A stretch of DNA of 63,586 nt, the filler included, from Lenisia limosa (lineage: Eukaryota > Protista > Breviatea): NCBI GenBank assembly GCA_001655205.1. It is 11 parts of 11 records of this genome, joined end to end, with 100 filler letters (N's around TTAATTAATTAA, not from the genome) between each part and the next. Parts side by side here need not be neighbours in the genome. Positions count along the whole stretch, not along the records: positions 32,040 to 46,139 come from LPNZ01011623.1; 10 more parts are not named here. One strand, written 5' to 3'. Positions 1-63,586 of the stretch are shown here, one piece after another (positions within the stretch are counted from its first letter, which is position 1; every line of letters starts with the position of its first letter). A program made the translations under genes and the position numbers. The notes beneath the pieces are model-generated. The model did no database searches and was not told the origin of the DNA. It saw nothing but the letters and a program-made list of their open reading frames with translations.

Positions 1-1584
1 AACAAAGCCTAGACCAGTCGCTTCTGCAGCATCGAATCACATCACTCCAGGTCAAGTTAGAGGAGATTGCGGGCGGGTGTATAGCAATAAAAAAGTGTCT
101 CAGCATTACAAAAAATGCCCAACCACCATTCCCATCCACTTGAATCAGTTGTGTCTCAATATAAAAAACACACCCCCCCCCCCCCNNNNNNNNNNNNNNN
201 NNNNNNNNNNNNNNNNNNNNNNNNNNNNNNNNNNNNNNNNNNAGCTCTATCAAGATTAGGGAAATAACGAAATGGATCTAATATCGAAGTGCAACCAGGG
301 CTTCACTTCGGTTCAAAGAAAGACTAAATTTCTCGATAAATCCATGAAAAGTAACGATGTTTCTTATTCGAACCGAAGTGAAGCCCTAATAGGAAGTCAC
401 CAGTGGTGATGAGGAACTTTTTATCAGAGGGTTTGGGGAGTAAAATTGGAAAATGTATGAAACAAAAAAAACCCAAATCAACTCTGTTGGCTGACAACAC
501 ATAACGGTCTATAACAATAAAACAAACAAAGCCCAGGTCAGTCGAGGGTATGGGGGGGGGGTGATTCGAATGTTAGNNNNNNNNNNNNNNNNNNNNNNNN
601 NNNNNNNNNNNNNNNNNNNNNNNNNNNNNNNNNNNNNNNNNAGCAATTCTTGGCAGAGAAACATATTTCTCTTCAGCACAGACAGTTAAAGCATTCAAAA
701 ACGATCAACTGGCAAAATGTAAAACAAAAACGTTTGAGATGAATTACTATCACAAGTTAGGCGTCACTTCGGTTCGAAAAAAGAATGAATTTCTCGACAA
801 ATCCTCGAAAACTATCGATAGTTCACCGGTATTTTTCCAACCGAGGTGAAGATCAAGTTGTAACTGAGCAACGAATGACTAGATATCGTAGAAAAGGAAC
901 AGAGATAAAAAACAGTGGGGAGGGGGGGCAATAAAAAAGGGAAAAAAAGAGCTTAGAGCTACACACATTTAAAAGTGATCAGACGAATTCCATAAGCCCC
1001 CATACGCAACGTATACTCCGCATTCTCCGGTCTGAATAACATAGAAGTGGTTGCCTTGCTCGCCCTGGCTACAAACTAGATCGCCACCACGGAAGAACTG
1101 CAAAAGTGAAAAGGAAAGCGTAATCAAGCCAGGGCTTCCCATCCAGTTTATTAGCCATTGGAAAACAGTATGGGAGGAGTTGGAGGGTGGAAGAAGACTG
1201 GATACAACAGGATTTAGATAACGCCTATGTGTACCCAAGCCCAGGCTTACGTCCTGCTTCATGCATTCGCAAAAAGCGATGCGTTGGTCATCATCAAGAT
1301 GTCTGAATAGCGAATTCTTGCTTATGGAGGAATGTAGGTACTCTAGAAGATGAGAATATGAAGCTATCCGCGACTTAGCCGCCTATTTACACCGATTCAC
1401 ACATACCTTGGTCGATATTCAGGCCAGCCATCTTTGAAGTAACAGTCTCCTCCGCAGGAGATGAGGGCTGAGTCACCTCCTCCTCATTTTCCGACGCAGG
1501 AACATATAAAGAGTCATCAGCGTTTGAAGTAGAGCAGCTTTGGGGCGAGGAAGCCTCCTCTGACACAGTTGGAGATTCTTCCAT
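1..1584 (-). CDS. cNMP-binding domain protein similar to PKA regulatory subunit domain A (multi-exon, 3' end outside the window or in gaps)
   Basis: Spliced exons (about 1584-1404, 1343-1251, 1100-990) read MEESPTV...NIDQ|EYLHSSISKNSLFRHLDDDQRIAFCECMKQD|FFRGGDLVCSQGEQGNHFYVIQTGECGVYV. This matches the PKA-R CNB-A pattern (KNxLFxHLD...QGDEGDNFYVI). Confidence 0.75.
298..386. mobile_element. MITE family A copy (TIR GGGCTTCACTTCGGTTCGAA)
   Basis: GGGCTTCACTTCGGTTC...GAACCGAAGTGAAGCCC followed by TA. Confidence 0.8.
428..545 (-). repeat. Intron-terminal repeat family B copy
   Basis: Sense reading ...CTGGGCTTTGTTTGTTTT...GTGTTGTCAGCCAACAGAGTTGATTTGGGTTTTTTTGTTTCATACATTTTCCAATTTTACTCCCCAA. It ends in CAA rather than CAG. 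Confidence 0.75.
760..853. mobile_element. MITE family A copy (degenerate)
   Basis: TAGGCGTCACTTCGGTTCGAAAA...CAACCGAGGTGAAGATC. Confidence 0.65.
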
Positions 1585-1866
1585 TATTGTGAAGCCATTT
1601 CGGTCTACTGCGTCTACTAACCACTTCTACCAATAACACTTAATATTTTAGTACGTAAATCACAAGCTCATTTTCATTTTCAAAAATCCCGAAGGCAAGT
1701 ATTACAAATGTAACTAATGTATAAATGTTTCTGTCACTTGTGTTCTTCGACAGACTCGTCTTATTAACTGTTTTATTAATACTGTTAAACTGATAACGTC
1801 GGTTTAATTGTTTTAATCATTGTAAATTGAAGCCAAGCAAAAACACAGTTATTGGAGTGATAAGGC

Positions 1867-4800
1867 ATGGCATTATCTAGGAGTGCCGCCTTAAGACAGG
1901 AGGCGGATTTTTATTATCGGCAAAACAGAAGAGTCCAGGACATATTCAGTCTCTCACGGGCACCAACTCCAATCAGTAGGTGTGGTTGATGACAATTCTG
2001 ATTCTCAAAAATGGCCAACTTGAATAGAAGAATATATATTTACTATGCTTTTCTTTGGAAATAACTTCTTTGTTTCAATTTGCCTCTTATCCCCTTTCAT
2101 TTATTCATAATATGAATGCCTCCTTTCCATTGGGCTAACCAATCGGTTTGTGTGCGATGTACTTGTAGTGCTAATGAAGAAGATCAAATTACACAATATA
2201 GTATTCTGTTATTTCCAAAATGATATTGAGTTAAATTTATCTGACATATTTCAATAATTTCATGTTTTACTTCTCTAAAATTCACTATTTAGCCCTTAGT
2301 GAATCAAAATACAAGGAACTTCTTCCAAAATTCAACAGTCATTCACAATCCTCGAGATATCCGTAAGTTGTGAATCTGTCACATCATATAGCCCAAAATA
2401 TATATGTTAGCGATAAACATACTCTTTGTAACAAGTACTTCAATCATAGCAGATAAATTATGATATCATGATCACTCAAGACCCAGCAACGAAAACCAAG
2501 GCAACTGCACAGGGTACTACAACGTCGAGCCCATCAAAAGGCCAAGATCAGCCATGAAACCCCGCCCCATAGCAGGTTATTACTGGGCTTTGATCGTCCC
2601 TGATTCTGGGATGCGATTCATTTTTTGTCACACACAAGAACTATTGAATATCATTAGCATCAAAAAATAAGAATATTCTTTCAAACTTACTTACTTTGTA
2701 GATGACATTCGCCAGCGAAATCAGGAAAATAAACCAACACTTGGTGTTTTAAAGGTTAGTAAATCAATCAAAATTTGACGAACCTGTGTGACTGTATTTA
2801 AATTACTCCACAACAATCTTGACATAAAATGCAAACTTCTATTTTAAATGACCAACACGCCTATGCATTACTGTCATGAAAAACCTCATAGGTTGGCCCT
2901 TCGTCCACAAGCAATGCCAATTGGATGCAGCCATTAGATAAAAGGGAAACTTATCAAGTAAGTACTATTACATTTGATTGTGTCCATGCACTGAAGTGTA
3001 TAAGTAACATAGTGATTTATATATATGATAAAGTTGATTGCCACAATTTTCTGTTTCATTTTGCACATTTTATAACATGATATTAACGCCTAGAATCCAC
3101 CAGAACACCTCTTTGAAGATTCTGATGATGAAAGTCTCCTTGTAGACAGTCAAGATTCAACAGTTGTTGTAGGTTTCGTTTCATCCTTTTAACATGTGTA
3201 GCAAACGAACAAAAAATATGAAATCATTACTTCTGTGGATCATTTACAATGCGAACTGAAGCACTGTGGAAGTTTTATCAGGTTTGTTGAGATATTTTTT
3301 AACAATTCAGCATTGGGCTTGTTTTTGACAATTTGACCACAGTCACCCGAATGAAGAACAAGTCTATCCCATCCTCTATAGCAGCTTTTATCATCACCAT
3401 CCCATCTAATGTTCGGGGATTTTATAGTATTATTGCGAAATCATTATTTTATTAAATGCCATTGACGCTTCAGGAAACCAAATCATTGGTGTGTATGTTC
3501 AATAAACACCGATCTTCAATGATAGAACTAAACGAAGCGCTCAACGTTATATTTAGTTCTGGAATTGCAATTGTAGGTTTTTAAATAGATGTCCTGACAA
3601 TTAGGCTTCTTTCGACATGCAAACTGTTCTGTCAGCTTTGATATCTTTTGAGAAGTTTGACATTAGCCGTCTTGGTTGGTGAAGGTCTCATTATTATGAA
3701 ATTTATTGAATTCTCAGGATCATTTAATAACCTAACATATCATATGTAACATTTACCAAAGATGTAAGGTTATACAAAGAGCATAAAACGCTGACAACCT
3801 AGAGAATCAGTTTGCTGACAGTGTGATCGCTCAATGGCTTTTAACCCCTGATATGAAAGCTTTCAATTTCCCAGAGATTTGCAGTTCTCATGAAATTAAT
3901 GTCACATTGACTGAACCATGCTCATCCCTCGACGATGCTATTGACAGCTGCGTAAATGATGTTTGATTTTACTGACTTAAATCACACCCAGATTGAAGTT
4001 TTGTGTAACTTAATCTCAATTCAACATGACTTACTCAAGCAAAAAAACCTCTGGAATTCTTACATGGAGGTTGAAATGAAAAGTATGAGTATTGTTCAAT
4101 AGCACACTTAAAGTATCTTTCCCTTCTCTCATCTTTTTTTAGTGGTGCCCATTATTGCCCAAATGTCATGTCATGGGATTTCATTTAGTCCTAAAAGCCT
4201 GCTAGTTGCCATTAACAATGTGAGTTTGATAGTAAGATATTGTTGAATTGCTGACAGTGATGTAGATTGAAATAGCCAAAACAGAGCTCCAAAAGAAATG
4301 TTACAAATTAGCAGGTAACATTGCTATTTACAGGATGTTCATTGGTCTATTGTGTTTAAATTTCCGTTTCTACTTCGCTTACGCTGCAGGAAGGCCATTC
4401 AAAATTATGTCCCCAATGCAAGTTGCCACAGTTTTATTTGATGAAATTGGTCTTCCACATCCCAATGATGGAAAACAAAGGGCAGAAAAGTTCACGTCAA
4501 ATCATCGAAAAATCAATCAAAATGACCATAAAAGGTGGACAGGTATATAACATAATTAAAGATTTCGCTAATTTCATATATGAAAAAGCAATAATATGAA
4601 CAAACTTTTTCATAACTGAAATATTTCTTTTCGCTAGTTTTATATATGAAAAAGCAATAATATGAACAAACTATATCAGAACTCAAATATTTACTATACA
4701 GCACTAATGAAGATATTTTGATGCAATTGTCAACCAAACATGATTTGGTAGGTTCATAACTGTACACAATCTATTGTTCTTTTGGCATTGTTGTAAGTTC

Positions 4801-7763
4801 AAGGAAATACTATTACACACCCATTATAATGTTTAGCCTGGGCTGATTCTCTCCTATCGAAAACTGGTCAAACTGGGATCAACTGGAATCAGTGGATTGA
4901 CTGACGTGGGTTTGTCGGAAATAGCAAATAGTGAACTATTCTTGTGGGTTCTTTTGTCACATTTATAATATTGTCTGAAATCTGGCTTTTATTTGATTTC
5001 ACCTAAATCTATGTCTGTTTCTGCTCTTTTACTGTGCAATAGTACGCAATGCCTATCACGACGACTAACTACCTACCTGGTACCAAACGGACAGCCATCG
5101 TCTCAAATGTTTCACAACTTGACTCACAAGGCCAAGGTAGGCATGTGAAATTCAAGACCAGGACATATTACCACAATTTCATGATGTATTTAAAGACTGT
5201 TTGTAAAACAAACAGTTTCCAAATAGAGATACACGAGTAGTTAGAGTGAGTTGGATGACTGCTGGGATGATTTGATCTGTTAAATTATTATCATAAGAGG
5301 ATCCCAAGCTTTTACATTACAAATTATCTCTATTTATATAAGGAATAGTTTTAAAGCCCTTGACTGCGCCAATTCCAAATTATGTCATACTCATTCAGAT
5401 TTACGCGTTCTGCGGCCTATTTGGAGCCAGGTGAATTGTGCAACTGGAAGATTTGCATGTAACTCCCCCAACCTCCAAAATGTTCCCAAGTATGTTATAC
5501 CCATAGTCCATTTCAGGAGTGGACTGGAATTGTGAGAATTTTGACTGTATCAAAATTTTGGGGAAACCAAGTTGCATACACTCTCCCCGATTTATAGTTG
5601 TATACAGTTTATGTGACATATTTAATAGTGCAAAGAGAAAAATTAGGTGTTGTCATTGACCCTTTTCTCTATTTAACATTTAGATCTGAACAAAAAGTGG
5701 AGGAAACAGTCGAGGTTGAGAACAATGGCAATGAGGGTAAGCACCAAATATTGTTACTTTTTATGTTTTTAATCAATGTGGTTTTTACATACTGTAGACT
5801 TATTTGAAGACCTCTTGGGAGGGGAGAAGGAAGAAAAATCACAACCATGTATGATTCTTGGCGTGGTCACTCAATTAATTCAGTACAAATGTTCTTGTTA
5901 ATTGTGGTGTAAAATCTTCACAAAATTCATTATTTATCCAAATTATATCCTCCATTGTTAATGTTATTTCAGGTTAGCAAAGAAAAATCACAATTCATTT
6001 AATAATCCTAAGTTTGCAGAATATTTTTTACACCACTAGGCCATACGCAGTCATTTGCTGTGAGTGTGCGAAGTGCCTTTATTGCACATCACAACGAAGT
6101 CTTTATTTCTGCTGATTACGAAACCTTAGAAGTAGGTAGCATAAGAATATCTACTATTTTAACTGAAAATAATAACAAATGTAACATGTACATTTAAATA
6201 TTATATCATATTATTCTTAATTCCCCAACAGTTCCGTATTTTGGCGCAACTAGGCCAAGACCCCGATTTGACCAAATTGATTTTGAAAGGAGGCGACATC
6301 CACAGGTATGTCACTCCTGGTGTTCCATGGAATATTTTTTTGAATTGAATTTCTACTTGACTAAATGTAATAATAGATAACTTTTTGAATGAGAACACAA
6401 AAAGTATCAGAAGTCTAACATTTGAAATAACTATTCAACAATTAATCTTTAGACGTATTGTTGCCGCATGGCGCCGAATCGACGAAAACTCTGTAACTTC
6501 CACACAAAGAGAACAAGGTTTGGTGATGTTAGAAATCGCTTGTTATTGGAAAAAGAATAAATAGTTATGTCTTTCATATCATATTTAGCAAATCAATTGA
6601 ATTACTATCAATATACATGTTTCACAATGATGCTTTCCAGGCAAAAGACTGCTCTACTCTATCATGTACGGAACCGGGTCAGCCAATTTGGGGAGACAGT
6701 TAGGTATCTCACAAAACAAGGCCCAGGCATTTATGACCGCTTTTCTTCATCGATTCCAGGGTGGGGAGTATAATCTGAAACGGGAGAGTCTTATTTCAGA
6801 GTTTTTATGATTTATTGTGTTTTTATACAACAAGGCCATACTATTCCGATATATAGCAACACTAATAATTCAAGGAATTTCAAACTTCATCAAAATGACG
6901 GTTGATAGAGTCAAAAAGGTAGAATATTTGAGTTATTTGTTATCGGGGATTCTTTCAATACGACTGATTTGATGTCTTAAGTCTTCCCTGACATTCACTC
7001 TTAGAACGGTTGTGTCCACTCAGCTCTTCTCAACCGACCTCGACACCTCAATTGGGTAGCAGCATCGCCCGCGGGAAAGGCATATTATGAGCGTCAGGCT
7101 ACTAATACCGTAATTCAAGGCACCGCTGCTGACGTGTCAAAGTTGGAGGTGTCTTAAATCCCAAATAAAGATGATTTCTGACAATTTGACCAAATTGAAT
7201 TGGCAGCTTGAATGTACATACCAATTACTTCATAGACTTGCTATGTTGAACATTGAAAACGCCCGAAGATGTGACCCCATTCTCTCCAAAGGACAGCTGA
7301 TCGTTAATTTACATGACGGTGGGGAATACAGGTTTCATTACAATGAAATAGTAATAATACAACTGTCTTATGATATTCTTATGATACTACATTACATTCT
7401 CATTACCTAGAGCTGATGTGGGTTTGTCCAAAGGTTCACGCTGTCCAATTCGCAAAGAAGGCAAAGTTTATCATGGTTGGTATCATTCTTTTAAGCCCAT
7501 TACGATGACATTTGAATGGTTTAACAATTCAGGAAAACGTGTGTCATGAATTCAGTTGGACAATTCCCCTTCCTGTGAAGGTGCGACAATATCCATTAAA
7601 CCATGCTATGATGATTTTAAATGACAATGTAACTTGTGATTAGTTTGAAAACTTGTTCATACACATTTCATGAACACAGCTTAATCACTCATGCCTGCAG
7701 GTGTACGCTGGGAAGAAGTGGAGTGCAATGGAGGAAATCACTGCCTCACTTTCAGTTAATTAA
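1867..7763 (+). CDS. Family A DNA polymerase without helicase domain (Pol nu / Pol theta polymerase-domain-like), multi-exon
   Basis: Exons give STNEDILMQLSTKHDL, PGLILSYRKL, CATGRFACNSPNLQNVP, motif A SAFIAHHNEVFISADYETLE|FRILAQL, motif B REQ|GKRLLYSIMYG, ERQATNTVIQGTAADV, motif C LIVNLHD|ELMWV and C-terminal LPVK|VYAGKKW...SVN* (TAA 7761-7763). The ATG at 1867 is inferred. Confidence 0.9.
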
Positions 7764-7891
7764 GTCGTCTAGTTTGAGGATAAATACAAGCTATTGATTT
7801 TGAAAACAAATGGTGATGGGTCTTTCAGATCGAGAAATTTAATGACAAAAAGGATGCATCCTAAATGTAGTGAAATAGTCATAAATAAAAA

Positions 7892-10800
7892 TTAGGGATC
7901 GGAAGCAAGGATTGCATTAAGGGCTTCCATGGTGTTATTGTTGTATTCATAGAGCTGTGCAGCAATCTGAAAGGTCAATTTGGAGCACTAGTGATAAACG
8001 GAATTCGAAAAATCAATATTTAGCTGCAAATGTGTGGATAACATGAGATTTGTAACCACAAATATGACAACTTCAGTTGTCAACGTCACATCTGAAATCA
8101 TGGTGTCACTTTACCACAGTATTACATAAAAGGAAGTTAAAATAGTTATGTAAATAATAAGAAGAATATAACTATTTACCCATCATACAGTGTCATCGTC
8201 AACATTTAGTCCCATGGTCTTGATGGTGTTGAAGTTTTCCCTCATTTCCTGGGGCAAGTTGTCCAAGAATGAGGTGCCGTTTTGGGTGGCTACCTAAGAA
8301 CGTTGATTGGTTATCTTAAGATTTTCAAAACCAGTTTAACACCCCATCATACAGTAGGTTGTTGCATTTGGGCGAGAAGCCTCCGTTGGTTCTCTAACTG
8401 AACTCTCCTTTGTTCTGCCTCTTCAGCTCTTAGTTTGTGTTCTTCTTGTTGCCTATTGAAATCGTCTTCTTGCTGCTTGTTTGATACAGTGGGGAGAGGC
8501 GACTGGTGCGTATCAAAGAGAGACTCAATAGGGGCATCATAGCCCGGGCTATGTGGTTAAACAATAGGAAGAAAGAGTGGAAAGGACAGTGATGATAAAT
8601 AAAATGAAAACAAGGGAGAAACAGTTTGATTGGCAATTAAATGTGACCAGATCTGATTTGTGCAATAAAGAGCAAAATAAACAAAGTGTACAAATCACCC
8701 ACAGAACGCCGCCCTTGAGTGTCACATTTTCATCTGAGGCAAGCGATGGGAGATTGACAGCTGGCAAAGTGTTGTCTTCCTCTGCCTCCATCTCGCCATC
8801 CGAAGGTTCATAGTTGTCATAGTCGCTCTCAGAGTTGGGAACGATGGAAGAGGCTTCGCTTTGAGGAGAAATCGAACGTGGATTTTGTTCTAGGCTTGCT
8901 GGAGGGTAAATAAGAGTCTTTGAAATTGACCTTTGATGCAGATCTCCAACTTTGTAAAATGTGTACAGTATTATACCCCCCCCCCCCACAATTATGAAAT
9001 AAGATTATACGAGGTAGTATCTCACCAGAGGGGTTGCCGGGATTGGGATCAGTGAGATGCTTGTTAACGGAAGAGCTCATTTCACTCATCTATAATGCCA
9101 ATTAGATCACTTTTGCTCCTAAAAAAGAAACAATAAACAACTACCAAACATATATATTATGACCATTCATATATTTACCATTTACCGAGAAAACTAAAAA
9201 GCATACTCAAAATTATTTGAGGTGAGCATAAATTTGAAGCACCAAAAGCTGGCTGAACAATGGATTCAGTTAGATTCCAAAATACTAAATTATGGACAAG
9301 TCTGATAAAAAATATAACAGCTCAAAAACAAAACAAAAAACCATTCACCATTGAATAAGTACTTTCTGACAATGGATGGCTATGGCGGATGTCATTTTCT
9401 GGGGTGTGAGGAACGTTGCATTTGGGGATAGTGGATCAAAATAACTCTGCCAAATGTTTACAAGGTGAAAAATACGGTGTTGATTGAAAACTTAATAGCC
9501 ACACTGTTGTTTGACAAAGACGAGCTACCACCAACCATCTGAACCGGGTGATACCGCCATTTCCACATCGCTGTCAACCATAGTAGGAGGGATGGAGGCT
9601 TGAGGTTTACTTCGAAGAACTAAAACTTCTCCAGAGGTGAGACCGGCTGTGGAATTTTGGGCCTCTTGTTCTTCAGAGTTTTGCGCTGATATTTGTTGTT
9701 GAGCTGGGGATTGTTGTTGAACAGGCGTTTGTTGTTGAGCTGGAGATTGTTGTTGAGCTGAAGATTGTTGTTGAGCTGGGGATTGTTGCTGAACAGGCGT
9801 TTGTTGTTGAGCTGGAGATTGTTGTTGAGCTGGGGATTGTTGTTGAACAGGAGTTTGTTGTTGATTAACTTGGTGATGCACTTGGTGTTGTTCATGCATA
9901 ATGGGGGGCTGGGATTTATGTACCTTTACAGGGGAATTTTGTTGTTTAGCAGGGGATTGCTGCTTAGATTGAGGCTGACCAACTTGCTGCTGCTGAACAC
10001 CTTGCTGTATAGGTTGTTGTTGCTGATACTGGGCAAACTGCTGAGGAGGGGTCTGTTGACGCTCTTGAACGATGGAAATCTGTTGTGTTTGGCTCGGAGA
10101 CATATCTGGCCTGGGGTCCGCATACAGTTCATCGGCTTCATCATCTTCTGCAATATGTGATATGTACTATCAAATTAGAACATGATTATATTATGTTGAC
10201 TAGATACTTCCCACCAAATACATCCCCTATCTTAAAAATTCTTGAGAAAATCTCAGCAATTATTAATCGAGATGTTCAAGGTCTTTGTTTTTCAGATGAC
10301 CTACCTGTGAGAATTGGGGTGTTTGGAGCCTCATCAATCATCTCTTCGTTAACAGTGTCCGAAATGCCAGCAACATGGAAAGTGGCAACGGGGGTGGGTT
10401 GCTGGGGTTGCTGAAGGGTGAAGCATGGGGATTTGCACGTTTTTTGAGAATAGAAGATGAATAAACTAACATTTTAATGCCATCAACAAAAAAATAATTG
10501 AAACATAACTTTTCTCAAAAAAAAGGAAACTGAAAAATAATGCAGTTTCATATGATATATTAAGGTCAGTCATACTATGTTCATAACTTCGGGTGAAGCG
10601 TTGGCTCTCTTGGTGGTTCCGGAGACCACGGGTTGGGGAGCCTGGGGGTGTGGGGTGAAATGGGGTGTCTGAGGAAAGAGTGAGAGGGTTTGGAGTGAGA
10701 GTTGAGTGTGGCTGAAGAAGGGTTCCGAGGGATGGTATTGGAGAGTTAGTGCCAGAAGATGGAACGAAAGAAATGGGTAGTTATGGGTGAGGGCTTAGTC

Positions 10801-12779
10801 CGAATTACATAAACAATTCAGCCCTTCTTCCAGATATCGATATGTCTTACTTATTTTAGAATTGTCCTTACACAGACAGTCAGCTCACCGAACGTTTGCC
10901 TCTTTCGTTGCTCAGAGTCGGCTGATTGGATGTGGGCAACAAGTAATCCTCCATGACGGCGATAGGCGAACCAGGACGACATTGGACCTGGGGAAAAATG
11001 GGAAAATTTATGAAACAAAAAAAGCCCAATCAACTCTGTTGGCTGACAACACACAAAGGTNNNNNNNNNNNNNNNNNNNNNNNNNNNNNNNNNNNNNNNN
11101 NNNNNNNNNNNNNNNNNNNNNNNNNNACATAGTTATGTTATATATGTATGTGCAACTGGATCCGATATGCCCGGGAAGAGGAGTAAAATCATGAAAATTG
11201 TTTTAACAAATAATTCGCATTAAATTTAACGATTTTACATTAAACCCTAGCCAACATCAAGGGGAAGCGGGTCGCCAAAGAAGCAACTCAGTCTCTAAAT
11301 AAAAAATTAGCTTGAAAATAACGAAATATCAAAATATACTACAAAATATAAAGTATTACTGAAGTACTGGGAAAAGTGTTTGTATTATAAGTATTATTAC
11401 ATCCGTTAAGAGATAGGCAACCTTGTCAAAGAGTCTAAAAACAGCCATGGTGTGACCGGGCTGGGAGAGGGTCGTGAACCTGATCGAAATTTGCTAAGTT
11501 GTCAGCATTAAAACGTGAAACAATCAAGAAAAGTTTTGTAAATGACAGTAGAGATCACTGAAAAATCAAATAAAAGTAGAAAAACTTGACAGAGATCAAT
11601 GACAAGAAAATGTTGCACTCATTATCAGGAAAACAGTATAATCTGGTTAGGTCTGATTTCCCTATTATAAAGGAAGTCCATATCGACGGGAAATGTATTA
11701 TTATCTTATCAAGGGATCCTCCCATGCATACAAGCTGCTGGCCTGGTTTTGCGGCTTTGACTGCGCAGGAGAAGGCCACAATACTGGTTCCTGGAAAATA
11801 AAAAGAAGAAGATATGGAAATGAGAAAAATAAAAAGGTGGACCTGCGAAAAGGCTATTCATTCCCGCACACCACCAATTCCCATATTTAACCCCTCTCCC
11901 TTCTCCTCCTATTACAACCCTGCTCCAACAATACCATCGAAAAACTCCAAATTTACCCTCTCTCCTTCTCTCACCCCCCCCCCTCCAACCANNNNNNNNN
12001 NNNNNNNNNNNNNNNNNNNNNNNNNNNNNNNNNNNNNNNNNNNNNNNNNNNNNNNNNNNNNNNNNNNNNNTTGTATGTTTCCATTGTTCTTGACCATCCA
12101 TGTTTTCTCACAACTGGTGTTGAGCGGGACAACTGCATTGTCGCTCATGTTGACCTGATAAATATAATGCAGGGGAAGAGTGGGAGACGAGGTATTACAA
12201 AGTTTCCTTGTTAAAGGGTTCTTATTGTTATCTCAGATTAAAGCTGGACGACAAAACAGTAAGCAAAGCGGGAGTTAATCCCAGCAAACGACAAGAAGTG
12301 TTTACAAATAGTTCATAGGCATCATGTTCTCCAAATATAAGAGGCCTCTACGCAAGATCTCGCCAAATACATGTCCAAGAAGTTTGCAACTCAGCTGATT
12401 TGGGCGTTGGCGGAACATTGAGCCAAGAGCTTTCAGTTTGAAGAATTCTGGCAGGTAACTAGTGTTTTTGCTCCAAAAATAAACATCACAGTTTCTCAAA
12501 AACAGCATATTATAAATTGCAAGAAATATTCTTGCTCTCGAAAAAGATGCAACCGATACTTGCCAACGTACGCTGGGTTGGAGGCGGAGTCTGTCTGTAG
12601 GACAGCTGGGTGTTCATTCCAACGTCAATGGCAGGGCCTGTCAGGTTACTATAAAACAAGCAAAATACAGCTGAAATAGGTTAGGGTACAACCTTCCCCA
12701 GTTTAGCTGATCAGAAACAAAAACAATTATATGTGTAAATAGAAACAAAGAAACGTTATAGGTTGGTGTTGGAAACCGT
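7892..12779 (-). CDS. NBR1-like protein (FW domain, long S/P/Q-rich linker, C-terminal UBA); 5' end cut by contig edge
   Basis: FW-like exons: VNMSDNAVVPLNTSCEKTWMVKNNGNIQ (about 12071-12155), AVKAAKPGQQ and FTTLSQPGHTMAVFRL. UBA-like end: FNTIKTMGLNVDDDT|IAAQLYEYNNNTMEALNAILASDP* (TAA 7894-7892). Confidence 0.6.
9684..9863 (-). repeat. Coding minisatellite, 10 x 18 nt (QQQSPA/QQQTPV), in the NBR1-like gene
   Basis: ORF 9525-10103(-), residues 81-140: QQQTPV QQQSPA QQQSPA QQQTPV QQQSPA QQQSSA QQQSPA QQQTPV QQQSPA QQQISA. Confidence 0.95.
10988..11060 (-). repeat. Family B copy ending at acceptor AG (10989-10988)
   Basis: GTGTTGTCAGCCAACAGAGTTGATTGGGCTTTTTTTGTTTCATAAATTTTCCCATTTTTCCCCAG followed by an exon. 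Confidence 0.8.
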
Positions 12780-12879
12780 NNNNNNNNNNNNNNNNNNNNN
12801 NNNNNNNNNNNNNNNNNNNNNNNTTAATTAATTAANNNNNNNNNNNNNNNNNNNNNNNNNNNNNNNNNNNNNNNNNNNN
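12780..12879. other. Artificial contig-joining spacer
   Basis: 44 N + TTAATTAATTAA (stops in all six frames) + 44 N. Confidence 0.97.
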
Positions 12880-15800
12880 CTTCGGCCACAAGACCTTGAC
12901 ATGGCCATTACGCTCGCAAGTGAAGAGATGAAGGGTTTGGGGGCAGGGGGTAGAGTGTGCTATTGAACATATTGAAAAAATGGAGAGTATTTCCCAAGTA
13001 AAATCTGTCAAGACTTCCCGGTCACTATATATGTGTATGTTTGGAGGGGGGTGGGTGGTATATTATTGATGTGGCTATTATGCCCTCGAAGGTTGGGGGC
13101 CATGAAAGAATGAATTGAAGACAGTAGTGTCTTAATTGAAAGTAATGTATCTGCAATTTATGTTCAGCGTTTTCAACATAACCATCATCAAATCGCACTC
13201 CCAGATTCAATTCTTGCAATATGTCACACTTCAAACTTTGCAATTATTTTTTTCAATTAATTGCTTTGAGACCTTGGCTTTATACCCTCACCAAGGCCAA
13301 ACCATGCTCACGCTCCCAGTCGATACGTTTGTTGAACGACCAGCCTCCCCCAAAGCCACTCCTACCCCCAAAACCAAAACAGTGTCAAAAACCAGCGCAG
13401 CAGCAGCTAATGCCCGGAGTGATAAGCGTCCAGCTACTAGTTCAGGTTTGTTTGTTATCACTTCCCACTTTCTAACACCATTTCGGGGAAGCGACTAGCC
13501 TGAGCTTTTTTTGTGTTGTTATCAACCCTCGTGTGTTAATAGCCAACATAGTTGATTTTAGGCTTTTTGTTTAAGTTTTACTCCCCCCCCTCTCTCTCTT
13601 ATGCGTTCAGGTCGGCCCGCAACAGCTTCCTCCAAGGTCAAAAAAGCTCGAACCATCGTTGACGTGGGAGTCGTTGTCGGATATAATATATCTATAATAT
13701 TATATTATTATTAGGGCTTCACTTCGGTTCGAAAAATGCCGGTAAAATATTGATAGTTTTCGAGGATTTATCGAGAAATGCAGTCTTTTTTCGAATCGAA
13801 GTGAAGCCCTAATTATGATATATCGTAGTATCAATGTACAGTCTACGGGATAAGTCCTAACTGATTCGTTATGTGATATACAGTGACCAGGATAAGTCTT
13901 GCTGATTTGCTATGGTTTTTCTAATAATCGCACGGATTCCTTATTTTTCAAATCGCCACTTTTTGTTCCAGGTAAACAAAACCTGAACCGTAACCAAGAA
14001 GGAAGCTTTTCTAAATTTAACTTTTTTTAGGAGGTAAATAAGGGTAAATCCGGCCGCGCCGCCTCAAAGGAACTCATCCCCGTTTCTGGTATGCTTGGGG
14101 TATCCACCTTTCTGTTACTAACATGTTCGTGTTATTTCATATAATATCACCATTTTAATGTTAATATACATACGTAATGTTTGGGGTAGCTATATCCCCA
14201 TGATTCGGTTTATATGAGGTATTCCCCTACTGCGGAAATGGTCACATTTTTTGGTGAATAATTTGGTTGATTTCTCGTTTTGATCAGAACATGTCATAAC
14301 TTTTGATATATTAATCGATAAATTTTGATATTTTAGCCAGTCTTTCTATGTGGATTATTTGTATTTTTCTTCCTCAATTGAGTTGATACATTTACATCTC
14401 AAATAGCCTTTTTGGAACGGAATGAAGTCTAGTACCAGATCAGAATCCGACTTAAGAACCCTGGAATTCCATTTCAAAAATCTGAACTTCGACTTAAGGA
14501 CCAAAAAGCCCACTTAGGATTCTGGTCTGGTCCTAATGAAGAACCACTCACACCATCCAGAAGAGGAGTTTACAAAGCTGTCTTCCCTCGTCCGTGGAAA
14601 GGCCAAATTGGAAGACGTCAACAATGTGTATAAGGTGGGGTGGGTGGCGGCATAGGCATGTCTTATGCGGGTGCATTTTTAGTAGGGCTTCCTCCACTGG
14701 TGGGGGGGGGGGGGGNNNNNNNNNNNNNNNNNNNNNNNNNNNNNNNNNNNNNNNNNTTAAGCAATTTGATGTAAGGAGCAAAATAAGCAGTATAGTATTT
14801 ATGAAAATGATAGAATAATACATGTAAAATTGAAGGTCCGAGTTAAATAAACTTGGAATTGAAGGAGATGATGTTGTGATTGAAAGGCATTATTTGCACA
14901 CTTTTAGGTAAAAATATTTTAGTTCTCTTTGAAATTAGGTTTTGGTAATTCTGCTAATCTCATATTGTAGGCTATTTATAGCCATTTTGCTGAGACAAGA
15001 AGTTTCGAGTAAGTGTGGTAATTGCCGCTTTTTTTTTTGGCAAGACAATACAGACATTAAATATCTAGGGAACCAAATAAATGCAGAGGAAAATCATAAT
15101 GATACCTTATTTACCATGCTCCGGCGCCCACGTTCCTTGGTTGATCTTCTTTTCAAATGCAACTCATGAAATTAAATCTAGAAATACATCGAATATATCA
15201 TATAGATATCAAAACAAATATTACTTAGACACCTGCTCTAGGGGGTTTATTGATAATGTTATTTTTTTTGTATTTACACATGTAGTGATCGCCTTACGAT
15301 TAAAGCGCTTTCTGACAAACAGCTTAAGGTGGCTGGAAGATATATACATACACATACATGTATTAATGCATATAGGCTCTATTTCTCTCAATAAGACATT
15401 AGCATAAGAAATTATTAAACGTCTTTGATTTTCCTATTTTTTTATTTATTTTAATAATATAATTCCTCTCTATTAATTTGACTTATTTTCTCTTTGCGTT
15501 ATTTGAAAATATTCTTGTGTTCTTCTTGTGGAATTCCAATTAATTAGGATTTCGTTTTGAAAAGATCTCCTTCAAGAAAATCGAATCAATTCTAAGATTA
15601 CTCAGTTTCAAGTTCAGAGGAACTGTTGTCCCTGCTCCAAATAATCAACACCCAGAATGATTTTCACCTCATAAAGAAAACAAATAAACGCCAGTAGGGA
15701 ACATAATTGGCAATGACTCAAACAATTTAACAATGTGCTTTTATGGTAAGCCAATTACCTTACTTCAATGGCAAACTGCCAAGCGCCTTGTAAGAAAGAT

Positions 15801-16481
15801 TCCGACTCAAGGCTGTGAACTATTGAATAAATAAAACTGAAATTAACCCACTTTACAATATTAAAAGGGGAAAATAGTGCTATTATAAGTATGCAATCAT
15901 TAAAACGAAGGAGGATTAACCAAAATCTTTTAACTACATTTCAAATGCACACTTCTAAAGCATAGCCTGATAAATAATTTGATAACAACTTCAAAATTAA
16001 GAAATCTAGGTTGTAATGCACAATACCATCTTTTGAAGCAAAATAATAATGGATTCGATAGACCTTCAAGTAAAAGTGAAATTCAGGCAGACTAATTAAC
16101 GGATAATCTCTAAGCGAACAATAAAATTAGTTTCCAAAACAGTTAAGATATTCAGAATAATTATTGAGATCTCACATGTTGTTATTTTTATTTACACTTT
16201 GCTTTTCGTGTATTGTTGTGCTCCATGAATGTCGCGAACTCTTTCAGAAATTACCTTCACCCCTCGCATTCTTTAGTTTTGTTTTTAACCCTTGTGTGTT
16301 ACCCAAATACTTATCAAATAGAGTTGATTTTGGTTTTGTTTACTATTTTTCCATATTTACTTTCCCCCAGGTTGTCGGAGCGACTGGCGAGTCGAAATTA
16401 AAAGCTCTCAGATCCCTTCAGCTGATTGACTTTACGCGGCAAGGGGTGACGCTCAAAAAAGGGGCTCACGCCATTTTTTGA
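12880..16481 (+). CDS. Ska2-like spindle/kinetochore protein (long non-vertebrate type), 5' end truncated
   Basis: Exons EEEFTKLSSLVRGKAKLEDVNNVYK (about 14565-14634) and VVGATGESKLKALRSLQLIDFTRQGVTLKKGAHAIF* (16371-16481) resemble the C-terminal module I recall from invertebrate Ska2-like proteins. A low-complexity S/P/K linker precedes them. Recognised from memory; needs an HMM check. Confidence 0.5.
13490..13610 (+). repeat. Family B copy in intron 13446-13610
   Basis: GAAGCGACTAGCCTGAGCTTTTTTTGTGTTGTTATCAACCCTCGTGTGTTAATAGCCAACATAGTTGATTTTAGGC...TTCAG followed by an exon. Confidence 0.75.
13714..13809. mobile_element. MITE family A copy with TA flanks
   Basis: ta|GGGCTTCACTTCGGTTCGAAAAA...TTTTCGAATCGAAGTGAAGCCC|ta, 96 bp, intronic. 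Confidence 0.85.
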
Positions 16482-16669
16482 TTTGGTTATTCTTGTATTC
16501 TAATAATTTCGTGTGGCTTTCTGAGTAAGGATGTAATTTTACGATAGGATGAGGAGAGTTAGCTGAACATCAGCAATACACATAAATTTACATCAAAACT
16601 AACAAATCCACAAGATACATCAAAAAATAGAAGAAGTAGAAGACTCATTCAAGTCCCCCTATCAACACA

Positions 16670-18902
16670 CTAATCACAGGCAGTTTTCCTTGCCTCTTTC
16701 ACAGCGGACCTAAGCCTCCGACCCCCTCTACTGCCGAGTGCTTTTCGCTGGTCGTCTAAATCTGGGTGTTGGGTAAATACTTCATACAGTTCATAAAGAG
16801 ACAATTGTGAGTTCATTGAGAGACAATTTTGGATTTTGAAGTGGGAAATGGAACTATCACCCTTTTCATCCACTTAAATTTCATTTTCATCAATTTAATC
16901 AATAAATTAATTGCACAGAGTCCTAATGTAGTTAGACATCAATATATTAGAAAAATATGTAATACACATATCATATATATCATTTGATATACTGCACACA
17001 CAACACTAAAAAAAAAACACCAAAAACACCTACTTGGGTCGGTTTGGGCGGTATTAGGGGGTGCTGATGATTGATCCTACTCGATTAGTGGGTTCACTTA
17101 AATATGAAAGTAAATTGATTGAATCGTCTTTATTCTTCACATAATCCCGATAGAATTGATATAATGTGGAAGAAGAAGTAAGAATAATGATAGAGCATGG
17201 TCAGTCTAGATTGCCTTCTAATGTCAACATTGAAGGCAATCAAAACCACTATCAGCCCCCCCCCCCCCNNNNNNNNNNNNNNNNNNNNNNNNNNNNNNNN
17301 NNNNNNNNNNNNNNNNNNNNNNNNNNNNNNNNNNCCTACTTTTGTTAATCGGCAAGTGGATATGAAAAATAAAACAAGGTATCTGGCGCAAGTTGGGTTC
17401 GAAAAATACAGATAAAGTATCAATAGTTTTCGAGGATTTATCGAGAAATTCAGTCTTTTTCGAACAGAAGTGTAGCCCTAGGAGGAAGACGTCCACATCA
17501 TCACTCTTTAGGATTGTAGAATGATAATTAATCACCCAAAAAACAAAACAAAACAAAACACAAAAATAACACACAAAAAAAAAACAATAAAAAAAAAAAA
17601 CGATACCCCACCACCNNNNNNNNNNNNNNNNNNNNNNNNNNNNNNNNNNNNNNNNNNNNNNNNNNNNNNNNNNNNNNNNNNNNNNNNNNNNNNNNNNTTT
17701 TTCTGATTTCAAGCTCCACCCGCGCCCGAATCTCGTCCTTGTTGGCGTTTGACAAGATCCCTGATTGATAAGAAAAAGGCCTCTGCGCTTCAGTAAAAGC
17801 CTTGATTTCTCGATATTATAATCAACAATAAAAACATGATCAAAACCACTATCAGCACCATCATTACCCCCTCCCATACTTAGTCATCTGGATCCCTATG
17901 ATCCTTGTTCCAATAGAGACTTGCAAAAAAGGATTATCCCATTATAATGATTCTTTATACAGCCCCCCCAAAAATCAATCATCACCATCATAGTCATCTA
18001 CAACACCATCATCATAGCATCACAGCATCATTGTCATTATATTCACCATCATAATATCCACCATCATCATCACGACATACTTTTTATTATTACACTTCCC
18101 ACAAACCAGGCTCATCATCATCGCTATCAAGATCACTATCAAGTAGTAAGTCATTCCACTTTGACTCAGCGAATGTAGCTCGGGATGGACCGTCATGTTT
18201 AGTCTTATTGGCGTAGGTGTTTGTGTTGGTGAGCGAAACGTCCTCTGTCTTTTCGACTTCAGGTTCTGCTTGACCTTAGGGGTAAGACGTAATGATCAGA
18301 TCACTTTCTGGGTCATTTTCACACGTGCGTGCGATACCACACGAAACAAAAAATTATTTATTTTTCTATATTCTTTCTGTTTGTAAATTAGACAGAGANN
18401 NNNNNNNNNNNNNNNNNNNNNNNNNNNNNNNNNNNNNNNNNNNNNNNNNNNNNNNNNNNNNNNNNNNNNNNNNNNNNNNNNNNNNNNNNNNNNCATTTAA
18501 ATTTCAAAAACTAAATATTCTTAAAAAATCCGTTTTTTTGTTGAACAAAGTTCTTTTAAAGAAAATATTTGTGGACTGATACAACCTTGTTGTTTATTTC
18601 TCATTGCTATATATTAACTAACGTTGTTGTTTAGCATGCTTGCGAGCATGTTTTGTTTAACAACGTTTTTTTTTACAAATAAATATCATATAATACAGTA
18701 ATGCTGCCCTCCAACCCGTGTAAGTGCTATGAAGCGAAGACACGCTCTCGTCCATATGCAGGCTGAGCGTTGACATTTGATCTACCAGAGTGCCAGGAGT
18801 GATTGCTTCGGCAGTTCCGGGCCTGGGCTCTGGGGGAGTCTGGGGGAGAGTAAAATTGGAAAATTTATGAAACAAAAGAAGTGTGTTGGGTAATAGTGTT
18901 GC
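16670..18902 (-). CDS. Hypothetical protein, multi-exon, 5' truncated
   Basis: Open segments with GT-AG bounds: TPPEPRPGTAEAITPGTLVDQMS (from 18839), QAEPEVEKTEDV...LDSDLDSDDDEP, EIKAFTEAQRPFSYQSGILSNANKDEIRARVELEIRK, and terminal DEKGDSS...KEARKTACD*. Confidence 0.5.
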
Positions 18903-19002
18903 NNNNNNNNNNNNNNNNNNNNNNNNNNNNNNNNNNNNNNNNNNNNTTAATTAATTAANNNNNNNNNNNNNNNNNNNNNNNNNNNNNNNNNNNNNNNNNN
19001 NN
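18903..19002. other. Artificial contig-joining spacer
   Basis: N44-TTAATTAATTAA-N44. Confidence 0.97.
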
Positions 19003-19780
<778 letters not shown>

Positions 19781-19929
19781 GATATTAATGATGAATCTAA
19801 ACAACAAGTGCTGTAGAAAGGTCTTTTCTTAGCAACAAAATCCTTTAAATACGAAATGAACTGAACTAGCGGACCGGATTCTCCCTTTTCACCCAAAATT
19901 TATTTTTGTTTTAAAATTGAACACTCATC

Positions 19930-20771
19930 ATGGGCTTTGAAAAGAAGATCATCCAAGCTGGAACTGGAGCTGTAGGGATTTTCATTTAGCGGCCTGTTTA
20001 CTCTGTTTTAGATGGCTTCAATTGGCAAGCGCGCCTTTGTTCACTACACTGGCCGCCTCACTTCCGGAAAGGTTTGTTTAAACATATTCCAAAGAATGTT
20101 TACACTGTTAGGTTTTCGACTCTTCCATTCCTCGTGGACAGCCCTTCTCTTTCACCCTTGGCCGCCAAGAGGTCATTCGTGGATGTAAGTGGATAAAAAC
20201 TGAACGCTTAACAAAAGAATTCCTTTTTTTTTTATTGCGTTAGGGGACGAGGGTGTTGCCACCATGCAGGTCGGTGAGAAGGCCGAGTTCACCATCACCC
20301 CCGACTACGCTTATGGTGCTCGCGGCGCCGGCGGTGTTATTCCCCCCAGTATGCTCCAACAGATTTGNNNNNNNNNNNNNNNNNNNNNNNNNNNNNNNNN
20401 NNNNNNNNNNNNNNNNNNNNNNNNNNNNNNNNNNNNNNNNNNNNNNNNNNNNNNNNNNNNNNNNTTCTCCTTGCATATTATCAGTATCCTAACATTTGGT
20501 GCTACAACTAGGGCTTCACTCCAGTCCGAAAATAATCGGAAGACTGTCGAAAAACGTTTCTTTCAGAGAATAATATCACTATTTTTCTATTTGTCATTCG
20601 GGGAATAGCGTTTTTTCTGGGGTCATCTTTTAAAAAAAAGGCCTTTTATTTTCAAACATTTCTTTCACGTTGGCTTTCCCACCCCCCTATCTTCCATTTG
20701 TGTATTGTAACTAGATTCACTCCTTAGACGCCACCCTCATCTTTGACGTTGAGCTTCTTAACCTCGCCTAA
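19930..20771 (+). CDS. FKBP12: FKBP12-type peptidyl-prolyl isomerase
   Basis: [14 protein letters not shown]|[20 protein letters not shown]|[24 protein letters not shown]|[35 protein letters not shown]|[14 protein letters not shown] (TAA 20769-20771). Confidence 0.96.
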
Positions 20772-20989
20772 TCTGTATGTGTTTTCTTCACCTGCGTAAT
20801 ATGCATATGCTACACACTCCTTCCACAAGAAACATGAACTTTCATACTACAAAACCTGAGAACATACTACCTTTGAGCCTTCTCATTGGTTATCTTTTCT
20901 GTTGAGTTAGAAGGAGCCCAATGAAATATAATTATGTGGTGGAGGGAGGGGCAGAGGTGCAAAATGAAAAAAAAAAATAAAAAAAAAAC

Positions 20990-23900
20990 AAAAAAAAAAA
21001 CAGAAGAAGATGACTCTAGAAACGATACACTTGTATCTTAGTTGATCAAATTGAAAGTTTGACAAGAACTGTTCGATGTTGATCTCTTTTTCCACCCATC
21101 GAAACCCCCATAAAAACTCTCACCTTCTTGCCCGCGTTATATAGCCGGTCGCAGGCGGTCGAGCCAACACCCGACTTTTTGGTGAGGGGAGGAGGGGGCC
21201 GAAGACCCCATCCCCCAGTCCGGTTCAGACTCCCCACGCTGGGACGCCCTAGATGGTAACGTGCTAATAGTTCACAAAAAGACTTTATTCTTTGAAAATC
21301 AAGAAAACAAAAACAATAAAAATAAAAATAGCAGGGAGCTCTAAAAACATACCGGTCGACGTCGTGGTTACCCTGGCTCGACCCGTGATAGTAGATATGT
21401 CCTGCCCCACAGTCTCCGAGGCCATCGTGGGGTCATAGGGTCTGGAAATGTGAAATCCCAAGCAAAAAAACAAAGAATAGGACTTTGTCCAAATATTCCC
21501 TAGATTTCAAAAAAAAAGTATATATTTTCATTTTCCAAAAAAATAATTATAGTCAAAAGCTGTACCCCAAATCCATGGGGAAATCCTTACACTCCGAGGT
21601 TTCATTCAGGTTGAGCTGTCTGCTTAAACACACCCCCATAATAATATATCATGGGATATAGATATGCATATCATATCACTTTTTGGATCATTTTCACACG
21701 TGTGAACTATCATTTTCCACACAGTGATATGATAGCTCATATCCACTCGTATGATATTTGACCGACAAGTCTCAATGATACTCAGATACACTAGGGATCG
21801 TGTTATCTTCATTCATCATTACGACTTGAAAGTTGGTCATATGTTCATATCACTAGTGGATATGGGATAACAATGACAGTAATCCCCCCCCCCCCCCANN
21901 NNNNNNNNNNNNNNNNNNNNNNNNNNNNNNNNNNNNNNNNNNNNNNNNNNNNNNNNNNGGGTTAAAACGACGACTAATTTCAGCACTTGATCAGAGGAGG
22001 TTGGGAAAGTTGAAAGACTTTGCTTCAAAGAGGACGGTTGGGGGATTCACACTGAACGCGATAAGTCCTGGGGACAATGCCCAATATTCGTGTCAGGACT
22101 TATCGCGCAGTGTGGAAAGGTTGTCGATTTTTTTGCAAAGAAAGTTTCCAATGTAAGACCAACTTTTAAGAACTGATATCTCATATTCTTAATCATATCC
22201 AAAAACAACTTAACTTATTTTGGTGTCCAACCAACTTGTATGATTATATATCCAAACCAACTTGTATGATTGTGCCATAGTTGCTGAGAGCTGATCAGAC
22301 GCTTCCATTGCAGCCACCATTGAATCTGCATATGCAATCAATGCTAGTCATGTGTTTGCAAACTGCTTTCTGCACTAGTTTCCTAACAATTGTACGGAGC
22401 CCTAATAGTTCCCCAATAAAACCCCTCGAACCTCGAAGAGACGTCGACACCAACGTCAGGTTATCTCGAAGCTCGTTGACCGCCTTCCTCGTCACCTGTT
22501 AGTATTTACATAAAGACTGATCATCATGTTATTATCACTGTTGACGGTACATAAAGAATGATCCCTCCTCCTCGGGGGATCAACACGTTATGATGGCTTA
22601 TTTAGGTGCAAAAGAGTGGTAATATGAGAGATTCATTTAAATAAATACACGAGGCTGGATTAGATAAATAAAAGACCATTTTTATTAGGGATTTTTGTTT
22701 TGACCCCCCCCCCCCCNNNNNNNNNNNNNNNNNNNNNNNNNNNNNNNNNNNNNNNNNNNNNNNNNNNNNNNNNNNNNNNNNNNNNNNNNNNNNNNNNNNN
22801 NNNNNNNNNNNNNNNACTTTCGTTTGTACTTCAATCGTTCTTGTTCGGCTTGAATGAGCTGATCTCTTTATGGTGAGTGAAAGAGAAGAACATATCAGAA
22901 GTATTATATCTTGATGTGGCCCTTGACATTGGAATAGAGTATTGAATAAAGTGTTGAAGACAGTAATGGCTTGCCTCTTTTTGGTGAGTGAAAGAAGAAC
23001 ATCACTGTTAAATATCATCATATCACAGATAAACGAGAAATAAAACTTCCAAAACTGAAGCCAATTCACACATTATTCTGTGTCAGGACTAATCATGGTT
23101 AGTGTAATAACATAGGGAGCTGTCTATTCCAGAAGCATGGTAATTTGTTTGGTGGTATATATTTGTTTCCCTTGATGTAAATAACTGTTTATTATTCTTG
23201 GTCACAGAAAAACTCCACTAAATGTTGAGATTACCCACTCACAACTCTTAGTAATTGTTAAAATTACCCACTCATAACAGTTAGCAATTGTTGAGATTAC
23301 CCACTCACAACACTTGGGCGGCTTCGGCTTCTGAGGCTCTTCGAGATTCAATAAGTCGAAGATAAACCTGGGGGTGGGGTGTAAAAATGATGTAATGATA
23401 ATGACTAATGATATAAATAAGTTGTGAGTTCGAAGTATAAACTAAGTCATTATTTTTTTATTTTATTTCTATATGATACGTAAAACATTAACATAAGATA
23501 GTTCAAAATTCATGGTGAAGTTTGAAGAACGTCGTCTATCTTTATCGCTATTCAAATATTGACTTTTTCCATCCCGTTTTAAATGTCCTTGTTCAAGTCA
23601 AAAAAAAAATGTAGTGTTCTTATTTACATAAAAAAAAAAGGCCNNNNNNNNNNNNNNNNNNNNNNNNNNNNNNNNNNNNNNNNNNNNNNNNNNNNNNNNN
23701 NNNNNNNNNNNNNNNNNNNNNNNNNNNNNNNNNNNNNNNNNNNNNNNNNNNNNNNNNNNNNNNNNNNNNNNNNNCTGAAGAGTGTTTTTCATCAACTTCC
23801 TGGAAGAAAATAAGAAGAAAGGACATAATATCTTTCATTCTATGCTCAACAACACATCAAAAGCCATTCCCTCAGAAACACACAGATACACAAGAGTCCC

Positions 23901-26645
23901 CCCCCCCCCCNNNNNNNNNNNNNNNNNNNNNNNNNNNNNNNNNNNNNNNNNNNNNNNNNNNNNNNNNNNNNNNNNNNNNNNNNNNNNNNNNNNNNNNNNN
24001 NNNNNNNNNNNNNNNNNNNNNNNNNNNNNNNNNNNNNNNNNNNNNNNNNNNNNNNNNNNNNNNNNNNNNNNNNNNNNNNNNNNNNNNNNNNNNNNNNNNN
24101 NNNNNNNNNNCACCCACCTTTTTTCATGATGACGTGCGCGTCGCTCCTTTGCGTGGCGTGGTAGCTCAACCAAGCCGTTGCATTTGCCCCCTCCTGCTCC
24201 AAAGAATACACTTCCTGGGGGGTTAGCGACAGTTGTCTTGGATACCATGATTATCGAGACTACTTTATCACAATTGAGTCATTATGCTCAATTGTGATAA
24301 AGTAAAGAACGTCAATCATATTGAATATGACCTATCCGAACCTTGTTAGCGAAAGGAAAAGACTTGTGAAATATCTACATAAATCGAAAACAATATATGA
24401 TAGCCATAATACTATTACTATACTATATACAACATGTTTTATATCATATGTAGTATTCTATTTCACTATATACATGTATTATATATATATACTATAGAGA
24501 GAGAGAGAGAGAGATGAGAGATGAGAAATATAACAAGGTTCATCTGGCCGAAGCCGTTCACACCATCACGCTTATAAGCGATATTGGAATATAGTACAGT
24601 ATTAATTCACTAAATCATTTGCCACAGCTTAATATACAAGAGATAGTGGGATATAGTATAATTTTAATTCACTCGCATTTGCCTTAGCTCGTAAAAAGAG
24701 ATATTGGAATATAGAATGATCTCCTCATGCCTGTACAAGAGTTGTGGCTTCCTCTCGCAAAGACGCGACCCTTTCTTTGAGATCGCCCACATGTCGGGCC
24801 GTGACCTTCAAGGTAAGTTAGTAGTGTTCAAATATCAAGAGTATTGTCTATGTTAAATACAATATACTAGTGATAAGGGATGTCAAAGTTATCCACTAGT
24901 TATATTTTGACCCATATCACTGGTGATACGATCCTTTAATCTACATTCGAGTCAAAATGATGACGTATATAACACCAGGTTTATCCCGAATATATCATGG
25001 TCAAGTAAATCTAATCCACCGCTACATCAGACGGGTTACTAATAATAGTAGCTAGCAAGACGTCTGCATTACAGTTGAAAAAATGAGGAGCTAAGAAATA
25101 CCCCCTTTTGCATTTTAAAGCGTTTCAAGCTTTGAGTATCATTTGTACATAATCATATGATTCAAATATTTATTACTTTCCACTTCAAAGTTGGATATAA
25201 TAAGATGACATAATTATTGATAAATGAGAGGTTTTGGTATTACAAAACAAAAGGAAGAAGCGTTGACTTGTTTTTGTCTGGATGATGTAGACAAAAAATG
25301 AAAGTAATCAGACAAGCTATCAGGCTTCAAAAGGATTGATATATTGTTTTGAACAATACAAATGGATAAACGTTTGCATTGGAGATATACTCAGTTAAAG
25401 AGAGAAAAATCCTTTGTGTTTTGTTATTTTAGACTTTGTTTAATACATAATATTCTTGCTCCCAAAAAAGAGATTAACAATTAAGATTGGCTGGAAAGAC
25501 ACAAGAGCCACCAAATCATGTGTTGCTCTCCATAAAAGTTAAAAACGTTTTAATATGCCAGAAGTGCTCCATAAAAGTTAGAAACGTTTTTTAAAAAAAA
25601 GCATAAAAAAGAAAGAACTACCAATATAATAACGAAAGCCTTCCTCCGCAACCTTATATCGTGAATCAAAGGCTCTGAGAAGCGCATCACGTCCCCCTGA
25701 AAAGGTCTTTGGCCTGAGGGGTAAAAAAAACGTTAGGAGATCGCCAACCGATTTGGTCCGAACTCGGGGAGAGCTCTCTGGATAACTGGGGGAAACTCCC
25801 CTAATGAGCCCCTTGGAACAGCCACCAAAGGGTTCATAGAAGGAGGGAAGGAGGAAGAGCCTGAGCAGTTCTAGTTTTGACTAACTAACGGTCCTTCCTA
25901 TTGAATGTTGAACTTTGTTAATTAATGGGAGAAACGCCTCTTTTCCTACACATCTGTCACTAATACGCTCCTTCACTGATTTAACACGCAGAAAGGGTTG
26001 AAAAGAAGAAGAGGGAGAAAAATAGAAAAATGAAAACCGAAAATAGTCAAAGATCTGCAGATCAAGAAAATAAGTTTCCTTTTTGGGTTATCAGTCAATT
26101 CAGTCAATGTCAATGTTTATGATATGTTGGATAGGTTTGTTTTTGGTTGTGTTTGTTATAAGGTTGGTTGTTAGGATTGATTGATTTTCTTATTTTCTAT
26201 TACACTCTTACTCCCAACTCCAACTCCAAAATGTCTTATGCCCAAGTCGGATGTTTTCAAATTTTTGGGAAATGATGTTCAGTGGAATGTTACTGAAAGA
26301 CAGACGATGCATTAAATATGAAGGATTCAGGCTTAGGCGAAGGACATGATGTTGAACTCTCTCAGGTCAGGTCTGCAAGGAGTGAAAGCTGACAAAACGA
26401 CATTACAAGAAACAAAAACCTGTCATAAAGCAAATGCACAATTGAGAAATAATGAAAATATAACAAAATTATCTTGTATTGCAAATTTGTCTTGAGTTAC
26501 AATGTTAATGTAATCAATCATCTGTTCAAAATAAAATAAAATTGCAACACACCTGCCGAGGAAGACATTCTCCTGGATGACAGAAATGCCGGAGTTGAGC
26601 TTGATGATGTTGGCAAACTTGCGCTCGCTCTCGATAAAGGCCACC
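20990..26645 (-). CDS. Hypothetical multi-exon gene(s), boundaries uncertain
   Basis: Scattered open segments with splice signals, e.g. VAFIESERKFANIIKLNSGISVIQENVFLG, GSLGEFPPVIQRALPRVRTKSVGDLL, LKVTARHVGDLKERVASLREEATTL, TRKAVNELRDNLTLVSTSLRG. No recognisable domain. Confidence 0.35.
21669..21734. mobile_element. 66-bp micro-MITE family C (12-bp TIR TATCATATCACT)
   Basis: Perfect TIR TATCATATCACT...AGTGATATGATA. Related copies at about 27822-27880 and 18295-18345. Confidence 0.6.
22048..22114. mobile_element. Hairpin element family D (CACACTG..CGCGATAAGTCCTG / CAGGACTTATCGCG.CAGTGTG)
   Basis: Inverted repeat seen directly. Half-copies at about 13845-13900, 29350, 31250, 61000, 61190 and 61510. 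Confidence 0.55.
24527..24625. repeat. Dispersed intronic repeat family E (AACAAG..TCTGGCCGAAGCCGTCCAC..ATCACGCTTATAAGAGATATTGG)
   Basis: Similar sequence at about 27960-28060, 60440-60520, 60525-60595, and partially at 17370. Confidence 0.65.
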
Positions 26646-26745
26646 NNNNNNNNNNNNNNNNNNNNNNNNNNNNNNNNNNNNNNNNNNNNTTAATTAATTA
26701 ANNNNNNNNNNNNNNNNNNNNNNNNNNNNNNNNNNNNNNNNNNNN
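26646..26745. other. Artificial contig-joining spacer
   Basis: N44-TTAATTAATTAA-N44. Confidence 0.97.
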
Positions 26746-29110
26746 AAGTCAGCGCATTTCATACCGGGAGATGGAGGGACGGGTGTTTGTGGGGATGATG
26801 GGGCGGCCGTTAGGCATGGTGGGGATTGTGAACAAACCTGAAAGATGAGTCCTTCGAAGAAAATTTCTTTTAGAACGAGAACATATTCTATGGTGCCAAA
26901 AATACAGAGGAATATCATTAAGATATCCACGGGCTTTACACTGACTTCTTAATAGAACAGTTCAATTATATGATAGAACCAATGTTAACTTAATACTGAG
27001 AGAAATCTCTGTCGGTAGCAATGAAAAATAATAAGAAAAAAAAAAGGGGGGGGGGGGGCGNNNNNNNNNNNNNNNNNNNNNNNNNNNNNNNNNNNNNNNN
27101 NNNNNNNNNNNNNNNNNNNNNNNNNNNNNNNNNNNNNNNNNNNNNNNNNNNNNNNNNNNNNNNNNNNNNNNNNNNNNNNTCATAGCACCGTTGCGCCTCC
27201 CCCCACTGAAGGCACTTCATGTAGTGTGGGATAGTGGGCGATTTGGGGGATTGGGCATGGGTTCATGTTATCAAGAACGGAGGGAGTTGGCAAACTTGTT
27301 GCACACGGGAGGGGAGAGGAACGAATAGCCTGAATAATGAGGGGGTTATATGTATAGTATAGTATTATATCATTTGAATCTGACACAATAAATTCCATGT
27401 GTGAGTGTTATATACAATATGTGTGTGTGGTACCATATTTTCCACGCAAAGAACGCCTACGGAAGAGGGATATATGGGATAATCGGGGCGAACTGGACTG
27501 GGTTTCAAAACAGGCGGCGCTTCGTTGATAACCAGCGGTGGAGCTACGGAGTCAGAAATCAGTTAAAGCAGGTCCCCAAGCAAGATTCATTACGTGATCT
27601 TAACCAAGCCCCAAATCCAAGTCAAAATCAGCCATAATCAGCACCCCAAATCCATGAAAAAAAAATTTTACACCCCAGGATTTCACTCTGGTTTGAATAT
27701 CTGATTTAAAACTCAGGCTTCTGGATTTTTTCGTCCGGAAGGTGGCAGTTAATCACTTGTTATTGTTTGGGTTGGTTGGAAGGACTAAGTTCCATACACA
27801 GTATGTAAAATATTTTAGGCATCATATCACTTTTTGGATCATTTTCAGACGTGTGAACTATCAATTTTCCACGCAGTGATAATCCTCGTAACGTCGGTCA
27901 TAAACGGGATTAAAAAATCGATAATATTATATTAGATATTACAATTATATGTATACAGAGATGAGATAAAACAAGTTTGTATCTGGCCAAACCGTCCACC
28001 AAAAGTCATGCTTATAAGAGATATTGGATTGTAGTATTATATTTAACCCAATCATTTGCCTAACAAATCTGTGTGCAGGCCTAAAGTAAAGCCCTAGTGA
28101 CATATAGCTGTCATACCGGAAGTTTTTGGGAGGGTAGAGGGAATTGCCAGGGCGACAACAAGAAGTAGAACCGAGGAGCATAGCGAAATAAACACCAACG
28201 TCGTAAGGGTTACCTGGTCTGTTAATTCGATAGCGTTTGGTTTTTGGTTGGACTTGGGTANNNNNNNNNNNNNNNNNNNNNNNNNNNNNNNNNNNNNNNN
28301 NNNNNNNNNNNNNNNNNNNNNNNNNNNNNNNNNNNNNNNNNNNNNNNNNNNNNNNNNNNNNNNNNNNNNNNNNNNNNNNNNNNNNNNNNNNNNNNNNNNN
28401 NNNNNNNNNNNNNNNNNNNNNNNNNNNGACCCAAAAAAAATGAAGCACATCCCCCAAAAAAGCAAGTACTGAGGGCTTCCTTCGGTTCCAATTTTCCGAT
28501 AAATCCTCAAAAACTATAGATATTGTACCTGCCTTTTTCAAATCGAAGTGAAGCCCCCATCATACACATACAGTCAACCAATAAATAACCCTCTCCCTAC
28601 GTCAAGATAGTTGTAGAGAACTTGCCCCAAAATAGCCGAGGTAAGAGTCCCGACCAAGATGGATGACCGTGTCATAGAACTGAACAATAAGAGATGTTTA
28701 TCTTGTGGAACTGCACAGATAGAGATATTCAATCGTGTCATAGAACTGAAAAATAGAATTGAATAAGAGCTATTTAATCTTGTCATAAGATTTTCCCCGA
28801 ACCTAACACTCCCCTAATCCTCCCTCCCCTCCTTTTCGGCATCTAGCCATATGTCCAAAAAACACCCTCCATCCAGGACTTCACTTCGGTTCGAAAAAAG
28901 ACTGAATTTCTCGATAAATCTTCAAAAACTATTGACACTTTACGGGCTTTTTCGAACCGAAATGAAGCCCTACCTCCATCAACCAATAGCCGCACCCCCG
29001 ACCTGATCTGTCGATAGTCCGCTGTAGTAACGAATCTGAAGATGGCCCCTGATATGCCGCGGAGTGTGGCAGTTGTGAGTCCGTTAGTGACCTACGAGGT
29101 CATCCCAAAA
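26746..29110 (-). CDS. Hypothetical gene fragment (Pro-rich tail)
   Basis: Exon-like segments TQVQPKTKRYRINRPGNPYDVGVYFAMLLGSTSCCRPGNSLYPPKNFRYDSY (28260-28075), DSVAPPLVINEAPPVLKPSPVRPDYP and IRSSPLPCATSLPTPSVLDNMNP. Confidence 0.3.
28876..28970. mobile_element. MITE family A copy
   Basis: GGACTTCACTTCGGTTCGAAAAAAG...TTTTCGAACCGAAATGAAGCCC|ta. Confidence 0.8.
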
Positions 29111-29379
29111 ATGATAAAACATCCCAGGTTTTTAGTGTCAAAAATACGACATATATATGATACTACATATAGCTATATGTTATATACATTTCATATGAAA
29201 TATACACATTTCGCAGAGTCTAATTTACAGTGACCTTGAGAAGTCTTAGCCAATTGTCCTTGGGAAATCATATCATGTATGTACATACATATGATATACA
29301 TCGATATAAGTCTTCTCCGATTTTCCAAGGGAATCACACAGCAAATCAGTCAAGACTTATCCTGGTCGCGGTATAATCA

Positions 29380-29479
29380 NNNNNNNNNNNNNNNNNNNNN
29401 NNNNNNNNNNNNNNNNNNNNNNNTTAATTAATTAANNNNNNNNNNNNNNNNNNNNNNNNNNNNNNNNNNNNNNNNNNNN
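29380..29479. other. Artificial contig-joining spacer
   Basis: N44-TTAATTAATTAA-N44. Confidence 0.97.
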
Positions 29480-29597
29480 TGGAATCCATTGAATTTGCAG
29501 ATGACATTTTTCATGGTTGTTGGCGTTGTTTTTTTTTTTTTTATGTGACCTATGGAACGACGTACATGTTTATTTTCTCTATCATAATTTCATGATG

Positions 29598-30483
29598 GTT
29601 AAAACCGCGAACAAGACAAAAATCGACATAAATCGCTTCAATAACACCTTTTTTAGTGTGAAATTCGGCAGTTTTGNNNNNNNNNNCAAAACAAAGCAAA
29701 AAGAAGAAAAAAACGAGGAGATAAAAAAATCGAAAAAAAAAATCTTTTGATCAGAATTGAACCCGGCCGGGGTCACCCAGTTTCCTTTACGCGAAAATAT
29801 TTTTTGAAACCCCTCTTTCAGAATAATAGCATTTTGAGCCTATTAAAGTGCCCCACTAATGAAACGCAGATTTTTAAGGAGAATTCGAATCTGAAGTCCA
29901 TTTTGGAGAAAATGTAGTGGTTTTGAGGTATTTAAGCCAACTTTTGTAACGGTTTTTTCAAGAATTTTCCTTGTTCAGTCTCTATAATAGAGCCAATGGA
30001 CGAAATAGACGTCTGATTAAGGTATATACTGCGTCAATAACCCATTTACCTTTCTGGAACGGCACAAAAGGTAAGAGTCAAATTTGCTTGATTTATTAAC
30101 ATCTTCTATCATATTTTCGCCCATTTATGGGAAATTTACGCTTATTTTTTGACCTATTTGTCTCATATTCTCTACTTAAATGCCTCTAGGTTACTCAAGA
30201 GTGGAAAAAAAATCAAATCTCATGGNNNNNNNNNNNNNNNNNNNNNNNNNNNNNNNNNNNNNNNNNNNNNNNNNNNNNNNNNNNNNNNNNNNNNNNNNNN
30301 NNNNNNNNNNNGTATGTTGATACCCCTGCCTATTCTTCTGAATAAAATCCTGTATAAAGGAGTGTTTCCGGCAATAATTTGCAAAAAATGCGAAAGAGGC
30401 GTAAATAAGGAGCATATTGACTCAAAAATTGAAAGAAAAGCCTCCTTTTTGTTCGCGGTTTTAATCATGTTCGCGGTTTTAAC
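29598..30483. mobile_element. Putative non-autonomous DNA transposon remnant bounded by inverted repeats
   Basis: GTTAAAACCGCGAACA (29598) is matched by TGTTCGCGGTTTTAAC (about 30469-30483), which is tandemly duplicated on the right. The interior is AT-rich with no credible ORF, and no TSD was seen. Confidence 0.35.
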
Positions 30484-30834
30484 TATAGGTGGGGGGACAT
30501 GACCGTGTCCAGGGACATGACCGTGTCCACTTTTTTTTATTTTCTTCAAAAAAACACTAATTCAATAAAAAAATGTTGCGAAGGGGAAAGCAGTAACTCT
30601 CAGTGTATAAAACATCACAAGCTGTATTTTTCAGAAAGGTTCTAATATTACAAACATCAAAGCTCATAAAAGCAATCGAAAAATGTAGACACTCAGAATG
30701 AGATTTTCTTCTTAAAGTAAGACATAAAACTAAATGACAAACTTCTATTTCCTATTTTTCTTCACAGGATGCTGTTTCGTAGTCTTGGCCTTCCCCTTTC
30801 CTGAAAAGTCATTCCAATTTTGCACAATATTTAA

Positions 30835-30934
30835 NNNNNNNNNNNNNNNNNNNNNNNNNNNNNNNNNNNNNNNNNNNNTTAATTAATTAANNNNNNNNNN
30901 NNNNNNNNNNNNNNNNNNNNNNNNNNNNNNNNNN
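30835..30934. other. Artificial contig-joining spacer
   Basis: N44-TTAATTAATTAA-N44. Confidence 0.97.
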
Positions 30935-31939
30935 ACGATGTAATATAGTCACTAAGACTCTGCGAAAAGGCAACAAATTATATCCCACAGTTTCAACAAA
31001 CATAATTACCCTTCTACATACAACGATTTTGTCAACGTCAGAAATGGGAGTGACATAAACTGAAACCAAAGGGGGTGCAGCAACCTGAAAGTCAGCTTGT
31101 TGAATGATTTGATTTACACTCGATAAGTAACGATATTCCATCAGTCTATTTCGGACCGGAGTGATGCCCTAATAATGCCTAATAATGTAGAGTACTAAGA
31201 CTAATCGTCAGATAATGAACGGATATTGAGCTTTATCCTTAGTCACCCGTGTCAGGACTTATCGCGGCCAGTGTACATATAAAAGTAACCGAATTAAATG
31301 TTCCACTCCCACCTGATATGCTTGCAATCTCTTGATGTTATCTGGGAATGGGAATTCTCCTGTGAAGATGGAAACTCCTGGTACAGCAGAATCCATAACC
31401 TCCCCCTAGATTGTTATGCGCTTGAACCACAACTGTAACCACCTTTTAGATTCTAATAAACATAACCTCCCATTATTATTATAACTAGCACAAATCTCCC
31501 CCCCCCCCTGTTTAGACATGAATCCCCGCAGATTAAAACTTTATCACAAGATTCACAGTAAGAGAAGTAAGAGGAAACCAGAAAGATACACTCTGGTATG
31601 ATCTAAAAAAACACTTTCAAAAAACCCCACCCACATCCTTGGTAGATGCTTGTGATGAGACCATTTCCATCTCTGGTTCCGGTGCGAGAAAAACGGGGTC
31701 AAACGACCCTTCCTGGCTCGGATACGAATAGATTGAGTCGGGCTGGGAGTAAGGATATTGCGGCTGGGTAGACGGAAGGACGGTAGGGATATTTGTAAGG
31801 GGGGGAGCGGTAACCTTAGGCGGTAAGGGTTTCTTTGAAGCGGGCTTGGGGGGCTTGGGTTGTGGCGGTTTTTGTACCAGTGAGGGCGGAATGTGAGCAA
31901 GGGTAATGGCGGTTTCGGGTACTGGGAAAGCTCGGAGTG
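30935..31939 (-). CDS. Hypothetical Pro-rich protein fragment
   Basis: Open frame PPSLVQKPPQPKPPKPASKKPLPPKVTAPPLTNIPTVLPSTQPQYPYSQPDS...QASTKD ending at a GT donor (about 31640). Confidence 0.4.
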
Positions 31940-32039
31940 NNNNNNNNNNNNNNNNNNNNNNNNNNNNNNNNNNNNNNNNNNNNTTAATTAATTAANNNNN
32001 NNNNNNNNNNNNNNNNNNNNNNNNNNNNNNNNNNNNNNN
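31940..32039. other. Artificial contig-joining spacer
   Basis: N44-TTAATTAATTAA-N44. Confidence 0.97.
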
Positions 32040-35000
32040 CGGGATAAAGGTGAATACTCAATAAAGGGGGAGCACTTATCCACTCACAACATCAAGGCTT
32101 GAAAGATACGTGGCGCTAGTGATGGGGCTGTTTTCGCCCTCCAAGCCAAAACGACAGAGAATGGAGCTTCCGGCGGCGGCGTTGTCCAGTCCCGACCCGG
32201 ACACACGCACAACGGACCTGAAGCGTGACATTTTATTCTTTATTTTTTTAAAAAAAGTCGGAGGATCCTACCCTTCGGCGTCGAGCGGGACTGTTGTGGG
32301 GGTCACTGACTCAACCAGTGGCGTGTAGNNNNNNNNNNNNNNNNNNNNNNNNNNNNNNNNNNNNNNNNNNNNNNNNNNNNNNNNNNNNNNNNNNNNNNNN
32401 NNNNNNNNNNNNNNNNNNNNNNNNNNNNNNNNNNNNNNNNNNNNNNNNNNNNNNNNNNNNNNNNNNNNNNNNNNNNNNNNNNNNNNNNNNNNNNNNNNNN
32501 NNNNNNNNNNNNNNNNNNNNNNNNNNNNNNNNNNNNNNNNNNNNNNNNNNNNNNNNNNNNNNNNNNNNNNNNNNNNNNNNNNNTGATGCCCACGTCCATG
32601 TCCCCAGCGGTGGCCAGGGCAAGGATGGAACACGTCATGCTTCGCGTGTTGTTCTTGACACACGCCTCCGAAATCCGCAGAGAACCGGCGGTAAGATACA
32701 GCGACCCAGCGCTGGTTGTTAGCATGCGTGAGTACACGATAATCCCCTTTAACACCGTAACGTATGAAAGCCTACCCCCATAACAAGACGTATGAAAAGC
32801 CTACTCCCATAGCAAGACGTATGAAAGCCTACCCCGGGAAGTCGTCAGCTAGTGTGACTGCAACAGTGATTTGAGAGGAAATCTCAACAGCCTAGGGGGG
32901 GGGGGGNNNNNNNNNNNNNNNNNNNNNNNNNNNNNNNNNNNNNNNNNNNNNNNNNNNNNNNNNNNNNNNNNNNNNNNNNNNNNNNNNNNNNNNNNNNNNN
33001 NNNNNNNNNNNNNNNNNNNNNNNNNNNNNNNNNNNNNNNTTCAAAGCTTAAGAACTGACCAGCTCAATTGACAAGAAAGATAGAAAGAGAGAAAGAGAAA
33101 GAGAGAAAGAGAGACCAACCTTGGGCGTAATTGACAAAATGCCGATAGGAGTCCCAGAGGCCGTGCATTCGGATGAGCCACAGCTTGAGGGTCAGATGTG
33201 CACTTATGTGTTAGTAATTTACCCACCTGAAGCCAGTTTGACATGAGGAGGAACAGGTCGTTTCACAGGTTGACGTGATGCCGTTACAGGAGTATCCCAA
33301 ACAGGACGAAAGAGGACTGTTCGGTTAGTATGGGTTTGAAAACAAAATGAAAATCTCAGCAAGATTGATAGTCCCCCGCACTTAGCCAGACACGCTCCAG
33401 AGACACAGAAGGATGTGGCGAGAGCGTCGATACCATCCAAAGTGCCTGCAATATAAGGATATGATGATGCGACAAACCGCAGGAGGTCGAGCCACACGAT
33501 ATGCCGTCACTTTCGGGCACACACTCTCCGGAGGCGCAGGTGTTGCATTCCTGAGGGTGAATAGCAATTATCAATACTGCCACCCCGAATCCACTTTATC
33601 TCAAGCATTACAGTGATCATTACCCGCGCACCAAGCAGTCAGACGCACAACAAACTCCAGCAATGCAGAAACCGGAGGCACAGACCGAGGCATCTGTGCA
33701 GTTTACGCCGTTATCCTGGGGGGCGGGTGAGCTATTTGATGTACTATTGAATAAGACAAAACTCAAAAGACGAGAGGGCAGAAGTCAACAAAGAGAAGCA
33801 CACACCTTTTTATCCGGGGTGCAAGCCCCGACAGTACAGTTCTCGAAGGTGATCGGCATCAAATCTTCATCACACTTGTAAGTTCTAAGGTCATTAGATT
33901 CAGAACACCCCTCATGCGACATAGTCAACACTCCCCCCATACGACACAGGAGTTCCATCGTTCCGTACGCAGGAAAGTTCACGAGTACGCTCAATCGATT
34001 CGCCGCACACCGGACATGACGTCCAAGGGCCCTTTGCCCAGATGTACACCACAGCTGGCTGGTCAGGATGGAATGAGTCATTGTGGGGGCTTCACTTCGG
34101 TTCGAAAGCTTTTTCGATAAATCCTCGAAAACTATCGATATTTTACTGGTCATTCTTGGACCAAAGTGAAGCCCTAGTCATTGTGGTTCGATCACGACTA
34201 TAAATGGATAGCACCCAAAGAGGCTCACGTTGGCAGTCGACAGTGGCGTTAAAGGCGCCATTCTCTTGGCAGGACAGAAGAGTAGTGTCCTCATCCGCGC
34301 CGCCGGTGCTGAAGCCTAAAGGATAAGCATGCTTAATAAACATCGATAGTTCATATCACATTCTTGAGGGTGACTAAAATCCCAACCCGGCTCACCCGAG
34401 TTGCATGTTACAGTGCACGTGGAATTAGGCGCGATGTTGTCACAGTTGTTGTGGCTATTGAGGAATGTCGGTTTAATGCATTGTAGTGCTGGAGAGGTAA
34501 GAGATAATCGGAAATCACACTTTCTTTCATTTGAAACAAAGACACACATAAGAATGGCTTAGGGGTGCGCAGTGGTACCACCATGACATGATAAATATTC
34601 AAGAAAAGAGCCCTCCCACATGTGCATGTTGGTAGCGCCTCGACATCCCATTCGCCGCTCGAGTGACAGAGGATCGAAGCAGTCGTGCTGTGGATAAGAA
34701 CCTGACACACATAGTCTTGGTGAATTAATCAACTCCCCCCCCCCCCACTCTAGGGAGCCAGAGATGACGTGTCCCTCGTGGCACGTGACAAGGCAAGAGT
34801 CCGGCGCCGTGGTACCGTTGCAGTTCGTCAGATCTGCGTTGGCAATGCTGGAGATGACTGGACACTCCGGTGGCGCAACAACTATAGAATTAACAGCTAT
34901 GGAGCCTCTGGTGTTGCATTGATGAAGCCTTAAGAGGACTATGTCACCAGTGTTGACATAGTACCATATGAACGAACTTATGATATGTGGACCACTATCA

Positions 35001-38000
35001 TCCTAAATAGCCTACCAGCAGGACAGGATGATGCGGGTGTTGCCCACAATCCGGTGTCCATACACGCAATTGTGATGTTGGAAGAGTCTTGCGTGCACGT
35101 GTAGAGACATTGCGTAGTGTGTGCCCCTCCTGCGCACCCTGAAGACTACAGCGTAAACAAGCATACAGACAACCAACCATTTGAGTGCCGTATTGGATCT
35201 CGGCAGCCTTTGTACCTGTTAACGTTAATTGGGTCGAAGAAGTACACAGTAATATGTGATCGTTAATTGAAAGAAGGACACAGTAATATGCTATCATAAT
35301 TGGGTCAAAGAAGGACAGACGCATACAGTCCGGGCAAGCTTGAGTGTTACAGTCGCTGGTAGTGAGGGGTTTCGCTCCAGCCAGCTCAAGGGTGCAGACC
35401 GAATCGAGTTGAGAGACAAGGCCTGAAGAAGTAAGAATCACTCCAACTTGAATAGTAAAGTTAATGAGAGGAGTAAGGAGTGTTTTATGAGCTAATTATG
35501 TGTTATACAGCTTAACCATCATCCCCCCCTCCCCACCACTGACACACTCCACGGTCCGGGTCTGAGTTCCGCCGCCGCACGAGACAGAACACTCCGAGAA
35601 GGACGACACCTTCCATGCCGGGCAGATGTCGGTGTTACATGTGCCAACTGCCGACGGCTTCGTTGTCTCGGCCTTAAGTTCGCATTCGGACACGCCGGTT
35701 TCGGTGCCGTCTTGCGTGCACGTCACCTTCATGGTCAAATGAGTCCAAGAAAATGGGTCAAAACAAATCTTCCTAGTCTCACTGTGCGTGTTTGAGATCC
35801 GCCTCCACAATCCTCATCGCAGGCACCCCAGCCTCCAGTCTATATGGTTAGCATTTGATAAAGCTAGATTGCTGCATAGAACGCGACAAGACATACCACC
35901 CAGATGGGACAGTTTGCAGCGTTACAAGTTTGGGAAGTGGCAGGCTTGGTGTCGTTGCACATGCTCTCCGGGTAGGGCGTGGAGTTGAGTTCGCACGTGA
36001 CTGAGCGCGTACTGACGCCACCACCACAAAGTTCGCTGCAGGTGGTCCATGTTGAGTTCTGGAGCATGAATCAAGTCTACTCTTGGCACCATAGTACTTG
36101 GTCCCTTCACACTCACAGTCCATGACGGGCACGCGGAATAGTCGGAACACGCCTGTGTAGTTGCAGGTTTGGTCAGAGCATCGCAGAGAGAATCGTCAGC
36201 CTGGGGAGTCAAAATTGGAAAATTTATGAAACAAAAAAAGCCCAAAATAATCTCTGTTAACACACGAGGGTTGAGAACAACAAAACAAACAAAGTCCAGG
36301 GGTGATAAGCTTGACAGGGCTGAAACAAAGCATGATGATAGGCCTGAACATCTAACTGCCCACCAGAGTGCTGAGACTCGACCAACACGGCACGGGTCGT
36401 GATTCTACTCCGACGCCGCAAGTCGTGTTGCAAGCCCCCCAAGAGCCTAGACCGTCACAAAGCGATGGCATAACGTGATCCATAATCCCCCCCTCCCCGC
36501 GCACCAGGAAGCCAGTCGTAGGAGCACGCACCTCCCGTGCAAGGTTGCGTGGTGTTAGGCGCCGATGAGGGACACGTGGCAGTGGTACCGTCAGGATTGT
36601 AGCACGTCACGGTCCGGGTTTGAACGCCGGCTGCCTCACAATCAGATACGCAACTGCCGAAAGCTCCCAGGGTCCTGGGGGGGGCGTTATGCGAATTTAT
36701 GAATATAATAAAAACCAAACTATCGACTCTATTAGCACACGCAAGGCTTGAACAAAACAAAGCCAATCCCGTTTGCTGACCAGGTGATGCTGCTGAGGTC
36801 GGCATCAGCTGCCAAAATGCAAGCGCCGTTCTCACAAACTTCTCCACCGTCCGTGTTACAGACAAATCCATTTGGTGCTGTCTGGGCACATGAGAATNNN
36901 NNNNNNNNNNNNNNNNNNNNNNNNNNNNNNNNNNNNNNNNNNNNNNNNNNNNNNNNNNNNNNNNNNNNNNNNNNNNNNNNNNNNNNNNNNNNNNNNNNNN
37001 NNNNNNNNNNNNNNNNNNNNNNNNNNNNNNNNNNNNNNNNNNNNNNNNNNNNNNNNNNNNNNAAAAATCAACAGAGCAATCATTTCCACTGCAAAGCAAT
37101 ATCAAAAGTGACATAATCCCCCATACGCAGTGTAGCCTTTAACTTCGCAATAAAGGTCTTCGGATTTACATTTCCCCTGTAAAGTGAGACAACTCAAGGA
37201 AATGCAAACCACCAATCAACTCACTTGGTAGCATCTGCCAAGAGATCCGATGCCGTCACTGCATGCGGTTCCGGCCACTGCGTGCGACGCTAAAGGGTCA
37301 CTGACGCAACTGCATCCCCATGTTAAATACCAATAATACAGCATATCATATCCAATTCCAAAACAAATCTACACTCAACCACATCAACATATTAGATTAA
37401 TTTAGCCGAATTTTGGAAACGGCAACAAGTGTAATGACGTCCACATACGGGGGCAGTCGGACGAGACGCCGGAGCAGACATCATCGATATCGCATGGCGC
37501 GTGGATGGGGTCAGTTGACTTCGCATTGCAAACGTAGGAACTAAACCATCAAAAGGGTACTGAGCGGAGGCAAAAGCAGCGCGTTTGCAGTATAGCCAAC
37601 CTGGCTCGGAAGCTGCAGGTGTTGTCACAACAAGGTGCGGCCGAGCTGAAACGATAACCAATTGTCCTCCCAAACTTCCTGCAAAACAAGGCACTCCACA
37701 TACTCGCACTCTGCGCCAGCTTTGAGCAGGCAAGTGGCAGCAACACAGCAGTCCGTTGTGCAGCCTACCGGACCGCAGTCACATTCCTCCCCAAGACCTA
37801 CAAGAGTGATTGGGTTATTAGTTCAGCGATTTACAAGAAACAACTTTATCGATGACATTGTTATGAGTGCTTCACTTCTGTATGAAGAGAGTATTGAGCC
37901 TACTTTCATCAACAATACCGTCTCCACATGTTGGCAGCGAAGGGGTCGGTACTGCACAGTTAGCAAAGAAGTCAACAAGAATGGAGACGCCCCACGTACC

Positions 38001-40774
38001 GGTCCCGGTAACACAAGTAGCTCCACTTGACAGAGTGTTGTCCACTGCAGTCACACTTTCCGCCTTCCAAACCGTCTCGGCACTTCCGCTTGCCGACATA
38101 ATCTACAAGGGAATAAGCTGGGATGGTGGGACTAGGGTTTCACTTCGGTTCAAAAAAATCCAGTAAAATATCGATAGTTTTCGAGGATTTATCGTGAATT
38201 TCAGTTTTTTTCGAACAGTGAAGCCCTGAGTGGGACCGCCTCTCACATAGTTGGATTCGGCCACGTGCGAGAGCCCAAAATTATGGCCCATCTAGGGTGT
38301 GAGGACAGCAAACATGGCGATTTGTGGTGATAAGACATTAAGAGTCACCTCATGAGCGACAGTTGAACCAGCTGAGGCCGCAGAGCTCCCACTACGGTAC
38401 TGGTTCACACTGCACGACAGGGTCTTGCTACCATGTTAGTGGAACTGAGGGGCAAGATGATGTATATAGGGACATAGTTTATGATGGAACAAATGGCTCA
38501 CGTGGATTGGTCTGTGCACATGGTGTCCACCCAAGCTAAAATGTTAGTCATTCAGAAAACCTATTCTATCCTGGAACAGTGTACAAAGAGATGGATAGGC
38601 AACCTAAGCCGATGGTGCTCGAGCCGACGCAAACAGAATCCTCCACTGCACAGAAATCTCGTCCCCTGCAAAGTTAGTAAAACAGGAACAATCATCCACC
38701 CACGAGAGAAGGACGCTGTTGTCGTAGGTCTTCAGGTTGGCAGTCACAAGGATGGCTGAAAAGCTACAAATGGATAAGCAACTGGGATGAACGCATATTG
38801 AGTGAAACGAATATCACTAGAGCCCACTCGTTAAGGAGGTCGTTGCAACTATCTTCTTCACCATACGCGTCAACGGTGTATGGGTCTTCGTCTTGTATGT
38901 TAGAATTGCCAACCTTCAAAAATATGGGTAAATAGACCGATATAATTGTTTCATTTCACCGATGATTTCATTACTTATTTCGCCTACAGATGAAAGTTGC
39001 CATTTTGGATATGACAAGGTGAACAGTGTACGATGCAGCTGTTCTTCCCTAGAGTCTGAGAAGCCAAAAGCATCTTTCTGTCCTACCAACTATAATAGAC
39101 TAGCAAGCATGACTAGCTCTTACCTCATAAAGAGTGTTTGCTATATTCAAAGCATCTGTTGCAGTAGTGTGGGTATTGTCGCCAAATTCTGTATTGTGAG
39201 ATGCGAATGTAAAAGATTCTTTGGTGTTTTGAAAGCCTCACAAGGGCCTACGTTGGAACCTGCTAAAGTCATTGTAAACTTCAACCTCAACATAGCGATC
39301 GGTTGCTCGACGGTCACGACTGTCGACTGGCTCTGAACGGGTCACTGACCTTCCATGACCAACCATGTGGGATGATTTCGGAAGGCTCAGCTCGGAAGTG
39401 TTCAATGGTGTCGTGGTCCAAGGGGCACTGAAAGATAAACATTTTGTAAGATGCATACCCCATGTTCGGGCATTGCCGTGTCATCACTTCGAACCACCAC
39501 GTAGTCTTGAGCGTCCCTGCCATCTCTCTATATGGTCAGAAACTGGTGGCACAAATAAGGTGACAAAACCCTTGCCAACTTTCACGATTTCATCAGTAAC
39601 GCCATCGTGGTCGGCGAGATGGAGCGGCATAACGGCCAGATTCCGTCCCGGTAGTTGGAGCATTCCGTTAAGACCGTGGCAAAGTGAAACTGCGGCGATT
39701 CCATTGTTGGACTGTTGCATCAAATCCGATCTCCCAATATGTAAACCTGTTACAAAGTTCTTCAATAATCACCAATCTGAATGTAGATTTATTCAGTCCC
39801 CATACCCCAGAGACACGCCCCTTGTAGTAGCAGTTCTGTAGAGGCTCCGAGGGGCTCATTTCAATAACATCGCCATCCTCAGTGAAGGAGAGGTACGTTT
39901 CGCTGAAGTCAGCAGCAAAGAGCTTCGTGGGTTACAAACACTCAGTTTACTGATACAGATTTGCAACCATTCAAAAAAGTAAAATAGTGAAGATTTTAAA
40001 AATGCAATTTATGAAGCACTATTTGAATAAAGGTTAGAAGCTCAGCTTAACATACGTTGTCATTTCTTTCTAAGTCAAGCACAAAGTCCTAAACTTTTAG
40101 AAAAAGCAAACTCCATGTCCAATAAACGAACATAAGTGGCAGCAGTCGGTCCTCATAATTAGAATACACGAGACAGCATTCATAAAAGACGCAACAACAG
40201 AGCCACGTTGTGGGAGGAATAAATCGGATTTCAAAAGAATTTAAATTACTACGCTATCGCCCTTCATCCCACCTCTCCGAGGGCTGAAAAGGACAATCCA
40301 AGTTCTGAAACAGCGTAATCGCCAGCATCGCGGGCCTGCCGTCCCTGGTGATGGAAAGCAATGNNNNNNNNNNNNNNNNNNNNNNNNNNNNNNNNNNNNN
40401 NNNNNNNNNNNNNNNNNNNNNNNNNNNNNNNNNNNNNNNNNNNNNNNNNNNNNNNNNNNNNNNNNNNNNNNNNNNNNNNNNNNNNNNNNNNNNNNNNNNN
40501 NNNNNNNNNNNNNNNNNNNNNNNNNNNATACTACACAGTATAACAAATGTTATAAAACAAATATGATTCAAATCATTACTGAGTTGGGAAGATGGGAGTG
40601 GATGGATTCTGATGCTCACTCGCGAGATCTTAACGACATCGAATGTTACACCAAGGTCTTCTCGCCTCAGGACACTAGGACTGCATAGGGACACTTTAGA
40701 GGGTGAGAAAGATCATCGGAAGGCCTCTACTCACAGAATGTGAAGCTGACTATAAGGGCCAGCAAGGCCACCAT
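32040..40774 (-). CDS. Secreted reprolysin (M12B) metalloprotease: signal peptide, prodomain, catalytic domain, disintegrin, Cys-rich region, 6 TSP1 repeats, CCP-like modules, IPT/TIG-like domain; 3' truncated
   Basis: Signal peptide [14 protein letters not shown] (ATG 40774). Prodomain CYYKGRVSG and [13 protein letters not shown]. Furin-like [17 protein letters not shown]. Zn motif TVAHE|MGHNFGLSH (57-nt intron 38292-38348). Met-turn IMSAS. Disintegrin CGDGIVDE|..[51 protein letters not shown]1 repeats such as [27 protein letters not shown]-like [17 protein letters not shown]. Confidence 0.92.
34087..34174. mobile_element. MITE family A copy in an intron of the protease gene
   Basis: GGGCTTCACTTCGGTTCGAAAG...CCAAAGTGAAGCCC|ta. 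Confidence 0.8.
36201..36310 (-). repeat. Family B copy ending at the acceptor of a TSP1 exon
   Basis: CTGGACTTTGTTTGTTTTGTTGTTCTCAACCCTCGTGTGTTAACAGAGATTATTTTGGGCTTTTTTTGTTTCATAAATTTTCCAATTTTGACTCCCCAG|GCTGACGAT (ADD...). Confidence 0.85.
36675..36780 (-). repeat. Family B copy forming an entire 106-nt intron (diverged)
   Basis: ATCACCTG|GTCAGCAAACGGGATTGGCTTTGTTTTGTTCAAGCC...AGAGTCGATAGTTTGG...TTCATAAATT...CCCCAG|GACC splits the W codon of TSP1 repeat 1. Confidence 0.6.
38135..38226. mobile_element. MITE family A copy in the intron between the Zn-motif and Met-turn exons
   Basis: ta|GGGTTTCACTTCGGTTCAAAAAA...TTTTCGAACAGTGAAGCCC. Confidence 0.8.
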
Positions 40775-41159
40775 CTTTAGCTTTCGTGCTCTAACCTGCG
40801 TAAATGGATTATTGAACTGATGTACTAGTTTGTCAAGGCAGCTAACTCCAATTTAAAACAAGACTTCAGTTTTCAGTTAGTTTTTCACAAGGTTTTTGGT
40901 TTTTTTCAGTTTTGAGGGTTTTTTTTTATACCCCCCCCCCCTCCCAAAAAAAAANNNNNNNNNNNNNNNNNNNNNNNNNNNNNNNNNNNNNNNNNNNNNN
41001 NNNNNNNNNNNNNNNNNNNNNNNNNNNNNNNNNNNNNNNNNNNNNNNNNNNNNNNNNNNNNNNNNNNNNNNNNNNNNNNNNNNNNNNNNNNNNNNNNNNN
41101 NNNNNNNNNNNNNNNNNNNNNNNNNNNNNNNNNNNNNNNNNNNNNNNNNNNNNNNNNNN

Positions 41160-42442
41160 GTCGTTGAACAATTCGTTGACATGATCGCACACCTGAATCG
41201 TGAGAATACTAATACGTATTGCGGACCATATAAGCGCTGCAATATCTGAATATAGTATAGTGTATATCATATGTCTTGGAAGTAGTTAAACTTCCTTGAC
41301 CCACATCAATAAGGTTCTTGAGTCCAGTGCTGAAGGCCTTGGCGGAGTTGGTGGCGGCTACATTGAAATTATGCTATATCCAATTCAATATCACATCAGA
41401 ATTAACCAGAAGGTTAAATTCGCTTCCTTTTACTTTGGCCCTTGAAGCCATAGAAGTTAGAAATGCGCAGAGCTATTCGGTAGGATGAAGTACATATACA
41501 ACGAAAGAAAAAAGAAATCAATGTGTGAAATGAAAGGGGAAAAGTCTTGCAACGCAAACAACACCAATTTAGATGTAGCAATTAATAAAATTCAAGGGTG
41601 AGAATTGAGTTTCGCTTCAGACCAAAAAATCCATGGAAAATATAAACATCGAGGGTTTATCGAAATATCTTTTATTGAATCAAAATGAACTACCTGGTGG
41701 AGTAGATGAAGGATAGAGATTTCTTGTCACTTACAATCACAAAAATGTTAGCACAACTCCATTACAAGAAAACTAAGCCAAGAAGAAAAGATACGCCAAT
41801 GAAATACCCCGCATACAACTGGTCTGTACACGGATATTGAGAATATTCTCGTAGGGATGGGGGACGGAGTATCCGCTGAACTCCACATTGGGGCTAAAGG
41901 ATCAGGCTCTTCTTACACTGCCAATAAGCTCATCAAATTAATTTCTCAACCCTCCCCCCTCCTTTTTTCCAACATTGTCTACAGGACAAACAATAGAATC
42001 CACAAAAACAACAAAAAAGATGGGGGGGGGGGGTNNNNNNNNNNNNNNNNNNNNNNNNNNNNNNNNNNNNNNNNNNNNNNNNNNNNNNNNNNNNNNNNNN
42101 NNNNNNNNNNNNNNNNNNNNNNNNNNNNNNNNNNNNNNNNNNNNNNNNNNNNNNNNNNNNNNNNNNNNNNNNNNNNNNNNNNNNNNNNNNNNNNNNNNNN
42201 NNNNNNNNNNNNNNNNNNNNNNNNNNNNNNNNNNNNTCTTCATCAGTAAGGACAAAAGTGGAGCAACACTCGTCTATGCTATTCTATATGTATATTAAAA
42301 TGTTAAAAAAAGGAAGAGGAAGAAGAGAACGAAGAGTTTTAGGACTTACCACTCGAAGGGTCACGTTGTGGAGTGCGTTTGCGGTTCCAACGTGAGGATC
42401 AACCTTACAGGACTTATCTTCGTTGCTATTGAAGTCGGTCAT
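41160..42442 (-). CDS. POLR1D: RNA polymerase I/III shared subunit AC19 (RPAC2); stop codon lies in a gap
   Basis: MTDFNSNED...LRV|NSIDECCSTFVLTDED(gap)...SPNVEFSGYSVPHPYENILNIRVQT|...AKAFSTGLKNLID|VCDHVNELFND matches the RPB11/AC19 family (TFVLxEEDHTLGN, VEFCGYxxxHP). Confidence 0.85.
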
Positions 42443-42668
42443 ACTGAAAAAGGGCTTGTTTGAAAACAATAAAACATTTTTGGGGATGGTCATCAAAAGT
42501 AATCAAATTTAATGGAGACCCACAACAGACAAACAAACCCCAGACACCAAACTTGCAACTATTAAACTATTAATTAATTACCTAACTAAAGTATTAAAAA
42601 GGAAAACAACCCCCGTATAACCATATACTTCACCACATTTGCACTATTTCCCCGGATCTTGGTATCCA

Positions 42669-45600
42669 ATGAAGGTATATGGCGTGTTTGGTACTATTTT
42701 AGCTCTTTTTGTTGGATTATTAAGTGTGGCAGTGGAGTCTACACCAGCAACGTAAGCGGGTCGGCAATTCTCTCTCTAAATATCATTATGATAAGATGTG
42801 CCTACAGTGCCTGGGAAGGCACCTCTCAGAAATAACCAAATAGTGTTGATACAGAAGGCCTTATTCAGCTTCTGTTGTCAGAAGCAACTGACCCACGAAA
42901 CGCAGTCTTGAAGGTGGGTTTTAGCTTTAGTGCTCCTGAAACTGAGATTTCACGTTTTAGGCAGAATTTGACTTGCTGAAAAATAGTATGTTGGTCCCTA
43001 GGAGTTATATTAATATAAAATTTGTTTTATTGCTTTGATAAGCAATGTCTGCTGTGACAATGTTTCGATCTTTATATGTAATTGATGTTTTATGCTTGAT
43101 TTACAGCTGTGTTTGACTGCGTAACACCATAGCGGTGGCCTGCTTAGATGCACCCGTTGCTCTTGGAGGACTTGGAGTCACTGTGACTTCTCGCACGAAA
43201 TTTGAGGACCGTACTGAAGCCGACATTGCTGTCAGTGGAAGTTGTGCTGCCGGTTATGAGCTTGTTATACCTTCGTCACGAATGACGTGTACAGCGACTC
43301 ATGGCTGGGTGGATGCCCCATATTGTGCCATCAGTATGGGGGGACTTTTTCTTGTTGATATCAAATTTTGTTTGAAACTTATTACTTTAGAAACATGTGA
43401 AAATTCTTTTGATTTTGGAGCGGAGTCTTCAAACTGCACGGCTGGTTTGTGGTTTGATTGAAAGGATCCGCGTTAATGTGATTCAGAAAATAATATATGT
43501 TATGATATAATACATGTATATTGCAATGTGGACAATATTAACAAAGGCTAACACTTCCAGGACAAACATCTGACTATGGATCTTTGTGTAGCCTCCAGTG
43601 TACGGGAATTTCAGTCGGAGATCCCATCGCATTTTGTGGAGACGCTGGTTGGGAGACCAATTTCAGATGTGGTGAGTAGTACTTGCCTCTTCTACTTATT
43701 TTTTCAACATGATTATGCGTCTTAACTTGCCTGAGACACCATGCTGAGCGAAATAACTAAAAACTCTGAAATATTCTTGTTAGTAGATAGATATCATATC
43801 ATATGATAATATAATATGTACATATGATATATTATAGCTATGTGTTGTATGATGATGTATTTTCAAGCGCCAATGTGACCATTTAGAGAGCTCAGTTATG
43901 ACCTGTGGAATATACAATTCAGGAAACCTTGGAGATGTGGGAAGGGGGTGGGGTGTCGATCAAACTTTCATTAATCTCCAAAATCCACCGTTAAACCAAA
44001 GAAAACCAAAGAGTTCATCTAGAATGAATAATCATATCAAAATTACCAATATCACATGAAAAAGGACTCAAAGAATAATATGGTATCGTCAATGATTTAG
44101 TGTTAGAGATGCGAAGAATCACCTTTGTAGCCTTCAGTAGTCAGCAATAAGGTCAACGGTGCAACCTTAGACCTGGCTTCAGTCTTTGGGACCAACGTCC
44201 TAATGGTTGAATCTGGATATACCCATTTCTGCGCTATTAACTCGGGTTAGTTGACCTGTTTGGACTCTAACACTAACTTTTTTTTAGCCAAAGACCTCAT
44301 CTGTGTTGGGAGCAATAACAATTATCAAATTGCAGACTCTGGAACAAGTAAGTTGCCGCCTTGTTTGTTTGAAGAAGGTATTACCGCTTGATAACTAACT
44401 ACTTATTATTCAGGTTCAGTTGCGACCACACCTTTCGTGTCGTCAGCCTTTGTGAGCTTACCCATTGATGACTTCCAAGGCGGGGACTACCATTACGCTG
44501 TGCTCTGTATGTGTCTTTTTATTTCTTGCTTTGTAATGGCAAGGGATGTGACATGTGAAATATACAGTAATAACAGTTCGAAGACATCTGCATCATCAAG
44601 GACTATTGATAAAATAGTAGTACTAGATGATATGTATTCTCAGGGCTCCTTGCAATGACATAATGTCACTTATGGCAAGTAAACTGAAAATAGTTGCACA
44701 ATATTTTGGCGATTTTATGTCATATGACTTCATCTAAAAATTAATATATCGTATTTAAGTTAATCTTCTTGGGGTGAGAAACTTAAAAACAGTATTATTT
44801 TAAATTTCAAGTCATAATACCTTCAGCTGCTGGCTCGATCTATATTTGGGGAAGAGGCGCAAATGGTCAGCAGCTTTCTGGCTCCATTAGCAAGGTCAAT
44901 ACGCCAACTCTTGTGGGTACTTGCACTTTGTCAGATTTGATGACTTCTTTGGCTTTATCAGCCCGTCATAACTGACATTATAGAGGGCTGTTGGTGGCAC
45001 TATTGTCAAGATGTACCTCCATGACTACACGACCATTGTTGAACTAGGTAGTCGCGCTGTCTTTTGTCAGGGAACTCCTCACATATTCTGTTGTAACGCC
45101 GGTAGATGACGGCACTTTTGTTGGTGGCGGTCATAATTCATATGCCTCACTGGGCCAGCCAACTGCAGCGCCAGACCACAAGCGCACCTTAGATGTTTCC
45201 TTTTCTGGGGTTGGTGGTGATCAAGCTATCCTTTCTGGGGTTGGTGGTGATCAAGCTATCATTTTCTGGGGTTGGTGGTGATCAAGCTTTGCTCAATTAC
45301 TGGTGTGATACACTTAAGGAAATAGATGGTCAACGGAATGTATAAAGGGCCTACAACAGACTAATACTTTTAGACTGGAAAGATAATTCATTATGAGGCA
45401 GGGCACGATGGAGGTGTACTCGTGACTGGTACGCGGTTTGTTTAGTGAATATCGGAGGCTTAGACAGCTTATCAAACTATGGGGATGGTTTTATAAGCTT
45501 TATTGCGATATTCAAGATGTCTGGTGAGGTAGCTAGGACTGTTTACTTTTCATTTGTAATAATCTACATCTAGACGAAGGAGAAGCATATGCGCAAACTG

Positions 45601-46139
45601 CCTCCACGCCGTATCAATTTTGCCTTAGTGCAGCCACCCCTTCTTGGGAAAAAGTTGTTGGGTTATTCCCTGCTGTTCATTTTGAATTTTTGGAGCAATA
45701 GACAGAATCCGTAGAAGCTTGACTATTTAGACTGCTGGTGGTATTCAAGGTACCATTGTAATGGTGAAATGCAGAAAACGTGCTTGTGCTTTTGAAACAA
45801 GTGGGAGGGGGGGGGGGNNNNNNNNNNNNNNNNNNNNNNNNNNNNNNNNNNNNNNNNNNNNNNNNNNNNNNNNNNNNNNNNNNNNNNNNNNNNNNNNNNN
45901 NNNNNNNNNNNNNNNNNNNNNNNNNNNNNNNNNNNNNNACCATTGGAGGAGTTGATGAAGTCGAATCTGTCACACCAGTATGGAGATGCTGTTGATTTTG
46001 TATTCTTGGCTATTTTGGAAGTTCACTGGATGTTTCTGCACTCTTTTGCTTATGTTTAGATCGACATTACAGCAGCCTTAAACGACGGTTGTTCAACAGG
46101 ACAGAAACGCAACAAAATAGTGGCGCAGTACAGTGGTCT
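42669..46139 (+). CDS. Secreted protein with CCP/sushi-like modules followed by RCC1/BLIP-II-like repeats; 3' truncated
   Basis: Signal-like MKVYGVFGTILALFVGLLSVAVEST. CCP-like SCAAGYELVIPSSRMTCTATHGWVDAPYC and CTGISVGDPIAFCGDAGWETNFRC. RCC1-like VESGYTHFCAI, LICVGSNNNYQIA, FQGGDYHYAVL, GSIYIWGRGANGQQ and DGTFVGGGHNSYASLG. Confidence 0.65.
45201..45288 (+). repeat. Tandem repeat, 3 x ~30 bp
   Basis: TTTCTGGGGTTGGTGGTGATCAAGCTATC x2 plus a third copy offset by one extra base. Confidence 0.95.
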
Positions 46140-46239
46140 NNNNNNNNNNNNNNNNNNNNNNNNNNNNNNNNNNNNNNNNNNNNTTAATTAATTAANNNNN
46201 NNNNNNNNNNNNNNNNNNNNNNNNNNNNNNNNNNNNNNN
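46140..46239. other. Artificial contig-joining spacer
   Basis: N44-TTAATTAATTAA-N44. Confidence 0.97.
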
Positions 46240-46636
46240 CTGGCTCAGCTTACGCTTGCTGCTCCTACTCGCTGATTTTATTTGATCCCCCACATAAATA
46301 AGAGGCAAAACAGACAGTAAGAGAAAGAGAGAAGGTCCGCCAAATTCACTTAAATATGTATTTAACCTGGGGATGTATGTTACCCAGATTTGCTTTTTCC
46401 AAATAAGTTTTTGATGATGCCTGCCCAGATGATGCCTTTTGAATCCTCCTACTGCTACTTAGTTATTAAATTTAAAGAGAAATAAATATACATTAGTTTG
46501 GAAATGTGTTGACCTATCCCCGTCTTGACCACTCCGATCGCAGCTTGAGCTTTACAGGAAGCAGTCTACTCCTCCAAAAATAAAAGTGATACACACCACT
46601 ATAAATACTGAGAGCAGCCTACAGCTACCCTGTAGT

Positions 46637-49600
46637 ATGGCGGCGAAGCTCGTCATTTCACAGGTCTGATCTTCTATCCCTCTCGTCAGTTACATTTATT
46701 CGTTGCACTTTGCTGAAGCAGCCTTCTCTTACATTTATGACTTTCTTTCAGGAATCCGACGATGATTTTGCTGAGATAGTAGAGAGCCCCCGGACAAAGC
46801 CCGTTTCTGCACGTCCCACACCCAAGAGGAAACGTGAGAATCTTGTACTTTTACAATATGGGTTTCAATCCTTCCTTAAATGATGGAAGGATCGTGCTCG
46901 TATCCTATGTCTATTAAATCCATTCTAGCGCTTAAGCCGCCGCGAAGCATGAACCCTCCACTTAACAAGGAGGCTGAGGCGAGAAGAAAGCCGTTGTCGT
47001 CTTCTTCGGCTTCGTGGGAGGGGGTCTTTGACTTGCACAACAAACCACTTAGTGAGTAACATCCGACAGGTCACGTGCATCGGCCAAGTTGCCACGTAGT
47101 ACAGCGCGACCTACGGTGCGAACCCCCCAGATGCGGCCGCCTGCCATCAACAAGCCGTCACACAGTCTTCAGAGGATCGGAAGGAGCACAGCTAACCCGA
47201 ATGCGCCGCGGGACTTGGGTAACAACAGAGTTGATATGAACTCTCAGGTCAGGATAAGCCGCCCTGAAATACTGAGCTGACCATGCAGGTTTCGCTGGTG
47301 AGCACTCGAGTCATGGCGCCGCATCTGCCGAAAAGACGCACCACTGAGCGACCCCTTCCGACTCCAAGTATTGCAAGGTGTGTATATGCCCATAAAGTAA
47401 TAGAAAAAACTAATATTTGTTTGAATAAGACAAAGGAAATAAAATCAATAACACGACCATATGACAATTATATTTGTATTTTTGACTGCCGCCATTTCTC
47501 AGTCCATATCTCCTTCTGACATCTGCAGCACAAGACGGAGCCCTACACCAGAGAGTCCGGAGCCGGAGCCGCGTCGAGAGGTCATGTTCATTGCGGAGCC
47601 GCCAGAAGCCACGTTCTCACAGGGTGGGCGGAGAGGGATCGATTGTAATCTCTTGGTCTTTTGTATGTGGGGGGAGCAGCCTATATAATATGTTGATACA
47701 TTTGGTAAAAGGCATTCAATAATGGTTCAGTGGTCGGCGCTCTTTCACCTCAGAAGTTAAAGGCACATCAAACTGAAGTTTTCGTTGCAGAACATGCGTC
47801 CTTTAATTCGTCTGTATGTGTGGTTCTATCTCTCCATTCAGTCATAACTCCTCTCTATACATTCATACATATATACAAAAACAGAGCATATAGTATTATG
47901 TGATATGATATATAGTAACCAACTCACTCGTGTGCTAACGCATAGGAGTTAGTGACGTATGCTGAGCCGACAGTCCGAATATTACCACCAAAACACTCAG
48001 TTCTTTCCTGGGCTCAGGACAAACCAAGGGAGGAGGTGAGCGGAATAGAGGACAACACCCATTTTGAGGGACTAGCCTCACACCACAGGAATCACCGGGT
48101 TGGAAGCGAAAGGAAAGTGAGTCACCCAAAGAAGCCCCAAGCGCTCCACCTTCAAAAAACGTTGGTGCTTCTGTCTTGTTTGTTGTCTCACCCCTCAGAA
48201 CTTGAAAAAGGTTCTCGGAAATCTCAAAAAGCGACGACCATTCCAACCCCGTAAGCATCATCTAATCTGATTTGTTAACCCCGTAAGTTTTATCTAATCT
48301 GATTTGTTAACCCCGTAGCATCATCTAATCTGATTTGTTAACCCCGTAAGCATTATCTAATCTGATTTGTTAACACGCGTAGAAAGCTATTATTAACACG
48401 CATAGAAAGATATCATATGATGTTGGCATCCATCTATCGCTCACTAATTCCTTTGATGGCACTCACCCTACATAGAAGATGATATTGAGGACATATCCCT
48501 GATGCTGGTGTCGCCCATGAAGCCGCAGACTCTCGCGACTGCCAACTTCCCTCCTGACTCCTCGCCACTTTCTGAGTCAATTTCGCCCGAGTTGGCCAAA
48601 TTCAGACTGGTCACGTCTGACAGTGAACTCATATCTCCCGAACCTGCTCTGACCCGCTCTCAACATGTTGGCTTGCGAAATATATATCAACATGGTGTTT
48701 AGCATTTCGAATTAGCAGTGTAATTGTCATTTTAGCTTATCATAATCCTGAGACAGCCCTTTTCCTCGTAACACTCAGAACACCGTTGACCGCACTGTCA
48801 CCACGGGAGCACAGAGGCGGTCTGAAGAATCAAAAGAATCGAGTTTCAACTTGGAACTTTCGGTAGAGGCAAGCTGCTCAAAGTCGCCATCGAAGCCAAA
48901 TGCCGAGCCTTATGCAAGTCAAAGCCTAAACAAAGTGTACGCTCAATAAAAAAGAACAACCACAGTTCTCACCACGTTAGGTTTGCAAGTCACCCCACGA
49001 CACAGCCGTCAGACGCAAGCCCTGTCACATCCGAGACCCCCTCACCCATGCCGCCAGCCAAGGTATTGATGACGTCATCGTGCGTCGTCTAACATTCCAG
49101 AACCTCCCTCTCCCCAACATCGTTTCTCAACCTAGGAAAGCTACGGAACCGGAAAAGGAGATTCTCTTCAACAGTCCCCCAGGTATTTCATATTATCACA
49201 ATCAGTTTGGCTCTTACGGTTTTAGGCATGCAGAGAGTGCGTGAAAGCAACCCTCCCGTTTGTGCACCATCTCAGTTCAAACCGTCCAGCCAATTTGCTG
49301 CCAAATTGGATAATTCTCAAAGGTCCGTCCCCCTCAGCATTATTTTGTACCAGCTCGGCAAACAGGAATATCGTGTGACGTTTTAGGCATGGAGGATCAA
49401 GTCTTCAGGCTAATGTGTTGAGAACCTTCAACGGACATCGTAATGGCCAAATCAATCCGGTTTGTCATCTGGCAGTTGCGCAGTGTTTCTCACTAAGTTG
49501 TCAGGTCCCCATTGAGGCAACAACTCAAGTCACAACAAACACTATTGTTGATAACAGGTTTGCTTTTTCTATTTCCCGCGCTTTATCAAGTACCATTTGA

Positions 49601-52600
49601 CTTGTTCAGTCCCAATCTCTTTAATGCAAGCACGTTCAAAGCCCCAGGAACTCAGTATATTCAAAGTCCTCCTAAAGTTTGAAGGAATACCATATAGAAA
49701 GGTTTCTCATTTCCACAACCTTGACGTTCTTGGACGAGCCCTCCCCCATGTTCACCTCACGAATGTAGCTTCCAAATGTGAATACTCCTGACAACGCGAG
49801 TCAGAATTCACAGCAGTCTGAGGTATGTCCGTCTGTGTTGTGACTTTGTAGCAAGTCACGTGGCCATTGGAAACGTCATCGCGACTCCTGGTCATATCCG
49901 TAGCCCAGCAGCTCTTCGGCCCGGGTATAATGGAGAAAGTACGCGTTGGAGATGTATTGACATGCTTCTTCCCATTTCAGGTGCTTGAAACGTTCAACCC
50001 CATTCGAGGAAGCAGAGGGCCTATCATCTACCTTAGAGACTTTTGGAACGAACAGTCTGGGGGGGGGGGGGNNNNNNNNNNNNNNNNNNNNNNNNNNNNN
50101 NNNNNNNNNNNNNNNNNNNNNNNNNNNNNNNNNNNNNNNNNNNNNNNNNNNNNNNNNNNNNNNNNNNNNNNNNNNNNNNNNNNNNTGTTCTCCATGAGTC
50201 GCTTCCGCCAAAACAAGACATCCGAGAAGCCCCTGTTAACACCCAGGTAACAGCAGTGGCTTATGTCTCACTCTCAGATTGAGGCTCAGGTGGAGATCCC
50301 ACACATAGTCTTGGACCGTATGTCACAGGCTCTCTTTGTCCTTCATCCTGACATTCTTGTCCCTGTTACAACGTGGGTGGGGGGAGCTCTACAGATTATG
50401 GAAAGTAGGTATATTACAACCGATTTTCCTAAGGAAATCATAGAGACAATCGGTCAAGACTATCCTGTTACTGTACCTGATCGGCCTTTTCCATTCATCT
50501 CATACATACAGTGTGGTTAATGGGCTTGAGTGCTGTCGAAGGGCGGTTATAGGGGAACGAGTGATGGAAATGGGGAGTCATGAAGCCGCCATCTACGGCA
50601 ACCTTGTACACGAAGTCATGCAACAAGCCATTCTTCAGTCAAACAACTCCACTGTCTTCCTCTCGGGTTTGCCAGGTGAATTGTACTTTCAAGACCATTT
50701 CTACACCTACACATTTTGACGAGGTCAGAGCTCTCAGAGAAGTTTATCATTCTCAATGCTGCGTCTATTGTGGCGTCCGGGGCCGATGTCAGCAAAGTTG
50801 GTGTGGTACGGATATATATCACATATAACTGTACTTACTTACCCAACCTTTTACCTCACAACTCTGTGTGGGGCTAATATAAGCAAAGGGAGTATTGAAC
50901 CCGTAGTAATAGCAGTAACACTTTGATCGTGTGTATTTTTGAATTTTATTGCTGTAGCTGCGAGAAAAGATTAAATCCTGCCTTCCTACCATTTCCGGGT
51001 GGTTCAACGCGCACGTCATGTCTGATATGGTAAGTGTATTGCATGGTGAAACATGATGACGGTGCATTGACCTTCATAGGGCTATGACTACTGCAACAAC
51101 AAGGGGAAACTGAAGGTGCATAGAGCCCTTGACGTAGAAGAAGACATTTGGTGCTCTTCACTCGGCTTGTTAGGTATGTGTCCATGTGTCTGCTTAGGAT
51201 GCAGGAAAGATTGACGTGACTCTCATGGCTGATGTGAATGGACAACCAATGGTATCACCTCTCGAAATCAAATCCGGTATGCTTTGGGAAGACAATAACT
51301 CTAGTGTACTATATAATGTTTTTATCTTACACGGTCATGGCTGAAGCTTCAGGAAAGAAGTACGGCTCGATCGGTAGTGATGAGCACCAAGGGCAGTGCA
51401 CACTTTACAGTGCCATGTTGTCCACTCGATACGGCATTCAGCCTCCAATGAGCTCACTGTTCTACATGGCCGAAATGGGCAGCACCGTGGCCATTGAACC
51501 CAGTATGGAACATCCTCTCTTCTTATTCACTCCCACCATTTTCTTCTCCACTCTGACGCGTCCTTTAGCCCGAATGGACATGTCGCATTTGATTGCAACG
51601 AGGAACAAAATAGCAGCTGACCTGCGCATCGCTTCCGCCACTCAAGCGCGTGAGCGGACAATAGTGCCTCTTTATAACTCCTAAAAATACTTCAATATGA
51701 CACCTCTATTTATCCAAGAGAACCCTTACCGCCCAGCCTTGCAACCTGGCTCATCATTCCGAACCGGAGAGCTGCCCAAGCCGACAGGCAGCGATAAAAT
51801 ATGCCGCTTCTGCAACAGCAAAGAGGCCTGCATGCTCAACTTCAAGGTATCCCCTTTTAAAAAGATTCTAGGAAATATTTAAAAGTTAGAAAGTGAAAAT
51901 CCTTTATCAGAATCAGTTGAAGCGCCTCTCATTTTCAGGTTCAAAACGACGGGAAGAGCAACGAGGAGTTCCCACTACCGACTGAGTATTCAGAGTCCAC
52001 ACATCATCTATCACAAAGAGAACTCAAGGTGAGAACTCAGGCGATTCTGTCATTCCTTCCCAATTCATTTCTCTCCTTTGACGATTTCAGTTCTACAGCC
52101 GTTGGCAGGGCCTGGTTGACCTAGAGTACCGCAACCAACGAGAGCGGCAGACCATTTGGACAAAGCCGCCCCTTGAGTCGGAAATCTCCGGAGAGTGGGG
52201 AGGGAGGGGGGGTCAGGTGTGTGATGCCATAGTATGCACAGTCTTTCCTTGACCTTGTAGTACACTCTGCTACCTGCGTTTGAGTGATGTACAGTACACT
52301 GAAACATGCTTCATGTAAGCTGTCAGTTTACATGGAATATAACCATTCTGCTTCTGACAATTATTCAACCCAATACTGTATGCACTAACATTGACCAGCT
52401 ATACGTTTGAACGGCACCCCTCTCCGCCCATATCAACCGAGTATCTTCAACAGGTGAGCATCACTATCAGCTGCTCTCACTTTTTCCAGCATAATCGAAA
52501 GAGTTCCGCCCATTTACCTCTGAATTTCAAAAGAGGTGCCTACGTTATCATTTCAAGGTTGGGAAGTCTGGCATATTCAGTTGTCCATCTTAAGCCCCTT

Positions 52601-55600
52601 TCAGTTCACAACTATCTTCATACTGTTTAACAACTAAAGGGTTATTCATAATATTTCACCACCGTTCTATGTTACCTTGTTAATATGCCAGACACGGAGG
52701 TCCCTTCAAACTTACTGCTGGAACCGTTACCAAAATGGACCAAAAGACTGTGACGCTGACAACTCAAAAAGGCCTCCGGGTTGGCTTTGTTTTTATGTCA
52801 TATTGGAAGATAAACTGGACTTGGTATTGTACATTGTTGTTCTCAGCTGGGGCATATTCGCTTTTTGACATCACGTCCATTTTGTGGGCTTTTTTTGTTC
52901 CATAAATTTCCAATTTACTTCCGCAGTACCCGGATAGTTCAATGACATGGCATTCTGTGCAAAAGCCTTCAGACTTCCCCACAGAAGGAGCCTGGAGAAT
53001 AGACAAGGTGACCACTTACCATTTCACCAAGCCGGACCAGTGTTTATATCTCACTCCATAGCCTGAAGACACGTTCCAGCCCAAAAGACTTCGCGGCTCT
53101 TTAGTGGCGCTAATGCGCAATACGCCACAGGCCAAAAACACGCGCTCAAGGTAGGCCTCTTTTTGCAGCGAAGCTTGACGTTCATACCCGTATATCAGGG
53201 TCTCTTTTGGCTATTATATCATTATATTATCATATAATATCAGATTTAGAGAAGCATGAAATAGTAACGGGACTATTTGTTTGGCCGAAACCGCCGGCGA
53301 GTTAGAATTGTTATTCAACTGCTTACTGAGTACAGACTAATTGACATGGCAACACCGCAGTTTTCCGGACTCACTACCACTGACGAGGTTAGTTGGTAAA
53401 CACTGCGAATACCTTATATTGGCAGACTTTTGAAAAAGCGGTGTGAATTTACGAGCGCAGGAAACAGCCCTCCTCAATCCGGATCAAGCCCGGGCTGTGC
53501 AGAGGGCACTCGCGGCAAACGACTACAGTCTCATTCTGGGGTATGTTGCCCTCCTTCCAGTCATGACGTCATGACATCACCAACCCCCTCCCCCCAGCAT
53601 GCCCGGCACAGGCAAGACTCAGACCATCGCCTCCCTCACCAAAGCCGCTGTTGGCCGGTCCCTCCGCATACTGGTGTCGGCATACACCAACACAGCGGTC
53701 GACAACATCTGCCTCAAGGTGGGAGGGTAATCTAGGATGGCGGATAAACGGCTTTTAAAACATAAAAGCAGCTACCTCTACTAACCAGACACCTGAGTCT
53801 TAAGTTTTAGTTGAAGACCCTGGATCTGCCTTTCCTCAGAGTCGGTACCCCTGCCTCCGTACACCCCGAAATTGCGGTGGGCTGACTTGTATTTCTTGCC
53901 TTGTGCTGCAGAAGCGACTGGTCTGGGCTTTATTTATTTTGTTGTTATCAACCGTCATGTGCTGTCAGCCAACAGNNNNNNNNNNNNNNNNNNNNNNNNN
54001 NNNNNNNNNNNNNNNNNNNNNNNNNNNNNNAGCCGTATTGTGTGGCATCGAAGGAAATGAGCCCCGAGGATTTGAGCGAAGTCATCCAAAGCACACATAT
54101 TTTCGCAGCGACTTGCTCCAGTAGGATTAACTGGATTCATATTGTGACCTTTAACTGACATTCTCTTATCAAATGATAGCGTGGGCAGCTTTGGCATGAT
54201 AACCGGCTAAGACTCACAATAACCACAACAGGTAGCGGCTCGCCCATTCTGCAGACCTCCCTCTTTGACCTAGTCATCATTGATGAGGCAGGCCAAGCCA
54301 CTTTGCCTGCGACTTTGGTGGGCTTCCCGTTATGGAGACGTCATGGGGATGTCCAATGAAGAGATAAGGCGACATTTTTGTATCGTTTTCAAAGGTCAAG
54401 ATAACTCTTCCAGGACAGCATTCTCCTTGGCAAGACCTTCGTCCTTGTCGGTGACCATTACCAGCTCCCCCCGTTGGTCAACTCGGCAACGGCAGTGGAC
54501 AAGGGCTTTGACGAGAGTCTCTTCAGGATCCTCTGTCAAGCCCACCCCGAAGGTTTGAGAGGCTTTGTGCGCTGACTCTTTAGCAATCACATCTCTTCGC
54601 TTACAGTACCGCATGAACGTTTCGATCATGTCTCTGGTAAGCCCCGGTCTGGGCCTTCACGTCACTCTCCAGGCCAATAAACTGATCTACAACGGCTGCC
54701 TGAGGCCCGGAACCCCCTATGTTGCTTCTCAGAAACTGGCTCTATCCAACCAGGTCACCAAGGGGGCCCCTTATGCAAGGTTGGCAGAAGCTTTCCGCAA
54801 ATACTGGTAACATATCGAGTGTACCAAGATAATATTCTTTCTTTTTTCTTTTGGAGCGCATGGAAGAATAGCCCGGTAACTCCTTAGAACACTGCTGGAA
54901 GCCGCGTGTCGAAAAGGCGTGGTGGCTCTCAATACGGATGGCTTGCAGGGCTCAAGTGAAAGGTGCGTCCCTATGCTGACGTCACCAACATTTTAATCGG
55001 CCACGGGTATCACCATACCTGACTTTGTAGCTCAACATCGAACGCCAACGAAACTGCCATCATTGCTGAGATCGTGTCGTCGCTACTTTTCGGTTGGCAT
55101 CTTGATAGGATCCAACTATCTTGGAAATGGTGTGACTTTGCAGGCGGAGTCAAAGGCTCGGATATCGGCATAATTGCGCCGTACAACGCACAACTTCGCC
55201 TCATCAACAGCAAGCTTCATGAGTATGCTCCGTTTATCTCTGCATAACTGGCCATCCAGGTTTATCCAGCATGATGACTTGGAGAGCGTGGAGGTTGAGA
55301 CGATTGACAGATACCAGGTAAGGCTCTAGTGGGGTTTCTGACTTCCCAGGGGCGAGACAAGGATGTAATCATTTTCTCATTTGTGCACTGCAACACTGAT
55401 GGAAAGGTTGGTGTGATTGTCCCAAGGACTGCCTGTAAAATATCCATATTTATCGAGGATTTTTCGAGAATTCAGTCTTTTTTGGAACCGAAAGTGAAGA
55501 CCTATATCATATGATCCCCNNNNNNNNNNNNNNNNNNNNNNNNNNNNNNNNNNNNNNNNNNNNNNNNNNNNNNNNNNNNNNNNNNNNNNNNNNNNNNNNN

Positions 55601-55833
55601 NNNNNNNNATGTGGCGTTGACGCGCGCCAGGAAGGCTCTTTTCCTCATCGTCTCCAAGTCAACGTACCAAAAAGCCTCGGCCTTCGCCCCGCTTCTCTCC
55701 GTTCTTTCAGATGTAAGTTCCCCCTCTTTTTCCTGTTGACTCCCAGTGCTCTGAGACCTACCAAATGGTCAAAACCAACCATGGCTTTGAGGTTCATAAC
55801 GAGAAATGGGCTTCTGACCTTTCTATCTTCTAG
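46637..55833 (+). CDS. DNA2: DNA2 nuclease/helicase
   Basis: LHPDILVP..|VVNGLECCRRAVI, EEDIWCSSLGL|GKIDVT, PLEIKSG, HQGQCTLY, Fe-S motif CRFCNSKEAC, Walker A GMPGTGKT, SAYTNTAVDNI, IIDEAGQ, VLVGDHYQLPP, LQYRMN, GIIAPYNAQ, TIDRYQ|GRDKD and NVALTRAR. Stop TAG at 55831-55833 and start ATG at 46637 are inferred. Confidence 0.96.
48245..48373 (+). repeat. Tandem repeat, 4 x ~32 bp, starting at a DNA2 exon/intron junction
   Basis: AACCCCGTAAGCATCATCTAATCTGATTTGTT x4 with small variants. Confidence 0.95.
52780..52926 (+). repeat. Family B-related intron in DNA2
   Basis: Intron 3' end TTTTGTGGGCTTTTTTTGTTCCATAAATTTCCAATTTACTTCCGCAG followed by exon YPDSS... Confidence 0.7.
53903..53975 (+). repeat. 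Family B copy in a DNA2 intron (runs into a gap)
   Basis: GTGCTGCAGAAGCGACTGGTCTGGGCTTTATTTATTTTGTTGTTATCAACCGTCATGTGCTGTCAGCCAACAG. Confidence 0.8.
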
Positions 55834-56038
55834 TTTCTGATCTGATTTTTCTTTATGTTTCTGAGGTTTCGTTTCTTGTTTTGGTATATTTATTTTCTGA
55901 TTTCATCAAAACGGTTTTCAACGAGATAAGAATAATAAGAATAATATGCATCAACCCAATGCCCCCACCCTAATATCCCAATCTAAACGAAGTCCATTGT
56001 AGTTCCTGAAGAGTGAGAAGCAAAGGGGAATTCAAAGC

Positions 56039-56215
56039 TTAGTGTTCTTCAAACCTGCTGGATTTGCGGTTGTCATATCTGTTGTTTCCATGTCCATAAA
56101 TGACGTCATTGACATGCTACATGGTGAGAAGGAACATAGATTTCTAAATTATCCCAAAACAGCCTACCCAGGGTCAGCAACAGTTTTCTTTTTGGACCTT
56201 CCACAGCAGCAAAGC
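56039..56215 (-). CDS. 3' end of an unknown gene converging on DNA2
   Basis: LCCCGRSKKKTVADP(G), then a GT-AG intron, then HVNDVIYGHGNNRYDNRKSSRFEEH*. Confidence 0.3.
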
Positions 56216-56315
56216 NNNNNNNNNNNNNNNNNNNNNNNNNNNNNNNNNNNNNNNNNNNNTTAATTAATTAANNNNNNNNNNNNNNNNNNNNNNNNNNNNN
56301 NNNNNNNNNNNNNNN
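56216..56315. other. Artificial contig-joining spacer
   Basis: N44-TTAATTAATTAA-N44. Confidence 0.97.
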
Positions 56316-58327
56316 ATGTATGTACATGTATAATATTGTATGTAATATTTCAACTTACACTTTAACTGTGTAGATGGGAGTAAAAGTAGACCCCAAGATT
56401 CTACACTATATGATATCTCTATTTTAGAGGAAAGGGGGACTATAAGTGCAATATTACGTGTAAATGCTGGGGAGGCGAAACCGATTGGGTGGTTGAAGCC
56501 AAATCAGTCAAGAGCCTCGACCCGTTGAAGGGCAGGCAGTACAAGATGTCATGTTTTTTATTTCGGTGCAAGGTCTGAGACGTCTGCCTACGATCCCGTT
56601 ACCAAGACCTGTCCCCCAATCATCCCTGATGCGGTGCCACAGAAGCGACTGGCCGGGACTTGTTTTGTTGTTTTCAACCCTCATGTGTTGTCAGCTAACA
56701 GAGTTGATTTTGTGCCTTTTTTTTTGTTTCATTTTCAATTATACTCCCCCCGCCATCTTGCAATTGATGAACAGATGATTGCTACAAAGTCCAAGTACGT
56801 CACGTTCAAGGTTGGTTAAGTGTGATATTATTTGTATTCGTGGGGGGATTCTTTATTATTCTTATTATTATTATTTTTTGTTATTCACGCGCCACCTACT
56901 CCTCGATAAGAAAGGTGACTACATCGAGATGTTGTCTGATGCTATCCGCTGGAGCTGCTGGCTGGATGGTGGGCCCGCAACAATGATAACCACTTCTGGT
57001 GATGACATCCGCCCTACATCAGTCAAGCGTCGCGAGCTTGGCTGTCAAGACCAGTTGTATGAGGGATGATATTTCCTGTCCCGCTGTTGTGCACTGGTAC
57101 AACCTGATTATGGTGTACGTTGAACTCACCGATACTCTCCGCTCTTGGGGACTTTGTGTTCATTACAAATGATTATATTACTTTTTACTTTTATCGGCAA
57201 TAATGACAATTTAGCACCACCTCACATGTACAAACTCGGCGCTGGCAGATGTGCACTACCTAATGGACCAATTTATGAACAATGCGCACACTGCCTACTC
57301 CGACTTCCTCCCTGCCGAACGCCCAGCTGTTGACCGCAAGAGCTTCCACATGCGTGTCACCAAGGTTGGCATGTCACCCTTCTCAACCACCAACAGCCGT
57401 ATCCCCTCACCCATGAAGGTAGGAATTGGTTCCTGATACTAAGATTGAGAAACTAATTTCACTTATTTATAGTCTCACTGTGAACCCAAGCAAAGTCCCG
57501 GTAAACTATCGGTAGTTTTCGACACTATATCCGTCTTGTTAGAATCAAATGTATGGAGAAGATTAGGGATGGGGGTCTGACCTTCATTCGCCCTATCTTT
57601 TCAAATACTTTTCCAATTCTCAAAAAAATCGTATTTAATTTTGTAACATCAACACTCAGCCACCATATCAGAATGACAGCAGTTGGTCAGACTGGTCAGA
57701 TATTACTGCTTGACTCAGACTCTGAAGACGAAGATTGTGCTATTTTGGGTTTAGATTAATTAATAATAAGAAAACTGACAACAAAGCAGCCACCTTGTGA
57801 TGGTAGGAACCTTTCATTCGTTCTATCGCACCTATCACTACCTATGTTCTTTCTTTTTCTTTTATATGTTATAATATATCTGTAAGGTGCAGCAAAAAGG
57901 CAAAACTCGCCTCCACTGCAATTCAAATGTAAACGGTTGAGTGGACATTATTCCCCGAATTCACGGATGTATCCGGGGACTTTGGCGGATTCAGTCTATA
58001 TGGTCAGACCCCCATCTACGATATTTCTTTGCCTTTAGATTAAATTGAGTTTTGTAGTCACTTGTCTTCTTGTTAACAGCCTTGTCTCACCCATATCAGA
58101 CCGCAGCACTACATCAGCCCCCTTTAATTCGTGCTCTTGCTGGTGATGTGGCTTATCACTTTCCCAAGCCTCTCCCTGGACAGCCCAAGACAGGCGTATG
58201 ACGCCTCGAGAAGAGTCTGGGAGGGATGGAAAATGGGGAATGGGGAATGGATCTGACCACCCCTTCGGACCCCATCCTTCAATACAGCATCCTATACCAG
58301 CCCAGAGGGACGCCTGGGGGGGGGGGT
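56316..58327 (+). CDS. Hypothetical multi-exon gene fragment
   Basis: Exon-like segments MIATKSKYVTFK|GDYIEMLSDAIRWSCWLDGGPATMITTS and VHYLMDQFMNNAHTAYSDFLPAERPAVDRKSFHMRVTK with GT-AG bounds. Function unknown. Confidence 0.45.
56634..56774 (+). repeat. Family B copy forming essentially a whole 141-nt intron
   Basis: |GTGCCACAGAAGCGACTGGCCGGGACTTGTTTTGTTGTTTTCAACCCTCATGTGTTGTCAGCTAACAGAGTTGATTTTGTGCC...TTTCATTTTCAATTATACTCCCCC...AACAG|. Confidence 0.75.
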
Positions 58328-58427
58328 NNNNNNNNNNNNNNNNNNNNNNNNNNNNNNNNNNNNNNNNNNNNTTAATTAATTAANNNNNNNNNNNNNNNNN
58401 NNNNNNNNNNNNNNNNNNNNNNNNNNN
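58328..58427. other. Artificial contig-joining spacer
   Basis: N44-TTAATTAATTAA-N44. Confidence 0.97.
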
Positions 58428-59710
58428 CGCCTCAGCAGGCAGACGAGCGTCCCCACGAGAGGAAGGTTGGAGCCTGGTTTGGTCCTTGTTGCCTGGGCTT
58501 TGTCTGTTTCTCAAATGTTTAGCCAATATAGAGTTTCTTTTTTTGTTTGTTGTTGTTTTCACCCTTTCTAGCGTTTCACTTCCCCTTGCTTTGTTCGCTT
58601 TTTGTTTTCAACCTTCGTGTATTTTTCTCATATTTATCCAACAGATGTTTTGTTGCTGTTATTGTTTCACTCCTTCCAGCCCCCGAGCAGCAACCAGCAA
58701 CATCACGACAACCTCCTCGCGCAGGTATGTGTTACTACTGGATCTTTATTAGGTGAATTGACAAAATTAAAAACATTTAAAAATGACCTTCTTTGTCTCT
58801 CTTTTTATTCATTCCTAAGCCAATTATTTTCCATTATTTTTGCACTAAACGGAAGAATAACACGTAAGCTAAATTACCAAGTTAAAAAAATGTTGAAAAT
58901 TAGGGTGCTGCTCCCTAATAGCCTCGACAAGATGCCTTAAAAAAATTCTCTCCTTTTTTGAAACAATAAAAGATAAATATAGTTAGAATGGAGAGAATCT
59001 TTTGTACAGTGATAGGGTAGAGATGGGAACGTACTTGCTCCACTGCACGACCCATAGCACAAATTCGCTTTTTTTGGCTACAAAGACATGTATTGAAAAA
59101 ACAACTTGGACAGGGGATGGGAAACAGTTACAGAGAGGAGACAAAGAGAAAGAAATTGACAATAAACCTAAAAACAGTATAACACTGGTCCAGTTTTGAG
59201 AATAGATAGATTAGGTGCGGACTTGTAGTTTTTGTTGAGGGGGGGTCAACCTGTTCTGGCTCACATAGGGTCGTTTGTGGGACTTCATTTAGAAAAGAAG
59301 AAGAGAGCCATTTCGGCTTGCCGCGACACCTGTTGGCCTTTCTCGCCTGCCACCACCAGACCCTCGTCCAGGAATAAAGCCCCCCTTTTCAGTCACAGGA
59401 GGCCTGGCAGCAGGAATCTGCCCTTACCTCAAGGAGGACACGGGGTCCCTCCTCGACTCGCACTGGCCAAGCTGCCAAATGCCCTCCTCGACCACTCACT
59501 CCAGGTCAGGCAAACCCGCTCTGACCTCTTGGAGGAGGGGCTGGCCCTCCCAACAGACCAGTTGCGGTCCCTGAAAGCCCGTCCGTTGCCATGGACTCCA
59601 TCGTCACCTTGGGCCCTCGCCAACCTGTCCAACCATTGTCGTACTCCATATCACCTTCATTGTCACCTTCGCCACCCCCATCACCTCCAATTCCTAGACC
59701 TCTACCGCNN
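58428..59710 (+). CDS. Hypothetical gene fragment (RPEL-like/low-complexity, uncertain)
   Basis: Short exon PEQQPATSRQPPRA (58680-58725) and segment LLDHSLQVRQTRSDLLEEGLALPTDQLRSLK, followed by Pro/Ser-rich sequence. Confidence 0.3.
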
Positions 59711-60102
59711 NNNNNNNNNNNNNNNNNNNNNNNNNNNNNNNNNNNNNNNNNNNNNNNNNNNNNNNNNNNNNNNNNNNNNNNNNNNNNNNNNNNNNNNNNN
59801 NNNNNNNNNNNNNNNNNNNNNNNNNNNNNNNNNNNNNNNNNNNNNNNNNNNNNNNNNNNNNNNNNNNNNNNNNNNNNNNNNNNNNNNNNNNNNNNNNNNN
59901 NNNNNNNNNNNNNNNNNNNNNNNNNNNNNNNNNNTTCCCTCATACCTCCACCGATAAATACATTTCAAAAAAAAAGGCGCGCTTTTTACAATAAATACAT
60001 TTTTTGAAAAAATGCGCGCTTTCAAAAAAAAAGGCGTGCTGTACATTTATTGTTCTTTCAAAGCGCGCTGTTTCTTTTCGGATTCACATTTATGTGTTTC
60101 CT

Positions 60103-60202
60103 NNNNNNNNNNNNNNNNNNNNNNNNNNNNNNNNNNNNNNNNNNNNTTAATTAATTAANNNNNNNNNNNNNNNNNNNNNNNNNNNNNNNNNNNNNNNNNN
60201 NN
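60103..60202. other. Artificial contig-joining spacer
   Basis: N44-TTAATTAATTAA-N44. Confidence 0.97.
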
Positions 60203-60290
60203 CAAATCAACTCTGTTGGCTAACAACGAACGCACTAAGGTTGAGAACAACAAAACAAACAAAGCAGGCCAGTCGTTTCTGCAGGGGACA
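60203..60290 (-). repeat. Family B copy in a TPR gene intron
   Basis: CTGCAGAAACGACTGGCCTGCTTTGTTTGTTTTGTTGTTCTCAACC...GTTAGCCAACAGAGTTGATTTG. Confidence 0.8.
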
Positions 60291-62685
60291 ACACATCCCA
60301 TTACTCCCACATTATCCAGCTCTTTGACAGCCTTCAGTTCCTTAATCGCTTCATCGAAGTCTCCTAAACGAACCAGTAGCTTGGCCTTGCGTTCAAACCT
60401 TCAGAATGATAATGCAGATAATACATGTGATATAGCAATGAGAAATAAAAAAAACAAGGTTGATTCTGGCCGAAGCCGTCCACATCATCATGCTGATAAG
60501 AAATATTGAAATATATAGTCAAGATGAGAAATAAAACAAAGATGTATCTGGCCGAAACCGTCCATGCCATCACGCTTATAAGAGATATATTATATACTTT
60601 ATGATATATTAGTTAGACATACGATTGTAGCATTATCCCCAGCTTACGCGGGAATAAAATTTGGAGAAAGCTCCGCCGCCGAAGTGAAGTCTGCCAAAGC
60701 TTGCTGTGGAGTAAGACGGGTGGAAGAGAGGTAAATTGGAAATTTATGTACAAAAAACAAAACTCCAGAATCAACTCTGTTGGCTAAACTAAGAATGGAG
60801 GGAGTGGTAAAATGGAGAATCTATGAAAACTTCCCTCCTCCTAAATTCTCTTTCTCNNNNNNNNNNNNNNNNNNNNNNNNNNNNNNNNNNNNNNNNNNNN
60901 NNNNNNNNNNNNNNNNNNNNNNNNNNNNNNNNNNNNNNNNNNNNNNNNNNNNNNNNNNNNNNNNNNNNNNNNNNNNNNNNNCTTTGCCAACCATGTCAGG
61001 ACTTATACCAAAAACCATCATTGATTTATCATAATTAGTGCTTCACTTCGGTTCGAAAAAAGACTGAATTTCTCGATAATTCCTCGAAATCTATCGATAT
61101 TTTTGTGTTCTTTTTCGACCGAAGTGAAGCCGAAATCTCAATGAAGCATATTACCACAAATGTATAAACTGACCGTGAACAGAAAACTCCAAGACTTATC
61201 CGGTCACTGTATATACTGTCCCCCACCCCCCTCTTTCTATCACCTTCAACCTTACCTCCTCCCCTCCCAACCTGGATTCTCGAAGAGGCTGCACAAACAA
61301 CTCCCCTCTTGTAGTAATGAGCTCCAGTAGGGTTAAACTCTGGCAATGAGAAGTATATATATTTGATGAGCATTTGATCCGAAGAAAAGAATGAATCTCT
61401 CGATAAATCCTCGATAAATATCCGATTTTTTTTGGATCGTGGATAAGCCATATTATACAGTGACCGCAATAAGTTCTGAGACGTTTATTAAGATTTATCT
61501 TGATTCAATCGTGTCAGGACTACCACTGGCAGATTATTATTTTGTAGAGCTTCTTTTTCAGTTCCATAAAAGACTGAATTCTCGGAAAATAGTCGACAAA
61601 TATCGATATTTTATCAGTCTTTTGAAATTGAAAGTGATACTCTGAATAAGAAGGGGGGCTCTGAGGACAACAAAAAAAATAAAGCAGCTCAATGGATCCC
61701 TCTTTGCCCCCAATCCCTCCCACTAACGTNNNNNNNNNNNNNNNNNNNNNNNNNNNNNNNNNNNNNNNNNNNNNNNNNNNNNNNNNNNNNNNNNNNNNNN
61801 NNNNNNNNNNNNNNNNNNNNNNNNNNNNNNNNNNNNNNNNNNNNNNNNNNNNNNNNNNNNNNNNNNNNNNNNNNNNNNTCCCCTTCAGCTCTAAACCTTG
61901 TTAGAATGGGAGGAAGGGTATTGCAGGGAACACAAAAGAAGCCCGAAATCAACTCTGTTGGTGGTGGTGATCGCAAAATATTTCAGAAACACACGACGGT
62001 TGAAAACAACCAAACCAGTCACAGTATAAATGATGGAGGGGNNNNNNNNNNNNNNNNNNNNNNNNNNNNNNNNNNNNNNNNNNNNNNNNNNNNNNNNNNN
62101 NNNNNNNNNNNNNNNNNNNNNNNNNNNNNNNNNNNNNNNNNNNNNNNNNNNNNNNNNNNNNNNNNNNNNNNNNNNNNNNNNNNNNNNNNNNNNNNNNNNN
62201 NNNNNNNNNNNNNNNNNNNNNNNNNNNNNNNNNNNNNNNAGCTATGTGACTGGACCTATCAATATCATAGCCACCAATCGGTGGCATTCCAAGTTTGTAT
62301 TTTTGTGAAGAGAAATAATCGTAGAGGTTACTGATAGAGATAGATATAAGGGACTTTAATAATGTCCAATCAAAATGACTGATAGATGACAACAATAAAA
62401 ATCAATAACTCTCTTCACTGATGTTTCAATGAAAAACACTGAGAAACCCACGTTGCTTTTCAGATCAATTGTTTCTAGATTAAAAGAAAGAACTCCCATA
62501 TAACAGAACATGTGCAGTAACCATCTACCAAACACAACAAAAAATGTGACGACATAACAAATTCTGTATTCAAGGTTTGAAGCTCACTTATGTTGGCTCG
62601 CCAGCTCAGGGTTAATAACATCATTTTTGGACGCAGCTAGAGCCACAGAACAAAAGAAAAGGACAAAGACGACAAGGAGTCTCAT
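60203..62685 (-). CDS. Signal-peptide TPR protein, DNAJC3/P58IPK-like; 3' truncated
   Basis: MRLLVVFVLFFCSVALAASKNDVINPELASQH; TPR exons EFNPTGAHYYKRGVVCAASSRIQ|QALADFTSAAELSPNFIP|..FERKAKLLVRLGDFDEAIKELKAVKELDN. No J-domain is visible because the contig ends. Confidence 0.65.
60704..60790 (-). repeat. Family B copy ending near the acceptor of a TPR exon
   Basis: TAGCCAACAGAGTTGATTCTGGAGTTTTG...TACATAAATTTCCAATTTACC...ACTCCACAG|CAAGCTTTGGCAGAC (QALAD). Confidence 0.75.
61039..61131. mobile_element. MITE family A copy
   Basis: ta|GTGCTTCACTTCGGTTCGAAAAAAG...TTTTCGACCGAAGTGAAGCC. Confidence 0.8.
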
Positions 62686-62895
62686 TCTATGAAGGATCTC
62701 ACCGTTCACTGCGTTTTCACAACAATTATCAGCTAAACTATACACTATTATAAACTACAAAAACATTAAATAAACCCCTAAATCAATATATTAGCTGTAC
62801 TGAGAGTTATCCGGCAAAAGAAAAAAAAAACAAAATCAACATTTTTGTAATATTGCGTCAAGCGTTGAGCGTAACCATGTACAGGGAAAAAAAAT

Positions 62896-62967
62896 CGAGC
62901 ACGGCAGGGATCGAACCTGCAGTCTCTTGATCCGTAGTCAAGCGCCTTTCCATTTGGCCACGCACCC
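62896..62967 (-). tRNA. tRNA-Arg (anticodon ACG)
   Basis: GGGTGCGTGGCCAAATGGAAAGGCGCTTGACTACGGATCAAGAGACTGCAGGTTCGATCCCTGCCGTGCTCG: anticodon arm CTTGA-CTACGGA-TCAAG, T-loop GGTTCGATCC, followed by an oligo-T Pol III terminator. Confidence 0.95.
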
Positions 62968-63227
62968 GAATGAATGCTTTATCAAAGGTTAGAATTTTGA
63001 TCATGATCGAATATTATAATATTTGGTAAAGCAGACCCCCAGATGTTATTTAATAAAGGCGTTTCTCTTCTATTTGAGTCTCTTTATTTAAACTGTTCAT
63101 TTTGTTGAGTAGTTTATTTATATCAGTACAAGTATTAAGTTTCGACGCTACTCAACAATGGTAGATTTATCCTCATAGAAGCTATACTTAGACCCATACT
63201 GCCCTCATACAGACAGATAATCAAAGA

Positions 63228-63377
63228 ATGTCACTGTCTGAAGGCGTTTTAACCCCGTTACTAGACCCCCTCGGCAGTCCTCCGAGTCCACCAGCTCTTC
63301 ATGAAGAACAGGATCTGACCAGCCCAGCTCTCTTCGACATTGAGGAGATAGAGGGACAGCATGACGCAAAAGATGAG
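63228..63377 (+). CDS. First exon of an unknown gene
   Basis: ATG...MSLSEGVLTPLLDPLGSPPSPPALHEEQDLTSPALFDIEEIEGQHDAKDE followed by a GT donor. GC-richer than its flanks. Confidence 0.5.
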
Positions 63378-63586
63378 GTGTGATGTGGTGTTGGTCGTTT
63401 TTTGATTGTTTTGATCTTGAGTCTAATGAAGGGAGATATATATCCGTTTTATTTCTTTATTTATTTATTGTATGAACAAACTGACGCTTGATGTTCTCTT
63501 GTTTCTGTCGTTTTCTGTTGGATATGTGTTGTAAATAACTGTCTGATCTTTATGATTCAAATTTAATTGAACTTTCCTGCAGAAGA

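Follow-up and report, generated by a model that had tools for sequence, protein, structure and literature searches.

The gene at positions 32040 to 40774 of the window (the whole stretch of DNA that was analysed, 63,586 nucleotides in length) raises the question of whether the modules of two different protease branches can be carried by a single protein. Among the M12B proteases, two groups are treated as separate branches: the ADAMs, sheddases of the membrane that have a true disintegrin, and the ADAMTSs, matrix proteases that are secreted and have TSP1 repeats. A preliminary description of this locus had placed an M12B protease, a true disintegrin, TSP1 repeats, CCP-like units and an IPT/TIG-like domain in one chain. 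We consider it likely that the locus is one gene of 56 exons and that its 1,580-residue product is a type I membrane ADAM-like protease. The order of its domains is a signal peptide, an M12B-like prodomain, an RDRR site, a zinc motif, a Met-turn, a disintegrin, a Cys-rich region and five TSP1 repeats, which are followed by three CCP modules, a sixth TSP1 repeat, a second Cys-rich stretch, two Ig-like units, a Ser/Thr/Pro stalk, a transmembrane (TM) helix and an SH3 domain.

The gene, with all of its features, is encoded on the minus strand; its ATG is at 40774 and the edge of the piece at 32040. The 3′ end of the gene, which is missing from the window, is present on a public contig without N (ENA contig ERZ3820729 NODE_152, referred to as L001 here). 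L001 matches every block of the window with 100% identity and spans all four assembly gaps, and three assemblies agree with each other at 100% identity. The gene model was built on L001 (positions 1723–11454) and is very rich in introns, with 55 GT-AG introns of 32–269 nt. When spliced, its exons read through 1,580 codons in one frame, free of internal stops and closed by TAG.

L001 also supplies the true sizes and the content of the gaps (Table 1). For the gap at 36898–37062, the same 126 nt are found in a Logan DNA contig (Logan contigs being evidence of presence only), and the frames on the two sides of this gap are joined on L001 by the hidden exon (CGQKKC...YWGD). Two exons proposed early on beside the same gap, GNDCSVDF and FSCAQ, are gap artefacts and are intronic on L001. 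The content of the gap at 32329–32583 exactly explains 105 RNA letters that have no place on the window. The less certain parts of the model include the prodomain exons between 40620 and 39923, where an uncertain 28-residue exon is included, and the exon junction preceding the SH3 exon. A motif-perfect micro-exon was rejected because no GT-AG join connects it to LFAADF without an odd Cys-rich run. Separately, an inverted copy of the MITE-like element listed in Table 1 is found in an intron at about 38130–38195.

Table 1. Features of the gene and of the assembly, in window coordinates; true gap sizes are those on L001
Feature	Position	Strand	Details
Exon 1	40733..40774	-	ATG and hydrophobic signal peptide; donor GTAGAG uncertain
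Assembly gap 1	40364-40527		True size 129 nt; poly-C tract within intron 2; zero coding loss
Prodomain core	39622..39922	-	LFAADF...CYYKGRV...CHGLNG...MPL; M12B propeptide by motif, Pfam match weak
RDRR furin-type site	39307..39318	-	aa 203-206, immediately N-terminal to the catalytic domain
Catalytic domain	38001..39297	-	About 207 aa, 10 short exons, M12B/reprolysin-like
Zinc motif	38265..38354	-	A 57-nt GT-AG intron, 38292-38348, interrupts it after HE
Met-turn YIMS	starts at 38102	-	Read directly
Disintegrin	37450..37795	-	76 aa, 14 Cys, 3 exons
Cys-rich region 1	36816..37449	-	83 aa, 12 Cys; 67-nt exon wholly inside gap 36898-37062
Assembly gap	36898-37062		True size 126 nt; conceals an entire 67-nt coding exon
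TSP1 repeats 1-5, consecutive	35331..36782	-	Pfam on exon pieces
Three Sushi/CCP modules	34230..35330	-	Six Cys each, 2-3 exons each; splicing of module 1 least certain
MITE-like element, high-copy	34087..34180	.	Inside an intron, outside the protein
Sixth TSP1 repeat	33821..34043	-	Pfam on exon pieces
Second Cys-rich stretch	33156..33715	-	113 aa with about 27 Cys and a C..SG.C motif that recurs; unclassified; RNA-confirmed splicing from 33695 on
Ig-like unit 1	32584..33155	-	Exons 33183-33120, 32891-32833 and 32711-32584, continuing into gap 4; RNA-confirmed splicing
Assembly gap	32907-33039		True size 59 nt; intronic
Assembly gap 4	32329-32583		True size 138 nt; a 92-nt intron with 40 nt of exon before it and 6 nt after it
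Ig-like unit 2, start	32040..32328	-	Exons 32328-32272 and 32217-32088; the gene leaves the piece here

Most domains were assigned with Pfam. When exon pieces were searched one by one, matches were limited to the TSP1 repeats and to part of the disintegrin, since those from the prodomain, the catalytic domain, the CCP modules and the Ig-like units were too short, and Pfam was rerun on domain-size spliced pieces of 62–100 residues. In the N-terminal part of the protein, the signal peptide, the RDRR processing site, the zinc motif split by an intron and the Met-turn are all where the preliminary description had put them. The M12B prodomain that it had also named carries the motifs of this propeptide, but the spliced piece matches Pep_M12B_propep with an E-value of only 0.26, over the C-terminal half. 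The claim of a reprolysin protease is supported by the 75 residues around the zinc site, which match Reprolysin_3 above its cut-off (E 6.3e-6, 27.2 bits) and are also matched by Reprolysin_5, Reprolysin_2, Reprolysin_4 and Reprolysin, and by the motif itself (HExxHxxGxxH).

Judged by its sequence, the catalytic domain is divergent. The residue after the third His of the zinc motif is a Val where adamalysins have an Asp, the PDB matches of the domain are weak (E 0.02–0.06), and the preferred splice form has no clear cysteine switch; one candidate for the switch Cys (HGVC) enters the chain only when an alternative donor is chosen. Proteolytic activity is thus a prediction. The same divergence (HV instead of the HD of the family, the weak PDB similarity and the lack of a convincing switch in the preferred model) would suit a protein that has kept the protease fold and serves chiefly, or even exclusively, as a receptor for adhesion or signalling, like the catalytically dead ADAMs, with its TSP1, CCP and Ig-like modules binding ligands and its SH3 domain signalling, and it is true that binding modules make up most of the chain. 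We nevertheless think this unlikely, as nothing is lost from the three zinc-binding His residues, the catalytic Glu, the Gly or the Met-turn, and the furin-type site is located exactly at the border between the prodomain and the catalytic domain, as expected for an activatable zymogen.

In the protein understood as an ADAM-like protease, the catalytic domain is followed by a disintegrin that matches the Pfam Disintegrin family with 53.1 bits (E 5.6e-14) over positions 3–73 of 75. Its PDB matches are venom disintegrins, P-III snake venom metalloproteinases (SVMPs) and ADAM17 only, with no ADAMTS among them. The true ADAM-type disintegrin of the preliminary description therefore holds, by this score and by its 14 Cys residues, and so does the Cys-rich region that it had placed next. 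An 89-residue spliced query covering the latter matches neither ADAM_CR nor any other Pfam family at E-values up to 1, and the gene model shows no pattern of the EGF-like module that usually comes after ADAM_CR.

The array of five consecutive TSP1 repeats and a further, separate one is borne out by Pfam: on exon pieces the six units match TSP1_ADAMTS/TSP_1 with E-values from 9e-11 to 0.011, and the best model for these repeats is TSP1_ADAMTS (E down to 3.9e-11). Between the fifth and the sixth repeat, about three to four CCP-like units had been described, and three were found, with no fourth. Module 2, the one searched with Pfam, is a full-length Sushi domain (26.9 bits, cut-off 20.7, E 6.7e-6), modules 1 and 3 being assigned by the alignment of their Cys residues. 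In all three modules the six Cys residues are in register; each has an extra pair of Cys residues beyond the four of the framework, and modules 1 and 2 carry the conserved Trp before Cys4. Module 1 can be spliced with a 32-nt intron and strong donors or with a 39-nt intron and a weak donor, and both options yield a six-Cys module. Judged by its coordinates, the best PDB match of module 1 (E 0.004) falls at residues 1379–1412 of PAPP-A2, in the C-terminal region with the CCP modules. After the sixth TSP1 repeat, more Cys-rich sequence is present, as had been described.

The C-terminal part of the protein was completed from L001, where positions 10373–11454 contain the end of Ig-like unit 2, the Ser/Thr/Pro stalk, the TM helix and the SH3 domain. 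As cut at the edge of the piece, Ig-like unit 2 matches TIG with 14 bits against a cut-off of 20.9 (E 0.05). In its complete form it matches Anth_Ig (26.8 bits, cut-off 26.9, E 6.8e-6) in an alignment that covers 88 of the 102 profile positions; Anth_Ig presumably belongs to the same E-set clan as TIG. Ig-like unit 1 has no match to a Pfam family. The terminal modules thus appear to be E-set Ig-like domains closest to Anth_Ig, and of the IPT/TIG-like domain first proposed there remains a borderline Anth_Ig/TIG assignment for unit 2.

The preliminary description had called for a search of the missing 3′ end for a membrane anchor, and L001 does contain one. It is a single TM helix (residues 1467–1490, L001 10745–10816, Kyte–Doolittle 3.0), followed by RSKK and by a cytoplasmic tail of about 90 residues with an SH3 domain at its C-terminus. 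With its 63-nt intron read through, this domain scores above the cut-offs of SH3_9 (34.6 bits), SH3_2 (31.2 bits) and SH3_1 (25.7 bits), the best E-value being 1.7e-8. These additions overturn the view of the protein as an ADAMTS-like secreted enzyme: a TM helix with a cytoplasmic SH3 domain makes it a membrane-anchored, ADAM-like protein.

That all these domains belong to one gene is indicated in the last third of the gene by RNA and elsewhere by the structure of the gene itself. A poly(A) RNA contig (X2) is spliced exactly as predicted over exons 40–48, including the 32-nt intron at 33446–33477, and its next 30 letters, which encode IECTLPAVST, are exon 49 on L001. The RNA evidence for a single transcript covers exons 40–49 and starts at 33695, which is 20 nt inside exon 40. 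At its other end, the contig extends about 850 nt beyond the predicted stop, and this excess may represent either a long 3′ UTR or the transcript of a neighbouring gene that overlaps. Support for the link of the SH3 domain to the rest of the gene comes from the reading frame and from the length of this contig, rather than from a read-out of its sequence. Upstream, the last exon of the first Cys-rich region carries two nucleotides (TG) of the codon for the first Trp of TSP1 repeat 1, the third nucleotide of which (G) opens the next exon, and split codons join the borders between TSP1 repeat 5 and CCP module 1, between CCP module 3 and TSP1 repeat 6, and between TSP1 repeat 6 and the second Cys-rich stretch. 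As far as exon structure can show, the locus therefore appears to be one gene, in which the link from the protease to the TSP1 repeats would be made by border-spanning exons. The one-gene architecture of the preliminary description stands in its single frame and in the RNA splicing of exons 40–49, while its protease part is joined on the grounds of gene structure.

Splicing in the model could instead have fused two or three adjacent genes on the same strand (a protease–disintegrin gene, a TSP1/CCP gene and an Ig-like/TM/SH3 gene). The RNA coverage begins late enough to accommodate this, and many short introns were spliced manually, so that wrong joins are possible and some junctions are uncertain. 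Against it, the largest intron of 269 nt leaves no space for the terminator and the promoter of a second gene, no internal exon has a Met followed by a signal peptide, exons or split codons cross the domain borders, and the RNA contig begins inside exon 40, which has neither a Met nor a signal peptide and cannot be the initial exon of a gene. We consider such a fusion very improbable.

The product of this single gene is neither a canonical ADAM nor a canonical ADAMTS. With ADAMs (ADAM10/17, meltrins) and P-III SVMPs it shares the signal peptide, a putative prodomain and the furin site, the HExxHxxGxxH motif with its Met-turn, and the true 14-Cys disintegrin followed by a Cys-rich region; with ADAMs it also shares the type I membrane topology, in which a single TM helix separates the ectodomain from the cytoplasmic tail. 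Unlike in ADAMs, this Cys-rich region has no ADAM_CR match, there is no EGF-like module, and about 860 extra residues of ectodomain (TSP1 x6, CCP x3, the second Cys-rich stretch and Ig-like x2) precede the membrane. The tails of ADAMs bear proline-rich motifs that bind SH3 domains, whereas the tail here is itself an SH3 domain, which inverts the ADAM–SH3 relation.

With ADAMTSs the protein shares an M12B protease combined with a tandem TSP1 array. ADAMTSs are secreted and have an 8-Cys disintegrin-like module with the central TSP1 repeat right after it, then a Cys-rich region and a spacer. That the gene is an ordinary ADAMTS member from a metazoan genome, as its TSP1_ADAMTS scores and an order of prodomain, furin site and M12B domain common to ADAMTSs might imply, is extremely improbable given its 14-Cys ADAM-type disintegrin without ADAMTS matches in the PDB, the 83-residue Cys-rich region that stands between this disintegrin and the first TSP1 repeat, the lack of an ADAM_spacer1 match on any of the exon pieces searched with Pfam, and the membrane anchor and SH3 domain.

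Two other families share parts of this architecture. Like anthrax-toxin-receptor-type proteins, the protein has a membrane-proximal Ig-like module just before the TM helix, but it has no vWA domain and no ANTXR tail, its Anth_Ig score is 0.1 bit below the curated cut-off, and its first Ig-like unit matches no family. Like the pappalysins PAPP-A and PAPP-A2, it is a metzincin that joins a protease domain with CCP modules; these are M43 rather than M12B enzymes, however, and have no disintegrin, TSP1 repeat, TM helix or SH3 domain. To our knowledge, the domain order found here is new to the described ADAMs and ADAMTSs, and a literature search returned no description of this architecture.

Searches for close relatives gave little. 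Protein representatives searched with an Ig-like exon returned only the window's own 51-residue ORF and low-complexity repeat proteins, and no relative; the Pfam matches of these repeat proteins are spurious. Metagenome contigs scanned with the longest TSP1 exon gave generic TSP1 matches (37–76% identity over 21–60 residues), no close relative and no hint of a habitat.

The domain order suggests how the protein might work. Its signal peptide would direct it into the secretory pathway, and the cut of a furin-type convertase at RDRR would release the prodomain. The M12B metzincin site may then cleave extracellular or cell-surface proteins, with the disintegrin, TSP1, CCP and Ig-like modules forming a long binding stalk that would choose substrates or ligands, for which matrix, glycans and the surfaces of prey or of other cells are candidates. 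On the inner side of the membrane, the SH3 tail would link it to partners with proline-rich sequences in the cytoskeleton or in signalling. In functional terms, the protein is comparable to an ADAM that acts in shedding or adhesion and has acquired an ADAMTS-style TSP1 array.

In the literature, ADAMTSs are described as conserved throughout Metazoa (PMC3002383), and a table on six unicellular holozoans in an EST survey has rows named 'ADAMTS', 'Sushi' and 'Selectin' (PMC2346548). The preliminary description had conjectured that the host is probably a unicellular holozoan and that the protein is relevant to the origin of ADAMTS-like architectures. There is an outside chance that the host is not an animal, for example a unicellular relative of animals, and that the gene keeps or parallels an ancestral membrane-bound M12B protease with both a disintegrin and TSP1 repeats. 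If so, ADAMs and ADAMTSs would each have gained their architecture by reduction from such a form, and the signalling link between ADAMs and SH3 domains would once have been within a single polypeptide.

The locus provides an RNA-verified, clean case of spliceosomal introns down to 32 nt. For the M12B proteases, it means that the modules defining the ADAM and ADAMTS branches can coexist in one natural protein, which also adds CCP and Ig-like modules and an SH3 domain of its own, and that the cytoplasmic wiring can be reversed. In an animal host, for example a sponge or a reduced parasite, the protein would be a lineage-specific product of domain shuffling; if the host is a protist near the animal lineage, the gene would be relevant to the pre-animal assembly of extracellular proteolysis and adhesion.

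The preliminary description had proposed a protease/disintegrin/TSP1/CCP architecture, and a single frame of 1,580 codons together with its Pfam matches confirms and extends it (see table); the interpretation offered there is, overall, partly supported. The proposed M12B prodomain is recognizable by its motifs (CYYKG and CHGLNG...MPL), while Pep_M12B_propep matches its confidently spliced part weakly in Pfam (E 0.26). The RDRR site is present as claimed, the zinc motif HExxHxxGxxH (residues 366–376) is indeed split by a 57-nt intron, after HE, and the Met-turn reads YIMS. A piece of 75 residues around the zinc site matches Reprolysin_3 in Pfam above the cut-off (27.2 bits), and also Reprolysin_5, _2, _4 and Reprolysin. 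Its similarity to PDB entries is weak (E 0.02–0.06) and scattered over ADAM33, ADAMTS-5 and ADAM8, so this catalytic piece cannot be assigned to one subfamily; in the ESM Atlas the closest clusters, a lead only, are ADAM10-like and Reprolysin/Disintegrin fragments. The catalytic domain is divergent, with Val following the third His, and a candidate cysteine switch is included only with an alternative donor. Both points would suit a non-catalytic receptor, which we consider rather unlikely. We favor an active protease; judged from sequence, a furin-type site lies at the zymogen border and the metzincin zinc site is complete. The disintegrin is a true one, as had been claimed: its 34 PDB matches all fall on venom disintegrins, P-III SVMPs or ADAM17, with no ADAMTS among them. 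The Cys-rich region behind it is not matched by ADAM_CR in Pfam.

The part of the protein that follows carries five TSP1 repeats and a separate sixth, as described before, and their best Pfam model, searched with exon pieces, is TSP1_ADAMTS (E 3.9e-11 to 0.011). The CCP-like units, previously put at about three to four, are CCP modules and number three, with six Cys in register across all three aligned. Module 2, once spliced, matches Sushi over its full length (26.9 bits; cut-off 20.7), and in module 1 the second exon aligns with PAPP-A2 residues 1379–1412 (E 0.004), in the C-terminal region where PAPP-A2 has its CCP modules. Pfam searches gave no family match for exon pieces of the second Cys-rich stretch and no match for Ig-like unit 1. 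The unit formerly called IPT/TIG-like is Ig-like unit 2: its part up to the piece edge matches TIG weakly (E 0.05), and, completed from the longer ENA contig stretch L001, it matches Anth_Ig over 88 of 102 profile positions (E 6.8e-6; 26.8 bits, 0.1 bit below the cut-off of 26.9). As Anth_Ig and TIG are members of one Pfam clan, the safe description is “E-set Ig-like domain”. The recovered 3′ sequence also supplies a transmembrane helix.

Features of the locus and of the encoded protein (window positions unless marked L001 or residues)
Feature	Position	Strand	Remarks
ADAM-like gene	ATG 40774; frame leaves piece at 32040	-	all coding features on one strand
Gap 1	40364-40527 = L001 1970-2098		true length 129 nt; intronic poly-C tract
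Gap 2	36898-37062		true length 126 nt; holds complete 67-nt exon
Gap 3	32907-33039 = L001 9384-9442		true length 59 nt; intronic
Gap 4	32329-32583		true length 138 nt: 40 nt exon, 92-nt intron, 6 nt next exon
RNA (X2) contig exons	33695-33631, 33549-33477, 33444-33382, 33316-33227, 33183-33121, 32892-32833, 32711-32584, 32215-32088	-	RNA
32-nt GT-AG intron	33446-33477	-	RNA contig confirms
43-nt intron	33184-33226	-	RNA contig confirms
32-38-nt introns	35146-35177, 38666-38703; L001 10865-10897		prediction
MITE-like copies	34087-34180, ~38130-38195 (inverted)		both intronic
MITE-like copies	L001 14428-14490, 15984-16060, 16553-16651, 17066-17165, 17880-17978		
Neighbor gene, hydrophobic N-terminus	42621-42752	+	
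Neighbor gene, two CCP-like units	43117-43458, 43542-43676	+	first: weak Sushi, E 0.019
Neighbor gene, RCC1-like repeats	44250-45280	+	RCC1 E 0.021
Signal peptide	residues 1-14		
Furin-type site RDRR	residues 203-206		directly precedes RYVEVEV
Catalytic domain	residues 210-416		M12B
Disintegrin	residues 434-509		Pfam Disintegrin 53.1 bits, E 5.6e-14, positions 3-73/75
Cys-rich region 1	residues 510-592		
TSP1 repeats 1-5	residues 604-883		
CCP modules 1-3	residues 884-1067		
TSP1-6	residues 1072-1126		
Cys-rich stretch 2	residues 1132-1244		recurring C..SG.C motif
Ig-like unit 1	residues 1245-1333		
Ig-like unit 2	residues 1334-1433		
Ser/Thr/Pro stalk	between Ig-like unit 2 and helix		
Transmembrane helix	residues 1467-1490		mean Kyte-Doolittle 3.0, sole such peak in protein; RSKK next
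SH3 domain	residues 1526-1580		C-terminal; SH3_9, SH3_2, SH3_1 all above Pfam cut-offs

L001 comprises 20,156 nt of the 42.5-kb contig ERZ3820729 NODE_152, which was traced by looking up a 51-residue ORF of the window itself (P0003). It is free of N, and its identity to each block of the window is 100%. On it, 56 exons and 55 GT-AG introns (L001 1723–11454) give the one frame, with a single terminal stop. Gap 2 has the same 126-nt length in an assembled (Logan) DNA contig of run X1, and the frames flanking it connect because of the exon inside, without which there is no connection. The exon lengths derived from L001 sum exactly to the 105 letters of an RNA contig that have no place on the window. 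With the gaps bridged and the exon lengths matching the RNA, the window is continuous across this locus, but taken alone it cannot be read in frame. Gaps 1 and 3 coincide with long poly-C/CT tracts, and a G-rich run (GTGGGGAGGGGGGG) opens several introns; homopolymer tracts appear to have broken the scaffold assembly.

That RNA contig (2,181 nt) comes from X2, a poly(A) run labeled metatranscriptomic from the same study as the DNA run. It is spliced exactly as predicted, its coordinates differing from the model by 1–2 ambiguous boundary bases, and its 30 letters past 32088 encode IECTLPAVST, the next exon (L001 10373). Direct transcript evidence covers exons 40–49 of the proposed chain, and the other exons are joined by a structural argument; no Logan RNA contig lies over window 33700–38039, such contigs showing presence and not absence. 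It is very improbable that the chain combines two or more genes, as split codons cross domain borders (the codon of the first TSP1-1 Trp has 2 nt, TG, in the last exon of the Cys-rich region after the disintegrin, and other split codons join TSP1-5 to CCP-1, CCP-3 to TSP1-6 and TSP1-6 to the second Cys-rich stretch), no intron exceeds 269 nt, and exon 40, in which the RNA contig starts at 20 nt, has neither Met nor signal peptide. For these reasons we treat the chain outside exons 40–49, too, as a single gene. Beyond the piece edge the RNA contig extends 1,406 nt, of which the model needs 555 nt to reach its stop; the remaining ~850 nt (L001 11455–12300) are either a long 3′ UTR or an overlapping neighboring (convergent) transcript. 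An AATAAA lies ~110 nt downstream of the predicted stop, well inside this overhang, and a 108-residue ORF runs on the opposite strand within it (L001 11583–11906).

The introns of the model measure 32–269 nt (median 68, mostly 50–70 nt), and most have a CTAAC/CTGAC-like motif 5–9 nt upstream of the AG. The exons are very short (mean ~85 nt, G+C 45–55%), and introns interrupt the coding sequence ~11.6 times per kb. The extremely short introns, the strong branch-site motif adjoining the AG, the extreme intron density and a MITE-like element at a depth above 27,000 (~30 for unique sequence) characterize this genome without assigning it to a lineage, and the unicellular holozoan proposed earlier as its host is a guess. 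The runs date from 2016, and the contigs of the DNA run add up to ~71 Mb. The MITE-like element, ~100 nt long, occurs in at least seven copies in 20 kb, two of them inside introns of the gene; DNA-run word depth in bin 34040–34239, which holds one, is ~48,800 against ~30 for unique sequence. A second high-copy repeat, unrelated to it, lies in the intron at 36210–36300 (depth 27,000–34,000). The putative neighboring gene (window 42600–45300, + strand) is divergently oriented. Two stored ENA gene calls (L001 18238–18960, -, and 18978–19403, +) read through in-frame stops; they look as if a gene caller set for prokaryotes or an alternative code had made them, and are unusable as eukaryotic proteins.

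Compared with ADAMs, the protein has the catalytic motif, a true disintegrin and a membrane anchor, but lacks an ADAM_CR match and shows no EGF-like module. The tails of animal ADAMs carry proline-rich motifs and the SH3 domains sit in their partners, whereas here the relation is reversed, with SH3 in the protein's own tail. The TSP1 array is the only feature shared with ADAMTS: unlike those proteases, the protein is not secreted and lacks their 8-Cys disintegrin-like module with a central TSP1 right behind it; an ADAMTS spacer was not found in its exon pieces. Departing from ADAM in ADAM_CR and from ADAMTS in these features, it is filed in neither subfamily. We class it as an M12B protein of the adamalysin type whose domain order is not known from others: no described M12B protein is known to unite a Pfam-type disintegrin with TSP1, Sushi, a transmembrane helix and SH3. 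Its sequence features point to entry into the secretory pathway and anchoring in the membrane, with many modules of known extracellular binding types in a long row outside and a predicted intracellular SH3 domain. We infer that it works at the cell surface, like an ADAM, as an adhesion protein and a zinc protease of predicted activity; its TSP1/CCP/Ig stalk would select the substrates or ligands, and proline-rich proteins of the cortex or of signaling would be the partners of its SH3 domain.
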